Source: an uncultured Dehalococcoidales bacterium (GTDB taxonomy: Bacteria > Chloroflexota > Dehalococcoidia > Dehalococcoidales > UBA5627). Taken from it: a stretch of 57,575 nt of DNA. This document shows, piece after piece, positions 1 to 57,575 of this stretch. The notes beneath the pieces are model-generated. The model did no database searches and was not told the origin of the DNA. It saw nothing but the letters and a program-made list of their open reading frames with translations. Within the stretch, counting starts at the first letter, position 1. Each line of letters begins with the position of its first letter. The translations under genes were made by a program, and so were the position numbers. Where the stretch lies: positions 1 through 57,575 of the forward strand of contig CAZJVO010000001.1 in assembly GCA_964549815.1 (NCBI GenBank). The letters are read 5' to 3'.

Positions 1-898
1 TCCCGCTTTCACCCCAGAGAAGATTACCTTCCGAGTCTATATGCTGGGCATATACGGAATGAGTATTGGACCTGCTGCGGTCATCCCCTACCCTTGTAAC
101 AATTATGACTCCACCTTCACCATCACTAATTGCGCTAAAATATCCTATAGTATTAAAAACAGGATCGGGATAAGCAACTATGCAAAAATAATTTGTGGTA
201 TCGAAAATAGGATTGGGATTAATCAATAAACTGCTAGCCCAAAGTGAGTTTCCATCTTCATCTGTTTTAGATACATACAGAACACCCTCGGAGTAAATAA
301 TATAGATATAGCTGCCATCGTCACCGGCAATAGTTATAACAGCATCAGAATCGCATCTATCTTCAATTTCGGGTAAATCAAAACCGGGAGTACCACCTGT
401 TATATCCCTTCCATCTTCCCCCCACAATAGATTGCCATCCGCATCTATATATTGTTCGTACTCATAATTCCCTGTTCTCCAGTACATATAGACACCGCCG
501 TCACCATCGCTGACCAAAATCGGGGCATCAGGGGGTGGGGCGGATTCTGCCCCTACCGAGAAAGTCATAAAAGAAACCAGTGTCGTAAACGCAACCAGCA
601 GGGACAAAGCCACCCCACCCAGCGCAGGCATCCTGCTCCAGAATCCATTTTTAACAGGAGCAGATTCCATACCGGCACGCTCTTTGATAATTGCCAGTGA
701 ACCTGACGGGGGAAGGGCTTCGCCGGCAGCCGCTTTCAAAGTAGCCCTCAGATTATTTTGTAAGGCGGTAAGCTCTTCCAGTTCTTTTTTACAGGCATCA
801 CAGCCATCGATATGAGCCTTTACGCTCTCACGCATCACCAGTGAAAGCTCGTCTTTTATATACTCATTTAAAAGTTCTTTTACATCTTTACAGTTCAC
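1..898 (-). CDS. Anti-sigma factor (zf-HC2 type N-terminus, one TM, repeat-containing extracytoplasmic domain); 3' end runs off the window
   Basis: Own translation from GTG at 898 gives VNCKDVKELLNEYIKDELSLVMRESVKAHIDGCDACKKELEEL (H-x3-C-x2-C motif). A hydrophobic segment ALGGVALSLLVAFTTLVSF follows. The frame stays open to position 1. It overlaps the stop of the upstream ECF sigma gene. It is absent from the ORF track because there is no stop in the window. Confidence 0.7.
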   Translation of the reverse strand, partial: MNCKDVKELLNEYIKDELSLVMRESVKAHIDGCDACKKELEELTALQNNLRATLKAAAGEALPPSGSLAIIKERAGMESAPVKNGFWSRMPALGGVALSLLVAFTTLVSFMTFSVGAESAPPPDAPILVSDGDGGVYMYWRTGNYEYEQYIDADGNLLWGEDGRDITGGTPGFDLPEIEDRCDSDAVITIAGDDGSYIYIIYSEGVLYVSKTDEDGNSLWASSLLINPNPIFDTTNYFCIVAYPDPVFNTIGYFSAISDGEGGVIIVTRVGDDRSRSNTHSVYAQHIDSEGNLLWGESG

Positions 899-1457
899 AG
901 CTCCCACCCCCTTCGAAATATAGCTGCTTTATCTGCTTGAGCGCATTATTGAGGCGTGATTTAACGGTGCCGATGGGAATACCGGTTGTTGCAGCCATCT
1001 CTTTATATGAAAGGTCATTGAAAAATCTCAATACGACAACCGTCCTGTGAGGTAAATCCAGTTCGTTCAAAGCGGACAGCAGCCTTTCGTATTCTTCCCG
1101 GGTTATGTTTATTTCTTCGGGATTGCTTGCATTTCCTGCCTCGAGACGGGTATTGCTATCCTCTAATCCCTCGATAGATATGGCGGCATTCTTCGAATTC
1201 CTGAACTTTTTATTGCACTGGTTAACGGTAATACGCTGCAACCACGTCGAGAATTGACTTTTTTTCGGATTATATGTCTTACGGTACTTCCACACGGATA
1301 TAAAAACCTCTTGCATAACCTCACCGGCAATCTCTTTATCGCCTGTTAAAAGGAAAGCCGTCCGATAAACCGTTTTATCGAACTTCCTGAATATGTCATC
1401 GAAGGCGCCGGTATCCCCCGAACACATCTGTTGTATCACGCTTTCCAGATTATCCAT
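888..1457 (-). CDS. ECF-type RNA polymerase sigma-70 family factor
   Basis: The ORF track gives 888..1520. Region 2-like FSTWLQRITVNQC and region 4 HTH YKEMAATTGIPIGTVKSRLNNALKQIKQ are present. The ATG at 1457 (MDNLESVIQQ...) gives the typical ~190 aa size. The TTG at 1520 is the alternative start. Confidence 0.85.
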   Translation of the reverse strand: MDNLESVIQQMCSGDTGAFDDIFRKFDKTVYRTAFLLTGDKEIAGEVMQEVFISVWKYRKTYNPKKSQFSTWLQRITVNQCNKKFRNSKNAAISIEGLEDSNTRLEAGNASNPEEINITREEYERLLSALNELDLPHRTVVVLRFFNDLSYKEMAATTGIPIGTVKSRLNNALKQIKQLYFEGGGSCEL

Positions 1458-1533
1458 AAGCCTTACACTAGCACTGCCTTTTAATAATAACCAATTATAG
1501 CTTAATCTATTCGACTGCAACTAATCGGTAGTG

Positions 1534-1983
1534 TTAAGCATTGTCAGTAATCCAAACGTCATTAGCAACCCAGTAAGGGCAATCGCAATTAAAGGGTAAT
1601 AGTCTGCCTAATACTATGCAACAGCTTATCCAGCCGTCTTCTCCTCCTGCCACAGAAATATTATCCCCGACTCTGGCAACGACTTGTCCATCTTCATCGA
1701 GAATTTTGATTTCATCACCTTCCATGTCCAAGGAATATCCATTAGGCCAGATTATCAGATAACTATCATCAGAATATGTTGTTGAAAGGCGCAGATAGCC
1801 GCCTTCAAGTACCAATGTCCCTGTTGCGAGAGATTCCATTCCTGTTTCTCCCCTTGCTACAGGAAAATAAGGGGTATCAGATTCATCACTGTAGCTGCCA
1901 GAAATCATATAAAGCGATACAAGCACAATACCAATAAATGATATTGTACCGATAAAGGCCGCTATTAATTTTTTATTTCTCAT
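1534..1983 (-). CDS. Hypothetical membrane-anchored/secreted protein, first gene of the sigma/anti-sigma operon
   Basis: N-terminal signal-anchor MRNKKLIAAFIGTISFIGIVLVSLYMI. Same strand as, and immediately upstream of, the sigma gene. No recognisable family. Confidence 0.55.
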   Translation of the reverse strand: MRNKKLIAAFIGTISFIGIVLVSLYMISGSYSDESDTPYFPVARGETGMESLATGTLVLEGGYLRLSTTYSDDSYLIIWPNGYSLDMEGDEIKILDEDGQVVARVGDNISVAGGEDGWISCCIVLGRLLPFNCDCPYWVANDVWITDNA

Positions 1984-2172
1984 ATACTCCCCCCTAATAA
2001 TATATAGTCATCGATGTATAAAAATGTTCATTAAGCATGATAAACTTCAAAAAATTCCTGGGCTACTCTTCGTCATCTCTATTGCTATAGGCTGGTTAAA
2101 GGGGTAAGATATAACTTGTTCCATCTTCAGGAAAGAAAGGTCTTCCATTAAATCATTCTAGAAGGAAATAGC

Positions 2173-2469
2173 ATGTTTGGAGAATTGGTTCACATCGGTT
2201 TCGGTAACATACTGGCCATGAACAGGGTGATTGCCATCGCCTCGCCCAACTCCGCTCCTATAAAGCGCATCGTTCAGGAAGCCAGGAGCAAAGGGCAGCT
2301 TATAGATATGACAAGCGGCAGGCGTACCAAGGCCGTTATCTTCACTGACAGCGGGCATATTGTGCTGGCAGCCCTGGCCCCCGAGACCATCACTGGCAGG
2401 CTTCAGGTACTGCGTGGGGGAACAGTTATCAAACCGGAGCTGAGCGATGACAAAATTAAGCTCCAGTAA
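2173..2469 (+). CDS. remA: RemA/DUF370 family regulator
   Basis: Contains [59 protein letters not shown], which matches the strongly conserved RemA core. It sits in the canonical remA-gmk arrangement. Confidence 0.85.
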
Positions 2470-3082
2470 CGAGATTTTGTTTAACCGGGTAAAGAAACCC
2501 CTGCTGCTGATTCTCTCCGGGCCTTCAGGAGCCGGTAAAGATGCCGTTCTAAAAAAGTTGAAAATGGTGCATTCCCCGCTGGCACATATTATAACGATGA
2601 CCACGCGGCCAAAGCGGCCAAAGGAAAAAGATGGCATCGATTACAATTTCGTTACCCGAGAGCAGTTCCAGCAATTGATAGCCAGGGATGAGCTGCTGGA
2701 GTGGGCGAATGTTTACGGAAATTTCTATGGGGTTCCTAAACAGGCGGTCAGAGAGGCTCTCAGCGCAGGGAAAGACACCATCATCAAGATAGACGTACAG
2801 GGCGCTGCCACTATCAAGCGGATCGTGCCGCAGGCTGTCTTTATATTTCTGGCGCCGCTTACATTGCAGGAACTGATAGACAGGTTGACCATTCGAAACA
2901 CGGAATCCGAAGAAAATCTGAAATTGCGGATTGCCACTGTTAAAGAAGAGATGAAGAAAATCGATATGTTCGACTACCTGGCAATCAACGAACACGGGAA
3001 GATGGACCGTGTTGTGGATGAGATTCGGGCTATAATTACCGCCGAGAAAATGCGAGTTATTCAGCGGGAATACAATTTATAA
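2447..3082 (+). CDS. gmk: Guanylate kinase
   Basis: P-loop [32 protein letters not shown], and size 211 aa. It overlaps the remA 3' end. Confidence 0.9.
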
Positions 3083-3340
3083 AAGAAATCCGAATAACCG
3101 GGGTGCTGGTAGAAGCCAGATAGCTATATAAAGGGAAGGCCATGTTGCTGCAATCGTCATAGTCTGTTAATACCCTTACCAATGATGAGAGGCATCTCCA
3201 TAAATGAAACAGGCATATCATCCTGCGCTGCGGATTTGATGACGGAAGATAGACATAGTCCCACACTCGCAGCCTCTTGGAGACCTTTGCAGGGCAAAAT
3301 CAGTATCCATGATAACGACCAGCAGGAGAAAAAGGAGAGG

Positions 3341-3970
3341 TCAGGCCTGCTTCAAAGCCACGCCTTCAAGGACATTGGCGACATCTTCGCATCTATCGGT
3401 AGCACTTTCCATGTGTTCATAAATCTCACGCCACTTGATGATATACTTGGTATCCTTGCTGTCATCGAACAACTCCCCTAAAGCTGCACGATAAACGGCA
3501 TCAGCCTTATTCTCAAGGCGGTTAATTTCGACACAATGCTCCATCACTTGCTTCAGGTTAGAACGGTCTTTGAGACACTGCACCGCTTTTTCTACCTCTG
3601 CAGCAGCTTGAACAATAATTTCAGCCAGTTCGTTAGCTCTCTGCGTACTACTGTCAACTTTATATATATGGATGGATTCCGCGGTAGCATGGATAAAGTC
3701 GGTAACATCATCCATAACATGAGACAGCTGGGCAATATCTTCACGGTCCAAAGGGGTGACAAAAGTGCGATATAACATCGCTGCCACCTGGTGAGTCAGG
3801 AAGTCTCCTTCGTGCTCCAACTCGGTAATATAAGCCACCTTGATATCTATATTTCCCCAATTTTTTAATAAATCCTCTAAAGCCAGGGCGGCTTTTAACA
3901 TATTGGCAGCACTCTGAATAAAAAGCTCAAAAAACTTACTTTCGCGAGGAAGAAATGAAATTTTCCCCAA
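3341..3970 (-). CDS. DUF47 (PhoU-like, TIGR00153-type) family protein
   Basis: Helical repeat protein: LEHEGDFLTHQV...LDREDI...ENKADAVYRAAL...KWREIYEHMESATDRCEDVANVLEGV. No adjacent Pit transporter. Confidence 0.8.
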   Translation of the reverse strand: MGKISFLPRESKFFELFIQSAANMLKAALALEDLLKNWGNIDIKVAYITELEHEGDFLTHQVAAMLYRTFVTPLDREDIAQLSHVMDDVTDFIHATAESIHIYKVDSSTQRANELAEIIVQAAAEVEKAVQCLKDRSNLKQVMEHCVEINRLENKADAVYRAALGELFDDSKDTKYIIKWREIYEHMESATDRCEDVANVLEGVALKQA

Positions 3971-4111
3971 ATATTGTCCTCTTTCCCCAATATATTCGCA
4001 TATGTTTAATTTCTTATGGTATGTCTTATGGATTAAACCGAATATACTGGATTTTTAAATTAATCATCGATATTTCTTCAGTATAGAGTTTATATAAATA
4101 TGATTCTGATG

Positions 4112-4432
4112 TCAATAAAGATTTCGCAGTTTATAGTACAAATTAATATTACATCTGGCAACATTGAGATATGGTAAACCCGCTGATTGAGGAGTTCGAT
4201 TCTCACATTTTAGCGGGTGAAAAAGCAGGGGGACATCCACAATTCTGCTCTGAGCAGCAAATATTACAATAATAAGAATTAGAGAGGCTCCTCCGGCTAT
4301 TGACAGCCAGAGGGCAAGAGCATAGAATGCAACAATTGAAATAAGCGCTATGCGAATATAATAATACTCTGGGGTCGAGAGGAGAGTAAATTGTATATCA
4401 TAATAGCTGGTGGTGGAATTATCGGCTCGCAT
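4112..4432 (-). CDS. Possible small two-TM membrane protein (weak call)
   Basis: Hydrophobic hairpin IRIALISIVAFYALALWLSIAGGASLILIIVIFAAQ. The 5' end overlaps the trkA start. No family recognised and it may be spurious. Confidence 0.2.
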   Translation of the reverse strand: MRADNSTTSYYDIQFTLLSTPEYYYIRIALISIVAFYALALWLSIAGGASLILIIVIFAAQSRIVDVPLLFHPLKCENRTPQSAGLPYLNVARCNINLYYKLRNLY

Positions 4433-5755
4433 ATTGCCTCACTGCTGGTTCAAGAGGGGTATGAAGTTACCGTGGTTGAGCAATCCGAAACAGCATTAAA
4501 AAACCTGCAGAGCCAGCTGGATATCAAGACAATTATGGGCAACGCTGCCACTCCCAAAACTCTTAGAGAGGCCGAGATAGAACGTGCCGACCTGGTTCTG
4601 GCGGTAACCAATAGCGATGAAATCAATATGATAACCTGCTTTATGGCAAAAGAAATGGGCGCTGCAACCACTGCTGCCCGGATACGTAATATCGAATATT
4701 CAGGCTACTTTATTGCTCCTGCGAAATCCCCCACCTCCCCCCGCAAGATAGTCAGACCCAAAAACCTCGGCATCGATGTTATCATTAACCCGGAAGCAGA
4801 AGCCTCCAGAGAAATAATGGAAATCCTGTCGGGATTCTATTCGACACCTGTTGAAAATTTTGCTGGCGGGATTGTCCAGATAAGAGAATTCAAAATAGAG
4901 GGGGCCCCGCTGGCAGGGACAAGGCTCGGCGGATTGTCACTACCGGAACATAGCATGATAATCGCTGTCGTACATCAGGGTGAGATTATTCCCCCCAACA
5001 ATAACTTTATACTGGATGAAGGAGACAGTCTGCATATAGCGGTTTCTGCCGAAAATATGGAAGAACTTGGCAAGTTGTTCATACAAACCAAACGCCCGAC
5101 GAAAAGGGTGGTAATCTTCGGCGGCAGCCATGTTGGTATTTTAACTGCTTCCGGACTGCAAAAACGTGGGGTCAAGGTTAAAATAATAGAGGAAAGTGCA
5201 GCCAGGTGTCAGGAACTTGCCACGCAACTTGAAAATGTGGATATACTTCATGGCGAAGGGACCGACCGTGCCTTTATGGTAGAGCAGGGGGTAGCCTCGG
5301 CAGATGCCTTCGTAGCTACCTCCGATAATGATGAACTTAATATTCTGTCTACGTTGTTGGCAAAAACGCTGGGGGTTCGCCGTGTAATGGTGGTAATCAA
5401 TAAACCCGGCTATACGCCGTTGGCTGAAGCTATAGGAATAGATGTAGCTGCCGTGCCCACGATACTGGCTGCCAACAAAATCATCCGCTTTGTGCTGCGG
5501 GGTGGAGTGATTTCTGCTGCACTTATAGAGGGGCAGCAACTGGAGGCGATTGAATTCGTTACCAGCGCTCAGTCTCCGGTAGTCAATAAGACTATTGCCG
5601 AAGCCGGCTTCCCTAAGGAATCGACAGTGGCGGCGATAGTCCGTAACGAGATGGCTTTCATTCCCCCGGGTGACAACCCCATACAACCGGGAGACCATGT
5701 AGTTATAGTAACCCCGGTAGAAGCAGTACACGCAATTGAAAAACTCTTTAAGTAA
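4391..5755 (+). CDS. trkA: Trk potassium uptake system NAD-binding subunit TrkA (double RCK)
   Basis: Two Rossmann motifs (IIIAGGGIIGSHIA and VVIFGGSHVGILTA), each followed by a TrkA_C-like segment. Adjacent to trkH. Confidence 0.9.
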   Translation: MYIIIAGGGIIGSHIASLLVQEGYEVTVVEQSETALKNLQSQLDIKTIMGNAATPKTLREAEIERADLVLAVTNSDEINMITCFMAKEMGAATTAARIRNIEYSGYFIAPAKSPTSPRKIVRPKNLGIDVIINPEAEASREIMEILSGFYSTPVENFAGGIVQIREFKIEGAPLAGTRLGGLSLPEHSMIIAVVHQGEIIPPNNNFILDEGDSLHIAVSAENMEELGKLFIQTKRPTKRVVIFGGSHVGILTASGLQKRGVKVKIIEESAARCQELATQLENVDILHGEGTDRAFMVEQGVASADAFVATSDNDELNILSTLLAKTLGVRRVMVVINKPGYTPLAEAIGIDVAAVPTILAANKIIRFVLRGGVISAALIEGQQLEAIEFVTSAQSPVVNKTIAEAGFPKESTVAAIVRNEMAFIPPGDNPIQPGDHVVIVTPVEAVHAIEKLFK

Positions 5756-5763
5756 GCAATCAA

Positions 5764-7221
5764 ATGAGAATTAATGCCGTCCTTCATTACCTTGGATTGA
5801 TAATCACTATTATAGGGCTGACCATGCTGCTGCCCCTGTTGTGGAGCTTATGCCATGGTGAGTCTGCAGCAGCATCTGCTTTTATAATATCTATGGCGAT
5901 CAGTATAGCCACTGGCCTGGTACTCTGGAGATTCATCCCACTAAAGGAGCGAAATCTCAGCCGCAGGGAAGCCGTATCGCTGGTTGCCTTCGGATGGATA
6001 TGCATTTCTTTATTCGGTGCCCTGCCGTATACTATAAGCGGAGCGTTACCCAATTATCTGGATGCTTTTTTCGAATCGGCATCAGGGTTCACCACAACTG
6101 GAGCTACCGTTTTTACCAACATAGATGCTCAATATCAGGGCATCTTGATGTGGCGCTCGTTGACACAGTGGCTGGGCGGTATGGGTATCGTTATGCTTTT
6201 TGTAGCCCTGTTTCCGCTTTTGGGCATTGGTGCCTCGCGACTGGCAGAAGCCGAATGGACGGGAGGGCAGCAGGGAGAGCGCCTTACTTCTCGCATGCGA
6301 GATACTGCCAAAGCCCTGTGGCTTATTTATCTGGGAATGTCTGCTCTGGAGATGATACTCCTGCTGATTGCGGGGCTTCCCATTTTCGATGCACTGGTGG
6401 TAACCCTGAGCACCATCCCCACCGGAGGGTTTGCCGCATATAACCTGAGCATTACCGCATATAACAGCCTGGTTGTCGAAGGGATTGTGCTCTTCTTTAT
6501 GGTCGCCTCAGGCGTCAACTTCGGATTGTATTATTACCTCTTGTGGAAACGACAGCCCGGGAAGCTCTTCAAAAATTCGGAATTTCGATTCTATCTGTTG
6601 TTGCTCTTCGGAGCCGCTGTTTTGATAAATGCAGACCTGGTCATAAACATGGGGATGTCTGTTGGCGACGCCATCAGGTATGGAACATTCCAGACCGCAT
6701 CCGTAATGACCACCACCGGCTTTTGTACAGCAGACTTCAATACCTGGCCGCCCCTTTCGAAGGCGATTCTGCTCTTCCTGATGGTAACCGGGGCTTCAGC
6801 AGGTTCAACGAGCGGCGCATTGAAAGTTATCCGCATACTTGTTCTGGCTAAATATGCCTACAGACAAATCAAGCTGGTTTTCAATCCCCGGGCAGTTATC
6901 CCTTTGAAAATAGGCGGGAACGTAGTTTCGGAGAGTGTAGCTACCAAAACAGTAAGCATGGCTATTATCTATTTTTCCGTTGCGGTAACCGCCTTCCTGA
7001 TAATGAGCGGGCTGGGGCTGGATACTGTCACAGCGTTATCTGCGGTTGTCTCTGCTATTGGCAACGTCGGCCCCGGATTAGGTGCGGTCGGCCCACTGGA
7101 AAACTTCGCCTCCGTTCCTGCACTTGGGAAGGGTGTGTTGATTTTTTGCATGATAGCTGGTCGTCTGGAGTTTTTTACAATGTTAATGTTGTTTATCCCT
7201 GCTTTCTGGAAATGGAAGTAG
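5764..7221 (+). CDS. trkH: TrkH family potassium transporter
   Basis: 485 aa polytopic protein with repeated selectivity-filter-like motifs SGFTTTGAT, TGGF and MTTTGF. Confidence 0.9.
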   Translation: MRINAVLHYLGLIITIIGLTMLLPLLWSLCHGESAAASAFIISMAISIATGLVLWRFIPLKERNLSRREAVSLVAFGWICISLFGALPYTISGALPNYLDAFFESASGFTTTGATVFTNIDAQYQGILMWRSLTQWLGGMGIVMLFVALFPLLGIGASRLAEAEWTGGQQGERLTSRMRDTAKALWLIYLGMSALEMILLLIAGLPIFDALVVTLSTIPTGGFAAYNLSITAYNSLVVEGIVLFFMVASGVNFGLYYYLLWKRQPGKLFKNSEFRFYLLLLFGAAVLINADLVINMGMSVGDAIRYGTFQTASVMTTTGFCTADFNTWPPLSKAILLFLMVTGASAGSTSGALKVIRILVLAKYAYRQIKLVFNPRAVIPLKIGGNVVSESVATKTVSMAIIYFSVAVTAFLIMSGLGLDTVTALSAVVSAIGNVGPGLGAVGPLENFASVPALGKGVLIFCMIAGRLEFFTMLMLFIPAFWKWK

Positions 7222-7687
7222 TTAGTCCTCCCGTCTGGAATCATTTTTAATTCTGCCTTCAATCCCATTCTGATGAGAGGGTTAAGAGCTTCCCCTCAGG
7301 CACCAGCCCGCGCAGGGTTATCTTCCAATTGCCTGGTGATATTCGTACGGCAACACCCCCAGGCCGTTCGGATGTCGTATAGACTTCACCGTGCCCAGTC
7401 CATATCGAATTGAAATCTCATTCATAGCTGGCAACCGAATTTCTCTCTATTTTTATCTGGGAAGGCATACAGGATTAAGAGAGTCTCGTAGAATGTCCGC
7501 GCCAATACCTGTAATGCCTCTCTGTCACTGGTCTTACTGAGCCTGATAATTCTACAGTCGTTGCTCATAAAGAGATATTAAGATAGGGTTGTTATTAAAA
7601 TTAAGTAGCAATGAGGAATAATCGAAGAGGGAGATTGGTGCAATAGAATTATCGGAGATAAAATAGAGCGGAAAGGGCGGTGGAGTC

Positions 7688-8842
7688 CTATTGCAGCATC
7701 CCCAGGAAGATACCGGCAGCAACGGCAGTTCCGATGACTCCGGCTATATTGGGGCCCATCGCCTGCATTAAAAGGAAGTTCTTGGGATTGGCTTCTTGTC
7801 CCATCTTCTGCACTACGCGGGCAGACATGGGAACAGCCGAAACACCAGCAGCCCCTATCATGGGATTTATTTTTTCTTTTACGAAGAGGTTCATCAGTTT
7901 GGCTAAAAACACTCCGCCGGCAGTAGCTGTGGCAAAAGCAACGATTCCCAGGCAGAAAACGAGTAGACTTTCCACACGGAGGAAGTTCTCGGCGCTCATA
8001 AATGCCCCTACACACAGACCGAGACATATCGTTAGAATATTCATCATGGCGTTGGCGGCAGTATCTGCCAGCCTATCGGTCACTCCGCTTTCACGCAGGA
8101 GATTTCCCAGCATGAACATGCCGATAAGCGGCGCCGAATCGGGCACCAGTAGAATAATAATAATGGAGGCAATTACAGGGAAGATTATTTTCTCTTTTTT
8201 GGATACATCTCTTAACTGGGGCTTCATATAAATGGCGCGCTCCTTTTTGGTGGTACAGAGCTTAATAACAGGGGGTTGTATCATTGGCACCAGCGCCATA
8301 TAGGTATATGCAGCTACAGCTGTAGACCCGATAAAAGGCGGAGCAAGCCTGTTGGTTAAATATATAGTGGTAGGACCGTCGGCCCCTCCGATGATACCGA
8401 TGCAGGCGGCTTCATAGATACTGAAACCGCATAGCAGAGCTATAAAGAAAGCAAAATAGACGCCAAATTGTGCTCCTGCGCCCAGGAGGAGTGTTTTGGG
8501 GTTGGCGATGATAGGCCCGAAGTCGGTCATGGCTCCCAGCCCTAAGAATATAAAAATGGGAATAAACTCCGATTCAAGACCGGCAGAGAATAACTTTGCA
8601 AAAAAGCCTACCGGTTCACCTCCGGTTATGTAGTAATGGTAAAGCTGCCCATCGACGATGGTATCCATTAAACCGGCCATAGGCATATTTGAAATAATTA
8701 CACCAAATCCGATGGGTACCAGAAGCAAAGGCTCCATTTTTCTGACAATGCCGAGATACAGAAGGACGGCACCGACAACAATCATGATTACGGCACCCCA
8801 GGTTATCCCAGCAAAGCCGGTTTCCAATACGTCAAAAAGCAT
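7688..8842 (-). CDS. Sodium ion-translocating decarboxylase beta subunit (OadB/GcdB/MmdB family)
   Basis: 384 aa polytopic protein. LLYLGIVRKMEPLLLVPIGFG, GLGAMTDFGP and GAAGVSAVPMSARV are typical of the family. Confidence 0.9.
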   Translation of the reverse strand: MLFDVLETGFAGITWGAVIMIVVGAVLLYLGIVRKMEPLLLVPIGFGVIISNMPMAGLMDTIVDGQLYHYYITGGEPVGFFAKLFSAGLESEFIPIFIFLGLGAMTDFGPIIANPKTLLLGAGAQFGVYFAFFIALLCGFSIYEAACIGIIGGADGPTTIYLTNRLAPPFIGSTAVAAYTYMALVPMIQPPVIKLCTTKKERAIYMKPQLRDVSKKEKIIFPVIASIIIILLVPDSAPLIGMFMLGNLLRESGVTDRLADTAANAMMNILTICLGLCVGAFMSAENFLRVESLLVFCLGIVAFATATAGGVFLAKLMNLFVKEKINPMIGAAGVSAVPMSARVVQKMGQEANPKNFLLMQAMGPNIAGVIGTAVAAGIFLGMLQ

Positions 8843-8852
8843 TTACTTTATT

Positions 8853-9095
8853 CTACTCATAACGGTCGGAATCATCGATTGTCAATTCGAATTTGTCTTC
8901 CGGCACGCTCTCTGGTTTATTTTTATTATCATCGGTTTTAATCAATTTTTTAGCCCTGATTGGGAATTTTACATCGCCGGTTTTATTAAAAATCCAGCCG
9001 ATCATCCACATACAAACGGCAAGAATTGTCAGTACGAAAAAGACAAGCGCAAAGCCCACCACCCCAACGGTAAATGCCTGTTCCCAATCAACCAT
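8853..9095 (-). CDS. OadG-like small gamma subunit of the Na+ decarboxylase
   Basis: 80 aa with a single N-terminal TM (FTVGVVGFALVFFVLTILAVCMWMIGWIF) and a charged tail. Located directly upstream of the beta subunit. Confidence 0.6.
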   Translation of the reverse strand: MVDWEQAFTVGVVGFALVFFVLTILAVCMWMIGWIFNKTGDVKFPIRAKKLIKTDDNKNKPESVPEDKFELTIDDSDRYE

Positions 9096-9200
9096 GATTT
9101 GCCTGTTTCCTTTTCATATACTTATATACGAAGAAGGGGCGGTTAAGCATTTATTCTGCCACACCGCCCCTCATACTATTTGCTATATAAACATTGCCAA

Positions 9201-11732
9201 TTAAAGGTCCATTACATCTGTGCTGCTATCGCCTGGCAAGGCGCCGACTGGTGTCGGCAGCTTAAGAGCTTCTTCATCCTCGGGTGGTATAGCATGCACT
9301 ACGATATTTTCTTCTTCGAGGTCAACGCAAATAGTATCGCCGGCTTTAAAATTCCCACGTAGAATATCTTCGGATATTCTATCCTCTACCATCTCCTGTA
9401 TTACCCGACGTAGCGGACGCGCACCATAGACCTCATCGTAGCCTTTTTTGCCGAGGAAATCCTTGACCTCATCTGAAACTCTCAGCTTTATGTCCTTTTC
9501 TGCCAGTTGTTTGGTTACAGTTGCCAGCATCAAGTCAACGATCTGCCGAATCTGTTCTCTGTTGAGAGGATGGAAGACGACGACAGAATCGATACGGTTC
9601 AAAAACTCCGGTTTGAAGGCTTTCTTAACTTCACCCAGTAATTTGTCTTTCATGCTTTCATAGGATTGCTGTTGAGTTTTAGCTTCATCGCTGCGCGAGG
9701 CAAAACCGATTCCATGCCCTTTGCGGATAAGTTCTGCCCCGATATTGCTGGTCATGATTATTATACTGTTACGGAAATCTACCCTCCTGCCCTTGGCATC
9801 GGTCAGATGTCCATCGTCGAATATCTGCAGCAGGATGTTGAATACATCAGGATGCGCTTTTTCAATCTCATCCAGCAGTATGCAGCAGTAGGATTTTCTT
9901 CTTACCGCTTCGGTAAGCTGTCCGCCTTCTTCGAAACCGACATATCCGGGAGGCGCTCCGACCAGTCTGGAAACGGCAAATTTCTCCATGAATTCAGACA
10001 TATCGATACGTACCAGCGAATCCTCATTGCCGAACATAAACTCGGCCAGGGCTCTGGCCAGTTCGGTTTTGCCGACGCCTGTAGGGCCCAGAAAAATAAA
10101 GTTACCGATGGGATGGCGCGGGTCTTTCAACCCGGCTCTGGCGCGCCGAACAGCTTTCGATATGGTAGTAATCGCCTCTTCCTGTCCGACGATGCGCTTG
10201 TGCAGCTCCTCTTCCATGTGCAAAAGTCTCTCGGTTTCATCCTCGGCAATCTGCACTACGGGAATACCTGTCCACATCGCCACTACTTCAGCAATATTTT
10301 CAGGTGTGACCTGTGGTTTTTCCTGCTGTTGTTTTTCAGCCGTAAGCTCTTCCAGTTCTTTTATCCGGTCACCGGTTTCTATCTCGTGCTGCCGCATATC
10401 GGCAGCGGTATCGTACTGTTGAGCTTCCAGTGCTTCCTCTTTGCTCTTGCGGTAGTGCTCCTCCTCCTGCTTAAGCTGTTTCAGCTCTGCAGGTTTGGCA
10501 TAATATTTAATCCTGACGCGCGATGCCGCTTCATCGATAAGATCGATGGCTTTATCCGGCAAAAAGCGGTCGGGTATATATCTTGATGCAAAAGTTACCG
10601 CCGATTTCAGAGCCTCATCCGTAATAATAAGCTGATGATGCTCCTCGTAGCGGCCTTTAACCCCACGCAAGATAGCAAGTGCTTCTTCAACCGAAGGCTC
10701 TTCCACCAGAATCGGCTGGAAGCGCCGCTCCAGCGCTGCATCTCGCTCGATATGTTTCCTGTAATCATCCAGTGTGGTAGCACCGATGCACTGCAATTCG
10801 CCCCTTGCCAGCGAAGGCTTGAGGATATTGGCGGCATCTACCGCTCCCTCGGCGGCTCCTGCCCCCATCATGGTATGGAATTCATCGATAAAGACAATAC
10901 AGTTCCCGGCAGTCTTGATTTCCTCGATGACCTTTTTCAGCCTTTCTTCAAACTCACCGCGGTACTTGGTTCCGGCAACGACAGAAGCGATATCCAACGC
11001 CACTACTCTCTTATTTTCCAGCGACTCGGGGACATCCCCTTCCACGATGCGATGCGCCAGCCCCTCGACAATGGCGGTTTTCCCGACTCCGGGTTCACCG
11101 ATAAGAGCCGGATTGTTTTTGGTGCGGCGGCTGAGAATCTGTATTAAGCGCTCAATTTCTTTTTCACGTCCGATAACCGGGTCGAGTTTGTCGGCACGAG
11201 CGGCTGCCGTCAGGTCATGGCTGACCTGGTCGAGCGTAGGGGTGCGGGTGGTGCTTGCAGGACGACTCAGGCGGCTCTTCGCTGCGCTCTGCTGAGTAGA
11301 GGCACGCATAACCTCGGCGCGTGCTTTCTCAAGCGTTACCCCGAAGCTATCCAGTACCTTGGCAGCCACGCCTTCGCCTTCACGCAAAAGCCCCAGCAGA
11401 AGATGTTCGGTACCTATATAGGTATGACCCATCTGGCGGGCTTCATCTATTGCCAGCTCAATTACTCTCTTGGCCTTGGTGGTAAGCCCGTTTGTGTTGA
11501 TATTGGTTTTATCACCCGGGCCGATAATATACTCGACGGCCTGGGATATCTTTCCAAGATTGATACCCATATTTACCAGTACCTTGGCAGCTATACCATC
11601 TTCCTCTTTTACCAGCCCGAGAAGTATGTGCTCGGTACCTATATAATTATGGTTGAGACGCTGCGCTTCATCCTGGGCAAGGGTGAGAACCCTGCGAGCC
11701 CTTTCCGAGAATTTATCGAATCGGCTAGCCAT
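9201..11732 (-). CDS. clpC: ATP-dependent Clp protease ATP-binding subunit ClpC
   Basis: Two Clp_N repeats (TEHILLGL / TEHLLLGL). Walker A in both AAA modules ([16 protein letters not shown]). UVR-like linker ([13 protein letters not shown]). 843 aa. Confidence 0.95.
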
Positions 11733-11779
11733 TTTACACTCCTAACAAAGCTGTTTTTATGTGTCTTGAATATAACTTA

Positions 11780-11808
11780 ATTATAGAGCAACAAAATCCA
11801 CAGGTCAA
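11780..11808 (-). promoter_or_regulatory. Candidate sigma-70 promoter of clpC (TTGACC-17-TATAAT)
   Basis: Minus strand reads TTGACCtgtggattttgttgctcTATAAT, about 45 nt upstream of the clpC ATG. Confidence 0.5.
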
Positions 11809-11905
11809 AAAACAGCTTTCGCTACATCTATAATACTATGGGAAGGAAGCTATTTCAATGGTATTTGAAAATATTATGGGGATAAAAAGAAAAAGGCCTG
11901 TAAAA

Positions 11906-12032
11906 CCCTTCCTGGCAGTGGCATATTTTCCACAAGGAGTTGCCTCCTCAGTATCGTCTGTGCTAGAGCGTTTCACGGCCGTGTTCGGGATGGGAACGGG
12001 TGGGACCACTCTGCCTGAACCACCAGGAAGGG
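11906..12032 (-). rRNA. rrf: 5S ribosomal RNA
   Basis: Reverse complement reads CCCTTCCTGGTGGTTCAGGCAGAGTGGTCCCACCCGTTCCCATCCCGAACACGGCCGTGAAACGC...CTGCCAGGAAGGG. It has the universal CCCGTTCCCATCCCGAACACGG segment and a 10-bp terminal helix (CCCUUCCUGG/CCAGGAAGGG). Confidence 0.88.
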
Positions 12033-12102
12033 ATTTAATTCAAGCCCAGTTTCAGTAATATTAGCTTTTTAACCAGCGCTCATTTCGAGCGAGAACAGAG
12101 TT

Positions 12103-12131
12103 ATTATATCAGGAAGATTTTTGGCTGTCAA
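12103..12131 (-). promoter_or_regulatory. Perfect consensus sigma-70 promoter (TTGACA-17-TATAAT) driving the 5S rRNA
   Basis: Minus strand reads TTGACAgccaaaaatcttcctgaTATAAT, roughly 70 nt upstream of the mature 5S 5' end. Confidence 0.6.
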
Positions 12132-12492
12132 ATATTCGTGTAAGACGGTTACTGTAACATTTTTGCAGGTTTTGATTGAAAAGATAAGAGAGATTCCCTG
12201 ATAATTTAGTTTGAAAATTAAAAAGGCAAAAGGGGGTCTCTCCCGGAAACCGGTTTAAACAATACCGCTACAGATTTCAACTCCAGTTGTAAGGCCGTCG
12301 GGTGTCCAATAAAAAGAAGTCAAGCATTACTGTTTACAGAGGGCAGGATAAGAAAACATGGTCAAACATAAAATATTCCACAGAGCGGTTTTAAAAATGG
12401 CTGAGACTACTCTCCAATGAGCGGTACGCGGCAGCCTCTCGATATTTCAGAGAGACATTATCTTCGCAGAAGTGAAAATCCTTATTTTAAGA

Positions 12493-12535
12493 AGAGGGCT
12501 ACAGGATTTTATTTTTTCCCATCCTGTAGCCCTCT
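12493..12535 (-). terminator. Hairpin terminator downstream of the RND gene
   Basis: Perfect 15-bp inverted repeat AGAGGGCTACAGGAT / ATCCTGTAGCCCTCT with a T/A-rich 13-nt loop, about 40 nt after the RND stop codon. Confidence 0.6.
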
Positions 12536-12574
12536 ATTCTGCACTTATTATTTCACCTTTTGAAATTAGAACTA

Positions 12575-15565
12575 TTATTTCTCCACTGTTCTGTGTTCCT
12601 TGTTGTGGAAAAGGCTGTATACCACTGGCACCACAATCAGGGTTAGTAGAGTTGAAGTGAAAAGCCCTCCAATAACAACCGTTGCCAATTCGGCAGCGAT
12701 AATAGTCCCCTGGCTTAAGCCCAGTGCTAGCGGCAACAGTGCCAGCATAGTAGCCACTGCAGTCATGAGTATAGGTCGTAGTCGTGTACTGCCACCCTGG
12801 ATGAGAGCTTCGTGGGTACTCATGCCCTTGCGCCGTAACTGGTCTACCAGGGCAATAAGAACAATGGCATTAGTGAGTACAATCCCTACCAGCATAAGCA
12901 TACCCATCATGGCCGGAATTCCCAGAGAGCGCCCGGTGATAAATAAACCGAAAAGGGCACCAATAGCTGCTACCGGCAGGCTGAACATGATAATAAATGG
13001 GTTCAGGAAGGAGCGGAAGGTAATAGCCATTACAAAATAGGCAATGATTATTGCAATAATTATGGCTATTCCCATACTCTGGAAGCCTTCCGTCATTTGC
13101 TCGTAGATGCCACCGTATCTTATCTCTGTGCCGGCGGGTAGGGTTATTACACTATTGATTTTATCTTCTACCTCTTTATTAATTGACCCGACATCCTTGG
13201 CTGTTATAACTGCTGTTATCTGGGCGGCGGGTTTCTGGTCATACCGCATAATACGGCTAACCTCCGGGCTGAAGCTGATACTGGCAATTTCCCCCAGAGG
13301 TACAGTAGTGGTCGTTCCCAGCCTTAACTGGGCCAGTTGCTCTGCGCTGCTTATTTGTTCCAATGGAGAGGCTATGTAAACATCATAGGTTGCCCCATCG
13401 GAATGGAGTGTCCCGACGGTCGTACCCGCCATCAGGAGCGCCATTTCCATTTGAAGCTGGCTAACATCGAGTCCGTATTTCATAATGGCAGCAGCGTCAG
13501 GCACAATCTGAGGCTGGACCGTAACCGCCGTCGTATCGCTTTTAATATTGGTCAGCCCATCGATTTGTGAAAGTAGATTGGTGATATCCGTAGCTATTTT
13601 ATCTACTGTTGACGTATCATCTCCGATAACGGTGAGTGTCAGGGAGTTGGAGCCTATACCGATGGCCTGTGCGCTTTCTTCGATTCCGGCATGCACCGTG
13701 ATTTTCCCTGGTGCCGCTATCGGTTCAACCAGCTGGCGTAATTTTTCTGCCTGGGCCGAAAGATCGGCATCCGGGTCAAGGGTCACGATAATAGAGGCGC
13801 TATTTCCACTGCCCATTAATGTCTCGATGCCTCCAAAGGCGCTCGATGTTCCGATGCTTGAATAATATGCTACCCAATCGAGGTTGGCATCTATGGTCTG
13901 CTCGATTTCAGTCGTTTTCTGCATTAACAATTCCTCATCAGTGCCAGTGGGCATTTCTACATCTACCAGTATCATATTCATGCCGGTTGATGGTAAAAAT
14001 GAAGTTCCGATATAGGGCAGCAAAGAAAAACTGCCTGCTACGAGTAATGCCGCAATGACCAGAGTGAGTGCTCGGTGAGACAGTGACCACTTCAGAACGG
14101 GTTTATAAGCACGCTGGTACCAGGAGTCCCCGGGCTCAGCTTTCTTTTCCTTCTCTTTCTCTTTCTTCCCCGGGCGGATAAAACTGGTCATTGCCGGTAA
14201 TACCATCAGGGCAACCAGGAGGGAAGCAAGCATGGCGAAGGTTACTGTTAATGCGAAGGGGCGGAACAGTTCGCCGACAATGCCTCCCACAAAAGCCAGC
14301 GGGACGAAGACGATAACGGTAGCAATTGTCGCTGAGGTAATAGGAGTAGCCACCTCTGCGGAACCGTTAATAGCTGCTTCTTTGAAGCTTTCCCCCTGTT
14401 TCATATGACGGAAAATAACTTCCAGGATTACGATGGCATCATCCACAACCCGTCCTACAGCAATCGCCATAGCACTGAGGGTGAGCAGGTTGACTGTTAA
14501 TCCCCAGAGACGCATAGCAAGAAAACCGATAAGGACACTTAACGGAATGGAGATAGCAGTAATAAGTGAGGCACGAAAAGCCATCAGGAATACAAAGATT
14601 ACTATAATTGCCAGGATAGCACCTACAATTGCCTCTCGATAGAGTTCGGAAATAGATTGCTCTATATAATCGGACTGGTCCAGCACGATGGTTAGTTTCA
14701 AATTACTGCCGAGTTCATGGTTGATTTTATCCAGTTCGGCGGCTATGCTGTTGGCTACATCTACGGTATTGGCCGATGGGTCCTTGGTTACGCTTATAGC
14801 AATGCTCGGTTGCCCGTTGGTACGTGTGATGGCAGTACCGGATGCTGGACTGATAGTTACGCTGCCTATATCCTGCAGTGTTATCTGGGCTGCCGGAGAT
14901 AGGCCTATCGGGGTATTCTCAAGTTCTGTTAGGGAGTCGTATTCACGGTTACTGAGCAAAGCGGCTATCTGGGTGAATGAAATTCCTGCCTGATTTAGTT
15001 TATCGATATCCAGTTGTACTATTGCCTGTTCCTCACCGCCGATCACTTCCACACTATACACGCCGTCAATGGCTTCCAACCGGGGCACTATCTGGGAACT
15101 GGCAACGTCCCTGAGTTCAACAGTGCTTATATCTCCACTCAAGCTGGCAAATACTACCGGCACGATATCCATGCTCATGGGCATAATCTCGGGCGTCATA
15201 GTCCCAGAAGGCAGGGATAAGCTAACTAAAGCCTGTGAAATTTTGTCCATAACATCATCCATATTGGTCCCGTATTCATACTGGGCAACCACAAGGGATA
15301 TGCTGGAGAGTGATTGGGATGTAATTTCCTTTGTATTGGTAGCTTCGGCAATGACCTTTTCTATAAGTACTGTCACATCCTCTGCTACCTGCTCCGGGCC
15401 TGCCCCTGGATATACCGTAACAACAGTGCATAGTGGTATATCTATATTTGGTATAAGCTCAGTTTTAAGAGTTACGGTTCCCCAAATCGAGGCTATGGTT
15501 ACCAGAGCTGCTACCAGAAACGTAATCCAACGCTTCTTCAAAGCTATTTTTGTTAAAATACTCAC
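12575..15565 (-). CDS. RND family efflux transporter permease (AcrB/SwrC-like)
   Basis: 996 aa, 12-TM organisation with two large extracytoplasmic loops. Typical N-terminus RWITFLVAALVTIASIWG and AIAVGRVVDDAIVILE. Confidence 0.9.
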   Translation of the reverse strand: MSILTKIALKKRWITFLVAALVTIASIWGTVTLKTELIPNIDIPLCTVVTVYPGAGPEQVAEDVTVLIEKVIAEATNTKEITSQSLSSISLVVAQYEYGTNMDDVMDKISQALVSLSLPSGTMTPEIMPMSMDIVPVVFASLSGDISTVELRDVASSQIVPRLEAIDGVYSVEVIGGEEQAIVQLDIDKLNQAGISFTQIAALLSNREYDSLTELENTPIGLSPAAQITLQDIGSVTISPASGTAITRTNGQPSIAISVTKDPSANTVDVANSIAAELDKINHELGSNLKLTIVLDQSDYIEQSISELYREAIVGAILAIIVIFVFLMAFRASLITAISIPLSVLIGFLAMRLWGLTVNLLTLSAMAIAVGRVVDDAIVILEVIFRHMKQGESFKEAAINGSAEVATPITSATIATVIVFVPLAFVGGIVGELFRPFALTVTFAMLASLLVALMVLPAMTSFIRPGKKEKEKEKKAEPGDSWYQRAYKPVLKWSLSHRALTLVIAALLVAGSFSLLPYIGTSFLPSTGMNMILVDVEMPTGTDEELLMQKTTEIEQTIDANLDWVAYYSSIGTSSAFGGIETLMGSGNSASIIVTLDPDADLSAQAEKLRQLVEPIAAPGKITVHAGIEESAQAIGIGSNSLTLTVIGDDTSTVDKIATDITNLLSQIDGLTNIKSDTTAVTVQPQIVPDAAAIMKYGLDVSQLQMEMALLMAGTTVGTLHSDGATYDVYIASPLEQISSAEQLAQLRLGTTTTVPLGEIASISFSPEVSRIMRYDQKPAAQITAVITAKDVGSINKEVEDKINSVITLPAGTEIRYGGIYEQMTEGFQSMGIAIIIAIIIAYFVMAITFRSFLNPFIIMFSLPVAAIGALFGLFITGRSLGIPAMMGMLMLVGIVLTNAIVLIALVDQLRRKGMSTHEALIQGGSTRLRPILMTAVATMLALLPLALGLSQGTIIAAELATVVIGGLFTSTLLTLIVVPVVYSLFHNKEHRTVEK

Positions 15566-15608
15566 CGGCTAGTCTAATACCTCCTTTGAAATATGATGTA
15601 TATGAGCC

Positions 15609-16088
15609 CTATTGTGTGTCAGGCTCTGTACTAATATCCTCTCCCTGTAATGAGGCAGCCTCAAGGACTGTTTCTATTGCTTCGCTAATAGTCTTAAGTT
15701 GGGATAGTTCCATTTTCCCCAGAAGGTCCCTCATGCGTGATTGCCCCTGTTCCCATAGTCTTGTCGCCAGCTCTCTCCCCTTATCGGTAAGGCTACAAAC
15801 AACCGCTCTTCTATCCTCGGGGTCATTGCCTCTAACTATCAGGTCCTGGTGAATCAAGCGGTCTGTAATTCCCGTTGTAGTTGATAAACTTACACCAAGC
15901 GTAGAGGCTAAAGTACTTATACGGGCTGGTCCATCTGTAAATATAATAAGAATAATCTTAAGCTGGGGCATGGTAAGGTCGATATTGAGCCATTCTGTGG
16001 GTACGATAGGTCGTAGTGTATGGCACACTTTTCTTTCAAGTTCGAGGATGCGCTCAATAAGTTGTGCTCTTTGTATATTCAGATCCAC
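15609..16088 (-). CDS. MarR family transcriptional regulator
   Basis: Winged-helix core LTMPQLKIILIIFTDGPARISTLASTLGVSLSTTTGITDRLIHQDLIVRGNDPEDRRAVVCSLTDKG. GTG start. Upstream of the RND gene. Confidence 0.85.
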   Translation of the reverse strand: MDLNIQRAQLIERILELERKVCHTLRPIVPTEWLNIDLTMPQLKIILIIFTDGPARISTLASTLGVSLSTTTGITDRLIHQDLIVRGNDPEDRRAVVCSLTDKGRELATRLWEQGQSRMRDLLGKMELSQLKTISEAIETVLEAASLQGEDISTEPDTQ

Positions 16089-16148
16089 CCTGCTCTCCCA
16101 TAAGATACTAAGACTAAAACATATAATTATTGTAGTACTAAGTTTTTT

Positions 16149-16177
16149 ATTATATCTACAGCTTGACGCATTGTCAA
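16149..16177 (-). promoter_or_regulatory. Perfect consensus promoter (TTGACA-17-TATAAT) of marR-RND with overlapping palindrome
   Basis: Minus strand reads TTGACAatgcgtcaagctgtagaTATAAT. The inverted repeat TTGAC-N5-GTCAA (16163-16177) overlaps the -35. Confidence 0.6.
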
Positions 16178-16348
16178 AAATATGGATGTGGCTGTTACAG
16201 TCTCAGAATTGCAGGTTTTAAGATAGAGAGACTCGTAATTATATTATGGTGCCTCTGTGCCTGTGATGATAGATTTTAAACATTTAGCTCATTACAATAA
16301 TGTTATCGCAGCTTACCGCTACCCCATCATAAAAATCTATCGATAGCT

Positions 16349-16990
16349 TTATTTATTCTCTTTTCCTTTGCCTCGGAATGTATCGAAAATGAAGTCCTTT
16401 TTCCGGTGAGGCTTTTGCAGGGCTGCCAGAGCGGTGGGAAGAAATTTGATAAAGCTTATTATGAACAGGAGGGCGGCCATGACGGTAGCAAATGCGGAAC
16501 CAGTGCCGAACCAGACGATGAAGGGCAATGAGATAAGCGCAATTGCCATGGAAAGTGCAACATTACGGGTGATACCAAGCGGAATAAGAATGAGGGCTAT
16601 AAAGATTCCAAGTTGGAGCGGGTATCCATATGCAGGGAATAGCACCAGCAGGATGCCGACGGAGGTTGCCATCCCCTTGCCTCCGCTAAATTTTAGCCAT
16701 GGCATCCAGTTATGCCCTATGACGGCCGCCAGTCCGGCAAGCAGAACGAAGGCATCGGCAGCATTTAATCCCCATCTGGCGATAGCAATGGCGGAAGCCC
16801 CTTTGGCGATGTCAATCGCCAGCACAATAAGCCCGGGTGCTATACCCACCTCGCGGAGGACGTTCATAAAACCGACGTTGCCTCCGCCAAGTTTGCGAAT
16901 ATCATGCCCGGTCAACAGGCGGGTAACAAGATAAGCCGTAGGAATACTGCCTAAAAGATAACCGGTGATAATAGCAAGAGCTTCACTCAT
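16349..16990 (-). CDS. plsY: Glycerol-3-phosphate acyltransferase PlsY
   Basis: GYLLGSIPTAYLV...HDIRKLGGGNVGFMNVLR...AIDIAKG. 213 aa polytopic protein. Confidence 0.88.
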   Translation of the reverse strand: MSEALAIITGYLLGSIPTAYLVTRLLTGHDIRKLGGGNVGFMNVLREVGIAPGLIVLAIDIAKGASAIAIARWGLNAADAFVLLAGLAAVIGHNWMPWLKFSGGKGMATSVGILLVLFPAYGYPLQLGIFIALILIPLGITRNVALSMAIALISLPFIVWFGTGSAFATVMAALLFIISFIKFLPTALAALQKPHRKKDFIFDTFRGKGKENK

Positions 16991-17038
16991 CAGAACCTCC
17001 TCACCTGTTATCTGCCAAAAATGCTATCGTGGTACTTG

Positions 17039-17953
17039 CTATTTGTATACAGGAGTACACCAATCGATGTATTTATCTTTATTTCCCCTGATGACATCGA
17101 AGTATAACTTCTGTAATTTTACAGTGATTTCCCCAGGTTTGCCGGTGCCAATCCTGGTGTTTTCTATTTCAGCTACCGGTGTTAGATGTGCTGCAGTGCC
17201 CGTGAGGAAGCATTCATCGGCGTTGTAAAGTTCTACCAGCCCAATCTTCTTTTCTATGGTATCGATTCCCAGTTCATTTCTGGCAAGCGTCATAACCGTA
17301 TCTCGTGTAATGCCCTTCAGAATGCTGTCCTTTGGCGTTGGAGTGTATAGCTTGCCATTCTTCACCAGAAAAATATTCTCTCCGCTTCCTTCGGAAACAT
17401 TCCCCTCCTGCGAAAGCATAATACCTTCATCGTAGCCTCTTGTGACAGCTTCGGATTTTGTGAAGGCATTGTTTATATATAAGCCGGTTATTTTGGCACC
17501 TGCAGGTATAACGTTATCCGCCGGCCGCCTCCAGGATGAGATACAGCATCGGCAGGCATCGGCATCAATGTATCTGCCCCAGGGAATAGCAAAAACAAGG
17601 AAATCGTTATCCAGGTTGTGCAGGCGGACACCCATTGCCTCGGTGCTCTTATATGATAGGGGGCGAATGTAAATGTCCTCTTTAAACCCACTCTTCTGAA
17701 TCATCTCCACGGTTATCTGGCACAGCTCATCGATAGAGTAAGGCAATTTCATCTGTAAAAGAGCGCTCCCCTCGGCCAAACGCTGGTAGTGTTCTTTCAT
17801 ACGGAAAATATAAATCTGTTCCTTCTCCTCGTTCCAGTTGCCCCTGATGCCCTCGAAGACGGCAGTGCCGTAATGCAGGGCATGGGTCATAATTCCGATT
17901 TTTGCTTCAGACAGAGGAACGAATTCTTTGCGTAAAAAAGCGTATGATGGCAT
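17039..17953 (-). CDS. ilvE: Branched-chain amino acid aminotransferase (class IV)
   Basis: 304 aa. HALHYGTAVFEGIRG, YIRP and ENIFLVKNGKLYTP..ILKGITR are typical of IlvE. Confidence 0.82.
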   Translation of the reverse strand: MPSYAFLRKEFVPLSEAKIGIMTHALHYGTAVFEGIRGNWNEEKEQIYIFRMKEHYQRLAEGSALLQMKLPYSIDELCQITVEMIQKSGFKEDIYIRPLSYKSTEAMGVRLHNLDNDFLVFAIPWGRYIDADACRCCISSWRRPADNVIPAGAKITGLYINNAFTKSEAVTRGYDEGIMLSQEGNVSEGSGENIFLVKNGKLYTPTPKDSILKGITRDTVMTLARNELGIDTIEKKIGLVELYNADECFLTGTAAHLTPVAEIENTRIGTGKPGEITVKLQKLYFDVIRGNKDKYIDWCTPVYK

Positions 17954-18058
17954 ATAACTCTCCTTGGTATTTATACAATTTTATAGCCAGAATTATAGTC
18001 CTATACAAGAGTTAAGGCAAATTGATAAGATGGCATTTCTTTATCCTACCAAACTTGA

Positions 18059-18084
18059 TACCCCGACCGTGAGGTCGTGGGAAG
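18059..18084. repeat. 26-nt hairpin-forming element, copy 1 (TACCCCGACCGTGAGGTCGTGGGAAG)
   Basis: Its reverse complement matches 25566-25591 at 25 of 26 positions; the single difference lies in the loop. Confidence 0.8.
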
Positions 18085-18101
18085 TATATTATGCGGTTTG
18101 G

Positions 18102-18130
18102 TTGACAATATTTTGTTTTGGTGTCATTAT
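18102..18130 (+). promoter_or_regulatory. Candidate promoter of the DUF134 operon (TTGACA-17-TGtCATTAT)
   Basis: TTGACA at 18102-18107, then an extended -10-like TGtCATTAT after a 17-nt spacer. Confidence 0.45.
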
Positions 18131-18135
18131 TAATA

Positions 18136-18151
18136 ATGAGCATATGCTCAT
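18136..18151. promoter_or_regulatory. Perfect 16-bp palindrome ATGAGCATATGCTCAT (candidate operator)
   Basis: Read directly from the sequence. It lies between the candidate -10 and the SD/TTG start (18172) of the DUF134 gene. Confidence 0.5.
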
Positions 18152-18171
18152 AATGTTTAAGGGAGTCTAAT

Positions 18172-18627
18172 TTGTCAAGGCCGTTTAAGTGTCGCAGGGT
18201 AGCATATATGCCTGGTGTAACCTATTTCAAACCGGCGGGCATCCCTCTGGGAGCCCTCGAGGAAGTCGTATTATCTCTTGAAGAAGTGGAGGCTTTGCGC
18301 CTTAAAGAGTTGGAGGGGCTGGAGCAGGAGCAGGGCGCCGAAAGAATGAATATCTCCCGCCCGACATTTCAAAGGATTCTGGCTTCGGCGAGGCAAAAAG
18401 TTGCCGATGCCATACTTAACGGCAAGGCAATACGCATTGAGGGTGGTAACTTCGAGATGGCTTTGAACCGGTTCAGGTGTCATGGAGGGCATGAATGGGA
18501 TGCCGATAATGCTGTCGGCACTCCTGCGTTCTGCCCGCAGTGTAACGATACGGATGTTCAACCTGTTTATCCGAAGGGATTCGGTTGCGGTGGGAGGGGC
18601 TACAGACAGTGCCACCGAAGAAAATAG
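18172..18627 (+). CDS. DUF134 (UPF0251) family putative DNA-binding protein with a C-terminal Cys/His extension
   Basis: MSRPFKCRRVAYMPGVTYFKPAGIPL...LSLEEVEALRLKELEGLEQEQGAERMNISRPTFQRILASARQKVADAILNGKAIRIEG matches the DUF134 core. The tail reads CHGGHEW...CPQCND. Confidence 0.8.
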   Translation: MSRPFKCRRVAYMPGVTYFKPAGIPLGALEEVVLSLEEVEALRLKELEGLEQEQGAERMNISRPTFQRILASARQKVADAILNGKAIRIEGGNFEMALNRFRCHGGHEWDADNAVGTPAFCPQCNDTDVQPVYPKGFGCGGRGYRQCHRRK

Positions 18628-18689
18628 AAACGATTTACTATAAATAAACGGAATGTATCCTAAATAGAAATAATAAAAGGAGGTGCACT

Positions 18690-18944
18690 ATGCCGGGATT
18701 TGATGGGACAGGCCCCCGTGGTATGGGGCCGATGACAGGAGGAGGAAGAGGTTTTTGTGTTGTACAGGGGGTGAGGCCTGTGGCGCGTCCGCTCGGTATG
18801 CGGCGCGGAGCCGGATACGGATATGCCAACAGGGTTGTTCCTGCAAGGGATGATGAAATCGATTCTTTGAAGGGCGAAATGCAATTGCTCAGGGATTCTC
18901 TTGGCAGGATAGAAGCGCAGATCGAAAAACTTGCCGGGAAATAA
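18690..18944 (+). CDS. DUF5320 family protein
   Basis: MPGFDGTGPRGMGPMTGGGRGFC N-terminus plus a C-terminal coiled coil (IDSLKGEMQLLRDSLGRIEAQIEKL). Confidence 0.7.
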   Translation: MPGFDGTGPRGMGPMTGGGRGFCVVQGVRPVARPLGMRRGAGYGYANRVVPARDDEIDSLKGEMQLLRDSLGRIEAQIEKLAGK

Positions 18945-18977
18945 ATTTTTGAATCTAAATTCGATAAAGGAGTAATT

Positions 18978-19343
18978 ATGAAAATAGCTGTTTCAGCTAC
19001 TGAACCAAAGCTGGAAGCCGGAGTAGATGAAAGATTCGGGCGTTGTAAGTATTTTGTTATTGTTGATACGGATACCATGGATTTTGAAACGGTAGATAAT
19101 TCCGCTTCGCTAGCTTCCGGCGGCGCTGGAGTTGCAACGGCACAGATGATAGCAGGGAAAGGCGTTGCGGCCGTGCTTACCGGCAATTGCGGCCCCAATG
19201 CGTATCAGGTATTATCGCCTGCCGGTATCAAGGTCATCACCGGGGTTTTCGGAAGTGTTAAGGAAGCAGTCGAGTCTTATAAGGTGGGTAAATATGAAGA
19301 AGCCTCCCAGTCCAATGCCCCCGACCATTTTGGAAAGGGATAG
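18978..19343 (+). CDS. NifB/NifX-family (dinitrogenase FeMo-cofactor-binding domain) protein
   Basis: MKIAVSATEP...VDERFGRCKYFVIVDTDTMDFE...AGKGVAAVLTGNCGPNAYQVL is the typical single-domain NifX-like pattern. Confidence 0.8.
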   Translation: MKIAVSATEPKLEAGVDERFGRCKYFVIVDTDTMDFETVDNSASLASGGAGVATAQMIAGKGVAAVLTGNCGPNAYQVLSPAGIKVITGVFGSVKEAVESYKVGKYEEASQSNAPDHFGKG

Positions 19344-19376
19344 TCTTTAGCAAATAACTGGTTAAGAGGTGGAATT

Positions 19377-19574
19377 ATGCCGAGAGGAGACGTAATGGGG
19401 CCTTCGGGGAACTTATCGCAAAGAGGTGGGCGAATGCAGGGCAATCGCAGGGGAGCCGGAACCGGCGGAAACTGCGTCTGCCCCTCCTGCGGGACAAAGG
19501 TTCCCCATCAGCAGGGAACTCCCTGTTCCAATATGAGCTGCCCGAAATGCGGAACGAGGATGGTCAGGGAATAG
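19377..19574 (+). CDS. Small DUF5320-like protein with a C-terminal zinc ribbon
   Basis: MPRGDVMGPSG start and a Gly/Arg-rich segment, followed by CVCPSCG...CPKCG (four-Cys ribbon). 65 aa. Confidence 0.6.
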   Translation: MPRGDVMGPSGNLSQRGGRMQGNRRGAGTGGNCVCPSCGTKVPHQQGTPCSNMSCPKCGTRMVRE

Positions 19575-19575
19575 A

Positions 19576-20442
19576 ATGATAATATCCGTTGCCAGCGGAA
19601 AGGGAGGGACAGGGAAGACACTCATATCTACCAGCCTTGCCCTTTCCCTGAAAGATGAATTCGAAGTAACGCTTGCCGATTGTGATGTCGAAGAGCCGAA
19701 TGACCATATTTTTCTCAATCCGCAGATTACGGCCAGCGAGCCGGTGTGTGTCCGTGTCCCCGTCATAGCGGAAAAAAAGTGCACTTTCTGCGGTTTGTGC
19801 GCCAGGGTATGCGCTTTCAATGCCATTGCTGTGCTCGGTAATCATATGCTGACTTTCCCACAGCTGTGCCATGGGTGCGGTGCCTGCAGTTACCTCTGCC
19901 CTGAAAAGGCCATAAGCGAAGAATCCAGGCAGATAGGGATTGTCGAACAGGGCAATTCCGGCGTGTTAAAGTTTGTACAGGGCACCCTTACAGTTGGGGA
20001 GGCAATGGCTCCCCCAGTTATCAGCAGGGTCAAAGAGCTGGCAGGGGAAAAGGGGATTGTTATCAGGGATGCCCCTCCGGGAGCTGCCTGCCCGGTAGTT
20101 GAAACAGTGAAAGGCAGCGATTTTTGCCTTCTTTTGACCGAGCCGACTCCGTTCGGTCTCAACGACCTTATCCTGGCGGTGGAAACAGTCAGGACACTGA
20201 ATATACCCTTTGGTGTTGTTATCAACAGGGCAGGGAGCGGTGATGCCGGAGTAGAGGATTATTGCCGCAAAGAAAAAATTCCGGTTCTGCTTACAATTCC
20301 GCTGGATACGGAAATTGCTCGCTTGTATTCGCGCGGTATCGCTCTCGTCAAGGGGATACCGCAGTGGAAGAACGCATTTCTCCGGCTTTTTAACGATATC
20401 AGGGAGGTGACAGGTGCAGGAACTGGTAGTACTCAGCGGTAA
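19576..20442 (+). CDS. MinD/ParA-superfamily P-loop ATPase with inserted 2x[4Fe-4S] ferredoxin domain (paralog A)
   Basis: Deviant Walker A VASGKGGTGKT. Two CxxCxxCxxxCP-type motifs (CTFCGLCARVCAFNAI; CHGCGACSYLCPEKAI). Confidence 0.85.
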   Translation: MIISVASGKGGTGKTLISTSLALSLKDEFEVTLADCDVEEPNDHIFLNPQITASEPVCVRVPVIAEKKCTFCGLCARVCAFNAIAVLGNHMLTFPQLCHGCGACSYLCPEKAISEESRQIGIVEQGNSGVLKFVQGTLTVGEAMAPPVISRVKELAGEKGIVIRDAPPGAACPVVETVKGSDFCLLLTEPTPFGLNDLILAVETVRTLNIPFGVVINRAGSGDAGVEDYCRKEKIPVLLTIPLDTEIARLYSRGIALVKGIPQWKNAFLRLFNDIREVTGAGTGSTQR

Positions 20443-21295
20443 GGGTGGAACGGGAAAAACCAGCATTGTCGGTTCGCTGGCAGCGCTGGCGAAGAGAAAG
20501 GTACTGGTAGATTGCGATATCGATGCGGCCGACCTGCATCTTATTCTTCTGCATCCTTTTATGAAGCAGAAAGAGGAGTTCTGGAGCGGGCAGGTAGCTT
20601 TTATCGACCCGTCGAAGTGCACATGTTGTGGATTATGCCAGAGACTTTGCCGCTTCGAAGCTATAAAAAATTTCGAGGTGGACACGGTATCCTGTGAAGG
20701 CTGTGGTTTTTGCTCGCATATATGCCCGCAGCAGGCAATCACCATGAAAGATAATATGGCGGGGTATATGTTCATTTCCGATACGAGGTACGGCCCGTTG
20801 GTGCATGCCCGTCTGGGGATTGCGCAGGAAAACTCCGGTAAGTTAGTCGCCAGAGTACGCCAGCAGGCAAAAAAGGTGGCTGCAGAAAAAGAGGCGGAAT
20901 ATATCATCTGTGACGGGCCTCCCGGTATCGGCTGTCCGGTTATTTCTTCCCTGTCCGGAGCCAATCTGGCATTACTGGTGGTCGAGCCGACTCTTTCGGG
21001 TATTCACGATATGCAGAGGGTGCTGGAGGTGTGCCGCCATTTCAATGTCCCGGCTGTCGTCTGCATCAATAAATACGATATCAACGAAGAAAATGCACGT
21101 AAAATAGAGAATTGTTGCCGGTCTCAGGATGTAGAAGTCGTAGCCAGAATCCCCTTCGATAACGTAGTAACCGATGCTATGATACAGGGCATTCCGGTAG
21201 TCGAACACTCCGAAGGTGCTGTTGCAGGGGAGATAAAATTGCTCTGGCAGCGGATTTCAGGTATTCTGAAAGCAGGTGAAGTTTCTTCTGAATAA
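20414..21295 (+). CDS. MinD/ParA-superfamily P-loop ATPase with inserted 2x[4Fe-4S] ferredoxin domain (paralog B)
   Basis: GTG start 6 nt after GGAGG. LSGKGGTGKT, CTCCGLCQRLCRFEAI, CEGCGFCSHICPQQAI. Overlaps paralog A by 29 nt. Confidence 0.85.
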   Translation: MQELVVLSGKGGTGKTSIVGSLAALAKRKVLVDCDIDAADLHLILLHPFMKQKEEFWSGQVAFIDPSKCTCCGLCQRLCRFEAIKNFEVDTVSCEGCGFCSHICPQQAITMKDNMAGYMFISDTRYGPLVHARLGIAQENSGKLVARVRQQAKKVAAEKEAEYIICDGPPGIGCPVISSLSGANLALLVVEPTLSGIHDMQRVLEVCRHFNVPAVVCINKYDINEENARKIENCCRSQDVEVVARIPFDNVVTDAMIQGIPVVEHSEGAVAGEIKLLWQRISGILKAGEVSSE

Positions 21296-21317
21296 AAATC
21301 TTTAAAAGGTTAACACT

Positions 21318-21695
21318 ATGCAGAAATTGATAGATGAGTTTATGGGCATGAAACGGTTTGCTGTGGTGGGGGCATCCGATAATCCCGAAAAGTATGGCAA
21401 CAGGATAGTGAAAAATCTTAAAGGCAGGGGTTATGAAGTCTATCCAGTCAATCCGCGGCTCAAGGAAGTCGATGGATTGACCTGCTATGCCAGCCTTGCC
21501 GATATCCCGGTTAAAGTCGACATCGTCGATTTTGTAGTGCCTCCGGTGGTAACCGAAGAGGTTCTGAAACAGTGCAGGGAACTGGGATTGAACCGCATCT
21601 GGCTGCAACCCGGTTCGGAAAGCCAATCGGCAATCGATTACTGCCAAGAGAATAATCTGTATGTTGTGTATAATGTATGTGTCATGATGAATTGA
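21318..21695 (+). CDS. CoA-binding domain protein (YccU/YneT-like)
   Basis: FAVVGASDNPEKYGNRIVKNLKGRGYEVYPVNP...IDIVDFVVPP. 125 aa. Confidence 0.8.
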   Translation: MQKLIDEFMGMKRFAVVGASDNPEKYGNRIVKNLKGRGYEVYPVNPRLKEVDGLTCYASLADIPVKVDIVDFVVPPVVTEEVLKQCRELGLNRIWLQPGSESQSAIDYCQENNLYVVYNVCVMMN

Positions 21696-21758
21696 TAAAA
21701 TATTCAGCGTAAAATCGATAGTATATACAATAAAAATAAATTAAAGGAGTATGGTTTA

Positions 21759-22151
21759 ATGAAATTTGCAATTCCGGTAGTAAACGGTGCCCTTTCGTCA
21801 CATTTCGGTCAGACGACCGAGTTTTTAATCATCGAGGTAAATGATAGCAAGCAGATAGTCGGTAAAGAAACCATGGCCACAGCTTCACATGATTGTCACG
21901 GGACACCGGTATTGCTGGCTCAGCGGGGAGTTAACGTTGTATTAGCCGGCGGTATGGGAATGGGGCCGCGCATGGCTTTTAAAGATAATGGCATAGAAGT
22001 CGTGCTGGGTGTTACCGAGCCTGATCCCGAAACCGCGGTTATCAAGTATCTGCATCACAGGCTGGAGCGGGGTGAAAATGTCTGCGAACACGGCGATACG
22101 GTCTGCGAACATGGCGGGCACCACGATGAACACCATCATGATTGCAATTAA
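21759..22151 (+). CDS. NifB/NifX-family cluster-binding protein with a His/Cys-rich C-terminal tail
   Basis: MKFAIPVVNGALSSHFGQTTEFLIIEV...GVNVVLAGGMGMGP. The tail reads GENVCEHGDTVCEHGGHHDEHHHDCN. Confidence 0.8.
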   Translation: MKFAIPVVNGALSSHFGQTTEFLIIEVNDSKQIVGKETMATASHDCHGTPVLLAQRGVNVVLAGGMGMGPRMAFKDNGIEVVLGVTEPDPETAVIKYLHHRLERGENVCEHGDTVCEHGGHHDEHHHDCN

Positions 22152-22176
22152 CATTTATTAAAGAAAGGGCTATCGC

Positions 22177-22962
22177 TTGAGTTTTATCACTATCGTACTG
22201 CTCTTCCTTGTCGGCATTCTGGCTGGCGGCTTCGGCGGCTTGCTGGGGCTTGGCGGTGGAGCTATAATGCTGCCCATTGTGCGTTTTGGCTTTGGCTTTG
22301 AGCCATCGATTGCTGTAGGGACGACGCTGGTAGCCGTGATTTTTACTGCGGTTTCTGGTGCCTATCAGCACTGGAAACTGGGCAACGTTGATTGGAAATC
22401 AGTAAAATATATCGCTCCGGCAGGTGTTGCCGGGGTGATAGTGGGTTCTGTCTTATTTTATATCATCCGAGATTACACCGAGGTAATCGATTTGATACTC
22501 GGGGTAATTTTTGCCCCCATTGCTCTGAATATGATTTATGAGGGGTTGTTCAGAAGGGGCAAGATGAATTATACGGGCAACGAAATGGCAGGTAGTAACC
22601 TGCTCAAATCTGCAATTGGGGGAGGTGTGGGGGTTTTTACCGGGGTATCCGGTCTTGGAGGTGGGTTTATTCTGGTTCCTGCCTTTGTTTATTTGTTGCA
22701 CTCTCCGGTCAGGATTGCCGTAGGGTCATCGATGGCTTCCTTCGTATGGTTTGCATTGGTGGGGGGCATAATAAAAATCGCACAAGGCCTGTGCGATATT
22801 CCGGCAGCCATTGCTATGGGAGTGGGGGCTATCGGGGGGGCTGTAATCGGGGCAAGGCTTGTCTCTCACATCAAGCCTTCTACTTTAAAATCGATATTCG
22901 GTTTTATCTTTTTATATATATCTTTGAAATATATCTTCAGCTATTTCGGAATATCTATTTAA
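22177..22962 (+). CDS. TauE/SafE (DUF81) family anion exporter-like membrane protein
   Basis: 261 aa, about 8 TM, with Gly-rich repeats (GGFGGLLGLGGGAIMLP; GVSGLGGGFILVPA) typical of TauE/SafE. Confidence 0.8.
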   Translation: MSFITIVLLFLVGILAGGFGGLLGLGGGAIMLPIVRFGFGFEPSIAVGTTLVAVIFTAVSGAYQHWKLGNVDWKSVKYIAPAGVAGVIVGSVLFYIIRDYTEVIDLILGVIFAPIALNMIYEGLFRRGKMNYTGNEMAGSNLLKSAIGGGVGVFTGVSGLGGGFILVPAFVYLLHSPVRIAVGSSMASFVWFALVGGIIKIAQGLCDIPAAIAMGVGAIGGAVIGARLVSHIKPSTLKSIFGFIFLYISLKYIFSYFGISI

Positions 22963-22975
22963 GGAGTTCAGCGGC

Positions 22976-23428
22976 ATGTCTGATAATTTGGATGACCTGG
23001 AAGAACTATTGTTGGGAGAGGAACGCAGAAATTATTCGGCAAAGGCTATTGACCATGCCATGAATCCGCGCAATCTTGGAGTAATGGAAAATGCGGATGT
23101 ATATGCCACTATCACCGGACCCTGCGGAGATACTATAGAAATCTGGCTCAAAATCGACGACAACATCATTTCAAAAGCTACTTTTATGACTGACGGATGC
23201 GGAACAAGCATCGCTTCGGGTAGTATGGTCACCGAACTGGCAAAGGGTAGAGATATCAGGGAAGCAATGACAATCAGCCAGCAGGATATCCTGGATGCCC
23301 TCGACGGCTTGCCTGAAGAAAGCAATCATTGCGCTCTTCTGGCTTCGAATACACTGAAAGCAGCCGTCAGGGAATATATCGATATCAAGAAAGAACCCTG
23401 GAAAAGGGCTTACCGCAAGCAGCAATAA
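22976..23428 (+). CDS. IscU/NifU N-terminal-type Fe-S cluster scaffold protein
   Basis: Three ligand cysteines in the canonical context: GPCGDT, DGCGTSIAS, NHCALLA. Confidence 0.85.
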   Translation: MSDNLDDLEELLLGEERRNYSAKAIDHAMNPRNLGVMENADVYATITGPCGDTIEIWLKIDDNIISKATFMTDGCGTSIASGSMVTELAKGRDIREAMTISQQDILDALDGLPEESNHCALLASNTLKAAVREYIDIKKEPWKRAYRKQQ

Positions 23429-23443
23429 TTCTTCCGAGTTATT

Positions 23444-24202
23444 CTAGTGGCCGTATGGGCAAATCCGGTCTATCCCGGTAATAGCACAGACTGCCGCACC
23501 CGTTATGCCGAAAAGCACCAGTTTTTTGCCGTTTTTGTTTACTCTGGCATTGATATCGTCGAACGAACCGTTGGCAATGGTGCTTCCCGTCGCCAATATT
23601 ACATCGCACCAGTCTATTAATTCCCGCGTCTGCGTTTTTCCGTCCCAGATAATAACACCGGCTTTATTCTGTCCGATATTCTTGGGGTTCATATCGGTAC
23701 AATGAACATTATCTGCTCCGAAAGCCTCTACAAGACTCTCCAGTATTGCCGGTTGCAAACCTATCATTCCTATTTTTACATCGCCGTACTTTTCCCTGAT
23801 TTCATCAGCGATTATGCTGCCACATTTTGCCGGCTCTTCGTCGCGGCAGTGTTTTACTCCCGAAGCAATTCCCAGATGCGATGCGATAGCGTTCAGGGTG
23901 GCTACCATAATAGCTCGATTACTATTGGTATCCAGATTGAAAGACAATATGTCTTCTATGGTTCCTTCGAATTCTTTAGGGCTGTCGGTAAAGGCTTGTC
24001 CGAAGCCACCCCCGAACTGTGCCTGTATCATAACTTCTCTGCCTTCAAGAATGGCATAATCTTTCCTTTCAGTGTTACCGATAGCCTGCAAAGGGGATAA
24101 AGCTCCCACGGTAACTTTAACAGGCTGCCCCTCCGCCTTGTTTTCTTTTACCAGTTCTATCAGCTTGTTCCTGACGATTTGAATCGATGTTAATTCTGTC
24201 AT
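23444..24202 (-). CDS. DUF364-like Rossmann-domain protein (divergent paralog of 50365..51192)
   Basis: The C-terminal half IGMIGLQP...CDVILATGSTIANGSFDDI...LVLFGITGAAV resembles the DUF364 pattern (TGxTxxNxT...GP). Immediately downstream of modA on the same strand. Confidence 0.55.
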   Translation of the reverse strand: MTELTSIQIVRNKLIELVKENKAEGQPVKVTVGALSPLQAIGNTERKDYAILEGREVMIQAQFGGGFGQAFTDSPKEFEGTIEDILSFNLDTNSNRAIMVATLNAIASHLGIASGVKHCRDEEPAKCGSIIADEIREKYGDVKIGMIGLQPAILESLVEAFGADNVHCTDMNPKNIGQNKAGVIIWDGKTQTRELIDWCDVILATGSTIANGSFDDINARVNKNGKKLVLFGITGAAVCAITGIDRICPYGH

Positions 24203-24310
24203 AATTCTGATTTCCCTCTTTTCCTTGTTCTAATTTTTTGTGAGTCTTACTAATTATTTGCTTATGATATATCAACTTTATAAAAAATCCACCTTGGTAA
24301 TATCAAAAAG

Positions 24311-25090
24311 TTATTCACTCTTAACGCTGAAACCGTATGATTCGAATATGTCTATTACCTCTGGGCTGATCAGAAAATCCAGGTAATCGCGGGCAGCTTC
24401 GGCGTTTTCAGATGCGCTGACTATAGCCGTCGGATAGGTTATCTTTGAATTTATTTCAGCGGGGGCAGAAGCCACGGTCATAACCTTATCTGATGTCAGC
24501 GCATCGGTTGAATATACGATACCAGCAACAATATTTCCTGTTTCGACGTAGGCTAATACTTCGCGTACCGTGCTCCCCAAAAGAAGTTTGTCTGCCATAT
24601 CATCACTGATTTCGAGGAGTTCAAAAAGCATCTGGGCATACTCTCCTGCCGGAACAAAAGATGGGTCTCCGATTGCCACAAGTTTGATATTATCGTTTGT
24701 AAGGTCCGTAAAATCAGCAATGTTTTGGGGATTATCGGGGGCGACGATTAAAACCAGGTTGTTTGTAAGAAAATCCCGACGTGTTTCAGATAGAATCATC
24801 CCTTGCTGCTGGAGTGAGTCCATTTGCTTGACTCCTGGTGAAATGAAGATATCACAGATAGCTCCGTTCTCAATCTGCGTTTTTAATGTTCCCGCTGCAG
24901 CGTAATTTGCCTGTATGGTAACATTTGAATTCTGTTCCATATAAAGAGCGTTGATTTCATCAATAACATCTATCATGCCTGCTCCAGCGAATACTGTCAG
25001 CGTGACAGGTTTTTCCTTGCATCCTGGAAGAATGCCGAGGACAAGAGATAGGATTACCAGCGGAATAATTTTTAACAGCGCGTTTTTCAA
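24311..25090 (-). CDS. modA: Molybdate/tungstate ABC transporter substrate-binding lipoprotein ModA
   Basis: TTG start. Lipobox LGILPGC. LTVFAGAGMIDVIDEI...ANYAAAGTLKTQIENGAICDIFISPG...YPTAIV is the typical ModA pattern. Confidence 0.82.
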   Translation of the reverse strand: MKNALLKIIPLVILSLVLGILPGCKEKPVTLTVFAGAGMIDVIDEINALYMEQNSNVTIQANYAAAGTLKTQIENGAICDIFISPGVKQMDSLQQQGMILSETRRDFLTNNLVLIVAPDNPQNIADFTDLTNDNIKLVAIGDPSFVPAGEYAQMLFELLEISDDMADKLLLGSTVREVLAYVETGNIVAGIVYSTDALTSDKVMTVASAPAEINSKITYPTAIVSASENAEAARDYLDFLISPEVIDIFESYGFSVKSE

Positions 25091-25227
25091 TTGTTATACC
25101 CCCGTTTCTTAATAATTACAAAATATATACGTGTCTACTAGTGGCTTTAAGTGGGGAAAAGGGAAGGGGGTATATAGTGGCAACTATATCGCGGCGACTA
25201 TCGATACTTGAAATAAAAGCCGTTTCC

Positions 25228-25345
25228 ATCTGCTCTCCTTTTCCAACGGGAAGCAACACCGTTTCCGGTAATGCCGTCTAGATATTCTATCTACCGGCTG
25301 TTCGCCATGGATTGCTCTTTAGGCAAAACAGCTCCGGAGAAGTCA
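25228..25345 (-). promoter_or_regulatory. Candidate molybdenum-cofactor (Moco) riboswitch in the modA leader
   Basis: Minus strand reads CUUCUCCGGAGC-[hairpin GCUGUUUUGCC..GGCGAACAGC]-[hairpin GCCGGUAGAUAgaaUAUCUAGACGGC]-[hairpin AACGG..CCGUU]-GGAAAAGGAGAGC. The 5' UCUCC pairs with the 3' GGAGA. The multi-stem layout and 3' AAAGGAG resemble the Moco motif as I recall it. Not verified by a covariance model. Confidence 0.45.
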
Positions 25346-25565
25346 AATATTTATTTTATAGCACATACGTTATAATGGTGTCAATATAACGTTTTTGATA
25401 TTATATTCTTTTTATAAAGAAATATTAAAAGAGCCTTTTAAATATGTATTGCGTCTGAAGTTTATAAAAATTGAAATATTCAGATTATTCATTGTGATAG
25501 TATGAATATATCGCCTGTAGAAAAAAACGGGTATTCGGTATAGACTAATATATATCATAAATAAA

Positions 25566-25591
25566 CTTCCCACGACCTTACGGTCGGGGTA
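25566..25591. repeat. 26-nt hairpin-forming element, copy 2 (CTTCCCACGACCTTACGGTCGGGGTA), inverted relative to copy 1
   Basis: 25/26 identical to the reverse complement of 18059-18084. It lies 47 nt upstream of the GTG start of the MBL-fold gene. Confidence 0.8.
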
Positions 25592-25637
25592 TTCGCGTCG
25601 GGGAGTATAAATAAATATAATTTATGAAGGGATAGCT

Positions 25638-26474
25638 GTGGAAATAAAAATCAGTACCTTAAGTGAAAACACAGCGCTTCACGGTTATATCGGAGAATAC
25701 GGCCTGAGTCTTTTTATCGAGGCTGACGGCAAGCGCATCCTGTTCGATACCGGATTGAGTTTTTCCGCTTATCACAACGCCCAGCTAATGGGCATTGATT
25801 TAACTAAAGTCGATTGCATAGTTCTCAGCCATGGTCACCTCGACCATACGGGCGGACTCAGCGAAATGTTGCGCAGAATCGGTAAAGAAATAGGGGTTAT
25901 TGCCCATCCCGATGTACTCGAACCGAGGTATACGCTGCGTGACGGGCAAACGCAGGAAAAATTCATCGGAATGCCCTGTTCAAAAGAGGAACTGGAGAAC
26001 CGCGGCGCAATTTTTACACTGTCCAAAGAGCCCGTATATATAACTTCCAATATAATGACCACCGGGGAAATCCCCATGCTGACCGAGTACGAGAAAGTGG
26101 AAAGCAATCTCCATATTAAAGTCGGGGATGCTTTTCTACCTGATAAAATAGCCGATGATTTATCCCTCATCGTAAATGCAGATTTTGGGATGGTAGTATT
26201 TACCGGATGCGGTCACCGCGGGGTTATCAATATCGTCAGACATTCTCAGAAATTGGCGGGAAATAATAATATCTATGCCGTTATTGGCGGCATCCATCTC
26301 TTCAGAGCTTCGGAGGAGAGGGTTCAAAGGACGATTGCAGAACTCGGAACAATAGGGATAAAAAAGTTGGGAGTTTCCCATTGCACTGGTTTTAAAGCCT
26401 CGGCAAAAATCGCCGACGCATTCCCGAAAGAGTTTTTCTCGAATAACGCCGGAAACAGGTTCGTTCTTCCGTAG
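25638..26474 (+). CDS. MBL-fold metallo-hydrolase (COG1237-like)
   Basis: LSENTALHGYIGEYGLSLFIEADGKRILFDTG...VLSHGHLDHTGG...FTGCGHRGVIN...GGIHL is the beta-lactamase-fold HxHxDH signature. Confidence 0.8.
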   Translation: MEIKISTLSENTALHGYIGEYGLSLFIEADGKRILFDTGLSFSAYHNAQLMGIDLTKVDCIVLSHGHLDHTGGLSEMLRRIGKEIGVIAHPDVLEPRYTLRDGQTQEKFIGMPCSKEELENRGAIFTLSKEPVYITSNIMTTGEIPMLTEYEKVESNLHIKVGDAFLPDKIADDLSLIVNADFGMVVFTGCGHRGVINIVRHSQKLAGNNNIYAVIGGIHLFRASEERVQRTIAELGTIGIKKLGVSHCTGFKASAKIADAFPKEFFSNNAGNRFVLP

Positions 26475-26514
26475 CGGTCATATACGATGGCACTTAACTC
26501 CCCCTTTGTAAGAT

Positions 26515-45183: not shown

Positions 45184-45950
45184 AGATAAAGCGTTATTTT
45201 ACCAGTGTAATGGCAATTACCGAACTAGAACTGAGAAAGATAAGGCATGACCAGTCTCAGATATGGCTGCGTTTAATCCAGCCGGTCCTGTGGCTGACAG
45301 TGTTCGGGATTACGTTCAGCACAATCAGGGTTATTCCTACCGGGGACTATACCTATCTTCAGTTCTTAACTCCGGGAATACTGGCACAATCGGTCATTTT
45401 CGTTGCTATTTTTTATGGTATCAACGTCGTCTGGGAGCGTGACCTGGGGCTGCTTAACAAGCTGCTTTCCACGCCGGCACCCCGGTCGTCCATTGTTCTC
45501 GGAAAGTCACTGGCGGGCGGGGCGCGGGGCATATTTCAGGCGCTGGGGATACTTATAATTGCCCTGATAATGGGTATCGATATCATAATTTCTCCGCTCA
45601 GCCTGATTGGTGTTTTTATCGTGATAATTCTGTGCGGCATATGCTTTTCGAGTATGAGCATGGCTCTGGCATCGCTTTTCCGCACCAGGGAAAGGATGAT
45701 GGGTATCGGGCAGGCTATTACTATGCCACTGTTTTTTGCCAGCAATGCCATATATCCGATATCGATCATGCCGGGCTGGCTCAAAACAGTAGCCGTGGTG
45801 AATCCATTAAGCTATGTGGTGGATGCCTTGCGGTCTTTGCTGGTTACCGGCGACCTGTCGGGGTTGGGCATGGATGTGCTGATAATTGTCGTTTCGGCGG
45901 CTGTCCTTTTATTGCTTGCCAGCCTTGGTTTCAGGCGAATGCTGGTTTAA
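45180..45950 (+). CDS. ABC-2 type transporter permease
   Basis: 256 aa, 6 TM. 4-nt overlap with the ATPase gene. Confidence 0.85.
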   Translation: MKIKRYFTSVMAITELELRKIRHDQSQIWLRLIQPVLWLTVFGITFSTIRVIPTGDYTYLQFLTPGILAQSVIFVAIFYGINVVWERDLGLLNKLLSTPAPRSSIVLGKSLAGGARGIFQALGILIIALIMGIDIIISPLSLIGVFIVIILCGICFSSMSMALASLFRTRERMMGIGQAITMPLFFASNAIYPISIMPGWLKTVAVVNPLSYVVDALRSLLVTGDLSGLGMDVLIIVVSAAVLLLLASLGFRRMLV

Positions 45951-46041
45951 AAAAGATATTTCGATGTTCATTTCTGGCATAAAAATAAGCGTAGAATAAT
46001 ATAATCGCCACTTATTTAAAGGTTTAGAAACGTATTAGATT

Positions 46042-46071
46042 CTTACCTACCATTGACAAAGCGCTATATCA
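46042..46071 (+). promoter_or_regulatory. Candidate crp/fnr promoter (TTGACA-17-TGtTATTAT) containing a shared 22-nt motif
   Basis: ATTGACAAAGCGCTATATCAAT (46042-46063) matches TTTATCAATGCGCTATATTAAT (47039-47060) at 17/22 positions in the same orientation. Confidence 0.45.
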
Positions 46072-46163
46072 ATGTTATTATAACGCTATTCAGACGCTTG
46101 TATTCATTAATAAATTTAACAAGGTACATAAAGACGTGTTTGAATTACTGAGATGAGGTTTGA

Positions 46164-46874
46164 TTGCAAATGTCTCAAGAATGCATCAGAAGACTATCGA
46201 CTTCCCCTTTGTTTCGTGATATTAAATTTGAAGAAATTGCAGATATTTTAGATTATTTGGAACCTAAGGTTAAAAAGTATAAAAAAGACGAAGTTATTAC
46301 CTTCCACGAACAATCCCGTGATGGTATCGGAATAGTTGCTAAAGGTAAAGTTGCCATTACCAGAGAATCTTCCTCAGGGAATCGTGTTATATTGGATATA
46401 ATAAGGGCTGGGGGTTTTTTAGATGAGGCAGTTGTTTTTTCTTATAGCACCAAGTTCCCGCCAACTATTGTAACTCTGGAGGACAGCTGTTTATTTTTTC
46501 TTCCTCTTGATAAACTGGTTGGCGACTGCAATAACACCAATATATGCCACAATATATTAATGTCGAATCTACTGAAAATATTTTCCAATTATACGTCATT
46601 GCTGAATAAAAAAATTGACTATTTATCCATAAAGAATATCAGGGAAAAGCTGAGCATTTACTTGATGGACCTGTATCGGAGGACAGGCAGTCCCAATTTA
46701 ATAATACCGATGAAAAGACATGAACTCGCTGATTACTTAAATATTTCCCGGCCAGCACTTTCACGAGAAATGAGCTTGATGCGTAATGAAAATATAATAG
46801 ATTTTAATGGTCGGTCAATTATAATTAAAGATATTAATTCCCTTGAGAAGTTCTCTAATGTTAGTGTAGCTTAA
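46164..46874 (+). CDS. Crp/Fnr family transcriptional regulator
   Basis: cNMP-binding-like N-terminal domain (LFRDIKFEEI...GKVAITRESSSGNRVILDII) and C-terminal HTH (MKRHELADYLNISRPALSREMSLMRNENII). No N-terminal Fnr-type Cys cluster. Confidence 0.85.
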   Translation: MQMSQECIRRLSTSPLFRDIKFEEIADILDYLEPKVKKYKKDEVITFHEQSRDGIGIVAKGKVAITRESSSGNRVILDIIRAGGFLDEAVVFSYSTKFPPTIVTLEDSCLFFLPLDKLVGDCNNTNICHNILMSNLLKIFSNYTSLLNKKIDYLSIKNIREKLSIYLMDLYRRTGSPNLIIPMKRHELADYLNISRPALSREMSLMRNENIIDFNGRSIIIKDINSLEKFSNVSVA

Positions 46875-47007
46875 GTAAGCCCTGTATCAAGGTGCATCTC
46901 AATTATACCAGGTTATCGGAATTGATTAGCTCCATCAATGTAATTTTGCCGCAAATACTCGCTTATATACGATTATTTCCGGGGTAAGTGGTCTTAGAAA
47001 AAATATA

Positions 47008-47037
47008 TTAAATCGGTAATAATTATTACCGATTTAA
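47008..47037. promoter_or_regulatory. Perfect 30-bp palindrome TTAAATCGGTAATAATTATTACCGATTTAA
   Basis: Verified base by base. The core GTAAT-N4-ATTAC has the 5-N4-5 geometry of Crp/Fnr-family boxes. It could alternatively be an AT-rich terminator hairpin of the crp gene. Confidence 0.5.
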
Positions 47038-47038
47038 A

Positions 47039-47060
47039 TTTATCAATGCGCTATATTAAT
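47039..47060 (+). promoter_or_regulatory. Second copy of the 22-nt motif, upstream of the ABC operon
   Basis: 17/22 identical to 46042-46063 (shared CAAnGCGCTATATyAAT). Confidence 0.45.
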
Positions 47061-47225
47061 TCAGATATAGACATAACAATCCTGTCTTTATTTATTGTTA
47101 AAATAAATTTGATTAAATAAGGAGGTGTTTAATTAATAAATTTAGTTTTTCCGGGCAAATATTCATTTGACGTACTCAGCTATTATTTTACATAGCAATA
47201 TATCAAATAAAATATATAGCATTAA

Positions 47226-48314
47226 TTGATTGGTTTCTGGATGATGACCATAAAGAATATTCAAAAAATATGTGCCGATAAACTCAGTTGTATAAATCTT
47301 AAAAGCGAAAACGGATTTTGGTTAAAAGTACTGATATTATCTGTTTTGTTAGTTGCTCTGTTTTTGGGGTCTTTTCTGGTCGGAAGATACGATATATCCA
47401 TAAAGACGATTATCGACATTTTCGCTTCGAATATTTTCCCTGTTGAGCAGTACTGGGAGGACACCTTGGCGATGGTGGTTCAGCAGGTACGGTTTCCCAG
47501 GATAGTCCTGGCAATTCTTATCGGTGGTGCCCTTTCCGTTTCAGGTGCTTCTTACCAGACTCTTTTCAAGAATCCGATGGTTTCACCGGATATACTTGGG
47601 GTTTCAGCTGGCGCCGGTTTCGGTGCTGCCTTGGCTATGATAAACGGGGCAAACTGGGTTGGAATACAAGGTTCTGCCTTTGTATTCGGTCTTGCGGCGG
47701 TTATCATTGCCTTCACGATTGCTCAGGTATTCGGCGGTAGGTCATTTACGGTTCTGATACTCGGCGGTATCGTGGTTGGCAGTTTTTTTCAGGCACTTTT
47801 ATCTATCATCAAAACCCTTGCAGATACGGAAAACGAGTTGCCGGCAATTACATTCTGGCTGATGGGGAGCCTCAGCAGGGGTGATAATGATGATATTCTC
47901 ATAATGCTCCCAGCATTACTCATATCTCTGTTTCTGCTTTTTCTGTTCCGCCACCATATAAACGCACTGTCCGCGGGAGAGGACGTAGCACAAACTATGG
48001 GTGTCAATGTGACTCTGGTGAAGACAGTTATTGTTACAAGCTCTACCTTGATGACGGTCGCCTCCGTAGCTGTCTGCGGTATTATCGGCTGGATAGGGTT
48101 GGTTATTCCCCATTTCGCTCGCATGCTGGTTGGTGCCAGCTATTCGAAAATAGCAGTGGTTTCTTTTCTGCTGGGCGGTTTTTTCCTTCTGGGCATTGAT
48201 GATATCATCCGCGGAGTTGAGGGGGTAGAAGTACCGCTGGGAGTGCTTACTGCTCTTATAGGGACTCCTGTGTTCGCTTTTCTCCTTACCAAGTTAAGAA
48301 GAGGGTGGAATTGA
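47226..48314 (+). CDS. FecCD/BtuC family (iron-chelate/cobalamin type) ABC transporter permease
   Basis: LFLGSFLVGRYDIS, RFPRIVLAILIGGALSVSGASYQTLFKNPMVSPDILGVSAGAG, GIIGWIGLVIPH. The ATG at 47241 is an alternative start. Confidence 0.88.
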   Translation: MIGFWMMTIKNIQKICADKLSCINLKSENGFWLKVLILSVLLVALFLGSFLVGRYDISIKTIIDIFASNIFPVEQYWEDTLAMVVQQVRFPRIVLAILIGGALSVSGASYQTLFKNPMVSPDILGVSAGAGFGAALAMINGANWVGIQGSAFVFGLAAVIIAFTIAQVFGGRSFTVLILGGIVVGSFFQALLSIIKTLADTENELPAITFWLMGSLSRGDNDDILIMLPALLISLFLLFLFRHHINALSAGEDVAQTMGVNVTLVKTVIVTSSTLMTVASVAVCGIIGWIGLVIPHFARMLVGASYSKIAVVSFLLGGFFLLGIDDIIRGVEGVEVPLGVLTALIGTPVFAFLLTKLRRGWN

Positions 48315-49129
48315 TGTTAAAGGTTGAAAATCTGAAGTTTTATTACAGCAAGGAACATATAGTAATAAAAGACATTTCTTTTGCATTGAATGAGCATGAT
48401 GTGCTTTGCCTGCTGGGTCCTAACGGAACCGGCAAGACAACTCTTCTTCGTTGTTTGCTGGCGCTCAATAAACCTGTAGCCGGAACGGTTCAAATCGATG
48501 GTTTCAATATAACCAGAACTACCTCTCGAAAGTTGGCGAAATACCTGGCTTATGTTCCGCAGGCATCTTCAATGGCTTTTCCTTATGAGGCAGAAGAAAT
48601 TGTACTTATGGGCCGTATCGCTCATTTGAATCTGGGAGCCAGCCCTACCAGGAAAGACAGGGAAATATGTTGTGAGGCAATGGAATGCCTTGGGATATCA
48701 CATTTAAGAACGAAATCATTCAATAAGATGAGTGGTGGTGAGCGGCAGATGGTGCTGGTTGCCAGAGCGATGGCTCAGCAAGCGAAAATTCTTATTATGG
48801 ATGAGCCTACTGCCAATCTCGACTACAGCAATCAGGTAAAAATCCTTCAAATCATTAATCAACTGTCTGAACAGGGATATTCGATATTGATGACCTCACA
48901 TTTCCCTGACCATGCCTTCCTGGCATGTAACCGGGTAATACTGATGAAAGATGGCGTGGTTATGGCATGCGGGACACCAGATAACGTGGTTACTTCCGAT
49001 AGCCTTTCTAATCTATATCAGACACAGGTATGTGTTACCGAGGCAACTCTTTATCCGGGAGATACCAGAACAAAGGTATGCATTCCGATAATGAAAAAAA
49101 ATTCAATATTAAAAAAGGAGAACAATTAA
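48305..49129 (+). CDS. ABC transporter ATP-binding protein (FepC/BtuD type)
   Basis: GPNGTGKTTLLR, MSGGERQMV, ILIMDEPTANLD. Confidence 0.9.
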   Translation: MELMLKVENLKFYYSKEHIVIKDISFALNEHDVLCLLGPNGTGKTTLLRCLLALNKPVAGTVQIDGFNITRTTSRKLAKYLAYVPQASSMAFPYEAEEIVLMGRIAHLNLGASPTRKDREICCEAMECLGISHLRTKSFNKMSGGERQMVLVARAMAQQAKILIMDEPTANLDYSNQVKILQIINQLSEQGYSILMTSHFPDHAFLACNRVILMKDGVVMACGTPDNVVTSDSLSNLYQTQVCVTEATLYPGDTRTKVCIPIMKKNSILKKENN

Positions 49130-50338
49130 ATGCAAAAAGAACAAAAGGACAGGTCGATAAAACTATCAAGGAGGGATTTTATAGCCGGAACGGGAGCGGC
49201 CATTTTACTGGGCGTATTGGGTGGATGCAAGCCCGAAACTATCACATCTACAGTTACTTCTACCAAAACAGCAACACAGGTTAACACGAGTACCGTTTCG
49301 AACGTCTCAACCGTAACTGAGACCATTATCTCCAATATCACCAGTACAAATACCGTTACCAGTACGGTCACTGAAACCGTAACGCCGGCTTCATCGTTTA
49401 CCGTAACCGATATGGCGGGACGCACAGTCGAAATTCCGGCTGTCATTAATAAAATTGCCACATTCGGCTCCATTGGTGTTTTGAATGCTATGGTTGAGAC
49501 TATAGGGTGTGGGTCTAAAATTGCCAACCAGATGTCTGCCAGCTTTACCAAGACGGATAAATGGAAATACCAGTATGTTTTCGCCCCGCAGGTTGCCGAT
49601 GGTCCCGTGCTGGAAGTGGGTGGGGAAATAGACATTGAAGCCGTCCTCCAGCTCGACCCTGATGTTTGCCTGTGTATGACTGAGGCAACGGCAGCTCTTC
49701 TTGAAGAAAAAGGGCTGGCTGTTGTTTATCTTGAATGGCAAACCCTCGATGATGTCGAACCGTGTATCACCTTGCTGGGAGAGATTTTCAGCAAGCAGGA
49801 TATAGCAGCTGATTATATCGAGTACTTTAATAATAAAGTCGCTGAAGCCGAGTCGCTTACTGCAGGGCTTGCCGACGAGGACAAAAAGACAGTCCTGTAT
49901 GGCAACATCACAACTTACACTCAGCCTCATGCTATCGCCGAATGGTGGATTGCCGAAGCAGGTGGTATCAGCGTGACTAATACCGGACGAGATCTGGAAG
50001 CTGTTGCCAGTTATACTTATACGCTTGAAGACCTGCTTTTATGGAATCCCGATGTAATGGTAACTACTGCAAATACGATGGCAGCTGAACTATTGGCAAT
50101 GGATACCCTGAAAAGTATTAATGCTATCAAGAATAACGAAATATATTATATTCCCACCGTAGCGCATGTATGGGGCAATCGTACACCAGAACAGCCACTG
50201 ACAGTATTCTGGATGATGAATAAGCTTTACCCTGATATTATGCCGGTTGATACTCTAAAAGAAGAAATACGCTATTTTTACAGCCATTTCTTCCTTACCA
50301 ATCTGACGGATGAACAACTGATCGAAATTATTGGCTAG
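49130..50338 (+). CDS. Class III (BtuF/FecB-like) substrate-binding lipoprotein, Tat signal, Thr/Ser/Val-rich linker (SBP1)
   Basis: SRRDFIAGTGAAILLGVLGGC (twin-Arg plus lipobox). About 50-aa T/S/V linker. Then FTVTDMAGRTVEIPAVINKIATF...DPDVCL..., typical of periplasmic binding protein family 2. Confidence 0.85.
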   Translation: MQKEQKDRSIKLSRRDFIAGTGAAILLGVLGGCKPETITSTVTSTKTATQVNTSTVSNVSTVTETIISNITSTNTVTSTVTETVTPASSFTVTDMAGRTVEIPAVINKIATFGSIGVLNAMVETIGCGSKIANQMSASFTKTDKWKYQYVFAPQVADGPVLEVGGEIDIEAVLQLDPDVCLCMTEATAALLEEKGLAVVYLEWQTLDDVEPCITLLGEIFSKQDIAADYIEYFNNKVAEAESLTAGLADEDKKTVLYGNITTYTQPHAIAEWWIAEAGGISVTNTGRDLEAVASYTYTLEDLLLWNPDVMVTTANTMAAELLAMDTLKSINAIKNNEIYYIPTVAHVWGNRTPEQPLTVFWMMNKLYPDIMPVDTLKEEIRYFYSHFFLTNLTDEQLIEIIG

Positions 50339-50364
50339 CAGAAGAAAATTATAAGGAGAAAAAA

Positions 50365-51192
50365 GTGGGGAATCCGATACTTATCGATACTATTGAGCAT
50401 GTGAACAGAATTCTGGGAAAGAGCATAGATAATTTGACAGTCGAGCGAGCTGTATTCGGATTGTTCTTCTCCGGGGTTAAATTGAGTGATGGCAACGGCG
50501 GGCTTTGCTTTACCCCTATAAAAGAGATTCCTGAAGCGGTTTGCTGTCCCAGTTCGGCAAAGGCGATGCCACTTTCCGGGAAACTGGCAGGCAGGAGTGT
50601 CAAGGCATATCTGGATGACATATTCGGAGAAAACATACTGAAAAAGACGCTTGGCATTGCTGTATTGAACGCTTTAAGCGCATCGTGCTGGAACATGATG
50701 CCAAATAAGGGTTATGAAATCCAATCCGGCAAGGATGCCTTCGATGACATCGAAATTCTGCCCGGTATTAAATCTGTGGTGGTCGGCGCGCTGGTCCCCA
50801 TAATCAGGAAGCTTATTGCTGCCAAGTCCGATTTCCGCATTCTCGAAATGGATTCATCTACGCTGAAAGAGAAGGAGTTGCCTTATTTTGCCGAAGCAGG
50901 CAGGGCACAGGAATTCGTCCCCGGCGCCGATTTACTGGTTATTACAGGAACGACAGTGCTCAACGACACACTTCCTGGGTTGCTCGAGATGGCAAAACCG
51001 GGGGCGCAAATCATCGTAACCGGCCCTACAGCCAGTATGCTGCCGGAAGCCTTTTTCTGCCGGGGTGTGACGACTCTGGGAGGCATCGTGGTTACCAAAC
51101 CCGACGAATTACTGGATATTATCAGCGAAGGCGGCTCTGGTTATCACTTCTTTGGGAAAAGCGCCGAAAGAACCATTATCAATCGAAAATAA
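50365..51192 (+). CDS. DUF4213/DUF364 protein (putative heavy-metal chelation Rossmann-like family)
   Basis: GVKLSDGNGGLCFT...VVGALVPIIRKL...ADLLVITGTTVLNDTLPGLLEM...IIVTGPTASMLPEAFFCRGVTTLGGIVV...ISEGGSG. Confidence 0.8.
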   Translation: MGNPILIDTIEHVNRILGKSIDNLTVERAVFGLFFSGVKLSDGNGGLCFTPIKEIPEAVCCPSSAKAMPLSGKLAGRSVKAYLDDIFGENILKKTLGIAVLNALSASCWNMMPNKGYEIQSGKDAFDDIEILPGIKSVVVGALVPIIRKLIAAKSDFRILEMDSSTLKEKELPYFAEAGRAQEFVPGADLLVITGTTVLNDTLPGLLEMAKPGAQIIVTGPTASMLPEAFFCRGVTTLGGIVVTKPDELLDIISEGGSGYHFFGKSAERTIINRK

Positions 51193-51207
51193 TAAATATC
51201 GAGGAGG

Positions 51208-52479
51208 ATGGAATTTATGGAAAATTATCAGGAAGCTCTGGAAAAAGTATTGCAGTATATTCATATACTGGATATCGAAGAGAAACCACTTTTCGATACT
51301 ATCGGGCAGGTCCTTGTTGAAGATGTATATTCGGAATTTGATTTGCCGCTTAAAGACCAGGCCATGCCGGATGGCTATGCTGTAAGGTCTGCAGATATAA
51401 CATATGCCAGTGATAAAAATCCGGTCAGCCTGTGTATTATCGAGACGGTGAGGGCAGGTTATCTGCCTAAAAACAGGATAAAAAGCGGGACTGCAATCCG
51501 CATCATGACCGGCGCTGTTATGCCAGAGGGGGCCGATTGTGTTGTCAGGTTTGAATTTACTGATGAGCCCGGTAACAAAAGCGGGCCGAACTACAACAAT
51601 CCGACAGAAGTTAAGGTATATAGGGCAGTCGATTCGGGAACAGGTATATCCAGGAAGGGGATGAGCGTCAAGAAAGGAATGCTGGTTTTATCTAAAGGGG
51701 TAACGATAGGCCCTGCCCAGATTTCCGTATTGGCGACAATCGGGAAAACCATGGTGAAGGTTATCCGCCGCCCGGTTATAGCGGTGATTTCTTCTGGGGA
51801 CGAACTAATCGAACTGGGGCAACCCCTGTCACCAGGCAAATCCTACAACTGTAATGAGATGGCAATTGCCTCCTTGGTCTCCCATTACGGCGGTATCCCG
51901 AAGGTATTGGGCATTGCCAGTGATAGCGAGAAATCGGTTAGCGATAAAATCAAAAGGGGAATGAGAGCAGATGCCATTATTACCAGTGGCGGCGTTTCTA
52001 AAGGTGATTTCGACCTTGTTCGCAGTGTGTTAAATAAGCTGGGGGAAGTGGTCTTTACGAGGGTCGAAGTAGGGCCTGGCGCCTCTGTATCTTTCGGATA
52101 TGTAATTAAAGAAGATGAAAAACGGAGAGGTTCAACTATTCCGGTGTTTGCCCTTGCAGGCCCTCCCGCAGGGTGCTTAATTAATTTCGAAATGCTTGTC
52201 AGACCATCGATATTCAAGATGATGGGGAAGAACAATATAGAACATACTATGATAGAGGCGGTCGCAAAGGATGTTGCACCTGCAAAAATGCCAATGACCT
52301 TTGCCAGATGGTCGAGATTGGAAAAAGAAAATGGGGATTACAGCGTCGAGATAAGCAGAGTCGAAACTTCAGGTGCGCTAGCTGCTATAGGGTCTGCCAA
52401 CGCTCTTACTTTCATTCCGAAGGGAACGGTGATTAACAGGGGGGATAGAATTCCCGTATTACCACTTGATTGGTCATAA
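51208..52479 (+). CDS. moeA: Molybdopterin molybdotransferase MoeA
   Basis: YQEALEKVL..., IRIMTGAVMPEGADCVV, VIAVISSGDEL, AIITSGGVSKGDFDLV, GLPGNP-equivalent ALAGPPAGCL. 423 aa. Confidence 0.88.
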   Translation: MEFMENYQEALEKVLQYIHILDIEEKPLFDTIGQVLVEDVYSEFDLPLKDQAMPDGYAVRSADITYASDKNPVSLCIIETVRAGYLPKNRIKSGTAIRIMTGAVMPEGADCVVRFEFTDEPGNKSGPNYNNPTEVKVYRAVDSGTGISRKGMSVKKGMLVLSKGVTIGPAQISVLATIGKTMVKVIRRPVIAVISSGDELIELGQPLSPGKSYNCNEMAIASLVSHYGGIPKVLGIASDSEKSVSDKIKRGMRADAIITSGGVSKGDFDLVRSVLNKLGEVVFTRVEVGPGASVSFGYVIKEDEKRRGSTIPVFALAGPPAGCLINFEMLVRPSIFKMMGKNNIEHTMIEAVAKDVAPAKMPMTFARWSRLEKENGDYSVEISRVETSGALAAIGSANALTFIPKGTVINRGDRIPVLPLDWS

Positions 52480-52522
52480 AAAATTATTCCTGTAGTTAGA
52501 AAATTAAAAAGAGGAGTTTAGA

Positions 52523-53590
52523 ATGAATAAAAGTCAGCAATCATTAATGGAGCTATCATTTCCGGCTGGAATGGATAAAATTGAAAAGGTGACCGAAGGT
52601 TACCAGGTCTTTCAGACGTTATCAGCTGCTATTAATCTGGGGTTGTTCGATTATTTAGCCAGAGAAGGTGCCAGTGACCGGAAGGTAATTGCTGAGGGCA
52701 TCGGAATCAACGGCATGTTCTCCAGGTGTTTTCTGGACACGCTGGTCGAAATCGGATTGCTCTCTAAACAGGATGAGAATTACAGCAATAGCGCTTTAGC
52801 AAATGATTTTTTGGTTAGCAGCAGCCCGTTTTACCATGGGGATTGGGTAAGGAATATTGGCCGCGGTAATCATTGGGGCAATCTGGAGGAGTCGTTAAAG
52901 CGTGAAAAGCCGGAGATAAGGAATACGGGCAGCGGTCCGGGCGAATCTTTTTTAAGTGCACTGGCGGAAACTTCGTTAAGAGGGGAACTACAGGCGGTAA
53001 CCCAAGCTATCGCCGGGTGGAGCGGTTTCGCAAAAGCAAAATCGCTTTTAGACCTCGGTGGTGGGCATGGTTTATATGCCATTGCGCTCTGTCAGGCTAA
53101 TCCGAATCTGACAGGCATAGTGTTTGATAAACCTGAGGTAACGAAAACAACACAAAAATATATTGAAAAATATCAGATGGTGGGGCACGTATCCACGCAG
53201 GGTGGGGATATTTGTACCGACAGTTTCGGGGTGGGTTTCGATATCGTTATTGTTTCACATCTGTTATACAAATTCCGTAAAGAACTGGAGCCGTTTTTCG
53301 ACAAGGTCTACAAAGCACTGAATCCGGGTGGATTGCTGGTTACCAATCACTGGTTCTGCGCTTCCGGATGTACTGCCGAAGGCAGCAGTGTTAAAGAACT
53401 GGCAAAATCGCTGCAGAGCTTCGGACATCCGCTGTGCCATATCGAAGACTTTTACAGGATTTTCGAGAATAAAGGCTTTAAGATAATCGTAAAAGCGGAT
53501 ATTCCGAGTTCTCATGGTACATCATTCCTGCAATTATCGGTTAAAGAATCCACACGTAAGGGAACCGAAGCACATTCGTGTTGCTGTTAA
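52523..53590 (+). CDS. SAM-dependent O-methyltransferase family 2-like protein (N-terminal winged-helix dimerisation domain), Cys-rich C-terminus
   Basis: SAM motif I LLDLGGGHGLYAIAL, acidic loop VFDKPEV, post-I DIVIVSHLLYKF. Ends ...GTEAHSCCC. Confidence 0.8.
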   Translation: MNKSQQSLMELSFPAGMDKIEKVTEGYQVFQTLSAAINLGLFDYLAREGASDRKVIAEGIGINGMFSRCFLDTLVEIGLLSKQDENYSNSALANDFLVSSSPFYHGDWVRNIGRGNHWGNLEESLKREKPEIRNTGSGPGESFLSALAETSLRGELQAVTQAIAGWSGFAKAKSLLDLGGGHGLYAIALCQANPNLTGIVFDKPEVTKTTQKYIEKYQMVGHVSTQGGDICTDSFGVGFDIVIVSHLLYKFRKELEPFFDKVYKALNPGGLLVTNHWFCASGCTAEGSSVKELAKSLQSFGHPLCHIEDFYRIFENKGFKIIVKADIPSSHGTSFLQLSVKESTRKGTEAHSCCC

Positions 53591-53700
53591 TTCGATAATT
53601 ATTAGTAAAAAACTAATCATTAAGGGGAAAAGAGGTATTTTCTTATAAAAAATATTTATCGCAAAGCTGTTAGTTAATTCATGGATTTAAGGAGTAAAAA

Positions 53701-54870
53701 ATGGAAGAAAAAAAGAAATCGATAGTCTCACGCAGAACTTTTATTGCAGGGTCGGGCGCGTTGCTCTTGTCTGCTTTACTTGGCGGATGCAAGCAGGAGA
53801 CCCTTACTTCTACCGTTACGTCTACTAAAACCAGCACATTACTCAATACCATTACCAATGTCTTGACTACGACCGAAACGGTAACGGTTACCGAGGCTGC
53901 ATCTCAACCGGCAACCAGGGTAATTACAGATATGGCGGGGAACCATGTTACCGTTCCCTACGAAATTAACAGAATTGTGATTACCTGTTACGGCGGAGCC
54001 ACCCATGAAGTTGCAGCAATGGGTGCCGCATCCAAAATAGTGGCACAACCTAATATGAATACATTTCCGGCATTTTTAAGAATGTACCCCGAATTTAGTG
54101 AAATTCCTTTTGTCGGCTCGTTTTCCGATGTGAACATCGAGGAGTTGCTGGAATTAAATCCGGATGTGGTTATCGCCAGTATGACCAGCATGCAGATGAA
54201 TCATGAAATTGCCGAAGTCGGGGTTCCGGTAATCTCGATTTATACATCAATGTACAGTGTTGCCACCGACCTTGAGAAAGAATTCAGCATGATGGGGCAG
54301 TTACTCAATAATACCGAAAAATCGGATGAGTTAAATAATTTCTGGAATCAACAACTGCAGGTAATTGACGAGCATTTACAGAATATCTCTGTTGAAGACC
54401 GGAAAAAAGTTTACTATTCCATCGGCCCTTTGACTCGTACTACCGGCAACACGTTATGGGGGCATGCCTTGATTACTGCAGCGGGCGGAATAAATGTCGG
54501 GGAACAACTTGAAGGAACTCTGAATATTGATGCCGAGCAAATAATTGAATGGAATCCGGATGTAATAATAATCAGGAGAGGGTCTGGTACTGGTTTGGTC
54601 AATATCAGCGATTTTACAGATAATGTCCAGATGCAAGGTATAAACGCAGTAAAAAATAACCAGGTATACGGTTGTCCCATCGGCAGTTTCTGGTGGGATT
54701 GTCCTGCTCCCGAGATGATTCTGGGAATAGTATGGCTGGCAAAAACACTCTATCCTGAACAACTGGCAGATATCGAACTTGAAGCCCTGACTAAAAGTTT
54801 TTACAGGCAATTCTATGACTATGAACTGACTACTGAGGAGTTCGAGGGGTTTTTGTCACAGGATTCATAA
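53701..54870 (+). CDS. Class III substrate-binding lipoprotein, Tat signal, T/S/V linker (SBP2)
   Basis: SRRTFIAGSGALLLSALLGGC. RVITDMAGNHVTVPYEINRIVITCYGGATHEVAAMGAASKIVAQP. Paralog of SBP3. Confidence 0.85.
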   Translation: MEEKKKSIVSRRTFIAGSGALLLSALLGGCKQETLTSTVTSTKTSTLLNTITNVLTTTETVTVTEAASQPATRVITDMAGNHVTVPYEINRIVITCYGGATHEVAAMGAASKIVAQPNMNTFPAFLRMYPEFSEIPFVGSFSDVNIEELLELNPDVVIASMTSMQMNHEIAEVGVPVISIYTSMYSVATDLEKEFSMMGQLLNNTEKSDELNNFWNQQLQVIDEHLQNISVEDRKKVYYSIGPLTRTTGNTLWGHALITAAGGINVGEQLEGTLNIDAEQIIEWNPDVIIIRRGSGTGLVNISDFTDNVQMQGINAVKNNQVYGCPIGSFWWDCPAPEMILGIVWLAKTLYPEQLADIELEALTKSFYRQFYDYELTTEEFEGFLSQDS

Positions 54871-54936
54871 AGAGTTAAATATCTTTTTTTAATAAATAAG
54901 CCGTTAGTTAATTTTATAGATTTAAGGAGTAAAAAA

Positions 54937-56148
54937 ATGGAAGAAAAAAAGAAATTGATAATCTCACGTAGAACTTTTATTGCAGGGTCGGGCGCGATGT
55001 TCTTGACTGCTTTACTTGGCGGGTGCAAGCCGGAGACCCTTACTTCTACCGTTACGTCTACTAAAACCTCGACCTTGTTAAGCACGATTACAAATGCTTT
55101 AACTGCCACTGAAACGGCAACGGAAACAAATCTTGTAACAAACACCAAAACGGTAACAGCTACGGCTACCATTACCGAGACCGTCACGCAACCTTCAACT
55201 AAAGTCATTACCGATATGGGGGATATACGGGTTACCGTACCTTATGAGATAAACAGGATAGTCGTAACATGTATGGGTGGGGCTACTCACGAGGTAGCTG
55301 CCATTGGCGGTGCTTCTAAAATTGTTGCTCAACCATCCATGCAAAAATTTCCTGTTCTTCTGAAAATTTATCCTGATTTTATAAATCTGCCGACTGTCGG
55401 TACGTTCAACAATATCAATATCGAAGAGATTCTAACCCTGGAACCCGATGTGGTAATCAACAGTAAAACATCGACGGAAGGCAACCAGGATATAACGAAC
55501 GTGGGGGTTCCCGTAATCAGAGTCAATACCGGACGAAGCGATATAACCGGTATTTTAGATGAATTCGCGATGACAGGGGAATTGTTGAATAATACACAGA
55601 GGTCAGACGCTCTGATAGCTTTTTGGAGTGAGCAATTAGATATTATCGAAGAACGTCTACAGAATATCCCTGTTGAAAACAGGAAAAAGGTGTACTATGT
55701 TCTGGGTGCGATAACTCATACCAACGGCAGTGAGGCATGGGGACAGACGCTGATTACAACAGCAGGCGGTATCAATGTGGCGGAGGAAATCAGGGCTGAA
55801 AGTGATATCGTTCTCGAACAATTGCTGGCATGGAATCCCGATGTAATGATACTCAGCAGTAATGAGGGAACATTCGTAAGTGTCGAGGATGTTACCGGTA
55901 ATGCTCAGTTACGGAATATAAAAGCTGTGGAAGATAGGGAGCTCTATCTTTGCCCATTGGGTACTTTCTGGTGGGACCGTCCTGCGCCCGAAGCAATTCT
56001 GGGTATTACCTGGCTGGCAAAAACCCTGTATCCCGAACAGTTTACAGATGTCGACCTGAAAGCTTTGTCGAAGGATTTCTATAACAGGTTTTACGATTAT
56101 GAGCTGAGCGATGATGAATTTGACGCATTTTTAAATCCTACGGCATGA
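54937..56148 (+). CDS. Class III substrate-binding lipoprotein, Tat signal, longer T/S/V linker (SBP3)
   Basis: SRRTFIAGSGAMFLTALLGGC. KVITDMGDIRVTVPYEINRIVVTCMGGATHEVAAIGGASKIVAQP. Confidence 0.85.
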   Translation: MEEKKKLIISRRTFIAGSGAMFLTALLGGCKPETLTSTVTSTKTSTLLSTITNALTATETATETNLVTNTKTVTATATITETVTQPSTKVITDMGDIRVTVPYEINRIVVTCMGGATHEVAAIGGASKIVAQPSMQKFPVLLKIYPDFINLPTVGTFNNINIEEILTLEPDVVINSKTSTEGNQDITNVGVPVIRVNTGRSDITGILDEFAMTGELLNNTQRSDALIAFWSEQLDIIEERLQNIPVENRKKVYYVLGAITHTNGSEAWGQTLITTAGGINVAEEIRAESDIVLEQLLAWNPDVMILSSNEGTFVSVEDVTGNAQLRNIKAVEDRELYLCPLGTFWWDRPAPEAILGITWLAKTLYPEQFTDVDLKALSKDFYNRFYDYELSDDEFDAFLNPTA

Positions 56149-56157
56149 TAAAAAACA

Positions 56158-56186
56158 GGGGCGGGGAGTTGAATCCTCCCCGCCCC
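56158..56186 (+). terminator. Strong intrinsic terminator ending the ABC/SBP operon
   Basis: GGGGCGGGGAG-TTGAATC-CTCCCCGCCCC followed by a T-rich stretch (ttaataactgagttttttattttt). Confidence 0.8.
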
Positions 56187-56341
56187 TTAATAACTGAGTT
56201 TTTTATTTTTCTGTCCACAACCACGCCGGTTCCGTAGGCGATAAACTCGGCTGCATTCTGCATCACCATCGCCGTTCCGAATCTCATATCGGTAATAGCC
56301 TTTGACAACTATTGTCTCCGTCACAATCAATTCGGTAGCTA

Positions 56342-56530
56342 TCAAGAATTTTCATCAGCATCTTTTTTCCTGGCTTTCTTTTTGCGTTCGTTAACCGCAT
56401 TCTGCAATATCAGCTCTATTTGTCCGTTGACACTGCGGAACTCCTGGGCTGCCCATTCATTCAGGTTCTCCCATAGTTCTTCATCTATGCGCAGCAGATA
56501 ACTCTTGCGCCCCCCTTTTTTCTTTTGCAT
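56342..56530 (-). CDS. Arc/MetJ-type ribbon-helix-helix small DNA-binding protein
   Basis: KSYLLRIDEELWENLNEWAAQEFRSVNGQIELILQNAV is a typical RHH pattern. Lys-rich tail. Confidence 0.65.
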   Translation of the reverse strand: MQKKKGGRKSYLLRIDEELWENLNEWAAQEFRSVNGQIELILQNAVNERKKKARKKDADENS

Positions 56531-56549
56531 GGGTAGCCTTTCCCTTTAT

Positions 56550-57428
56550 CTATTGATAGAGTGTCCCCGCATTGATAACAGGCGTGGTCGAGGATTCACT
56601 GCATAGAACTACCAGGAGGTTGGATACCATGACCGCCTTGCGCTCTTCATCCAGTTCGACCAGATGTTTATCAGCCAGTTGATTCAGAGCCATTTCCACC
56701 ATGCTGACGGCGCCGTGAACTATCTGGCTTCTGGCGGCAACCACTGCCGATGCCTGTTGGCGGCGCAGCATCGCTTCAGCAATTTCCGGAGCATAAGCTA
56801 AATGGCTGAGCCTTGCTTCGATAACATGTACGCCTGCCCTATCCAGCCTTTCCTGTAGTTCGGCTTCGAGCATCTGGCTGATTTTGTCGGTGCTGGAACG
56901 CAGGGTTAATTGTTCCTGCCCCATATCTTCAAAGGAGTCATAGGGATAAGATTGAGCCAGGTGGCGTACAGACGCCTCACTCTGGATGATAACATACTGT
57001 TCGTAGTTATCGACATCGAAGAATGCCTTGAAGGTATCATCCACTTTCCAGACGATTACGGCGGCGATCTCGATAGGGTTCCCGATCTTATCGTTGACCT
57101 TTAGCTTCTGTCCACTCAGGTTGCGTGCCCTTAAACTGATTTTTTTCTTGATGAAAAACGGGTTTGCCCAGAAAAAACCATTCTGCCTGACTGTGCCGGC
57201 ATATTTCCCAAAGAGCACCATAACCTTAGCTTCATTGGGATTAACGATAAATAAGCCAGGAAACACCAGAATTGAATCCGCGATTATTAGTACAACCGCG
57301 AGGATGGTCATCCATGCATCGCTTCCATCTGCATTCAAGATGAACAAGACAATAGCTGCAGCCAGCAGAATAAGCCCGACGGCCAGCATAAAAAAACCAT
57401 TATAAACCTTTGTAACCTTTTCTGACAT
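56550..57428 (-). CDS. SPFH/Band 7 domain membrane protein
   Basis: Two N-terminal TMs, then [26 protein letters not shown]...[11 protein letters not shown]...coiled-coil [17 protein letters not shown]. Confidence 0.8.
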
Positions 57429-57575
57429 CGATGTACCTCCTTTGTTATATCATTATGATATCACAATAATATCATAAGCGCTCTTTATAAGTCAATATCT
57501 TTGTGAAAGCATACTCAATTCTTCTGCCGCTGGTAGATTTGAAGGACAGGCTCCTTTGGGCACGATGTGGTTACC

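Follow-up and report, generated by a model that had tools for sequence, protein, structure and literature searches.

The ten genes on the + strand between positions 18172 and 23428 of the window (the whole 57,575-nt stretch of DNA analyzed, from an uncultured Dehalococcoidales bacterium) very probably represent a Dehalococcoidia form of the ORP (orange protein) gene cluster, which is specific to anaerobes. The operon is a variant of a system already described and partly studied biochemically, and not the undescribed system for which the earlier note had taken it: the orp cluster of Desulfovibrio, under study since 2011, is homologous to it, and purification and partial characterization have been achieved for the ATPases, the NifX-like proteins and the Mrp partner of that cluster. 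The most likely function is ATP- and redox-driven iron-sulfide storage and delivery, a reading to which we give about an even chance. The ORF listing gave ten genes, g1 to g10, and not the eleven counted before; the earlier list itself also named ten.

18172..18627, + strand: g1, DUF134/UPF0251 helix-turn-helix regulator, 151 aa, TTG start (Pfam DUF134 82.5 bits; sigma-70 region 4-like HTH)
18690..18944, + strand: g2, DUF5320 protein, 84 aa (Pfam PF17253 45.2 bits; family alignment)
18978..19343, + strand: g3, single-domain NifX-like protein, 121 aa (Pfam Nitro_FeMo-Co 87.2 bits)
19377..19574, + strand: g4, 65-aa Cys-rich peptide with a degenerate DUF5320-type N-terminal motif (MPRGDVMGP...)
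19576..20442, + strand: g5, ATPase A, 288 aa (Pfam CbiA, ParA and Fer4; MinD/Mrp-class deviant Walker A)
20414..21295, + strand: g6, ATPase B, 293 aa, GTG start (Pfam CbiA and Fer4)
21318..21695, + strand: g7, CoA_binding_2 protein, 125 aa (Pfam 132.8 bits)
21759..22151, + strand: g8, second NifX-like protein, 130 aa, with a C-terminal His/Cys tail (Pfam Nitro_FeMo-Co 62.4 bits)
22177..22962, + strand: g9, TauE/SafE (YfcA) family membrane protein, 261 aa (Pfam 168.4 bits)
22976..23428, + strand: g10, IscU/NifU_N-type Fe-S scaffold, 150 aa (Pfam NifU_N 117.9 bits)

Pfam confirmed all the family calls for which hmmscan had been proposed (DUF134, DUF5320, Nitro_FeMo-Co twice, CbiA with Fer4 twice, CoA_binding_2, TauE and NifU_N). 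The spacers from g1 to g10 are, in order, 62, 33, 33, 1, -29, 22, 63, 25 and 13 nt, in agreement with the range of -29 to about 63 nt given earlier. The same ten-gene order was found in a relative (L003/L004) whose ATPase is 81% identical to that of the window; therefore, the arrangement is not due to chance. Judged by this layout, the ten genes are one operon, with a single transcript predicted, and the earlier idea of a single conserved functional unit for metal-sulfur clusters was supported.

Gene neighborhoods were compared in a sample consisting of the 80 best matches to g5, and the frequencies reported here describe that sample only. The hosts are diverse anaerobic bacteria and archaea, and percentages are based on the 37 loci that were complete. 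Among these, ATPase B was present in 97%, a NifX-like gene in 95% (at least two in 86%), a Gly/Arg-rich element in 76%, Mrp in 65% and IscU in 51%. Mrp, IscU, an FmdB-type zinc ribbon and DUF134 were frequent members across the 80 loci. The families are conserved together, as the earlier note had proposed to check, with the ATPase pair, two or more NifX-like proteins and Gly/Arg-rich elements of the DUF5320 type as the core. Recurrent neighbors were Fur (8 loci), DUF59 (FeS_assembly_P), ferredoxins, CGGC, DUF1847 and radical SAM, which points to iron and Fe-S metabolism. TauE and CoA-binding proteins had been listed among the families of the operon, but they were found in only 8% and 3% of complete loci. 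The TauE gene occurred in 3 of the 37, among them two loci of Ignavibacteria and one of Ca. Vecturithrix, and the CoA-binding gene in 3 of the 80 (4 with L061, where ATPase A is untagged) as well as in the close relative L003; g7 is a lineage-specific accessory and g9 an accessory. Nor is the system obviously self-contained, as described earlier, since Mrp, common in the related loci, is missing here, and neither Mrp nor a cysteine desulfurase or sulfur donor was found among the scanned window ORFs.

g5 contains an inserted 2x[4Fe-4S] ferredoxin domain of the Orp3/Orp4 type. The best Foldseek matches of its AlphaFold2 model (pLDDT 88.3) were archaeal MinD, FlhG/FleN, ATPase-type HypB, Cfd1, ApbC and BchL, which are about 220-270 residues long (346 for ApbC) and align at TM 0.5-0.7. 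g6 is a paralogue of g5 with 34% identity and overlaps its end by 29 nt, suggesting that the two genes are translationally coupled. The eight ferredoxin Cys are conserved together with C172 (in DxPPGxxCP) in 81/81 ATPase A sequences and together with C174 in 74/74 ATPase B sequences; C36 of ATPase A is present in 99%. Two CxxCxxCxxxCP motifs per ATPase had been described; each protein does have two CxxCxxCxxxC motifs, but Pro follows only the second. Both ATPases also have an invariant Cys seven residues past the Walker B Asp, which we take to be the spacing of the cluster-ligand Cys in NifH. The order was A then B in 33 of the 37 complete loci, and A-B fusions made up 33 of the best 150 family representatives (e.g. 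P0183). Since the counterparts Orp3 and Orp4 also co-purify (PMC6345978), g5 and g6 almost certainly function as a heterodimer, as previously proposed. ATPase A is fused to a NifX-like domain in P0214, P0229, P0245 and P0253, and NifX-Mrp fusion proteins also exist.

The best PDB sequence matches of g3 were 2WFB 'ORP' (E 4e-20), the D. gigas orange protein and its best solved relative, and 1EO1 MTH1175 (E 1.7e-19), making the orange protein (Orp8) and MTH1175 its closest relatives. MTH1175 is counted among the IssA-type proteins (Vaccaro 2017). g8 had weak PDB matches and aligned with positions 265-364 of the NCBIfam MrpORP model (87.3 bits), and it is similar to the 'Di-Nase' domain at the C-terminus of MrpORP (Orp9). 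Its His/Cys tail, noted earlier, is present (CEHGDTVCEHGGHHDEHHHDCN). g10 has three conserved Cys (GPCGD, DGCG, HCA) and scored 130 bits with NCBIfam NifU_clost, under the model cut-off.

These matches place the genes beside those of the Desulfovibrio orp cluster, in which Orp3/Orp4 are the ATPase pair corresponding to g5/g6, Orp8 is the orange protein, and Orp5 and Orp9 (MrpORP), the latter in its C-terminal domain, are NifX-like. The window operon has no Mrp carrier, a point against iron-sulfide storage and delivery. Five Desulfobacterota loci encode Mrp+NifX fusions (498-518 bits; MrpORP cut-off 450) and, next to each fusion, an ATPase pair with an A subunit that shares 51-55% identity with g5. 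Orp3 and Orp4 are paralogues with two [4Fe-4S] ferredoxin motifs each; together with Orp8 they co-purify, bind Fe-S and receive clusters from MrpORP, and Fe-S clusters are also bound by Orp5 and by each of the two domains of MrpORP (PMC6345978). The orange protein as isolated holds a Mo-Cu-S cluster, [S2MoS2CuS2MoS2], and not iron sulfide (PMC6345978), which speaks against the iron-sulfide reading, and S2MoS2-M-S2MoS2 clusters are possible in vitro (PMC6345978 and its references).

IssA, a characterized iron-sulfur storage protein of the same NifX-like family, is also related to the window operon. It has its own cationic tail, whereas g3 and g8 have none, so the analogy requires that DUF5320 act in trans. 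g2 combines a MPGFDGTGPRGMGPMTGGGRGFC motif at the N-terminus with a cationic segment rich in Gly, Arg and Pro (pI 11.6) and an acidic coiled-coil-like C-terminal segment, and in relatives a module of this type is fused behind a NifX-like domain (NifX-DUF5320 fusions in L005 and L026). In g4, a Gly/Arg segment is followed by a CxCPxCG-x4-H-x5-C-x4-CPxCG module; its six Cys and one His (C33, C35, C38, H44, C50, C55, C58) were invariant in 19 aligned sequences. The earlier label "DUF5320-like" fits the family, which matched the DUF5320 N-terminal motif (hhalign probability 96.4%, E 1e-9) and PF17253 in 10/19 members, but the single g4 sequence had no DUF5320 match in Pfam. The g4 gene is directly upstream of ATPase A in the window, in L003 and in several further loci, and the exact protein was not found in the public protein collection. 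The disordered segments of DUF5320 proteins (averages: 75 aa, G 28%, R+K 10%, aromatic 15%, P 13%, pI 10.0) resemble the IssA tail (70 aa, G 21%, cationic 10%, aromatic 20%, P 16%, pI 10.7) in composition. By analogy, DUF5320 would act in trans as the IssA tail.

A candidate promoter and operator had been suggested ahead of the operon, and a likely sequence was located for each.

18102..18130, + strand: sigma-70-like promoter (-35 TTGACA at 18102-18107, 17-nt spacer, -10 CATTAT at 18125-18130, TG ahead of the -10)
18133..18154, no strand: predicted operator, 22-bp palindrome ATAATGAGCAT-ATGCTCATAAT (core TGAGCATATGCTCA at 18137-18150)

The promoter, a consensus match only, scored 10/12, and its -35 element is conserved in sequence and position in L003. 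The palindrome is right behind the -10 element, about 20 nt ahead of g1, and is identical in the window and L003 while the flanks diverge. Its pattern recurs across phyla ahead of DUF134 genes or of the first gene of a cluster, with symmetric covariation. A stringent scan of 1.02 Mb gave 17 sites, 10 of them at DUF134 gene starts and the remaining placeable ones upstream of cluster genes. This is a density of 1.54 per kb at DUF134 starts compared to 0.0069 per kb elsewhere, or about 220-fold enrichment; the window has one exact site. From this co-occurrence the palindrome is the predicted operator of DUF134, in line with the dedicated regulator proposed earlier, and g1 is presumed to be an autoregulating repressor. 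The g1 C-terminus has a Cys/His ribbon-like segment and a short Gly/Arg tail; in the family alignment 'RFRC..GHEW..P..CP.C' is conserved and the G/R tail is found in bacterial forms. Some gene callers annotate g1 as 139 aa; the conserved RPFKCRRV segment backs the TTG start. Fur-family regulators also occur within some related clusters, which counts against the regulation proposed here.

Next to the operon is a unit on the opposite strand.

23444..24202, - strand: DUF364 ('putative heavy-metal chelation') gene, outside the operon (Pfam DUF364 47.1 bits)
24311..25350, - strand: separate unit of modA (24311-25090; TIGR01256 171.5 bits, cut-off 62.5) and Moco riboswitch (25220-25350; Rfam RF01055 57.8 bits, gathering score 36)

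The proximity of Mo/W uptake genes, stated earlier, is true of modA, but modB and modC were not found in the window. The unit raises the possibility of Mo/W-sulfide handling, in which NifX-like proteins bind thiomolybdate- or thiotungstate-type clusters and buffer, detoxify or deliver Mo/W in sulfidic habitats with ModA, DUF364 and MoeA. The Mo-Cu-S cluster and in vitro S2MoS2-M-S2MoS2 clusters of the orange protein (PMC6345978 and its references), a close homologue of g3, fit this, as do modA and DUF364 immediately downstream under the riboswitch, DUF364 on the same strand inside or next to the cluster in L005 and ten further loci, and a second DUF364 in the window beside MoeA. However, Orp5 and both MrpORP domains hold Fe-S clusters (PMC6345978), and it is with Fe-S proteins (IscU, Mrp, Fur, DUF59) that the cluster is frequently associated. 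modA had no match among the 80 related loci and is missing at the equivalent position in the closest relative, L003, which keeps DUF364 there; the modA-DUF364 unit, with DUF364 downstream of modA, is convergent with g10 and regulated separately; and no modB, modC or Mo enzyme adjoins the operon. The functional Mo/W link is weak, and we regard this explanation as improbable.

The earlier note had proposed an assembly line for a specific complex cofactor, by analogy with FeMo-co maturation: NifX-like carriers would move a precursor from scaffold to target enzyme, with a NifH-like redox ATPase as the driving force. During nitrogenase maturation, precursors of the cofactor are carried by the NifX domain; radical SAM genes were present in 32% of the complete loci, genes for SAM methyltransferases and DUF89 proteins are recurrent (some fused to ATPase A), and the invariant Cys past Walker B would suit such an ATPase. 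Against this, the neighborhoods contain no conserved candidate target enzyme, the hosts differ widely in metabolism, and nifB, nifEN and nifHDK were absent among the scanned window ORFs, as stated earlier. Gly/Arg-rich IssA-like elements also suit bulk anionic binding better than single-cofactor transfer, and this proposal, too, is unlikely. Slightly less probable still is that the MinD-like pair sets where division occurs, or positions a polar structure, in anaerobes without MinCDE, with the Fe-S clusters giving redox sensitivity. The Desulfovibrio group proposes a cell-division role and reports polar localization of MrpORP, OrpR inactivation stops Orp production and leads to morphological defects in D. 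vulgaris, and the structures nearest g5 are MinD, FlhG and FleN. That phenotype may be indirect, however, and HypB, Cfd1, ApbC and BchL, which are metal- or cluster-inserting ATPases, share the fold. NifX-ATPase fusions link the ATPase to a cluster-binding domain, and the recurrent genes of the 80 neighborhoods are NifX-like, IscU, Mrp and Fur, with no recurrence of MinC, MinE or other division genes.

For iron-sulfide storage and delivery, we propose a mechanism that is tentative as a whole, at slightly below even confidence. A g1 dimer would repress the operon from the palindrome, which overlaps the likely transcription start, until a metal- or Fe-S-related signal releases it. g3 and g8 would hold anionic metal-sulfide, either Fe-S clusters or thioferrate-like iron sulfide; in M. 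voltae, two NifX-like proteins rise as thioferrate-like iron accumulates (PMC8516115). The cationic segments of g2 and g4 may wrap and stabilize the bound material, with the g2 coiled coil and the g4 Cys-rich module oligomerizing or ligating it. In the g5/g6 heterodimer, with two [4Fe-4S] clusters per subunit, ATP binding and hydrolysis would be linked either to electron transfer or to a conformational switch through which the bound iron sulfide is loaded or released. g10 would take Fe and S to form ordinary Fe-S clusters for client proteins, and g7 and g9 would be lineage-specific additions. The evidence we bring is homology, conserved linkage, fusion proteins and the operator, and the broader notion in the earlier note, that clusters are handled in an ATP- and electron-dependent way, is still viable. 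New here are the fusion proteins joining A to B, NifX to ATPase and NifX to DUF5320, the palindromic operator TGnnCATATGnnCA tied to DUF134 genes, and the match of DUF5320 composition to the IssA tail.

The operon was found to consist of ten co-directional plus-strand ORFs (18172-23428), separated by spacers of 62, 33, 33, 1, -29, 22, 63, 25 and 13 nt. The earlier note had described eleven genes; the plus-strand unit is real, but it holds ten ORFs, as does that note's own gene list. Every family named there was confirmed when the proteins were checked against Pfam, with g4 placed through its family. The features are as follows.

18102-18130: sigma-70-like promoter
18133-18154: 22-bp palindrome directly after the promoter, core TGAGCATATGCTCA
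g1, plus strand: DUF134 protein with a sigma-70 region 4-like helix-turn-helix (Pfam)
g2, plus strand: DUF5320 protein (Pfam)
g3 and g8, plus strand: Nitro_FeMo-Co (NifX-like) proteins (Pfam)
g4, 19377-19574, plus strand: Cys-rich peptide of 65 aa
g5 and g6, plus strand: ATPases A and B, CbiA/ParA with Fer4 (Pfam)
g7, plus strand: CoA_binding_2 protein (Pfam)
g9, plus strand: TauE protein (Pfam)
g10, plus strand: NifU_N, IscU-type scaffold (Pfam, 117.9 bits)

On its own, g4 gave only weak zinc-ribbon matches. The g4 family of 19 sequences has the N-terminal motif of DUF5320 in common (hhalign 96.4%, E 1e-9), 10 of the 19 members match PF17253, and six Cys and one His are invariant in the family. 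The exact g4 protein is absent from the public protein collection, while its nine neighbors are present; the gene was either uncalled on this contig or called with other ends. In the closest relative (L003/L004, ATPase 81% identical), the same ten genes are found in the same order with the same flanking genes except modA, and the nearest relatives that carry a name are MAGs of Dehalococcoidales or Dehalococcoidia. A terminator scan gave no convincing terminator inside the operon, with matches at chance level. The ISC-type pairing of an IscU scaffold with a cysteine desulfurase was not seen, since g10 is present and no class-V aminotransferase (IscS/NifS) was found among the scanned window ORFs.

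Some features of the surrounding DNA were also recorded. Near 18 kb (window about 16000-20000), GC skew rises from about -0.02 to +0.18 at the point where the gene strand turns from minus to plus and the Gly/Arg-rich genes start; this jump is probably an effect of coding strand and composition rather than a replication landmark. The Rfam scan of the 57.6-kb window found a 5S rRNA gene (11910-12027, minus strand, 80 bits) and no 16S rRNA, 23S rRNA or tRNA genes. About 9 kb downstream of the operon, a 292-aa CxxCxxCC protein annotated as "putative zinc- or iron-chelating" (PF03692, 27 bits) is encoded at 32062-32940 on the minus strand.

The two ATPases, g5 and g6 (34% identical), have both retained SGKGGTGKT, a deviant Walker A motif. 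The CxxCxxCxxxC motif occurs twice in each, with a Pro after the second copy only. Across 81 A sequences and 74 B sequences, the eight ferredoxin Cys are invariant, as is one further Cys seven residues past the Walker B Asp, in DxPPGxxCP (C172 in g5, C174 in g6). This placement may parallel that in NifH, where a cluster-ligand Cys is equally far from the switch II Asp. AlphaFold2 gave a confident model for g5 (pLDDT 88.3, pTM 0.85), and the solved structures nearest to it were archaeal MinD, FlhG/FleN, ATPase-type HypB, Cfd1, ApbC and BchL; structure searches found no solved member of the ferredoxin-inserted subfamily itself. The fold and the deviant Walker A motif are shared with Mrp/NBP35/ApbC, Cfd1, ATPase-type HypB and CooC, all of which are, like g5/g6, dimeric nucleotide-dependent switches of the SIMIBI class. 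In contrast to these metal- or cluster-delivering ATPases, g5 and g6 have an inserted 2x[4Fe-4S] ferredoxin domain. They also differ from Mrp in the place after Walker B, where Mrp has a CxxC motif and g5/g6 have the single invariant Cys.

Related loci were collected in a scan seeded with g5 and g6, with one genome per species. There were 519 confirmed relatives, and the best 80 loci (48-72% identical to g5) were compared, so that the frequencies describe this sample only. Locus ORFs were tagged by profiles and motif rules made from the window proteins, with a trimmed NifX-domain profile, and the core percentages were calculated for the 37 loci in which each side spans 5 kb or more.

Occurrence of cluster components in these 37 related loci
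ATPase B: 97% (directly after A in 33 loci)
NifX-like, any: 95%
NifX-like, two or more: 86%
Gly/Arg-rich element (DUF5320, g4-type or NifX-fused tail): 76%
Mrp/ApbC: 65%
IscU: 51%
FmdB-type zinc ribbon: 51%
DUF134: 35%
Radical SAM: 32%
TauE: 8%
CoA-binding: 3%

The invariant core of the cluster is now defined: in this check of gene neighborhoods, which the earlier note had proposed, the ATPase pair, NifX-like proteins and Gly/Arg-rich elements co-localize in most of the 37 loci. The weight previously put on TauE does not fit with its presence in so few of them. The 80 loci come from Dehalococcoidia, Acidobacteriota, Omnitrophota, WOR-3, Ignavibacteria, Zixibacteria, many Desulfobacterota, Planctomycetota, Clostridia and Leptospirales among the bacteria, and further from methanogens, Methanophagales, Bathyarchaeia, Thermoplasmatota, Altiarchaeota and others. 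Judged by taxon names only, nearly all are from anaerobic lineages, a restriction shared with the orange protein (ORP) cluster. Dehalococcoidia, Desulfobacterota, Clostridia, Omnitrophota, methanogens, Bathyarchaeia and others are anaerobic; one of the 80 loci is labeled Nitrososphaeria.

Further neighbors were identified by clustering untagged ORFs near the tagged genes, and a representative of most groups was checked in Pfam. Among the 80 loci, these were DUF89/ARMT1-like proteins (13), CGGC (12), MBL-fold hydrolases (11), DUF364 (11), receiver domains (10), SAM methyltransferases (9), Fur (8), DUF1847 (5), small ferredoxins (5), DUF59 (3) and sigma-54 activators (3). Most of the recurrent partners are proteins of iron or Fe-S metabolism. 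In the window, an MBL-fold (Lactamase_B) gene at 25638-26474 on the plus strand clusters by sequence with the MBL-fold genes in or beside the related clusters of 11 loci, and L003 has a Lactamase_B gene of the same length and position. The FmdB-type zinc ribbons (MPIYEYxCxxCG..., for example L005:7514-7735 and L012:9838-10083) are absent from the window; many of these proteins end in Cys-rich tails such as CCGRxERCxxPPCSxxGxCRR.

The identity of the cluster was approached through its NifX-like proteins. The best solved relative of g3 was the Desulfovibrio gigas orange protein (2WFB, E 4e-20, residues 2-109), and the NCBIfam MrpORP model was flagged on both g3 and g8. In D. vulgaris Hildenborough, the paralogues Orp3 and Orp4 each carry two [4Fe-4S] ferredoxin motifs (PMC6345978). 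Orp5 is homologous to a small [2Fe-2S]-binding protein, Orp8 to the orange protein with its non-covalently bound Mo-Cu-S cluster, and Orp9 (MrpORP) is a fusion of an Mrp domain and a NifX-like domain (PMC6345978; PMC8359166). These genes are arranged as a pair of divergent operons, orp3-orp4-orp5 and orp7-orp8-orp9, which sigma-54, IHF and the redox sensor OrpR activate; Orp4 and Orp8 co-purify with His-tagged Orp3, and MrpORP passes Fe-S clusters to them in vitro (PMC6345978; PMC8359166). In five Desulfobacterota loci from our comparison, Mrp+NifX fusions scored 498-518 bits against the MrpORP equivalog cut-off of 450, and each adjoins an ATPase pair in which A shares 51-55% identity with g5. 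These loci with true MrpORP provide a bridge from the window ATPases to Orp3/Orp4, which were compared by published description.

In the window operon, g5 and g6 are paralogous MinD-type ATPases encoded side by side, both with two [4Fe-4S] ferredoxin motifs, and there is a single-domain NifX-like protein homologous to the orange protein, as is Orp8 (g3). A second NifX-like protein is also common to the operon and the ORP cluster of D. vulgaris Hildenborough (Orp3, Orp4, Orp5, Orp7, Orp8, Orp9; OrpR). In contrast to the Desulfovibrio genes, there is one operon rather than two divergent ones, with DUF5320, the g4 peptide, CoA-binding, TauE and IscU added. g8 resembles the C-terminal domain of MrpORP only, matching positions 265-364 of the model with 87 bits (cut-off 450), and no Mrp or MrpORP gene was found in the operon or among the window ORFs scanned with Pfam. 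No Sigma54_activat regulator adjoins the operon; in place of OrpR and a sigma-54 promoter are the sigma-70-like promoter, the palindromic operator and the DUF134 gene. Since MrpORP and OrpR/sigma-54 are two defining features in Desulfovibrio, the window operon is a variant of the cluster and not a plain member.

These findings change several views expressed in the earlier note. The system had been called undescribed but is homologous to the published Desulfovibrio ORP cluster, and it had been called self-contained, whereas Mrp and a cysteine desulfurase are both absent among the scanned ORFs. The families had also been said to have no experimental role, which corrects to a narrower statement: the ATPases and NifX-like proteins have been studied as Orp proteins, so these families are not wholly unstudied, while for DUF134, DUF5320 and the COG numbers our literature search found nothing relevant, mostly unrelated hits such as DUF1349. 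The general outline of a heterodimeric redox ATPase, carriers, a scaffold and a dedicated regulator was upheld. So was the statement that this is not a nitrogenase cluster, as nifB, nifEN and nifHDK were absent from every Pfam scan of window ORFs. What the operon and nitrogenase cofactor maturation (NifX/NafY, NifB, NifEN, NifH) do have in common is a carrier domain of the NifX type and a dimeric, Fe-S cluster-bearing ATPase of the SIMIBI class, and by analogy this combination suggests an ATP-gated redox or transfer step. Unlike NifH, the window ATPases are MinD/Mrp-like with an inserted ferredoxin domain.

Fusion proteins were examined next to the gene neighborhoods. An exhaustive search of 1.84 billion representative proteins gave 5464 g5 relatives, 838 of them with E <= 1e-30 (clusters at 50% identity). 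Two Walker A motifs were present in 33 of the best 150 relatives, which are A-B fusions with A in front (for example P0183), and four more are fusions of a NifX-like domain and ATPase A (P0214, P0229, P0245 and P0253). NifX-like and DUF5320 domains are fused in L005 and L026, the two scanned with Pfam, and a NifX-like domain followed by a Gly/Arg-rich tail was tagged in 35 of the 80 related loci. Together with MrpORP (NifX-Mrp), the A-B, NifX-ATPase A and NifX-DUF5320 fusions link all the core parts. They indicate which parts of the cluster would touch one another, and the physical association that they imply, in agreement with the published Orp co-purification, is thus indirectly supported. 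Two further fusions were seen, a DUF89/ARMT1-like domain with ATPase A (P0261) and ATPase A with a SAM methyltransferase (P0221). The two added domains are also neighbors in 13 and 9 loci, and neither is in the window operon.

A second kinship was found with IssA of Pyrococcus furiosus, a thioferrate storage protein made of a NifX-like domain and a cationic tail, 70 residues long, with a high content of Gly, aromatic residues and Pro (PMC5524996). The IssA clade stands apart from the NifX, NafY and NifB clades; MTH1175 has been named IssA-type, and a mesophilic "IssX" clade with Gly-rich tails is uncharacterized (PMC5524996). g3 is as close to MTH1175 (E 1.7e-19) as to the orange protein, and by Pfam and sequence match g3 and g8 both have the IPR003731/Nitro_FeMo-Co domain of the non-Nif (IssA/MTH1175) kind. 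The cationic Gly/aromatic-rich C-terminal tail is not on the same polypeptide, as g3 ends soon after the NifX-like domain and g8 ends in an acidic His/Cys tail. Instead, the cationic module sits on the separate proteins g2 and g4, whose N-terminal parts have a pI of 11.6 and 12.0, respectively. The disordered part of DUF5320 (46 proteins; mean 75 residues, G 28%, R+K 10%, aromatic 15%, P 13%, pI 10.0) matches the IssA tail in composition (G 21%, cationic 10%, aromatic 20%, P 16%, pI 10.7), and relatives of the window operon encode NifX-like domains with fused Gly/Arg-rich tails. In contrast to IssA as described, g2/g4 add a conserved N-terminal motif, coiled coil or Cys-rich module, and no dedicated ATPase pair was linked to IssA in the literature examined. 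The ORP cluster is thereby tied to IssA-type storage through DUF5320. IssA-type proteins are recognized by thioferrate binding, nanoparticles and induction by abundant iron and sulfide (PMC5524996). In Methanococcus voltae, two NifX-like proteins with locus tags four apart rise with thioferrate-like iron accumulation (PMC8516115).

The palindrome ahead of g1 would cover the likely transcription start. It is identical in L003, where the flanking bases differ, and similar sites recur across phyla some 25-40 nt ahead of the DUF134 gene or of whichever cluster gene comes first, with inner positions that vary symmetrically. The form TGAGC..GCTCA was found in Dehalococcoidales, Zixibacteria and Ignavibacteria, TGGAC..GTCCA and TGAAC..GTTCA in other Dehalococcoidia and Desulfobacterales, and TGTGnnTATGCACA, sometimes doubled, in Bathyarchaeia. 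A strict scan (score at least 11/12) gave 17 sites in 1.02 Mb, ten of them in the 6.5 kb around DUF134 starts (1.54 versus 0.0069 per kb elsewhere). Five of the other seven are at most about 60 nt upstream of a cluster gene, including the L003 DUF134 gene, which was missed by tagging. The L085 site is at the locus start, upstream of the ATPase genes, and the L013 site is just upstream of an ORF grouped with DUF364. The window has no second convincing site, the other matches being at chance level and inside coding regions. Fur was rejected as the binder of the palindrome since the site tracks DUF134 and not the Fur-carrying loci. DUF134 and TGnnCATATGnnCA are predicted to be a regulator-operator pair, and we infer from the sequences that DUF134 would be a dimeric, autoregulating repressor of the cluster. 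The long DUF134 forms of bacteria, g1 among them, have in addition a Cys/His ribbon-like segment followed by a Gly/Arg tail, and these additions may sense the signal. No informative solved relative of g1 was found.

Alongside the observed homology, linkage and fusions, we infer an iron-sulfide chemistry, a mechanism preferred because of the kinship with IssA, the likeness of DUF5320 to its tail and the M. voltae response. The NifX-like proteins (g3 and g8) would bind anionic iron sulfide, DUF5320-type proteins would stabilize it in trans, the ATPase pair would gate its loading or release, and IscU would take up the product. A bolder version, offered tentatively, is that the cluster would encode an "anaerobic ferritin" machine of wide occurrence. 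A protein-bound polymer or condensate of iron sulfide (thioferrate-like) would nucleate on NifX-like proteins, with DUF5320-type Gly/Arg-rich proteins as free-standing IssA tails docked via the MPxxDGTGP motif that they share. At the cost of ATP and electrons, the Orp3/Orp4-type ATPase would deposit or dissolve the material, feeding IscU, and DUF134 would turn the system on or off at the conserved operator.

Handling of Mo/W sulfide by the cluster was also considered, as the orange protein carries a Mo-Cu cluster and the earlier note had given weight to the Mo/W genes beside the operon:

23444-24202: DUF364 gene, after modA
24311-25090, minus strand: true modA
25220-25350, minus strand: Moco riboswitch RF01055 (Rfam, 57.8 bits), directly upstream of modA

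The modA/DUF364 unit runs toward the operon from the other side and is controlled separately, by this riboswitch, modA is missing at this position in L003, and ModA had no match in any of the 80 related loci, so that little weight can be put on these genes. DUF364 is within or beside the related clusters in L005 and ten further loci. Its arrangement here suggests that DUF364 (23444-24202) is expressed under Moco control in this organism. Overall, Mo/W-sulfide handling appears rather unlikely. Another DUF364 link to Mo/W cofactor genes was noticed in the window, where a DUF364-MoeA pair sits inside a FecCD-type ABC transporter cluster (47226-56148, plus strand):

47226-48314, plus strand: permease
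48305-49129, plus strand: ATPase
49130-50338, 53701-54870 and 54937-56148, plus strand: three Peripla_BP_2 proteins
50365-51192, plus strand: second DUF364+DUF4213 gene
51208-52479, plus strand: MoeA
52523-53590, plus strand: O-methyltransferase

The present evidence narrows the function of the cluster without settling it. If the "anaerobic ferritin" reading is true, the ORP and IssA literatures would be joined and DUF134 and DUF5320 would gain a function. With 838 clusters of the g5 family in many bacterial and archaeal phyla, the ORP cluster is among the most widespread anaerobe gene clusters of unexplained function, and these findings bear on how strict anaerobes store iron and sulfur and supply Fe-S assembly.

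Follow-up and report, generated by a model that had tools for sequence, protein, structure and literature searches.

A Moco riboswitch, a second modA and a divergent DUF364-like gene form a candidate accessory molybdenum-acquisition operon in a Dehalococcoidales bacterium

The genes modA2 and D364L, the latter named here for its DUF364-like product, probably form a two-gene accessory molybdenum-acquisition operon that is switched off by Moco through a P3-type riboswitch (probability roughly 0.6). They lie on a 57,575-nucleotide stretch of the genome of an uncultured Dehalococcoidales bacterium (contig CAZJVO010000001.1), which is called the window below. Pairings of the modA2–D364L type recur in many anaerobes and point to an undescribed step in molybdenum/tungsten handling. 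The location of Moco riboswitches upstream of modA is textbook knowledge. A link between DUF364 and molybdate/tungstate transporters has also been published (Miller 2010, PMC2954201; Day 2024, bioRxiv 10.1101/2024.03.05.583561), so the headline is ordinary, and the value of the analysis lies in a sharper definition.

Four points are new. Four invariant His/Cys residues make the D364L subfamily a recognisable marker, accessory yet highly Mo/W-linked. Its partners are binding proteins (SBPs) stripped of the usual pocket ligand side chains. D364L often adjoins ORP-type clusters, the cellular role of which has been unsettled for two decades. Finally, the riboswitch and modA2 are recognised as a 1.1-kb cassette. 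D364L is a 28-kDa protein, and work on it and on the binding protein could give two 'unknown' families a function and reveal how anaerobes gain Mo/W in sulfidic settings. The features of the locus are collected in Table 1.

Table 1. Features of the modA2–D364L locus, in window coordinates and in order of transcription.
Feature	Position	Strand	Basis
Sigma-70-type promoter	25355..25384	-	Read from sequence
Moco riboswitch aptamer, P3-containing ('Moco') type	25220..25350	-	RF01055 cmscan
Leader sORF, 37 codons	25116..25229	-	Predicted translation
Pyrimidine tract (ACCCCCUUCCCUUUUCCCC), predicted anti-SD	25153..25171	-	Folding and consensus helix
modA2 Shine-Dalgarno (SD) region (ACGGGGGU)	25098..25105	-	Sequence and folding
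modA2, lipoprotein ModA paralogue with atypical oxyanion pocket	24311..25090	-	TIGR01256, PF13531
modA2–D364L spacer, 108 nt	24203..24310	-	Promoter/terminator scan
D364L, DUF364-like gene for a cytoplasmic divergent DUF364-fold protein	23444..24202	-	PF04016, AF2/Foldseek
Terminator-like hairpin with U-rich tail	23394..23410	-	Terminator scan

The aptamer is a genuine Moco riboswitch. An earlier note on this DNA had named a candidate, and the covariance-model check that it proposed bears this out: cmscan gives a full-length match to RF01055 (model positions 1–135; 57.8 bits, E 2.6e-11), against a gathering score of 36 bits. The alignment contains P1 (CUUCUCC/GGAGAG), P2, a P3 hairpin, P4 and a short P5. 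Read from the sequence, P2 has a CCUAAAG...CAUGG bulge resembling a tetraloop receptor, and P4 has a GAAA loop. Aptamers with P3 are of the 'Moco' type and those that lack it of the 'Tuco' type (PMC2408646). The aptamer sequence is near-invariant across the loci of relatives L018–L021. It sits between the promoter and modA2, that is, in the 5′ leader of a Mo gene, and the two other RF01055 copies of the genome lie upstream of modABC and upstream of moaA.

The promoter consists of a -35 element TTGACA (25384–25379), an 18-nt spacer and an extended -10 element TGc-TATAAA (25360–25355). With this placement, transcription would start near the 5′ end of the aptamer. The automatic promoter scan missed it because the scan demands T at position 6 of the -10 element. 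The promoter block at 25395–25356 is kept in L019–L021 and also in L023 (31 of 40 nt), where it directly precedes the DUF364-like gene.

The 3′ strand of P1 carries the SD-like sequence AAGGAGA. The AUG of the leader sORF follows 5 nt past it, and the frame crosses the pyrimidine tract. ORFs of 27–37 codons start from the same leader AUG in L019–L021, and an ATG lies 5–6 nt past AAGGAGA in all nine P3-bearing Dehalococcoidales aptamers examined. The sORF peptide has no conservation between paralogous leaders. The modA2 SD pairs with the pyrimidine tract in both the MFE and the ensemble (unpaired probability 0), and the same helix appears in the RNAalifold consensus of four sequences with two compensatory pairs.

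A purely RNA three-part switch between the P1 3′ strand, the pyrimidine tract and the SD was considered but found no support. In folding, the SD stays paired with or without P1, even when the P1 5′ strand is blocked; therefore RNA refolding alone cannot explain the switch. The element CCGUU...AACGG followed by a U-run (CUUUUAUUU), which had been suggested as the expression platform, was discarded. Its stem has 5 bp under a 20-nt loop, the terminator scan did not return it, and both the pairing and the U-run are gone in relative L021.

Control of modA2 could proceed through the leader ORF. With Moco bound, P1 would close over the SD-like AAGGAGA and the next AUG, by analogy with E. coli moaA. 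The leader ORF runs over the tract that would otherwise sequester the modA2 SD, so leader translation at low Moco would free the modA2 ribosome-binding site. This coupling step is offered as a hypothesis, drawn from the sequences of four close relatives.

The riboswitch of E. coli moaABCDE (PMC2408646) belongs to the same aptamer family and shares P1–P5, including P3, the GAAA tetraloop and a location upstream of Mo genes. It also has the purine-rich, RBS-like AAGGAG in the P1 3′ strand, with an AUG a few nucleotides beyond. Its OFF logic, with the RBS within P1, was described by Regulski et al. 2008 (PMC2408646), and by analogy an OFF switch would be expected here. Unlike in E. coli, the AUG past P1 starts the 37-codon leader ORF and not the regulated gene; the modA2 start codon lies 130 nt further, and its SD is paired to the tract inside the leader ORF.

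The arrangement of a TTG-start lipobox ModA gene followed, after 108 nt on the same strand, by a DUF364-like gene was reported in the earlier note and is all seen in the sequence. Co-transcription of the two, also proposed there and here extrapolated across the spacer, is supported: modA2 and D364L most likely belong to one riboswitch-controlled transcript. The automatic scan gave neither a convincing promoter nor a convincing terminator in the spacer. In L023, the 5′ UTR of the DUF364-like gene shows homology to the 3′ end of the spacer, which has the SD AAAAGAGGG. The terminator-like hairpin lies 34 nt past the D364L stop codon and likely marks the end of the operon.

Between the promoter and D364L lie the aptamer, the leader and modA2. 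The close relatives L022 and L023 carry D364L with neither modA2 nor the riboswitch. Since this promoter stands immediately ahead of D364L in one relative, the riboswitch and modA2 together constitute the 1.1-kb cassette. In L018 the same aptamer occupies the same slot, but genes for an NMT1-type SBP, a permease and an ATPase stand between it and D364L.

These cassette-free relatives, the 108-nt spacer and the altered pocket of ModA2 (below), which could mean relaxed selection, would also suit a redundant or decaying modA2 duplicate that lies by an unrelated gene, with D364L expressed alone and the linkage in the window functionally meaningless. Such an explanation is very improbable, given that modA2 stays an open frame in L019–L021, with its lipobox and TTG start retained (450–475 bits), and that the spacer scan detected no promoter. 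The same pocket changes recur, moreover, in unrelated D364L-linked SBPs, and D364L has SBP/ABC genes ahead of it in 53 of 80 loci and a riboswitch in 17.

ModA2 matches TIGR01256 at 171.5 bits (equivalog cut-off 62.5) and PF13531 at 196 bits; its lipobox reads LPGC. The best PDB match is 4KD5 (177 bits). Like the ModAs of the ModABC importer (E. coli ModA, 1AMF; C. difficile-type ModA, 4KD5), it is a cluster-D ModA-family lipoprotein that keeps Y170 as well as the motifs VPAG and TVR. Unlike the genes of ModABC operons, modA2 adjoins neither modB nor modC. The protein is 59% identical to ModA1, encoded on contig 55, and unlike ModA1 it has no long Thr-rich tether.

The absence of an adjacent molybdate permease gene, pointed out previously, is confirmed: the window contains no modB, and TIGR02141 matches are confined to contigs 55 and 48. 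The description 'orphan modA' holds in that modB and modC are not alongside, but contig 55 bears a complete riboswitch-modA1-modB-modC locus, so the modA of the window is a second ModA, ModA2. That locus, with its own riboswitch, holds the sole ModB/ModC pair of the genome, which is 91% complete. Relatives without modA2 have one ModA copy, and the genomes of L019 and L021, in which modA2 is present, have at least two. ModA2 would act as a surface lipoprotein that passes its ligand to ModBC, as the second binding protein of one importer.

The pocket of ModA2 has Gly and Ala at the positions of E. coli S12 and S39, while Y170 is kept. In the alignment ModA2 is without both side-chain hydrogen-bond donors at the lobe-A loop positions. 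The P. aeruginosa counterparts of S12 and S39 are Asn33 and Thr60. The E. coli residue numbers are those of Hu 1997, and the two-donor criterion follows PMC9171197. Ordinary ModAs of the class were surveyed in 33 of 40 fragments, the seven wrong-frame fragments being left out. None of the 33 has Gly at position 12, where only S, D or N occur; at position 39 about one departs from S or T, and at most one has Ala. All D364L-linked SBPs have Gly and then Gly/Ala at these two positions, and all have signal or lipobox sequences. Assignment of the linked SBPs to WtpA or TupA was tried and rejected; they gave only weak or borderline ModA matches (57–76 bits), and solved structures reached at most 61 bits. 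With both side-chain donors gone, ModA2 probably takes a Mo/W species or a concentration range unlike that of ModA1. Pocket residues of ModA differ between species (PMC9171197), so the loss of two side chains need not alter specificity.

Judged by its sequence, D364L belongs to a distinct DUF364 subfamily with an HC...C...C signature. H118, C119, C127 and C248 are invariant in 81 species-level sequences. PF04016 matches at 47.1 bits (cut-off 23) and covers residues 136–234, equivalent to profile positions 6–97 of 147; the three DUF364 paralogues of the genome score about 137 bits. D364L has no match to PF13938 (DUF4213). The AF2 model (pLDDT 86.6) has 3NPG (E 6e-8, TM 0.54) and 3L5O as top Foldseek matches, both over the full length, the alignment to 3NPG taking in 251 columns of the 252-residue model. 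Comparison with canonical DUF364 by hhalign gives a probability of 96%. Searches of D364L against PDB chains and NCBIfam returned no match at E<=1 and no family, respectively, and D364L is placed by fold comparison only. In overall fold it resembles the two-domain (enolase-N-like plus Rossmann-like) DUF364 structures Dhaf4260 (3L5O) and PH1506 (3NPG) (TM about 0.54), but at only 14–20% identity. Three features are common to D364L and canonical DUF364: D170, which follows strand beta-2, the loop G148-x-Q-P and the motif T205-x-S...N211. Canonical DUF364 has nothing equivalent to the loop 118–127, on which H118, C119 and C127 lie.

The role of D364L in Mo/W handling is putative. The name 'chelation enzyme', used earlier for this protein, is a Pfam label rather than a finding, and the sole characterised DUF364 enzyme, Orf5 (MeAZE synthase), is a SAM-cyclising azetidine synthase (PMC12930334). 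D364L shares the Rossmann motifs of Orf5 but has no natural-product genes nearby. It might be a SAM-using enzyme like Orf5 that makes a small Mo/W-complexing ligand, the complex being imported by the altered SBPs. The DUF364 fold, the Rossmann core and the three shared motifs accord with this, as do the work of the first characterised DUF364 on SAM derivatives (PMC12930334), the earlier suggestion of chelating-compound synthesis (Miller 2010, PMC2954201), the enlarged SBP pocket and the tandem of canonical DUF364 and D364L in about 15 Dehalococcoidales loci. The proposal is nevertheless improbable: there is no consistent linkage to exporter or additional biosynthetic genes, the SBPs are still ModA-size cluster-D proteins, and canonical DUF364 lacks the HC...C loop, so catalytic equivalence is doubtful. 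To our knowledge no Mo/W ligand of this kind has been described from these anaerobes, which also counts against it. In the accessory-operon reading, which we prefer, cytoplasmic D364L would take in or process the imported metal at its predicted His/Cys site on a DUF364 scaffold of the nucleotide/SAM-type Rossmann kind. From there the metal may pass into assembly of the cofactor (by MoeA and others) or on to neighbouring ORP/NifX-like carrier proteins.

The linkage of D364L was counted in 80 species-level loci. Mod-type uptake genes lie on the same strand in 53. Of these, 25 have two or more Mod ABC components, 22 have a ModA-like SBP gene just upstream, and the remaining 6 have a single component; 21 of the 80 have no Mod-like neighbour. 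The upstream ModA-like SBP gene and D364L often overlap stop to start. RF01055 occurs upstream on the same strand in 17 loci, in both P3+ and P3- (Moco/Tuco) types. Other neighbours include MOSC, XdhC, MoCF_biosynth and MobA-like genes. The range of D364L extends over Chloroflexota, Bacillota, Desulfobacterota, one gammaproteobacterium and archaea. Cultured carriers include Reinekea marinisedimentorum DSM 15388, where ORP, ModABC and D364L genes form one string, Romboutsia maritimum and Parasporobacterium paucivorans DSM 15970. A phylogenetic profile of 121 sampled Dehalococcoidia genomes has D364L in 6 and ModA in 70. Six positives are too few for a meaningful correlation, so the neighbourhood evidence was used; with such a patchy distribution D364L is not a core Moco step.

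The link of DUF364 to Mo/W, drawn in the earlier note, is thus strong for D364L elsewhere. The second DUF364 gene, which the note placed by moeA, is indeed there: 50365–51192 encodes a canonical DUF4213+DUF364 protein, with MoeA directly next at 51208–52479. Two things had been named as adverse to that link, a cognate modBC pair elsewhere and DUF364-like neighbours unrelated to Mo. The pair was found, on contig 55, but the second was not borne out, because the DUF364-like neighbours in other genomes are overwhelmingly Mo-related.

A DUF364-family gene within molybdate/tungstate uptake genes is common to these loci, the modA-modB-DUF364-modC operon of Methanococcus maripaludis (Day et al. 2024, bioRxiv 10.1101/2024.03.05.583561) and the contexts of Miller et al. 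2010 (PMC2954201). D364L itself comes from a divergent subfamily; PF04016 matches only half of the protein, and DUF4213 is not detected. In the window it differs from those cases in being paired with a binding protein alone, under a riboswitch.

ORP-type clusters are a further neighbour. ORP-domain (Nitro_FeMo-Co) proteins occur in 31 of the 80 loci, across phyla, and MinD-Fer4 pairs adjoin D364L in 23. The cluster is on the same strand as ModABC-D364L in L063 and L070 and directly downstream of D364L in six loci (L024, L027, L028, L030, L035 and L058). In the window the ORP-type operon is adjacent to and convergent with D364L. It has Nitro_FeMo-Co proteins and paired ferredoxin-MinD ATPases in common with the ORP complex and orp operons of Desulfovibrio (PMC6345978, PMC8359166). 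ModA2 and D364L are not of the families that make up the described ORP complex, and gene neighbourhood is their sole connection to the cluster. Among the papers searched, none links D364L or Mod-like genes with the ORP system.

Taken together, the HC...C...C DUF364 subfamily, the SBPs with donor-less pockets and the ORP-type cluster might represent a conserved, anaerobe-specific route of Mo/W uptake and handling, perhaps via thio-oxyanions, parallel to ModABC and tied to Moco/Tuco riboswitches. We hold this generalisation to be rather unlikely. If true, a physiological role in Mo/W trafficking would fall to both DUF364 and the orange-protein complex, long an enigma.

The same clusters allow another explanation, that the module mainly feeds a sulfur-rich molybdenum pool and not Moco, with thio-species coming in and Mo-S units going to ORP-type proteins. 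The Gly/Ala pocket of the SBPs would admit thiomolybdate or thiotungstate, the forms of sulfidic habitats, D364L would bind or desulfurise the thio-species at its His/Cys site, and the riboswitch would merely report the Mo status of the cell. ORP-type clusters by D364L in 31 of the 80 loci, often on the same strand or directly downstream, would agree with it, and so would the loss of side-chain donors from every D364L-linked SBP and the three invariant Cys and one invariant His of D364L. The Desulfovibrio gigas ORP binds an S2MoS2-Cu-S2MoS2 cluster, according to work cited in PMC6345978. The physiological cofactor of ORP is, however, disputed, and recent work sees the complex as Fe-S related (PMC6345978). 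Control by Moco/Tuco riboswitches better suits cofactor supply, and MoeA-type, MobA-like, XdhC and MOSC neighbours indicate pterin-cofactor enzymes. On this evidence a sulfur-rich pool is quite unlikely to be the main destination, and supply of molybdenum by the riboswitch-controlled accessory operon is preferred.

Two inverted 33-nt hairpins, at 18058–18090 and 25560–25592, were considered as a specific bracket of the block. At least 30 copies occur in the draft genome, so the hairpins belong to a dispersed REP-like repeat.

The modA2 gene, which encodes the riboswitch-linked ModA paralogue of the window, and the gene for the DUF364-like protein (D364L) lie on contig 1 of a Dehalococcoidales genome of 1.4 Mb that is 91% complete. 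The aptamer stands directly 3′ of the promoter, a 130-nt leader separates it from modA2, and a spacer of 108 nt precedes D364L. An earlier note had read a riboswitch, a TTG-start lipoprotein modA, this spacer and a DUF364-like gene from the sequence, all correctly, and the covariance-model match of the leader to RF01055, the Rfam Moco riboswitch, lies above the gathering score. The note's description of modA as an orphan holds for the window, where a profile search found no ModB-type permease, but not for the genome, since contig 55 carries a complete modA1-modB-modC.

Features of the modA2-D364L operon
Feature	Coordinates	Strand	Evidence
Promoter, sigma-70-type	TTGACA 25384-25379, 18-nt spacer, TGcTATAAA ending 25355	-	read from sequence; kept in relatives
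Moco riboswitch aptamer (RF01055)	25220-25350	-	full-length Rfam match, 57.8 bits (gathering score 36)
modA2, lipoprotein gene, TTG start	24311-25090	-	PF13531, 196 bits; TIGR01256 modA, 171.5 bits (cut-off 62.5)
D364L, 252 codons	23444-24202	-	PF04016/DUF364, weak and partial: 47 bits, residues 136-234
Terminator-like hairpin, operon end	23410-23394	-	downstream of D364L

Locus L023 encodes a syntenic D364L of 82% identity, with neither modA2 nor the riboswitch present. Its promoter block matches window 25395-25356 at 31 of 40 nt, and its Shine-Dalgarno (SD)/start block matches the window from 24222 onward. Between these two blocks lie 33 nt in L023 versus 1,133 nt in the window, so that aptamer, leader and modA2 make up a cassette set between D364L and a promoter that is conserved. 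In a further relative, L018, the orthologous aptamer occupies the same slot, but the genes between it and D364L encode a binding protein of NMT1_2 type, a permease and an ATPase. This arrangement supports the view that D364L is transcribed from the riboswitch-controlled promoter, and shows that the uptake modules are interchangeable and D364L is their constant partner.

The neighborhoods of D364L were surveyed at 80 loci of species-representative genomes, six of them truncated. At least two Mod-like ABC components lie on the same strand at 25 loci, typically in the order ModA-ModB-ModC-D364L (Clostridia, Desulfovibrionaceae, Reinekea and Asgard/Bathyarchaeia). A ModA-like lipoprotein gene stands alone immediately upstream at 22 loci, often so close that stop and start codons overlap, and one Mod-like component occurs at six. 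No Mod-like component was detected at 21 loci, nine of which have a canonical DUF364 gene upstream. The Pfam check of the gene immediately upstream gave 24 SBP_bac_11, 24 ABC_tran and nine DUF4213/DUF364. Every binding protein linked to D364L carries a signal sequence or lipobox. A binding protein with D364L and no permease, the layout of the window, is thus a recurrent module, not an accident. D364L itself is patchy in distribution, turning up in 6 of the 121 Dehalococcoidia that were sampled evenly. RF01055 lies upstream on the same strand at 17 of the 80 loci, and every element passed the gathering score when Rfam was re-run on ten of them. The elements include the Moco type, which has P3, as well as the Tuco type, which lacks it, the P3 stem being the criterion (PMC2408646). 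Other neighbors are MobA-like, MoCF_biosynth, MOSC and XdhC genes.

At about 15 Dehalococcoidales loci (L027-L029, L031, L033-L035, L042-L044, L046, L048, L053, L056 and L057) a canonical DUF4213/DUF364 gene lies directly upstream of the ModA-like gene or D364L, so that two DUF364-family proteins are encoded in tandem. Three loci (L018:2565-5728, L014:799-5004 and L065:720-3718) carry, in this order, a Moco riboswitch, a binding protein of NMT1_2/PBP_like type, a BPD_transp_1 permease, an ABC ATPase and D364L; in L014 a MoCF_biosynth gene intervenes between riboswitch and binding protein. This module is a candidate for an uncharacterised type of Mo/W ABC importer.

The pocket positions of ModA2 were located by alignment to E. 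coli ModA (1AMF/3R26) and 4KD5. We take S12 and S39 of E. coli ModA, numbers reportedly from Hu et al. 1997, to be the two lobe-A side-chain hydrogen-bond donors to the oxyanion. The P. aeruginosa equivalents are Asn33 and Thr60 (PMC9171197). ModA1 of contig 55 has Ser/Ser at positions 12/39 and ModA2 has Gly/Ala; both keep Y170. From Dehalococcoidia genomes sampled evenly, 33 ModAs were read correctly: at position 12 all of them have S, D or N, and at position 39 all except about one have S or T. D364L-linked binding proteins of other lineages, remote ModA relatives (TIGR01256 57-76 bits; no solved structure matched above 61 bits), all have Gly at 12, Gly/Ala at 39 and Trp at 170. ModA2 is thus no plain duplicate: it descends from canonical ModA and has come to share the pocket signature of D364L-associated binding proteins. 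Its ligand may be altered, a reading kept tentative because pocket residues differ among ModAs (PMC9171197). Ordinary Dehalococcoidia ModAs (L098-L137 sample) show two pocket types, one E. coli-like (AAASL...Y170) and one with Asp at 12 and Ala at 170 (AA[AS]DL...VALS), the latter possibly a carboxylate-ligand type.

The genome has three Moco riboswitches: that of the window, one upstream of moaA (Radical_SAM + Mob_synth_C) on contig 98, and one upstream of modA1-modB-modC on contig 55 (ModB TIGR02141, 254 bits). ModA1 and ModA2 are 59% identical. Close relatives without modA2 beside D364L have a single ModA, and the genomes of L019 and L021, both with modA2, have at least two. Given modA1BC and this copy-number pattern, ModA2 is an accessory second binding protein, and most plausibly docks to the one ModBC of the genome. 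In ModA1 (contig 55: 6489-7430; L007:355-1296) the lipobox is followed by a tether of about 55 residues, rich in Thr and Ser, a feature shared by several other binding lipoproteins encoded in the window (e.g. 49130-50338 and 53701-54870); ModA2, unlike ModA1, is almost tetherless. P3 is present in both modA riboswitches, and the moaA riboswitch (contig 98: 3095-3217; L005:1501-1623) lacks it, the Tuco type of Regulski 2008. Four Mo/W-bisPGD enzymes (PF00384) are encoded in the genome, where no protein of the AOR family was detected. A complete 1.5-Mb genome of the same order (G017) has 13 RF01055 matches above the gathering score, unusually many, and ModA-like genes on both sides of its D364L gene.

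The terminator-like expression platform proposed earlier found no support in a terminator scan or in comparison with relatives. As in E. coli moaA (PMC2408646), AAGGAGA lies in the 3′ strand of P1 with AUG 5 nt later; an ATG follows 5-6 nt 3′ of AAGGAGA in 9/9 P3-bearing Dehalococcoidales aptamers examined. In the window this AUG opens a 37-codon ORF, and ORFs of 27-37 codons start from the same AUG in L019-L021; the peptides are not conserved. The ORF runs across a pyrimidine-rich stretch, 25171-25153, which is paired to the modA2 SD in the folding ensemble, a helix kept with two compensatory pairs among four sequences. Because the SD stays paired in folding with or without P1, we propose a coupling in which Moco would control translation of the leader ORF, and ribosomes on it would open the SD helix; the sample behind this model is small and closely related.

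D364L has no signal peptide. Its AF2 model (pLDDT 86.6, 28 homologues) matches the solved DUF364 proteins 3NPG (E 6e-8, TM 0.54) and 3L5O over the whole length, and when its profile is compared with that of canonical DUF364 the probability is 96% across residues 82-234. D364L is a genuine, if divergent, member of the family. Across 81 species-level sequences from Bacteria and Archaea (35-100% identity), G42, G68, Q69, T72, N104, H118, C119, C127, G148, Q150, P151, D170, T205, S207, N211, G232 and C248 are invariant. The Rossmann-type motifs are common to both groups, but the H118/C119/C127 loop is without counterpart in canonical DUF364. The signature of one His and three Cys suggests a candidate metal or metal-sulfur site. 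The sole characterised DUF364 enzyme works on SAM derivatives (PMC12930334).

Convergent with D364L is an orange-protein (ORP)-type cluster, an operon (18172-23428) with profile matches to Nitro_FeMo-Co, MrpORP-like and paired CbiA/ParA-Fer4 ATPases. With the window proteins as queries, ORP-domain proteins were found within 6 kb of D364L at 31 of 80 loci; for paired MinD-Fer4 ATPases the number is 23. Several Dehalococcoidales have ORP-type genes directly downstream of D364L on the same strand; Reinekea marinisedimentorum (L070) and an Oscillospiraceae genome (L063) have ORP cluster, ModABC and D364L in that order on one strand. The Mo-Cu-S cluster that the orange protein of D. gigas binds is derived from thiomolybdate (references listed in PMC6345978). 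In the literature searched, no paper was found that ties ORP clusters to DUF364 or to uptake genes of the Mod type.

That DUF364 genes occur in uptake operons for Mo/W is known as a neighborhood observation (PMC2954201; Day 2024, bioRxiv 10.1101/2024.03.05.583561), and a Moco riboswitch upstream of modA is likewise known. New here are the definition of the D364L subfamily, the nearly constant association of this subfamily with binding proteins that lack the donors, the statistics on riboswitches, the cassette of aptamer, leader and modA2, and the co-localisation with ORP clusters. The function of D364L is putative.

A 33-nt hairpin (core CCCCGACCGTRAGGTCGTGGGAAG) at 18058-18090 and 25560-25592 seemingly brackets the ORP and modA2 block. 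With up to 4 mismatches allowed, at least 30 copies turn up across many contigs of the 1.4-Mb draft; the hairpin is thus a dispersed, REP-like repeat and probably not a specific bracket. An MBL-fold gene (25638-26474, + strand) is divergent from the modA2 promoter region. The gene is syntenic in L018-L021 and also in L023, at about 510 bits, and turns up again close to D364L in a few distant loci (L061, L066, L072 and L080).

Follow-up and report, generated by a model that had tools for sequence, protein, structure and literature searches.

A probable molybdenum/tungsten acquisition and cofactor-loading operon with a MolBC-type importer in an anaerobic Dehalococcoidales bacterium

Nine genes on the + strand of the window (the whole 57,575-nt stretch that was analysed, from a bacterium of the UBA5627 lineage) probably form a dedicated operon for molybdenum or tungsten acquisition and cofactor loading in an anaerobic member of the Dehalococcoidales, with an importer of the MolBC type. 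They encode, in order, a Crp/Fnr-family regulator, a permease, an ATPase, a receptor (SBP1), a DUF4213/DUF364 protein of the subfamily that we call DUF364a, a MoeA-family metal insertase, a SAM-dependent methyltransferase and two further receptors (SBP2 and SBP3). This interpretation keeps the core of one of two proposals made in a sequence-only reading of the DNA, that of a Mo/W importer feeding MoeA, and is supported by the MolB and MolA homologies, by riboswitches at related loci and by the adjacency of MoeA.

Operon layout and candidate operator

All nine ORFs were verified in the window, and the gene string, coordinates and domains of the sequence-only reading were borne out by this check and by Pfam. 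Gaps between the genes of the string at 47226-56148 range from -10 to 110 nt, which fits a single transcript. The regulator gene ahead of the string (46164..46874, + strand; Pfam cNMP_binding 50.3 bits, HTH_Crp_2 52.3 bits) is AT-rich, as had been noted (G+C 0.34-0.35); across this gene and the 351-nt spacer the G+C content is 30-35%, versus 42-50% in the operon. The regulator sequence has no FNR-type N-terminal Cys cluster; its GDCNNTNIC motif recurs in a Dehalococcoidales ortholog. An ortholog with 67% identity adjoins the module in L002, the closest relative (Dehalococcoidales), and more distant Crp-like genes lie beside DUF364a in L042, L053, L054, L057 and L080.

Upstream of the permease gene, the sequence itself shows a perfect 30-bp palindrome, TTAAATCGGTAATAATTATTACCGATTTAA (47008..47037), with the core TCGGTAAT-N4-ATTACCGA (8-N4-8). 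No second copy occurs in the window, where 0 matches are expected by chance at three or fewer mismatches. In L002 the same palindrome arms, separated by another 4-nt spacer, are found ~150 nt 5′ of the permease gene in surrounding DNA that has diverged; the palindrome was not found upstream in L003. The palindrome is a candidate operator for the adjacent Crp/Fnr-family regulator, which would act on this core and, at this operon, would take the place of the Moco/tungsten-cofactor riboswitch that fills the role elsewhere.

Downstream of the last gene, and between convergent genes, is a G+C-rich hairpin (56157..56187; 12-bp stem with 10 G-C pairs). It scores as a minus-strand terminator, with a T-run facing the convergent genes at 56342-57428, and the + strand T-run begins ~12 nt past the stem. 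Because the + strand T-run is offset and that of the minus side is canonical, the hairpin may serve as a bidirectional terminator. The strong terminator previously placed at 56158-56186 is thus retained as a hairpin, but not as a clean, operon-specific terminator.

The importer and its receptors

The permease (47226..48314, + strand; Pfam FecCD 282.7 bits) belongs to the type II FecCD/BtuC-fold importers and is closest to MolB (HI1471) of the Haemophilus molybdate/tungstate importer, its best solved relative (2NQ2, 211.9 bits, versus 164.8 for FhuB, 136.6 for HmuU and 116.4 for BtuC). The ATPase gene (48305..49129, + strand; Pfam ABC_tran 107.3 bits) overlaps the permease gene by 10 nt, and the nearest NCBIfam models are heme, corrinoid and FecE-type ATPases, each under its cut-off. 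MolBC-A of Haemophilus influenzae consists of a FecCD-type permease with a class III receptor and imports molybdate and tungstate (PMC4031551, PMC4245157), which contradicts the earlier premise that free oxyanions are outside the range of class III receptors paired with FecCD permeases. Since MolBC-A carries molybdate and tungstate, the chelate or pterin substrate that had been proposed for the present importer is possible, but not required.

A tentative alternative, to which we give a minor share of our confidence, is that Mo or W is taken up as a small chelate (e.g., a catecholate-type “molybdophore/tungstophore”) or as a thiometalate, by a metallophore-type pathway and not an oxyanion pump. 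The ligand would afterwards be altered or removed by DUF364a and the methyltransferase, which would make the metal available to MoeA. The nearness of the permease to MolB, whose narrow pathway is suited to a small anion (PMC4245157), speaks against a chelate, while the presence of several alternative receptors for one permease, as in siderophore systems, speaks for it.

The receptors are Tat-signal lipoproteins encoded on the + strand: SBP1 (class III; 49130..50338; Peripla_BP_2 66.2 bits), SBP2 (SBP3 type; 53701..54870; 98.7 bits) and SBP3 (54937..56148; 99.9 bits). All three carry an SRR(D/T)FIAG twin-arginine motif and an LGGC lipobox, and their linkers are 40-53% Ser/Thr. They are indeed three paralogs, as had been claimed, but at unequal distances (58% identity for SBP2-SBP3, 32% for SBP1-SBP3 and 30% for SBP1-SBP2). 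SBP2 and SBP3 are the nearest of the three to MolA. SBP2 matches MolA with 107 bits, and SBP3 matches 4OVK with 140.3 bits and MolA (3PSA/3PSH) with 117.2 bits (E 7e-33), so that in the suggested comparison with BtuF (~26 bits) MolA clearly scores higher. SBP1 is no more than a distant relative of MolA (about 36-38 bits; 37.8 bits against the solved structures, where 4OVK scores 81.6 bits).

Foldseek with the AF2 model of SBP3 (pLDDT >90 in the folded domain) returned 4OVK first, MolA second (E 1.6e-24, TM 0.82) and YiuA next. YiuA, solved with Fe-catecholate fragments (Fe-DHB-Arg-Ser), and Helicobacter pylori CeuE (Ni-His2) are structurally nearly as near to the model as MolA, and in the alignment MolA has other residues at the invariant loop positions of the SBP3 type (C112, E119 and FWWDR). 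The distance of SBP1 from MolA, these loop differences and the closeness of YiuA and CeuE all count against a Mo/W operon, and the latter two neighbors favor a chelate.

Receptor homologs carry generic iron or hemin labels in public annotation, such as “iron complex transport system substrate-binding protein”, iron-chelate systems dominate the FecCD and Peripla_BP_2 families, and YiuA is a close structural neighbor. We nevertheless consider it very improbable that the importer is of the usual iron-chelate or heme kind and that DUF364, MoeA and the methyltransferase are merely inserted neighbors. The NCBIfam iron, heme and siderophore models all score under their cut-offs, and the adjacency of DUF364a, methyltransferase and MoeA to this importer type is kept across four phyla, far more commonly than would be predicted from a gene family with only a few copies in each genome. 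Moco riboswitch control, in place of a Fur-type control, would also go unexplained.

DUF364a, the methyltransferase and the MoeA variant

DUF364a (50365..51192, + strand; DUF4213 74.3 bits, DUF364 135.8 bits) carries an invariant AVCCPSSA(K/R)AMP loop together with the motif GSGYHF(F/Y)G. The homologs number 3617, with relatives from other phyla at 63-89% identity, and the subfamily spans four phyla at 53-89% identity. The AF2 model has a mean pLDDT of 87.5, falling to <50 in the Cys-Cys loop (residues 55-69), and its best Foldseek matches are the DUF364 structures 3NPG and 3L5O (TM 0.70-0.80). DUF364 was already connected with ABC transporters for metals in 2010 (PMC2954201), and work on Methanococcus made the same connection (bioRxiv 10.1101/2024.03.05.583561), so the suggestion that the arrangement is not a described system needs narrowing: it stands for the full module of DUF364a, methyltransferase, MoeA and MolBC-type importer, of which no description was found in the literature. 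Only one DUF364 enzyme has been characterised, and it cyclises SAM in natural-product biosynthesis and does not handle metal (PMC12930334); this counts against a Mo/W operon and, as work on a SAM derivative, in favor of ligand chemistry on a chelate.

The methyltransferase (52523..53590, + strand; Dimerisation 46.6 bits, Methyltransf_2 51.5 bits) ends in a Cys-rich tail (...HSCCC). No NCBIfam model reaches its cut-off, the best being BchU (43.6 versus a cut-off of 276). Of the 455 family members, the top 120 include 83 with two or more Cys within the last 12 residues. In all six distant genomes checked (Moorella and five diderm), the family lies beside DUF364a and FecCD importers; DUF364a orthologs with 53-57% identity adjoin the methyltransferase in Moorella, Desulfosarcina and Pseudodesulfovibrio. 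The two proteins are widely conserved partners, whose Cys-Cys loop and poly-Cys tail would suit a thiophilic Mo or W species such as the chelate or thiometalate alternative supposes.

The second earlier proposal, corrinoid or benzimidazole salvage and remodelling with a BzaC-like methyltransferase, retains almost no probability. Dehalococcoidia depend on corrinoid salvage, and BtuC and BtuF models match weakly, below threshold; MolB and MolA, however, outrank BtuC and BtuF by ~90-95 bits. Neither the window nor the 34 related loci searched yielded a cobalamin riboswitch; they yielded Moco riboswitches instead. The Moorella homolog (48% identity) lies inside a Moco-riboswitch operon, no bza or cob genes were found near the methyltransferase family in the six distant genomes (within 8 kb in Moorella), and in the five genomes other than Moorella the family is likewise tied to DUF364a.

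The MoeA variant (51208..52479, + strand) has all three Pfam regions (MoeA_N 131, MoCF_biosynth 75.5 and MoeA_C 31.1 bits), and among solved structures it scores highest with Pyrococcus horikoshii MoeA (1UZ5, 197.5 bits, versus 145 for E. coli MoeA). It retains D59, T100, E188, D228, D259, R350 and S371, with GPGAS where the KPGKP motif stands (K279→G, K282→A) and the further substitutions R137→S and D142→S. K279 is missing in all DUF364a-linked MoeA proteins, which may thus lack canonical activity. In 27 of 80 loci, DUF364a has a MoeA-family gene next to it. The module of L002 comes without MoeA; this absence and the loss of K279 count against a Mo/W operon.

Conservation across phyla and the proposed route

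The FecCD permease, ATPase, SBP1-type and SBP3-type receptors, DUF364a, methyltransferase and MoeA variant recur in Chloroflexota, Bacillota, Desulfobacterota and Thiobacillus, with the gene set also found in Desulfosarcina and Pseudodesulfovibrio. The orders are TonB-dependent receptor (TBDT)-SBP3type-MoeA (437 bits)-methyltransferase-DUF364a in Desulfobulbus and SBP3type-methyltransferase-SBP1type-methyltransferase-DUF364a in Thiobacillus. SBP3-type orthologs (240-384 bits) are adjacent to or near the methyltransferase in Moorella, Desulfosarcina, Pseudodesulfovibrio, Thiobacillus, Desulfobulbus and L088. SBP1-type receptors occur in 27 related loci (365-735 bits; one at a contig end, 266 bits) and accompany DUF364a in Clostridia, Actinomycetota and Synergistota. 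Of the 43 DUF364a loci flanked by 5 kb or more on both sides, 25 have a co-directional FecCD permease and receptor and 17 a MoeA-family gene; a riboswitch and a Crp-like gene each occur in 6/43. XdhC_C and MoaF are also among the neighbors. Transporter, MoeA and riboswitch are all absent nearby in 15/43, which counts against the Mo/W reading.

At 10 related loci a Moco/tungsten-cofactor riboswitch (RF01055) stands immediately 5′ of the homologous module. It is directly upstream and co-directional in the P3-lacking form in L004, L005, L006, L012, L015 and L018, and in the P3-containing form in L034 and L054; it also heads the Moorella thermoacetica operon (DUF364 paralog-FecCD-ABC-SBP3type-methyltransferase-DUF364a-SBP). 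Rfam places one further riboswitch in each of L006 and L034. The motif has been tied to Moco/Tuco genes and its P3-lacking form to tungsten (Regulski 2008, PMC2408646). A Moco riboswitch was not found at the nine-gene operon itself, which again counts against the Mo/W reading.

A functionally related unit lies elsewhere in the window (23444..25351, - strand). It comprises a P3-containing Moco riboswitch (25220-25351; RF01055 57.8 bits, P3 stem visible in the alignment), modA (24311-25090; TIGR01256 171.5 bits, cut-off 62.5) and a second, divergent DUF364 paralog (23444-24202; DUF364 47.1 bits). This arrangement supports the Mo/W reading and resembles a modABC-DUF364 operon in Methanococcus maripaludis that shows cofitness with nifH (bioRxiv 10.1101/2024.03.05.583561).

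TonB-dependent receptors and/or TonB-ExbBD are present in 4/5 diderm loci. They are more typical for chelates than for free oxyanions and so count against the oxyanion form of the Mo/W reading, although free metal ions are also carried by TonB-dependent receptors. The chelate or thiometalate alternative draws further on the conserved SAM-dependent enzymes of the clusters (the methyltransferase, UbiE-like methyltransferases and radical SAM proteins) and on the predominance of anaerobes among the carriers of the module. Mo is present as thiomolybdate where anaerobes live, and alternative Mo transporters are expected (PMC11484787). Against it, the clusters have no recurring exporter, NRPS or NIS synthetase, no molybdophore is known among anaerobes, and ligand chemistry is not readable from sequences.

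It is unlikely that the substrate is instead molybdopterin, cPMP or a Moco-like compound shed by neighbors in anoxic communities, with DUF364a (which has a nucleotide-binding Rossmann-like domain) activating the compound and MoeA inserting or re-inserting the metal. Moco riboswitch control is equally compatible with such salvage, MoeA lies inside the operon, the invariant aromatic FWWDR loop could stack on a planar ring, diderm versions have TonB-dependent receptors, and Dehalococcoidia salvage many cofactors. No bacterial Moco or MPT importer is known, however, and the ligands of the nearest characterised relatives are an oxyanion or small metal complexes rather than pterins. Moorella carries the module and, we assume, full Moco biosynthesis; the module of L002 lacks MoeA; and the role of the methyltransferase would be unaccounted for.

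For the Mo/W operon, the proposed route would begin with capture of the metal species outside the cell by the three Tat-exported lipoproteins (one SBP1-type and two MolA-related SBP3-type), most simply as molybdate or tungstate or a similarly small form. All three would hand over to the one type II importer of the MolBC type, DUF364a and the Cys-tailed methyltransferase would process or convert the imported species in the cytoplasm, and the co-encoded MoeA variant would ligate the metal to molybdopterin. No function is known for the DUF364 protein or the methyltransferase, and the cluster therefore suggests an overlooked way for anaerobes to obtain Mo/W.

The gene string and its importer

The operon consists of nine co-directional open reading frames on the forward strand, at exactly the positions proposed in the sequence-only reading, and every domain called there is matched by Pfam. 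It opens with a Crp/Fnr regulator (46164-46874; cNMP-binding-like sensor, 50.3 bits, and C-terminal HTH, 52.3 bits), followed by a FecCD permease (47226-48314), an ABC ATPase (48305-49129) and the first of three Peripla_BP_2 receptor lipoproteins, SBP1 (49130-50338). Next come a DUF4213/DUF364 protein (50365-51192; 135.8 and 74.3 bits for PF04016 and PF13938), a MoeA with three regions that all score above gathering thresholds (51208-52479; MoeA_N 131, MoCF_biosynth 75.5 and MoeA_C 31.1 bits), and a methyltransferase with Dimerisation and Methyltransf_2 domains (52523-53590). The string is completed by the remaining receptors, SBP2 (53701-54870) and SBP3 (54937-56148). For none of the nine does a curated NCBIfam equivalog reach its cut-off, so the set holds no recognised named protein. 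Between the genes of the string, gaps range from -10 to 110 nt, with the 110-nt gap separating the methyltransferase gene from SBP2. The G+C content is 30-35% in the regulator gene and the 351-nt spacer, and 42-50% in the downstream operon. The nearest relatives of the window are Dehalococcoidales metagenome-assembled genomes. The hairpin at 56157-56187, which had been taken for the operon's own terminator, does have the features of a terminator but is not specific to the operon, as its canonical T-run lies on the minus-strand side, towards the convergent genes, and the T-run of the plus strand is offset. It is best read as a shared terminator, possibly bidirectional.

When compared with all solved structures, the permease scores highest against HI1471 (MolB; 211.9 bits), ahead of FhuB (164.8), HmuU (136.6) and BtuC (116.4). 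SBP3 is closest to 4OVK, an uncharacterised Veillonella receptor (140 bits), and then to MolA (HI_1472; 117.2 bits, E 7e-33), with BtuF and heme receptors at about 26-35 bits (BtuF about 26). SBP2 behaves like SBP3 (107 bits against MolA), the two sharing 58% identity. SBP1, with about 30% identity to each of them, is more remote, matching 4OVK with 82 bits and MolA weakly, with about 36-38 bits. The AlphaFold model of SBP3, in which the folded domain has pLDDT values above 90, gives the same ranking in Foldseek, with 4OVK first and MolA second (E 1.6e-24, TM 0.82). These are followed by YiuA, a binder of Fe-catecholate fragments (9HRJ, 9HRP, 9IF3 and 9HT5, according to the Foldseek descriptions), and, lower in the ranking, by Helicobacter pylori CeuE, which binds Ni-His2. 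In the pairwise alignment with MolA, loop motifs differ, with GGATHE and FWWDR standing where MolA has HQTLN and AKAWGY, respectively, and a G-S pair in a C-lobe loop occurs in both.

Judged by sequence and by the SBP3 model, the nearest characterised system to this importer is a Mo/W importer. MolBC-A is a type II, FecCD-fold system that imports molybdate and tungstate (PMC4031551, PMC4245157), so the earlier premise that FecCD systems carry no free oxyanions is incorrect. The window operon resembles MolBC-A of Haemophilus influenzae (HI1470-HI1472) in combining a FecCD-fold permease and an ATPase with a Peripla_BP_2 receptor, and MolA is the best functionally characterised match of SBP2 and SBP3 by sequence and of the SBP3 model by structure. 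Both systems also have a genetic tie to molybdenum metabolism, which in Haemophilus consists of modA and modD neighbours (PMC3928620) and here of MoeA in the operon and riboswitch control in relatives. The two differ in that SBP3 is only about 27% identical to MolA, and SBP1 is barely related to it; in that three Tat-lipoprotein receptors accompany one permease; and in the embedded DUF364, Cys-tailed methyltransferase and MoeA genes, none of which is found in the Haemophilus cluster. In addition, diderm relatives of the window module include TonB-system genes.

The first 90 residues of each receptor contain a twin-arginine motif together with an LGGC lipobox and a Thr/Ser-rich tether of roughly 40-60 residues; in the SBP3 model, residues 1-74 have pLDDT values below 50, except for residues 49-51. 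Export of ABC receptors by Tat is unusual except in haloarchaea. The SBP3-type homologs that we collected (P0241-P0360) bear the public name "iron complex transport system substrate-binding protein", and one is named "Hemin-binding HmuT precursor".

Conservation and control of the module

The DUF364 protein of the operon belongs to a distinct and highly conserved subfamily that we call DUF364a, and its genomic context was counted in 43 related loci with at least 5 kb of sequence on each side, considering neighbours within 6 kb that are co-directional (except for Crp-like genes and riboswitches). A FecCD permease and receptor are found near DUF364a in 25 of the 43 loci, a MoeA-family gene in 17, a Crp-like gene in 6 and a Moco riboswitch, also, in 6. 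Permease, MoeA and riboswitch are all absent from 15 loci, and the neighbours of these "solitary" genes are housekeeping or uninformative. The methyltransferase occurs in only three loci of this set, all from Dehalococcoidales, and a search of its own recovered a family of 455 members from anaerobes. It adjoins DUF364a orthologs and FecCD/Peripla_BP_2 genes in all six of the distant genomes that we examined, namely Moorella, Desulfosarcina ovata, Pseudodesulfovibrio mercurii, a Thiobacillus MAG, a Desulfobulbus MAG and locus L088. The gene order is SBP3type-methyltransferase-SBP1type-methyltransferase-DUF364a in the Thiobacillus MAG, and TonB receptor-SBP3type-MoeA-methyltransferase-DUF364a in the Desulfobulbus MAG, where the MoeA matches that of the window with 437 bits. 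TonB-dependent receptors and/or TonB-ExbB-ExbD genes are present in four of five diderm loci. The module is spread over Chloroflexota, Bacillota, Actinomycetota, Synergistota, Desulfobacterota and Pseudomonadota, and methanogen genomes, too, encode homologs of DUF364a or of SBP3-type receptors. On this comparative sequence evidence, the gene set is a conserved module, and not a chance neighbourhood.

We also considered that the operon might be a fusion of two modules, one pairing DUF364a with SBP1-type receptors only and the other pairing the methyltransferase with a divergent DUF364 only. This idea was dropped because the DUF364 protein beside the methyltransferase in Moorella, Desulfosarcina and Pseudodesulfovibrio is a DUF364a ortholog (53-57% identity). 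In the Desulfosarcina ovata locus (L082 2350-4898, 13471-14187), two CobW/COG0523-type GTPase genes and a gene for a 620-residue radical SAM protein are interleaved with the methyltransferase, DUF364a, TonB receptor and receptor genes, a hint that metallochaperones may take part in certain versions of the module.

We searched for regulatory RNAs in 80 related loci, fetched with the window DUF364 protein, using Rfam and a covariance model of our own. The Moco riboswitch (RF01055) lies directly upstream of homologous modules in nine loci, and also upstream of a Crp-DUF364a pair, in each case co-directionally. In Syntrophomonas/Syntrophomonadaceae (L004, L005, L006, L012, L015 and L018), it precedes either a receptor-permease-ATPase-(radical SAM)-DUF364a string or DUF364a alone; in Thermacetogenium (L034), permease-ATPase-SBP1type-DUF364a; in a Clostridiales genome (L054), the Crp-like gene and DUF364a; and in Moorella thermoacetica (L081), a string of DUF364 paralog-FecCD-ABC-SBP3type-methyltransferase-DUF364a-receptor. 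In the aptamer alignment, the Syntrophomonadaceae riboswitches lack P3, and those of Thermacetogenium, the Clostridiales genome, Moorella and the window contain it. According to Regulski et al., the P3-lacking form goes with the tungsten cofactor (PMC2408646). A division in which SBP1-type receptors serve Mo and SBP3-type receptors serve W is a weak lead only, as P3-containing riboswitches precede both the SBP1-type module of L034 and the SBP3-type module of Moorella; those without P3 stand before a third type of receptor, that of Syntrophomonadaceae. Further P3-lacking Moco-type riboswitches lie downstream of modules (L006 12403-12523 and 16916-17030; L034 11946-12063), and the second of the two L006 copies is followed by another receptor-permease-ATPase set.

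Two other readings of the importer can be judged on these data. The database label implies an iron-chelate importer, which fails since both regulation and synteny contradict it. The second is corrinoid or benzimidazole salvage, as proposed in the sequence-only reading. Here the module does resemble BtuFCD in transporter architecture, and its methyltransferase belongs to the same broad superfamily as BzaC. However, no cobalamin riboswitch (RF00174) was found in the window or in 34 related loci, and no bza or cob genes lie near the methyltransferase in the six distant genomes, where the neighbours are DUF364a, FecCD, Peripla_BP_2, MoeA and TonB-system genes. The window module likewise lacks a cobalamin riboswitch and bza or cob neighbours, and the similarity to BtuFCD is lower than that to MolBC-A. 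The corrinoid reading thus fails on regulation, on synteny, and on the greater similarity to MolB/MolA than to BtuC/BtuF.

The single RF01055 match in the window is a P3-containing riboswitch at 25220-25351 (minus strand), upstream of modA (24311-25090, minus strand; TIGR01256, 171.5 bits). This gene is followed by a second, divergent DUF364 paralog, DUF364b (23444-24202, minus strand). No modB or modC gene follows the pair; what comes next is a NifU_N gene, encoded on the opposite strand. The modA-DUF364 order repeats the modABC-DUF364 arrangement of Methanococcus maripaludis, in which DUF364 is linked to modABC (bioRxiv 10.1101/2024.03.05.583561). The unit is flanked by Lactamase_B and NifU_N genes (22976-23428, 25638-26474), and genes of these two families likewise surround the Moorella module, together with a small radical SAM protein and a DUF364 paralog (L081 83-925, 1306-2043, 14016-14435); these neighbours may mark a wider conserved neighbourhood. 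Elsewhere in the window, a 5S rRNA gene stands alone between ClpB/ClpC-like and AcrB-family genes (11910-12027, minus strand; 80 bits), with no 16S or 23S rRNA reported by Rfam across the 57.6 kb. Two tandem, overlapping genes (19576-20442 and 20414-21295) code for P-loop NTPases of the CbiA/ParA type, both of which have a 4Fe-4S ferredoxin module inserted.

Upstream of the window operon itself, neither Rfam nor our Moco covariance model detects RF01055, and the 211-nt leader at 47040-47250 has no significant fold relative to shuffled sequence (z = -0.6). The spacer does contain a perfect 30-bp palindrome (47008-47037; core TCGGTAAT-N4-ATTACCGA), which occurs once in the window and whose 5-4-5-like geometry fits Crp/Fnr operators. 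In L002, a Dehalococcoidales relative that retains an ortholog of the regulator (67% identity), the same palindrome arms, with a different central spacer, are found about 150 nt upstream of the permease gene within otherwise diverged DNA. The palindrome was not found upstream of the permease gene of L003, and therefore conservation of the putative operator extends to two genomes. Cysteines occur in the regulator only at positions 7, 109, 122 and 128, and direct reading of its sequence shows that the FNR-type N-terminal [4Fe-4S] Cys cluster is absent. We infer that in this organism a Crp/Fnr-family regulator stands in for the riboswitch. About 100 nt before the permease start is a strong Shine-Dalgarno-like element, AGGAGGTG (47120-47136), which is conserved in L002 (upstream of 6771). 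A three-codon frame, GTG TTT AAT TAA, comes after it in the window.

The embedded enzymes

An exact-sequence lookup with the window DUF364 protein gave no match. The protein has relatives in Clostridia, Actinomycetota, Synergistota, Candidatus Adiutrix and Methanobrevibacter, with which it shares 63-89% identity. An AVCCPSSA(K/R)AMP loop is invariant in DUF364a, and a GSGYHF(F/Y)G motif is also common to the relatives. The AVCCPSSAKAMP loop is an insertion that is not present in the other DUF364 subfamilies compared. The model of the protein (mean pLDDT 87.5, but below 50 in the invariant Cys-Cys loop) combines an enolase-N-like with a Rossmann-like fold, both Pfam domains being present. In Foldseek, it matches two DUF364 structural-genomics entries alone, 3NPG (PH1506) and 3L5O (Dhaf4260), with TM scores of 0.70-0.80. 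These have the same two-domain fold, although DUF364a is just 19-21% identical to them. Non-DUF364 matches cover part of the Rossmann domain only, and that to CntL (probability 0.47, TM 0.23) is not meaningful. The sole characterised DUF364 enzyme, Orf5 (4-methylazetidine-carboxylate synthase), converts methylated SAM to an azetidine amino acid and MTA (PMC12930334). This SAM-cyclase activity is known for Orf5, which is not a metal-linked member, and the chemistry makes a SAM- or adenosyl-binding cleft plausible in DUF364a. In the methyltransferase family, 83 of the top 120 members have a Cys-rich C-terminal tail (CCC, CxCC and similar).

The window MoeA has in common with the MoeA, gephyrin E and Cnx1E insertases the three Pfam regions and the acidic residues D59, E188, D228 and D259. 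We compared it with E. coli MoeA at D59, T100, R137, D142, E188, D228, K279, R350 and S371, which we take to be the active-site list established from mutants (2NQK-2NRS), and in addition at D259. D59, T100, E188, D228, D259, R350 and S371 (E. coli numbering) are kept, R137 and D142 are each replaced by S and K279 by G, and GPGAS takes the place of KPGKP. K279 is absent as well from 30 of 30 other MoeA-family proteins of related loci (L001-L078), and variants at the KPGKP site beside DUF364a include GPGAS, IPGIP, GPGKH, APGRP and others. D59, D228 and D259 are kept in all of these proteins, and E188 in nearly all (one has Asp). Because E. coli MoeA is the sole canonical control, this pattern, including the loss of K279, should be considered a lead. 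The best solved relative of the window MoeA is that of Pyrococcus, a tungsten user, and the Clostridial MoeA partners score highest with the MoeA1/MoeA-PBP model PRK14498. The archaeal MoeA1/MoeA-PBP clade has been proposed to be tungsten-specific (PMC11733289), and the Clostridial partners differ from it in having no PBP domain.

Cargo of the importer and implications

We regard a link between the module and Mo/W cofactor metabolism as highly probable. The more specific scheme towards which we lean is that three surface receptors would feed small Mo/W species to one MolBC-type importer, that DUF364a and the methyltransferase would act on the imported species in the cytoplasm, and that MoeA would load the metal species onto molybdopterin. 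The main rival, which coincides with the more adventurous half of an earlier proposal (a Mo/W chelate or pterin precursor supplied to MoeA), holds that a chelate or thiometalate is the cargo, which DUF364a and the methyltransferase would unload. TonB-system genes in diderm relatives, the clustering of SAM-dependent enzymes, the structural resemblance of SBP3 to YiuA and CeuE, the cysteine-rich motifs and the mainly anaerobic distribution all speak for it, and we nevertheless consider it rather unlikely. Pterin salvage is possible, and weakly supported.

In its fullest form, the idea of a non-oxyanion cargo would make the operon a widespread, unrecognised anaerobe route for Mo/W in the form of a small organic chelate or thiometalate, which we view as doubtful. 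The cargo would cross the outer membrane of diderm bacteria through a TonB-dependent receptor, be captured by a class III receptor clade related to MolA and YiuA, and pass the inner membrane through a MolBC-like importer. It would then be chemically unloaded by two new activities, that of DUF364a (SAM-lyase-like fold, invariant Cys-Cys loop) and that of the SAM methyltransferase with its poly-Cys tail, and the metal would be passed to a MoeA variant without K279. If true, this would be the first metal-related biochemical function for the DUF364 family, and a fourth route would be added to those of Mo/W uptake.

Under the favoured scheme of small Mo/W species, the module would have the same physiological purpose as ModABC, WtpABC and TupABC, the type I molybdate/tungstate importers, which many bacteria likewise control by Moco riboswitches (PMC2408646). 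It differs from these in that their type I fold and SBP_bac_11 receptor class are unrelated to the window importer. Recent surveys of Mo/W use tally only the three classical systems (PMC13144720), and so a module of the window type goes uncounted. The module is not categorically new: one Haemophilus system is a precedent for both the importer class and its metal, and the association of DUF364 with metal ABC transporters was noted in 2010 (PMC2954201). The searchable literature yielded no account of a conserved, riboswitch-controlled module in which DUF364a is combined with a Cys-tailed methyltransferase, a MoeA without K279 and MolA-related receptors, and, in diderm bacteria, with TonB genes.

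Mod is missing from about 11% of the microbes that use Mo, and the existence of other transporters is expected (PMC11484787); if the module is a Mo/W route, it would fill part of this gap. The "iron complex transport" label of its receptors would then be a systematic misannotation. The module also gives a concrete, testable context to the large DUF364 family, with more than 4000 sequences and one characterised member, and to the 455-member family of poly-Cys-tailed methyltransferases. Two questions are thereby made testable, the role of DUF364 proteins and the acquisition of Mo/W by anaerobes. For organohalide-respiring and syntrophic communities, the module bears on the metal supply, in sulfidic habitats, to W- and Mo-dependent formate dehydrogenases and related enzymes.
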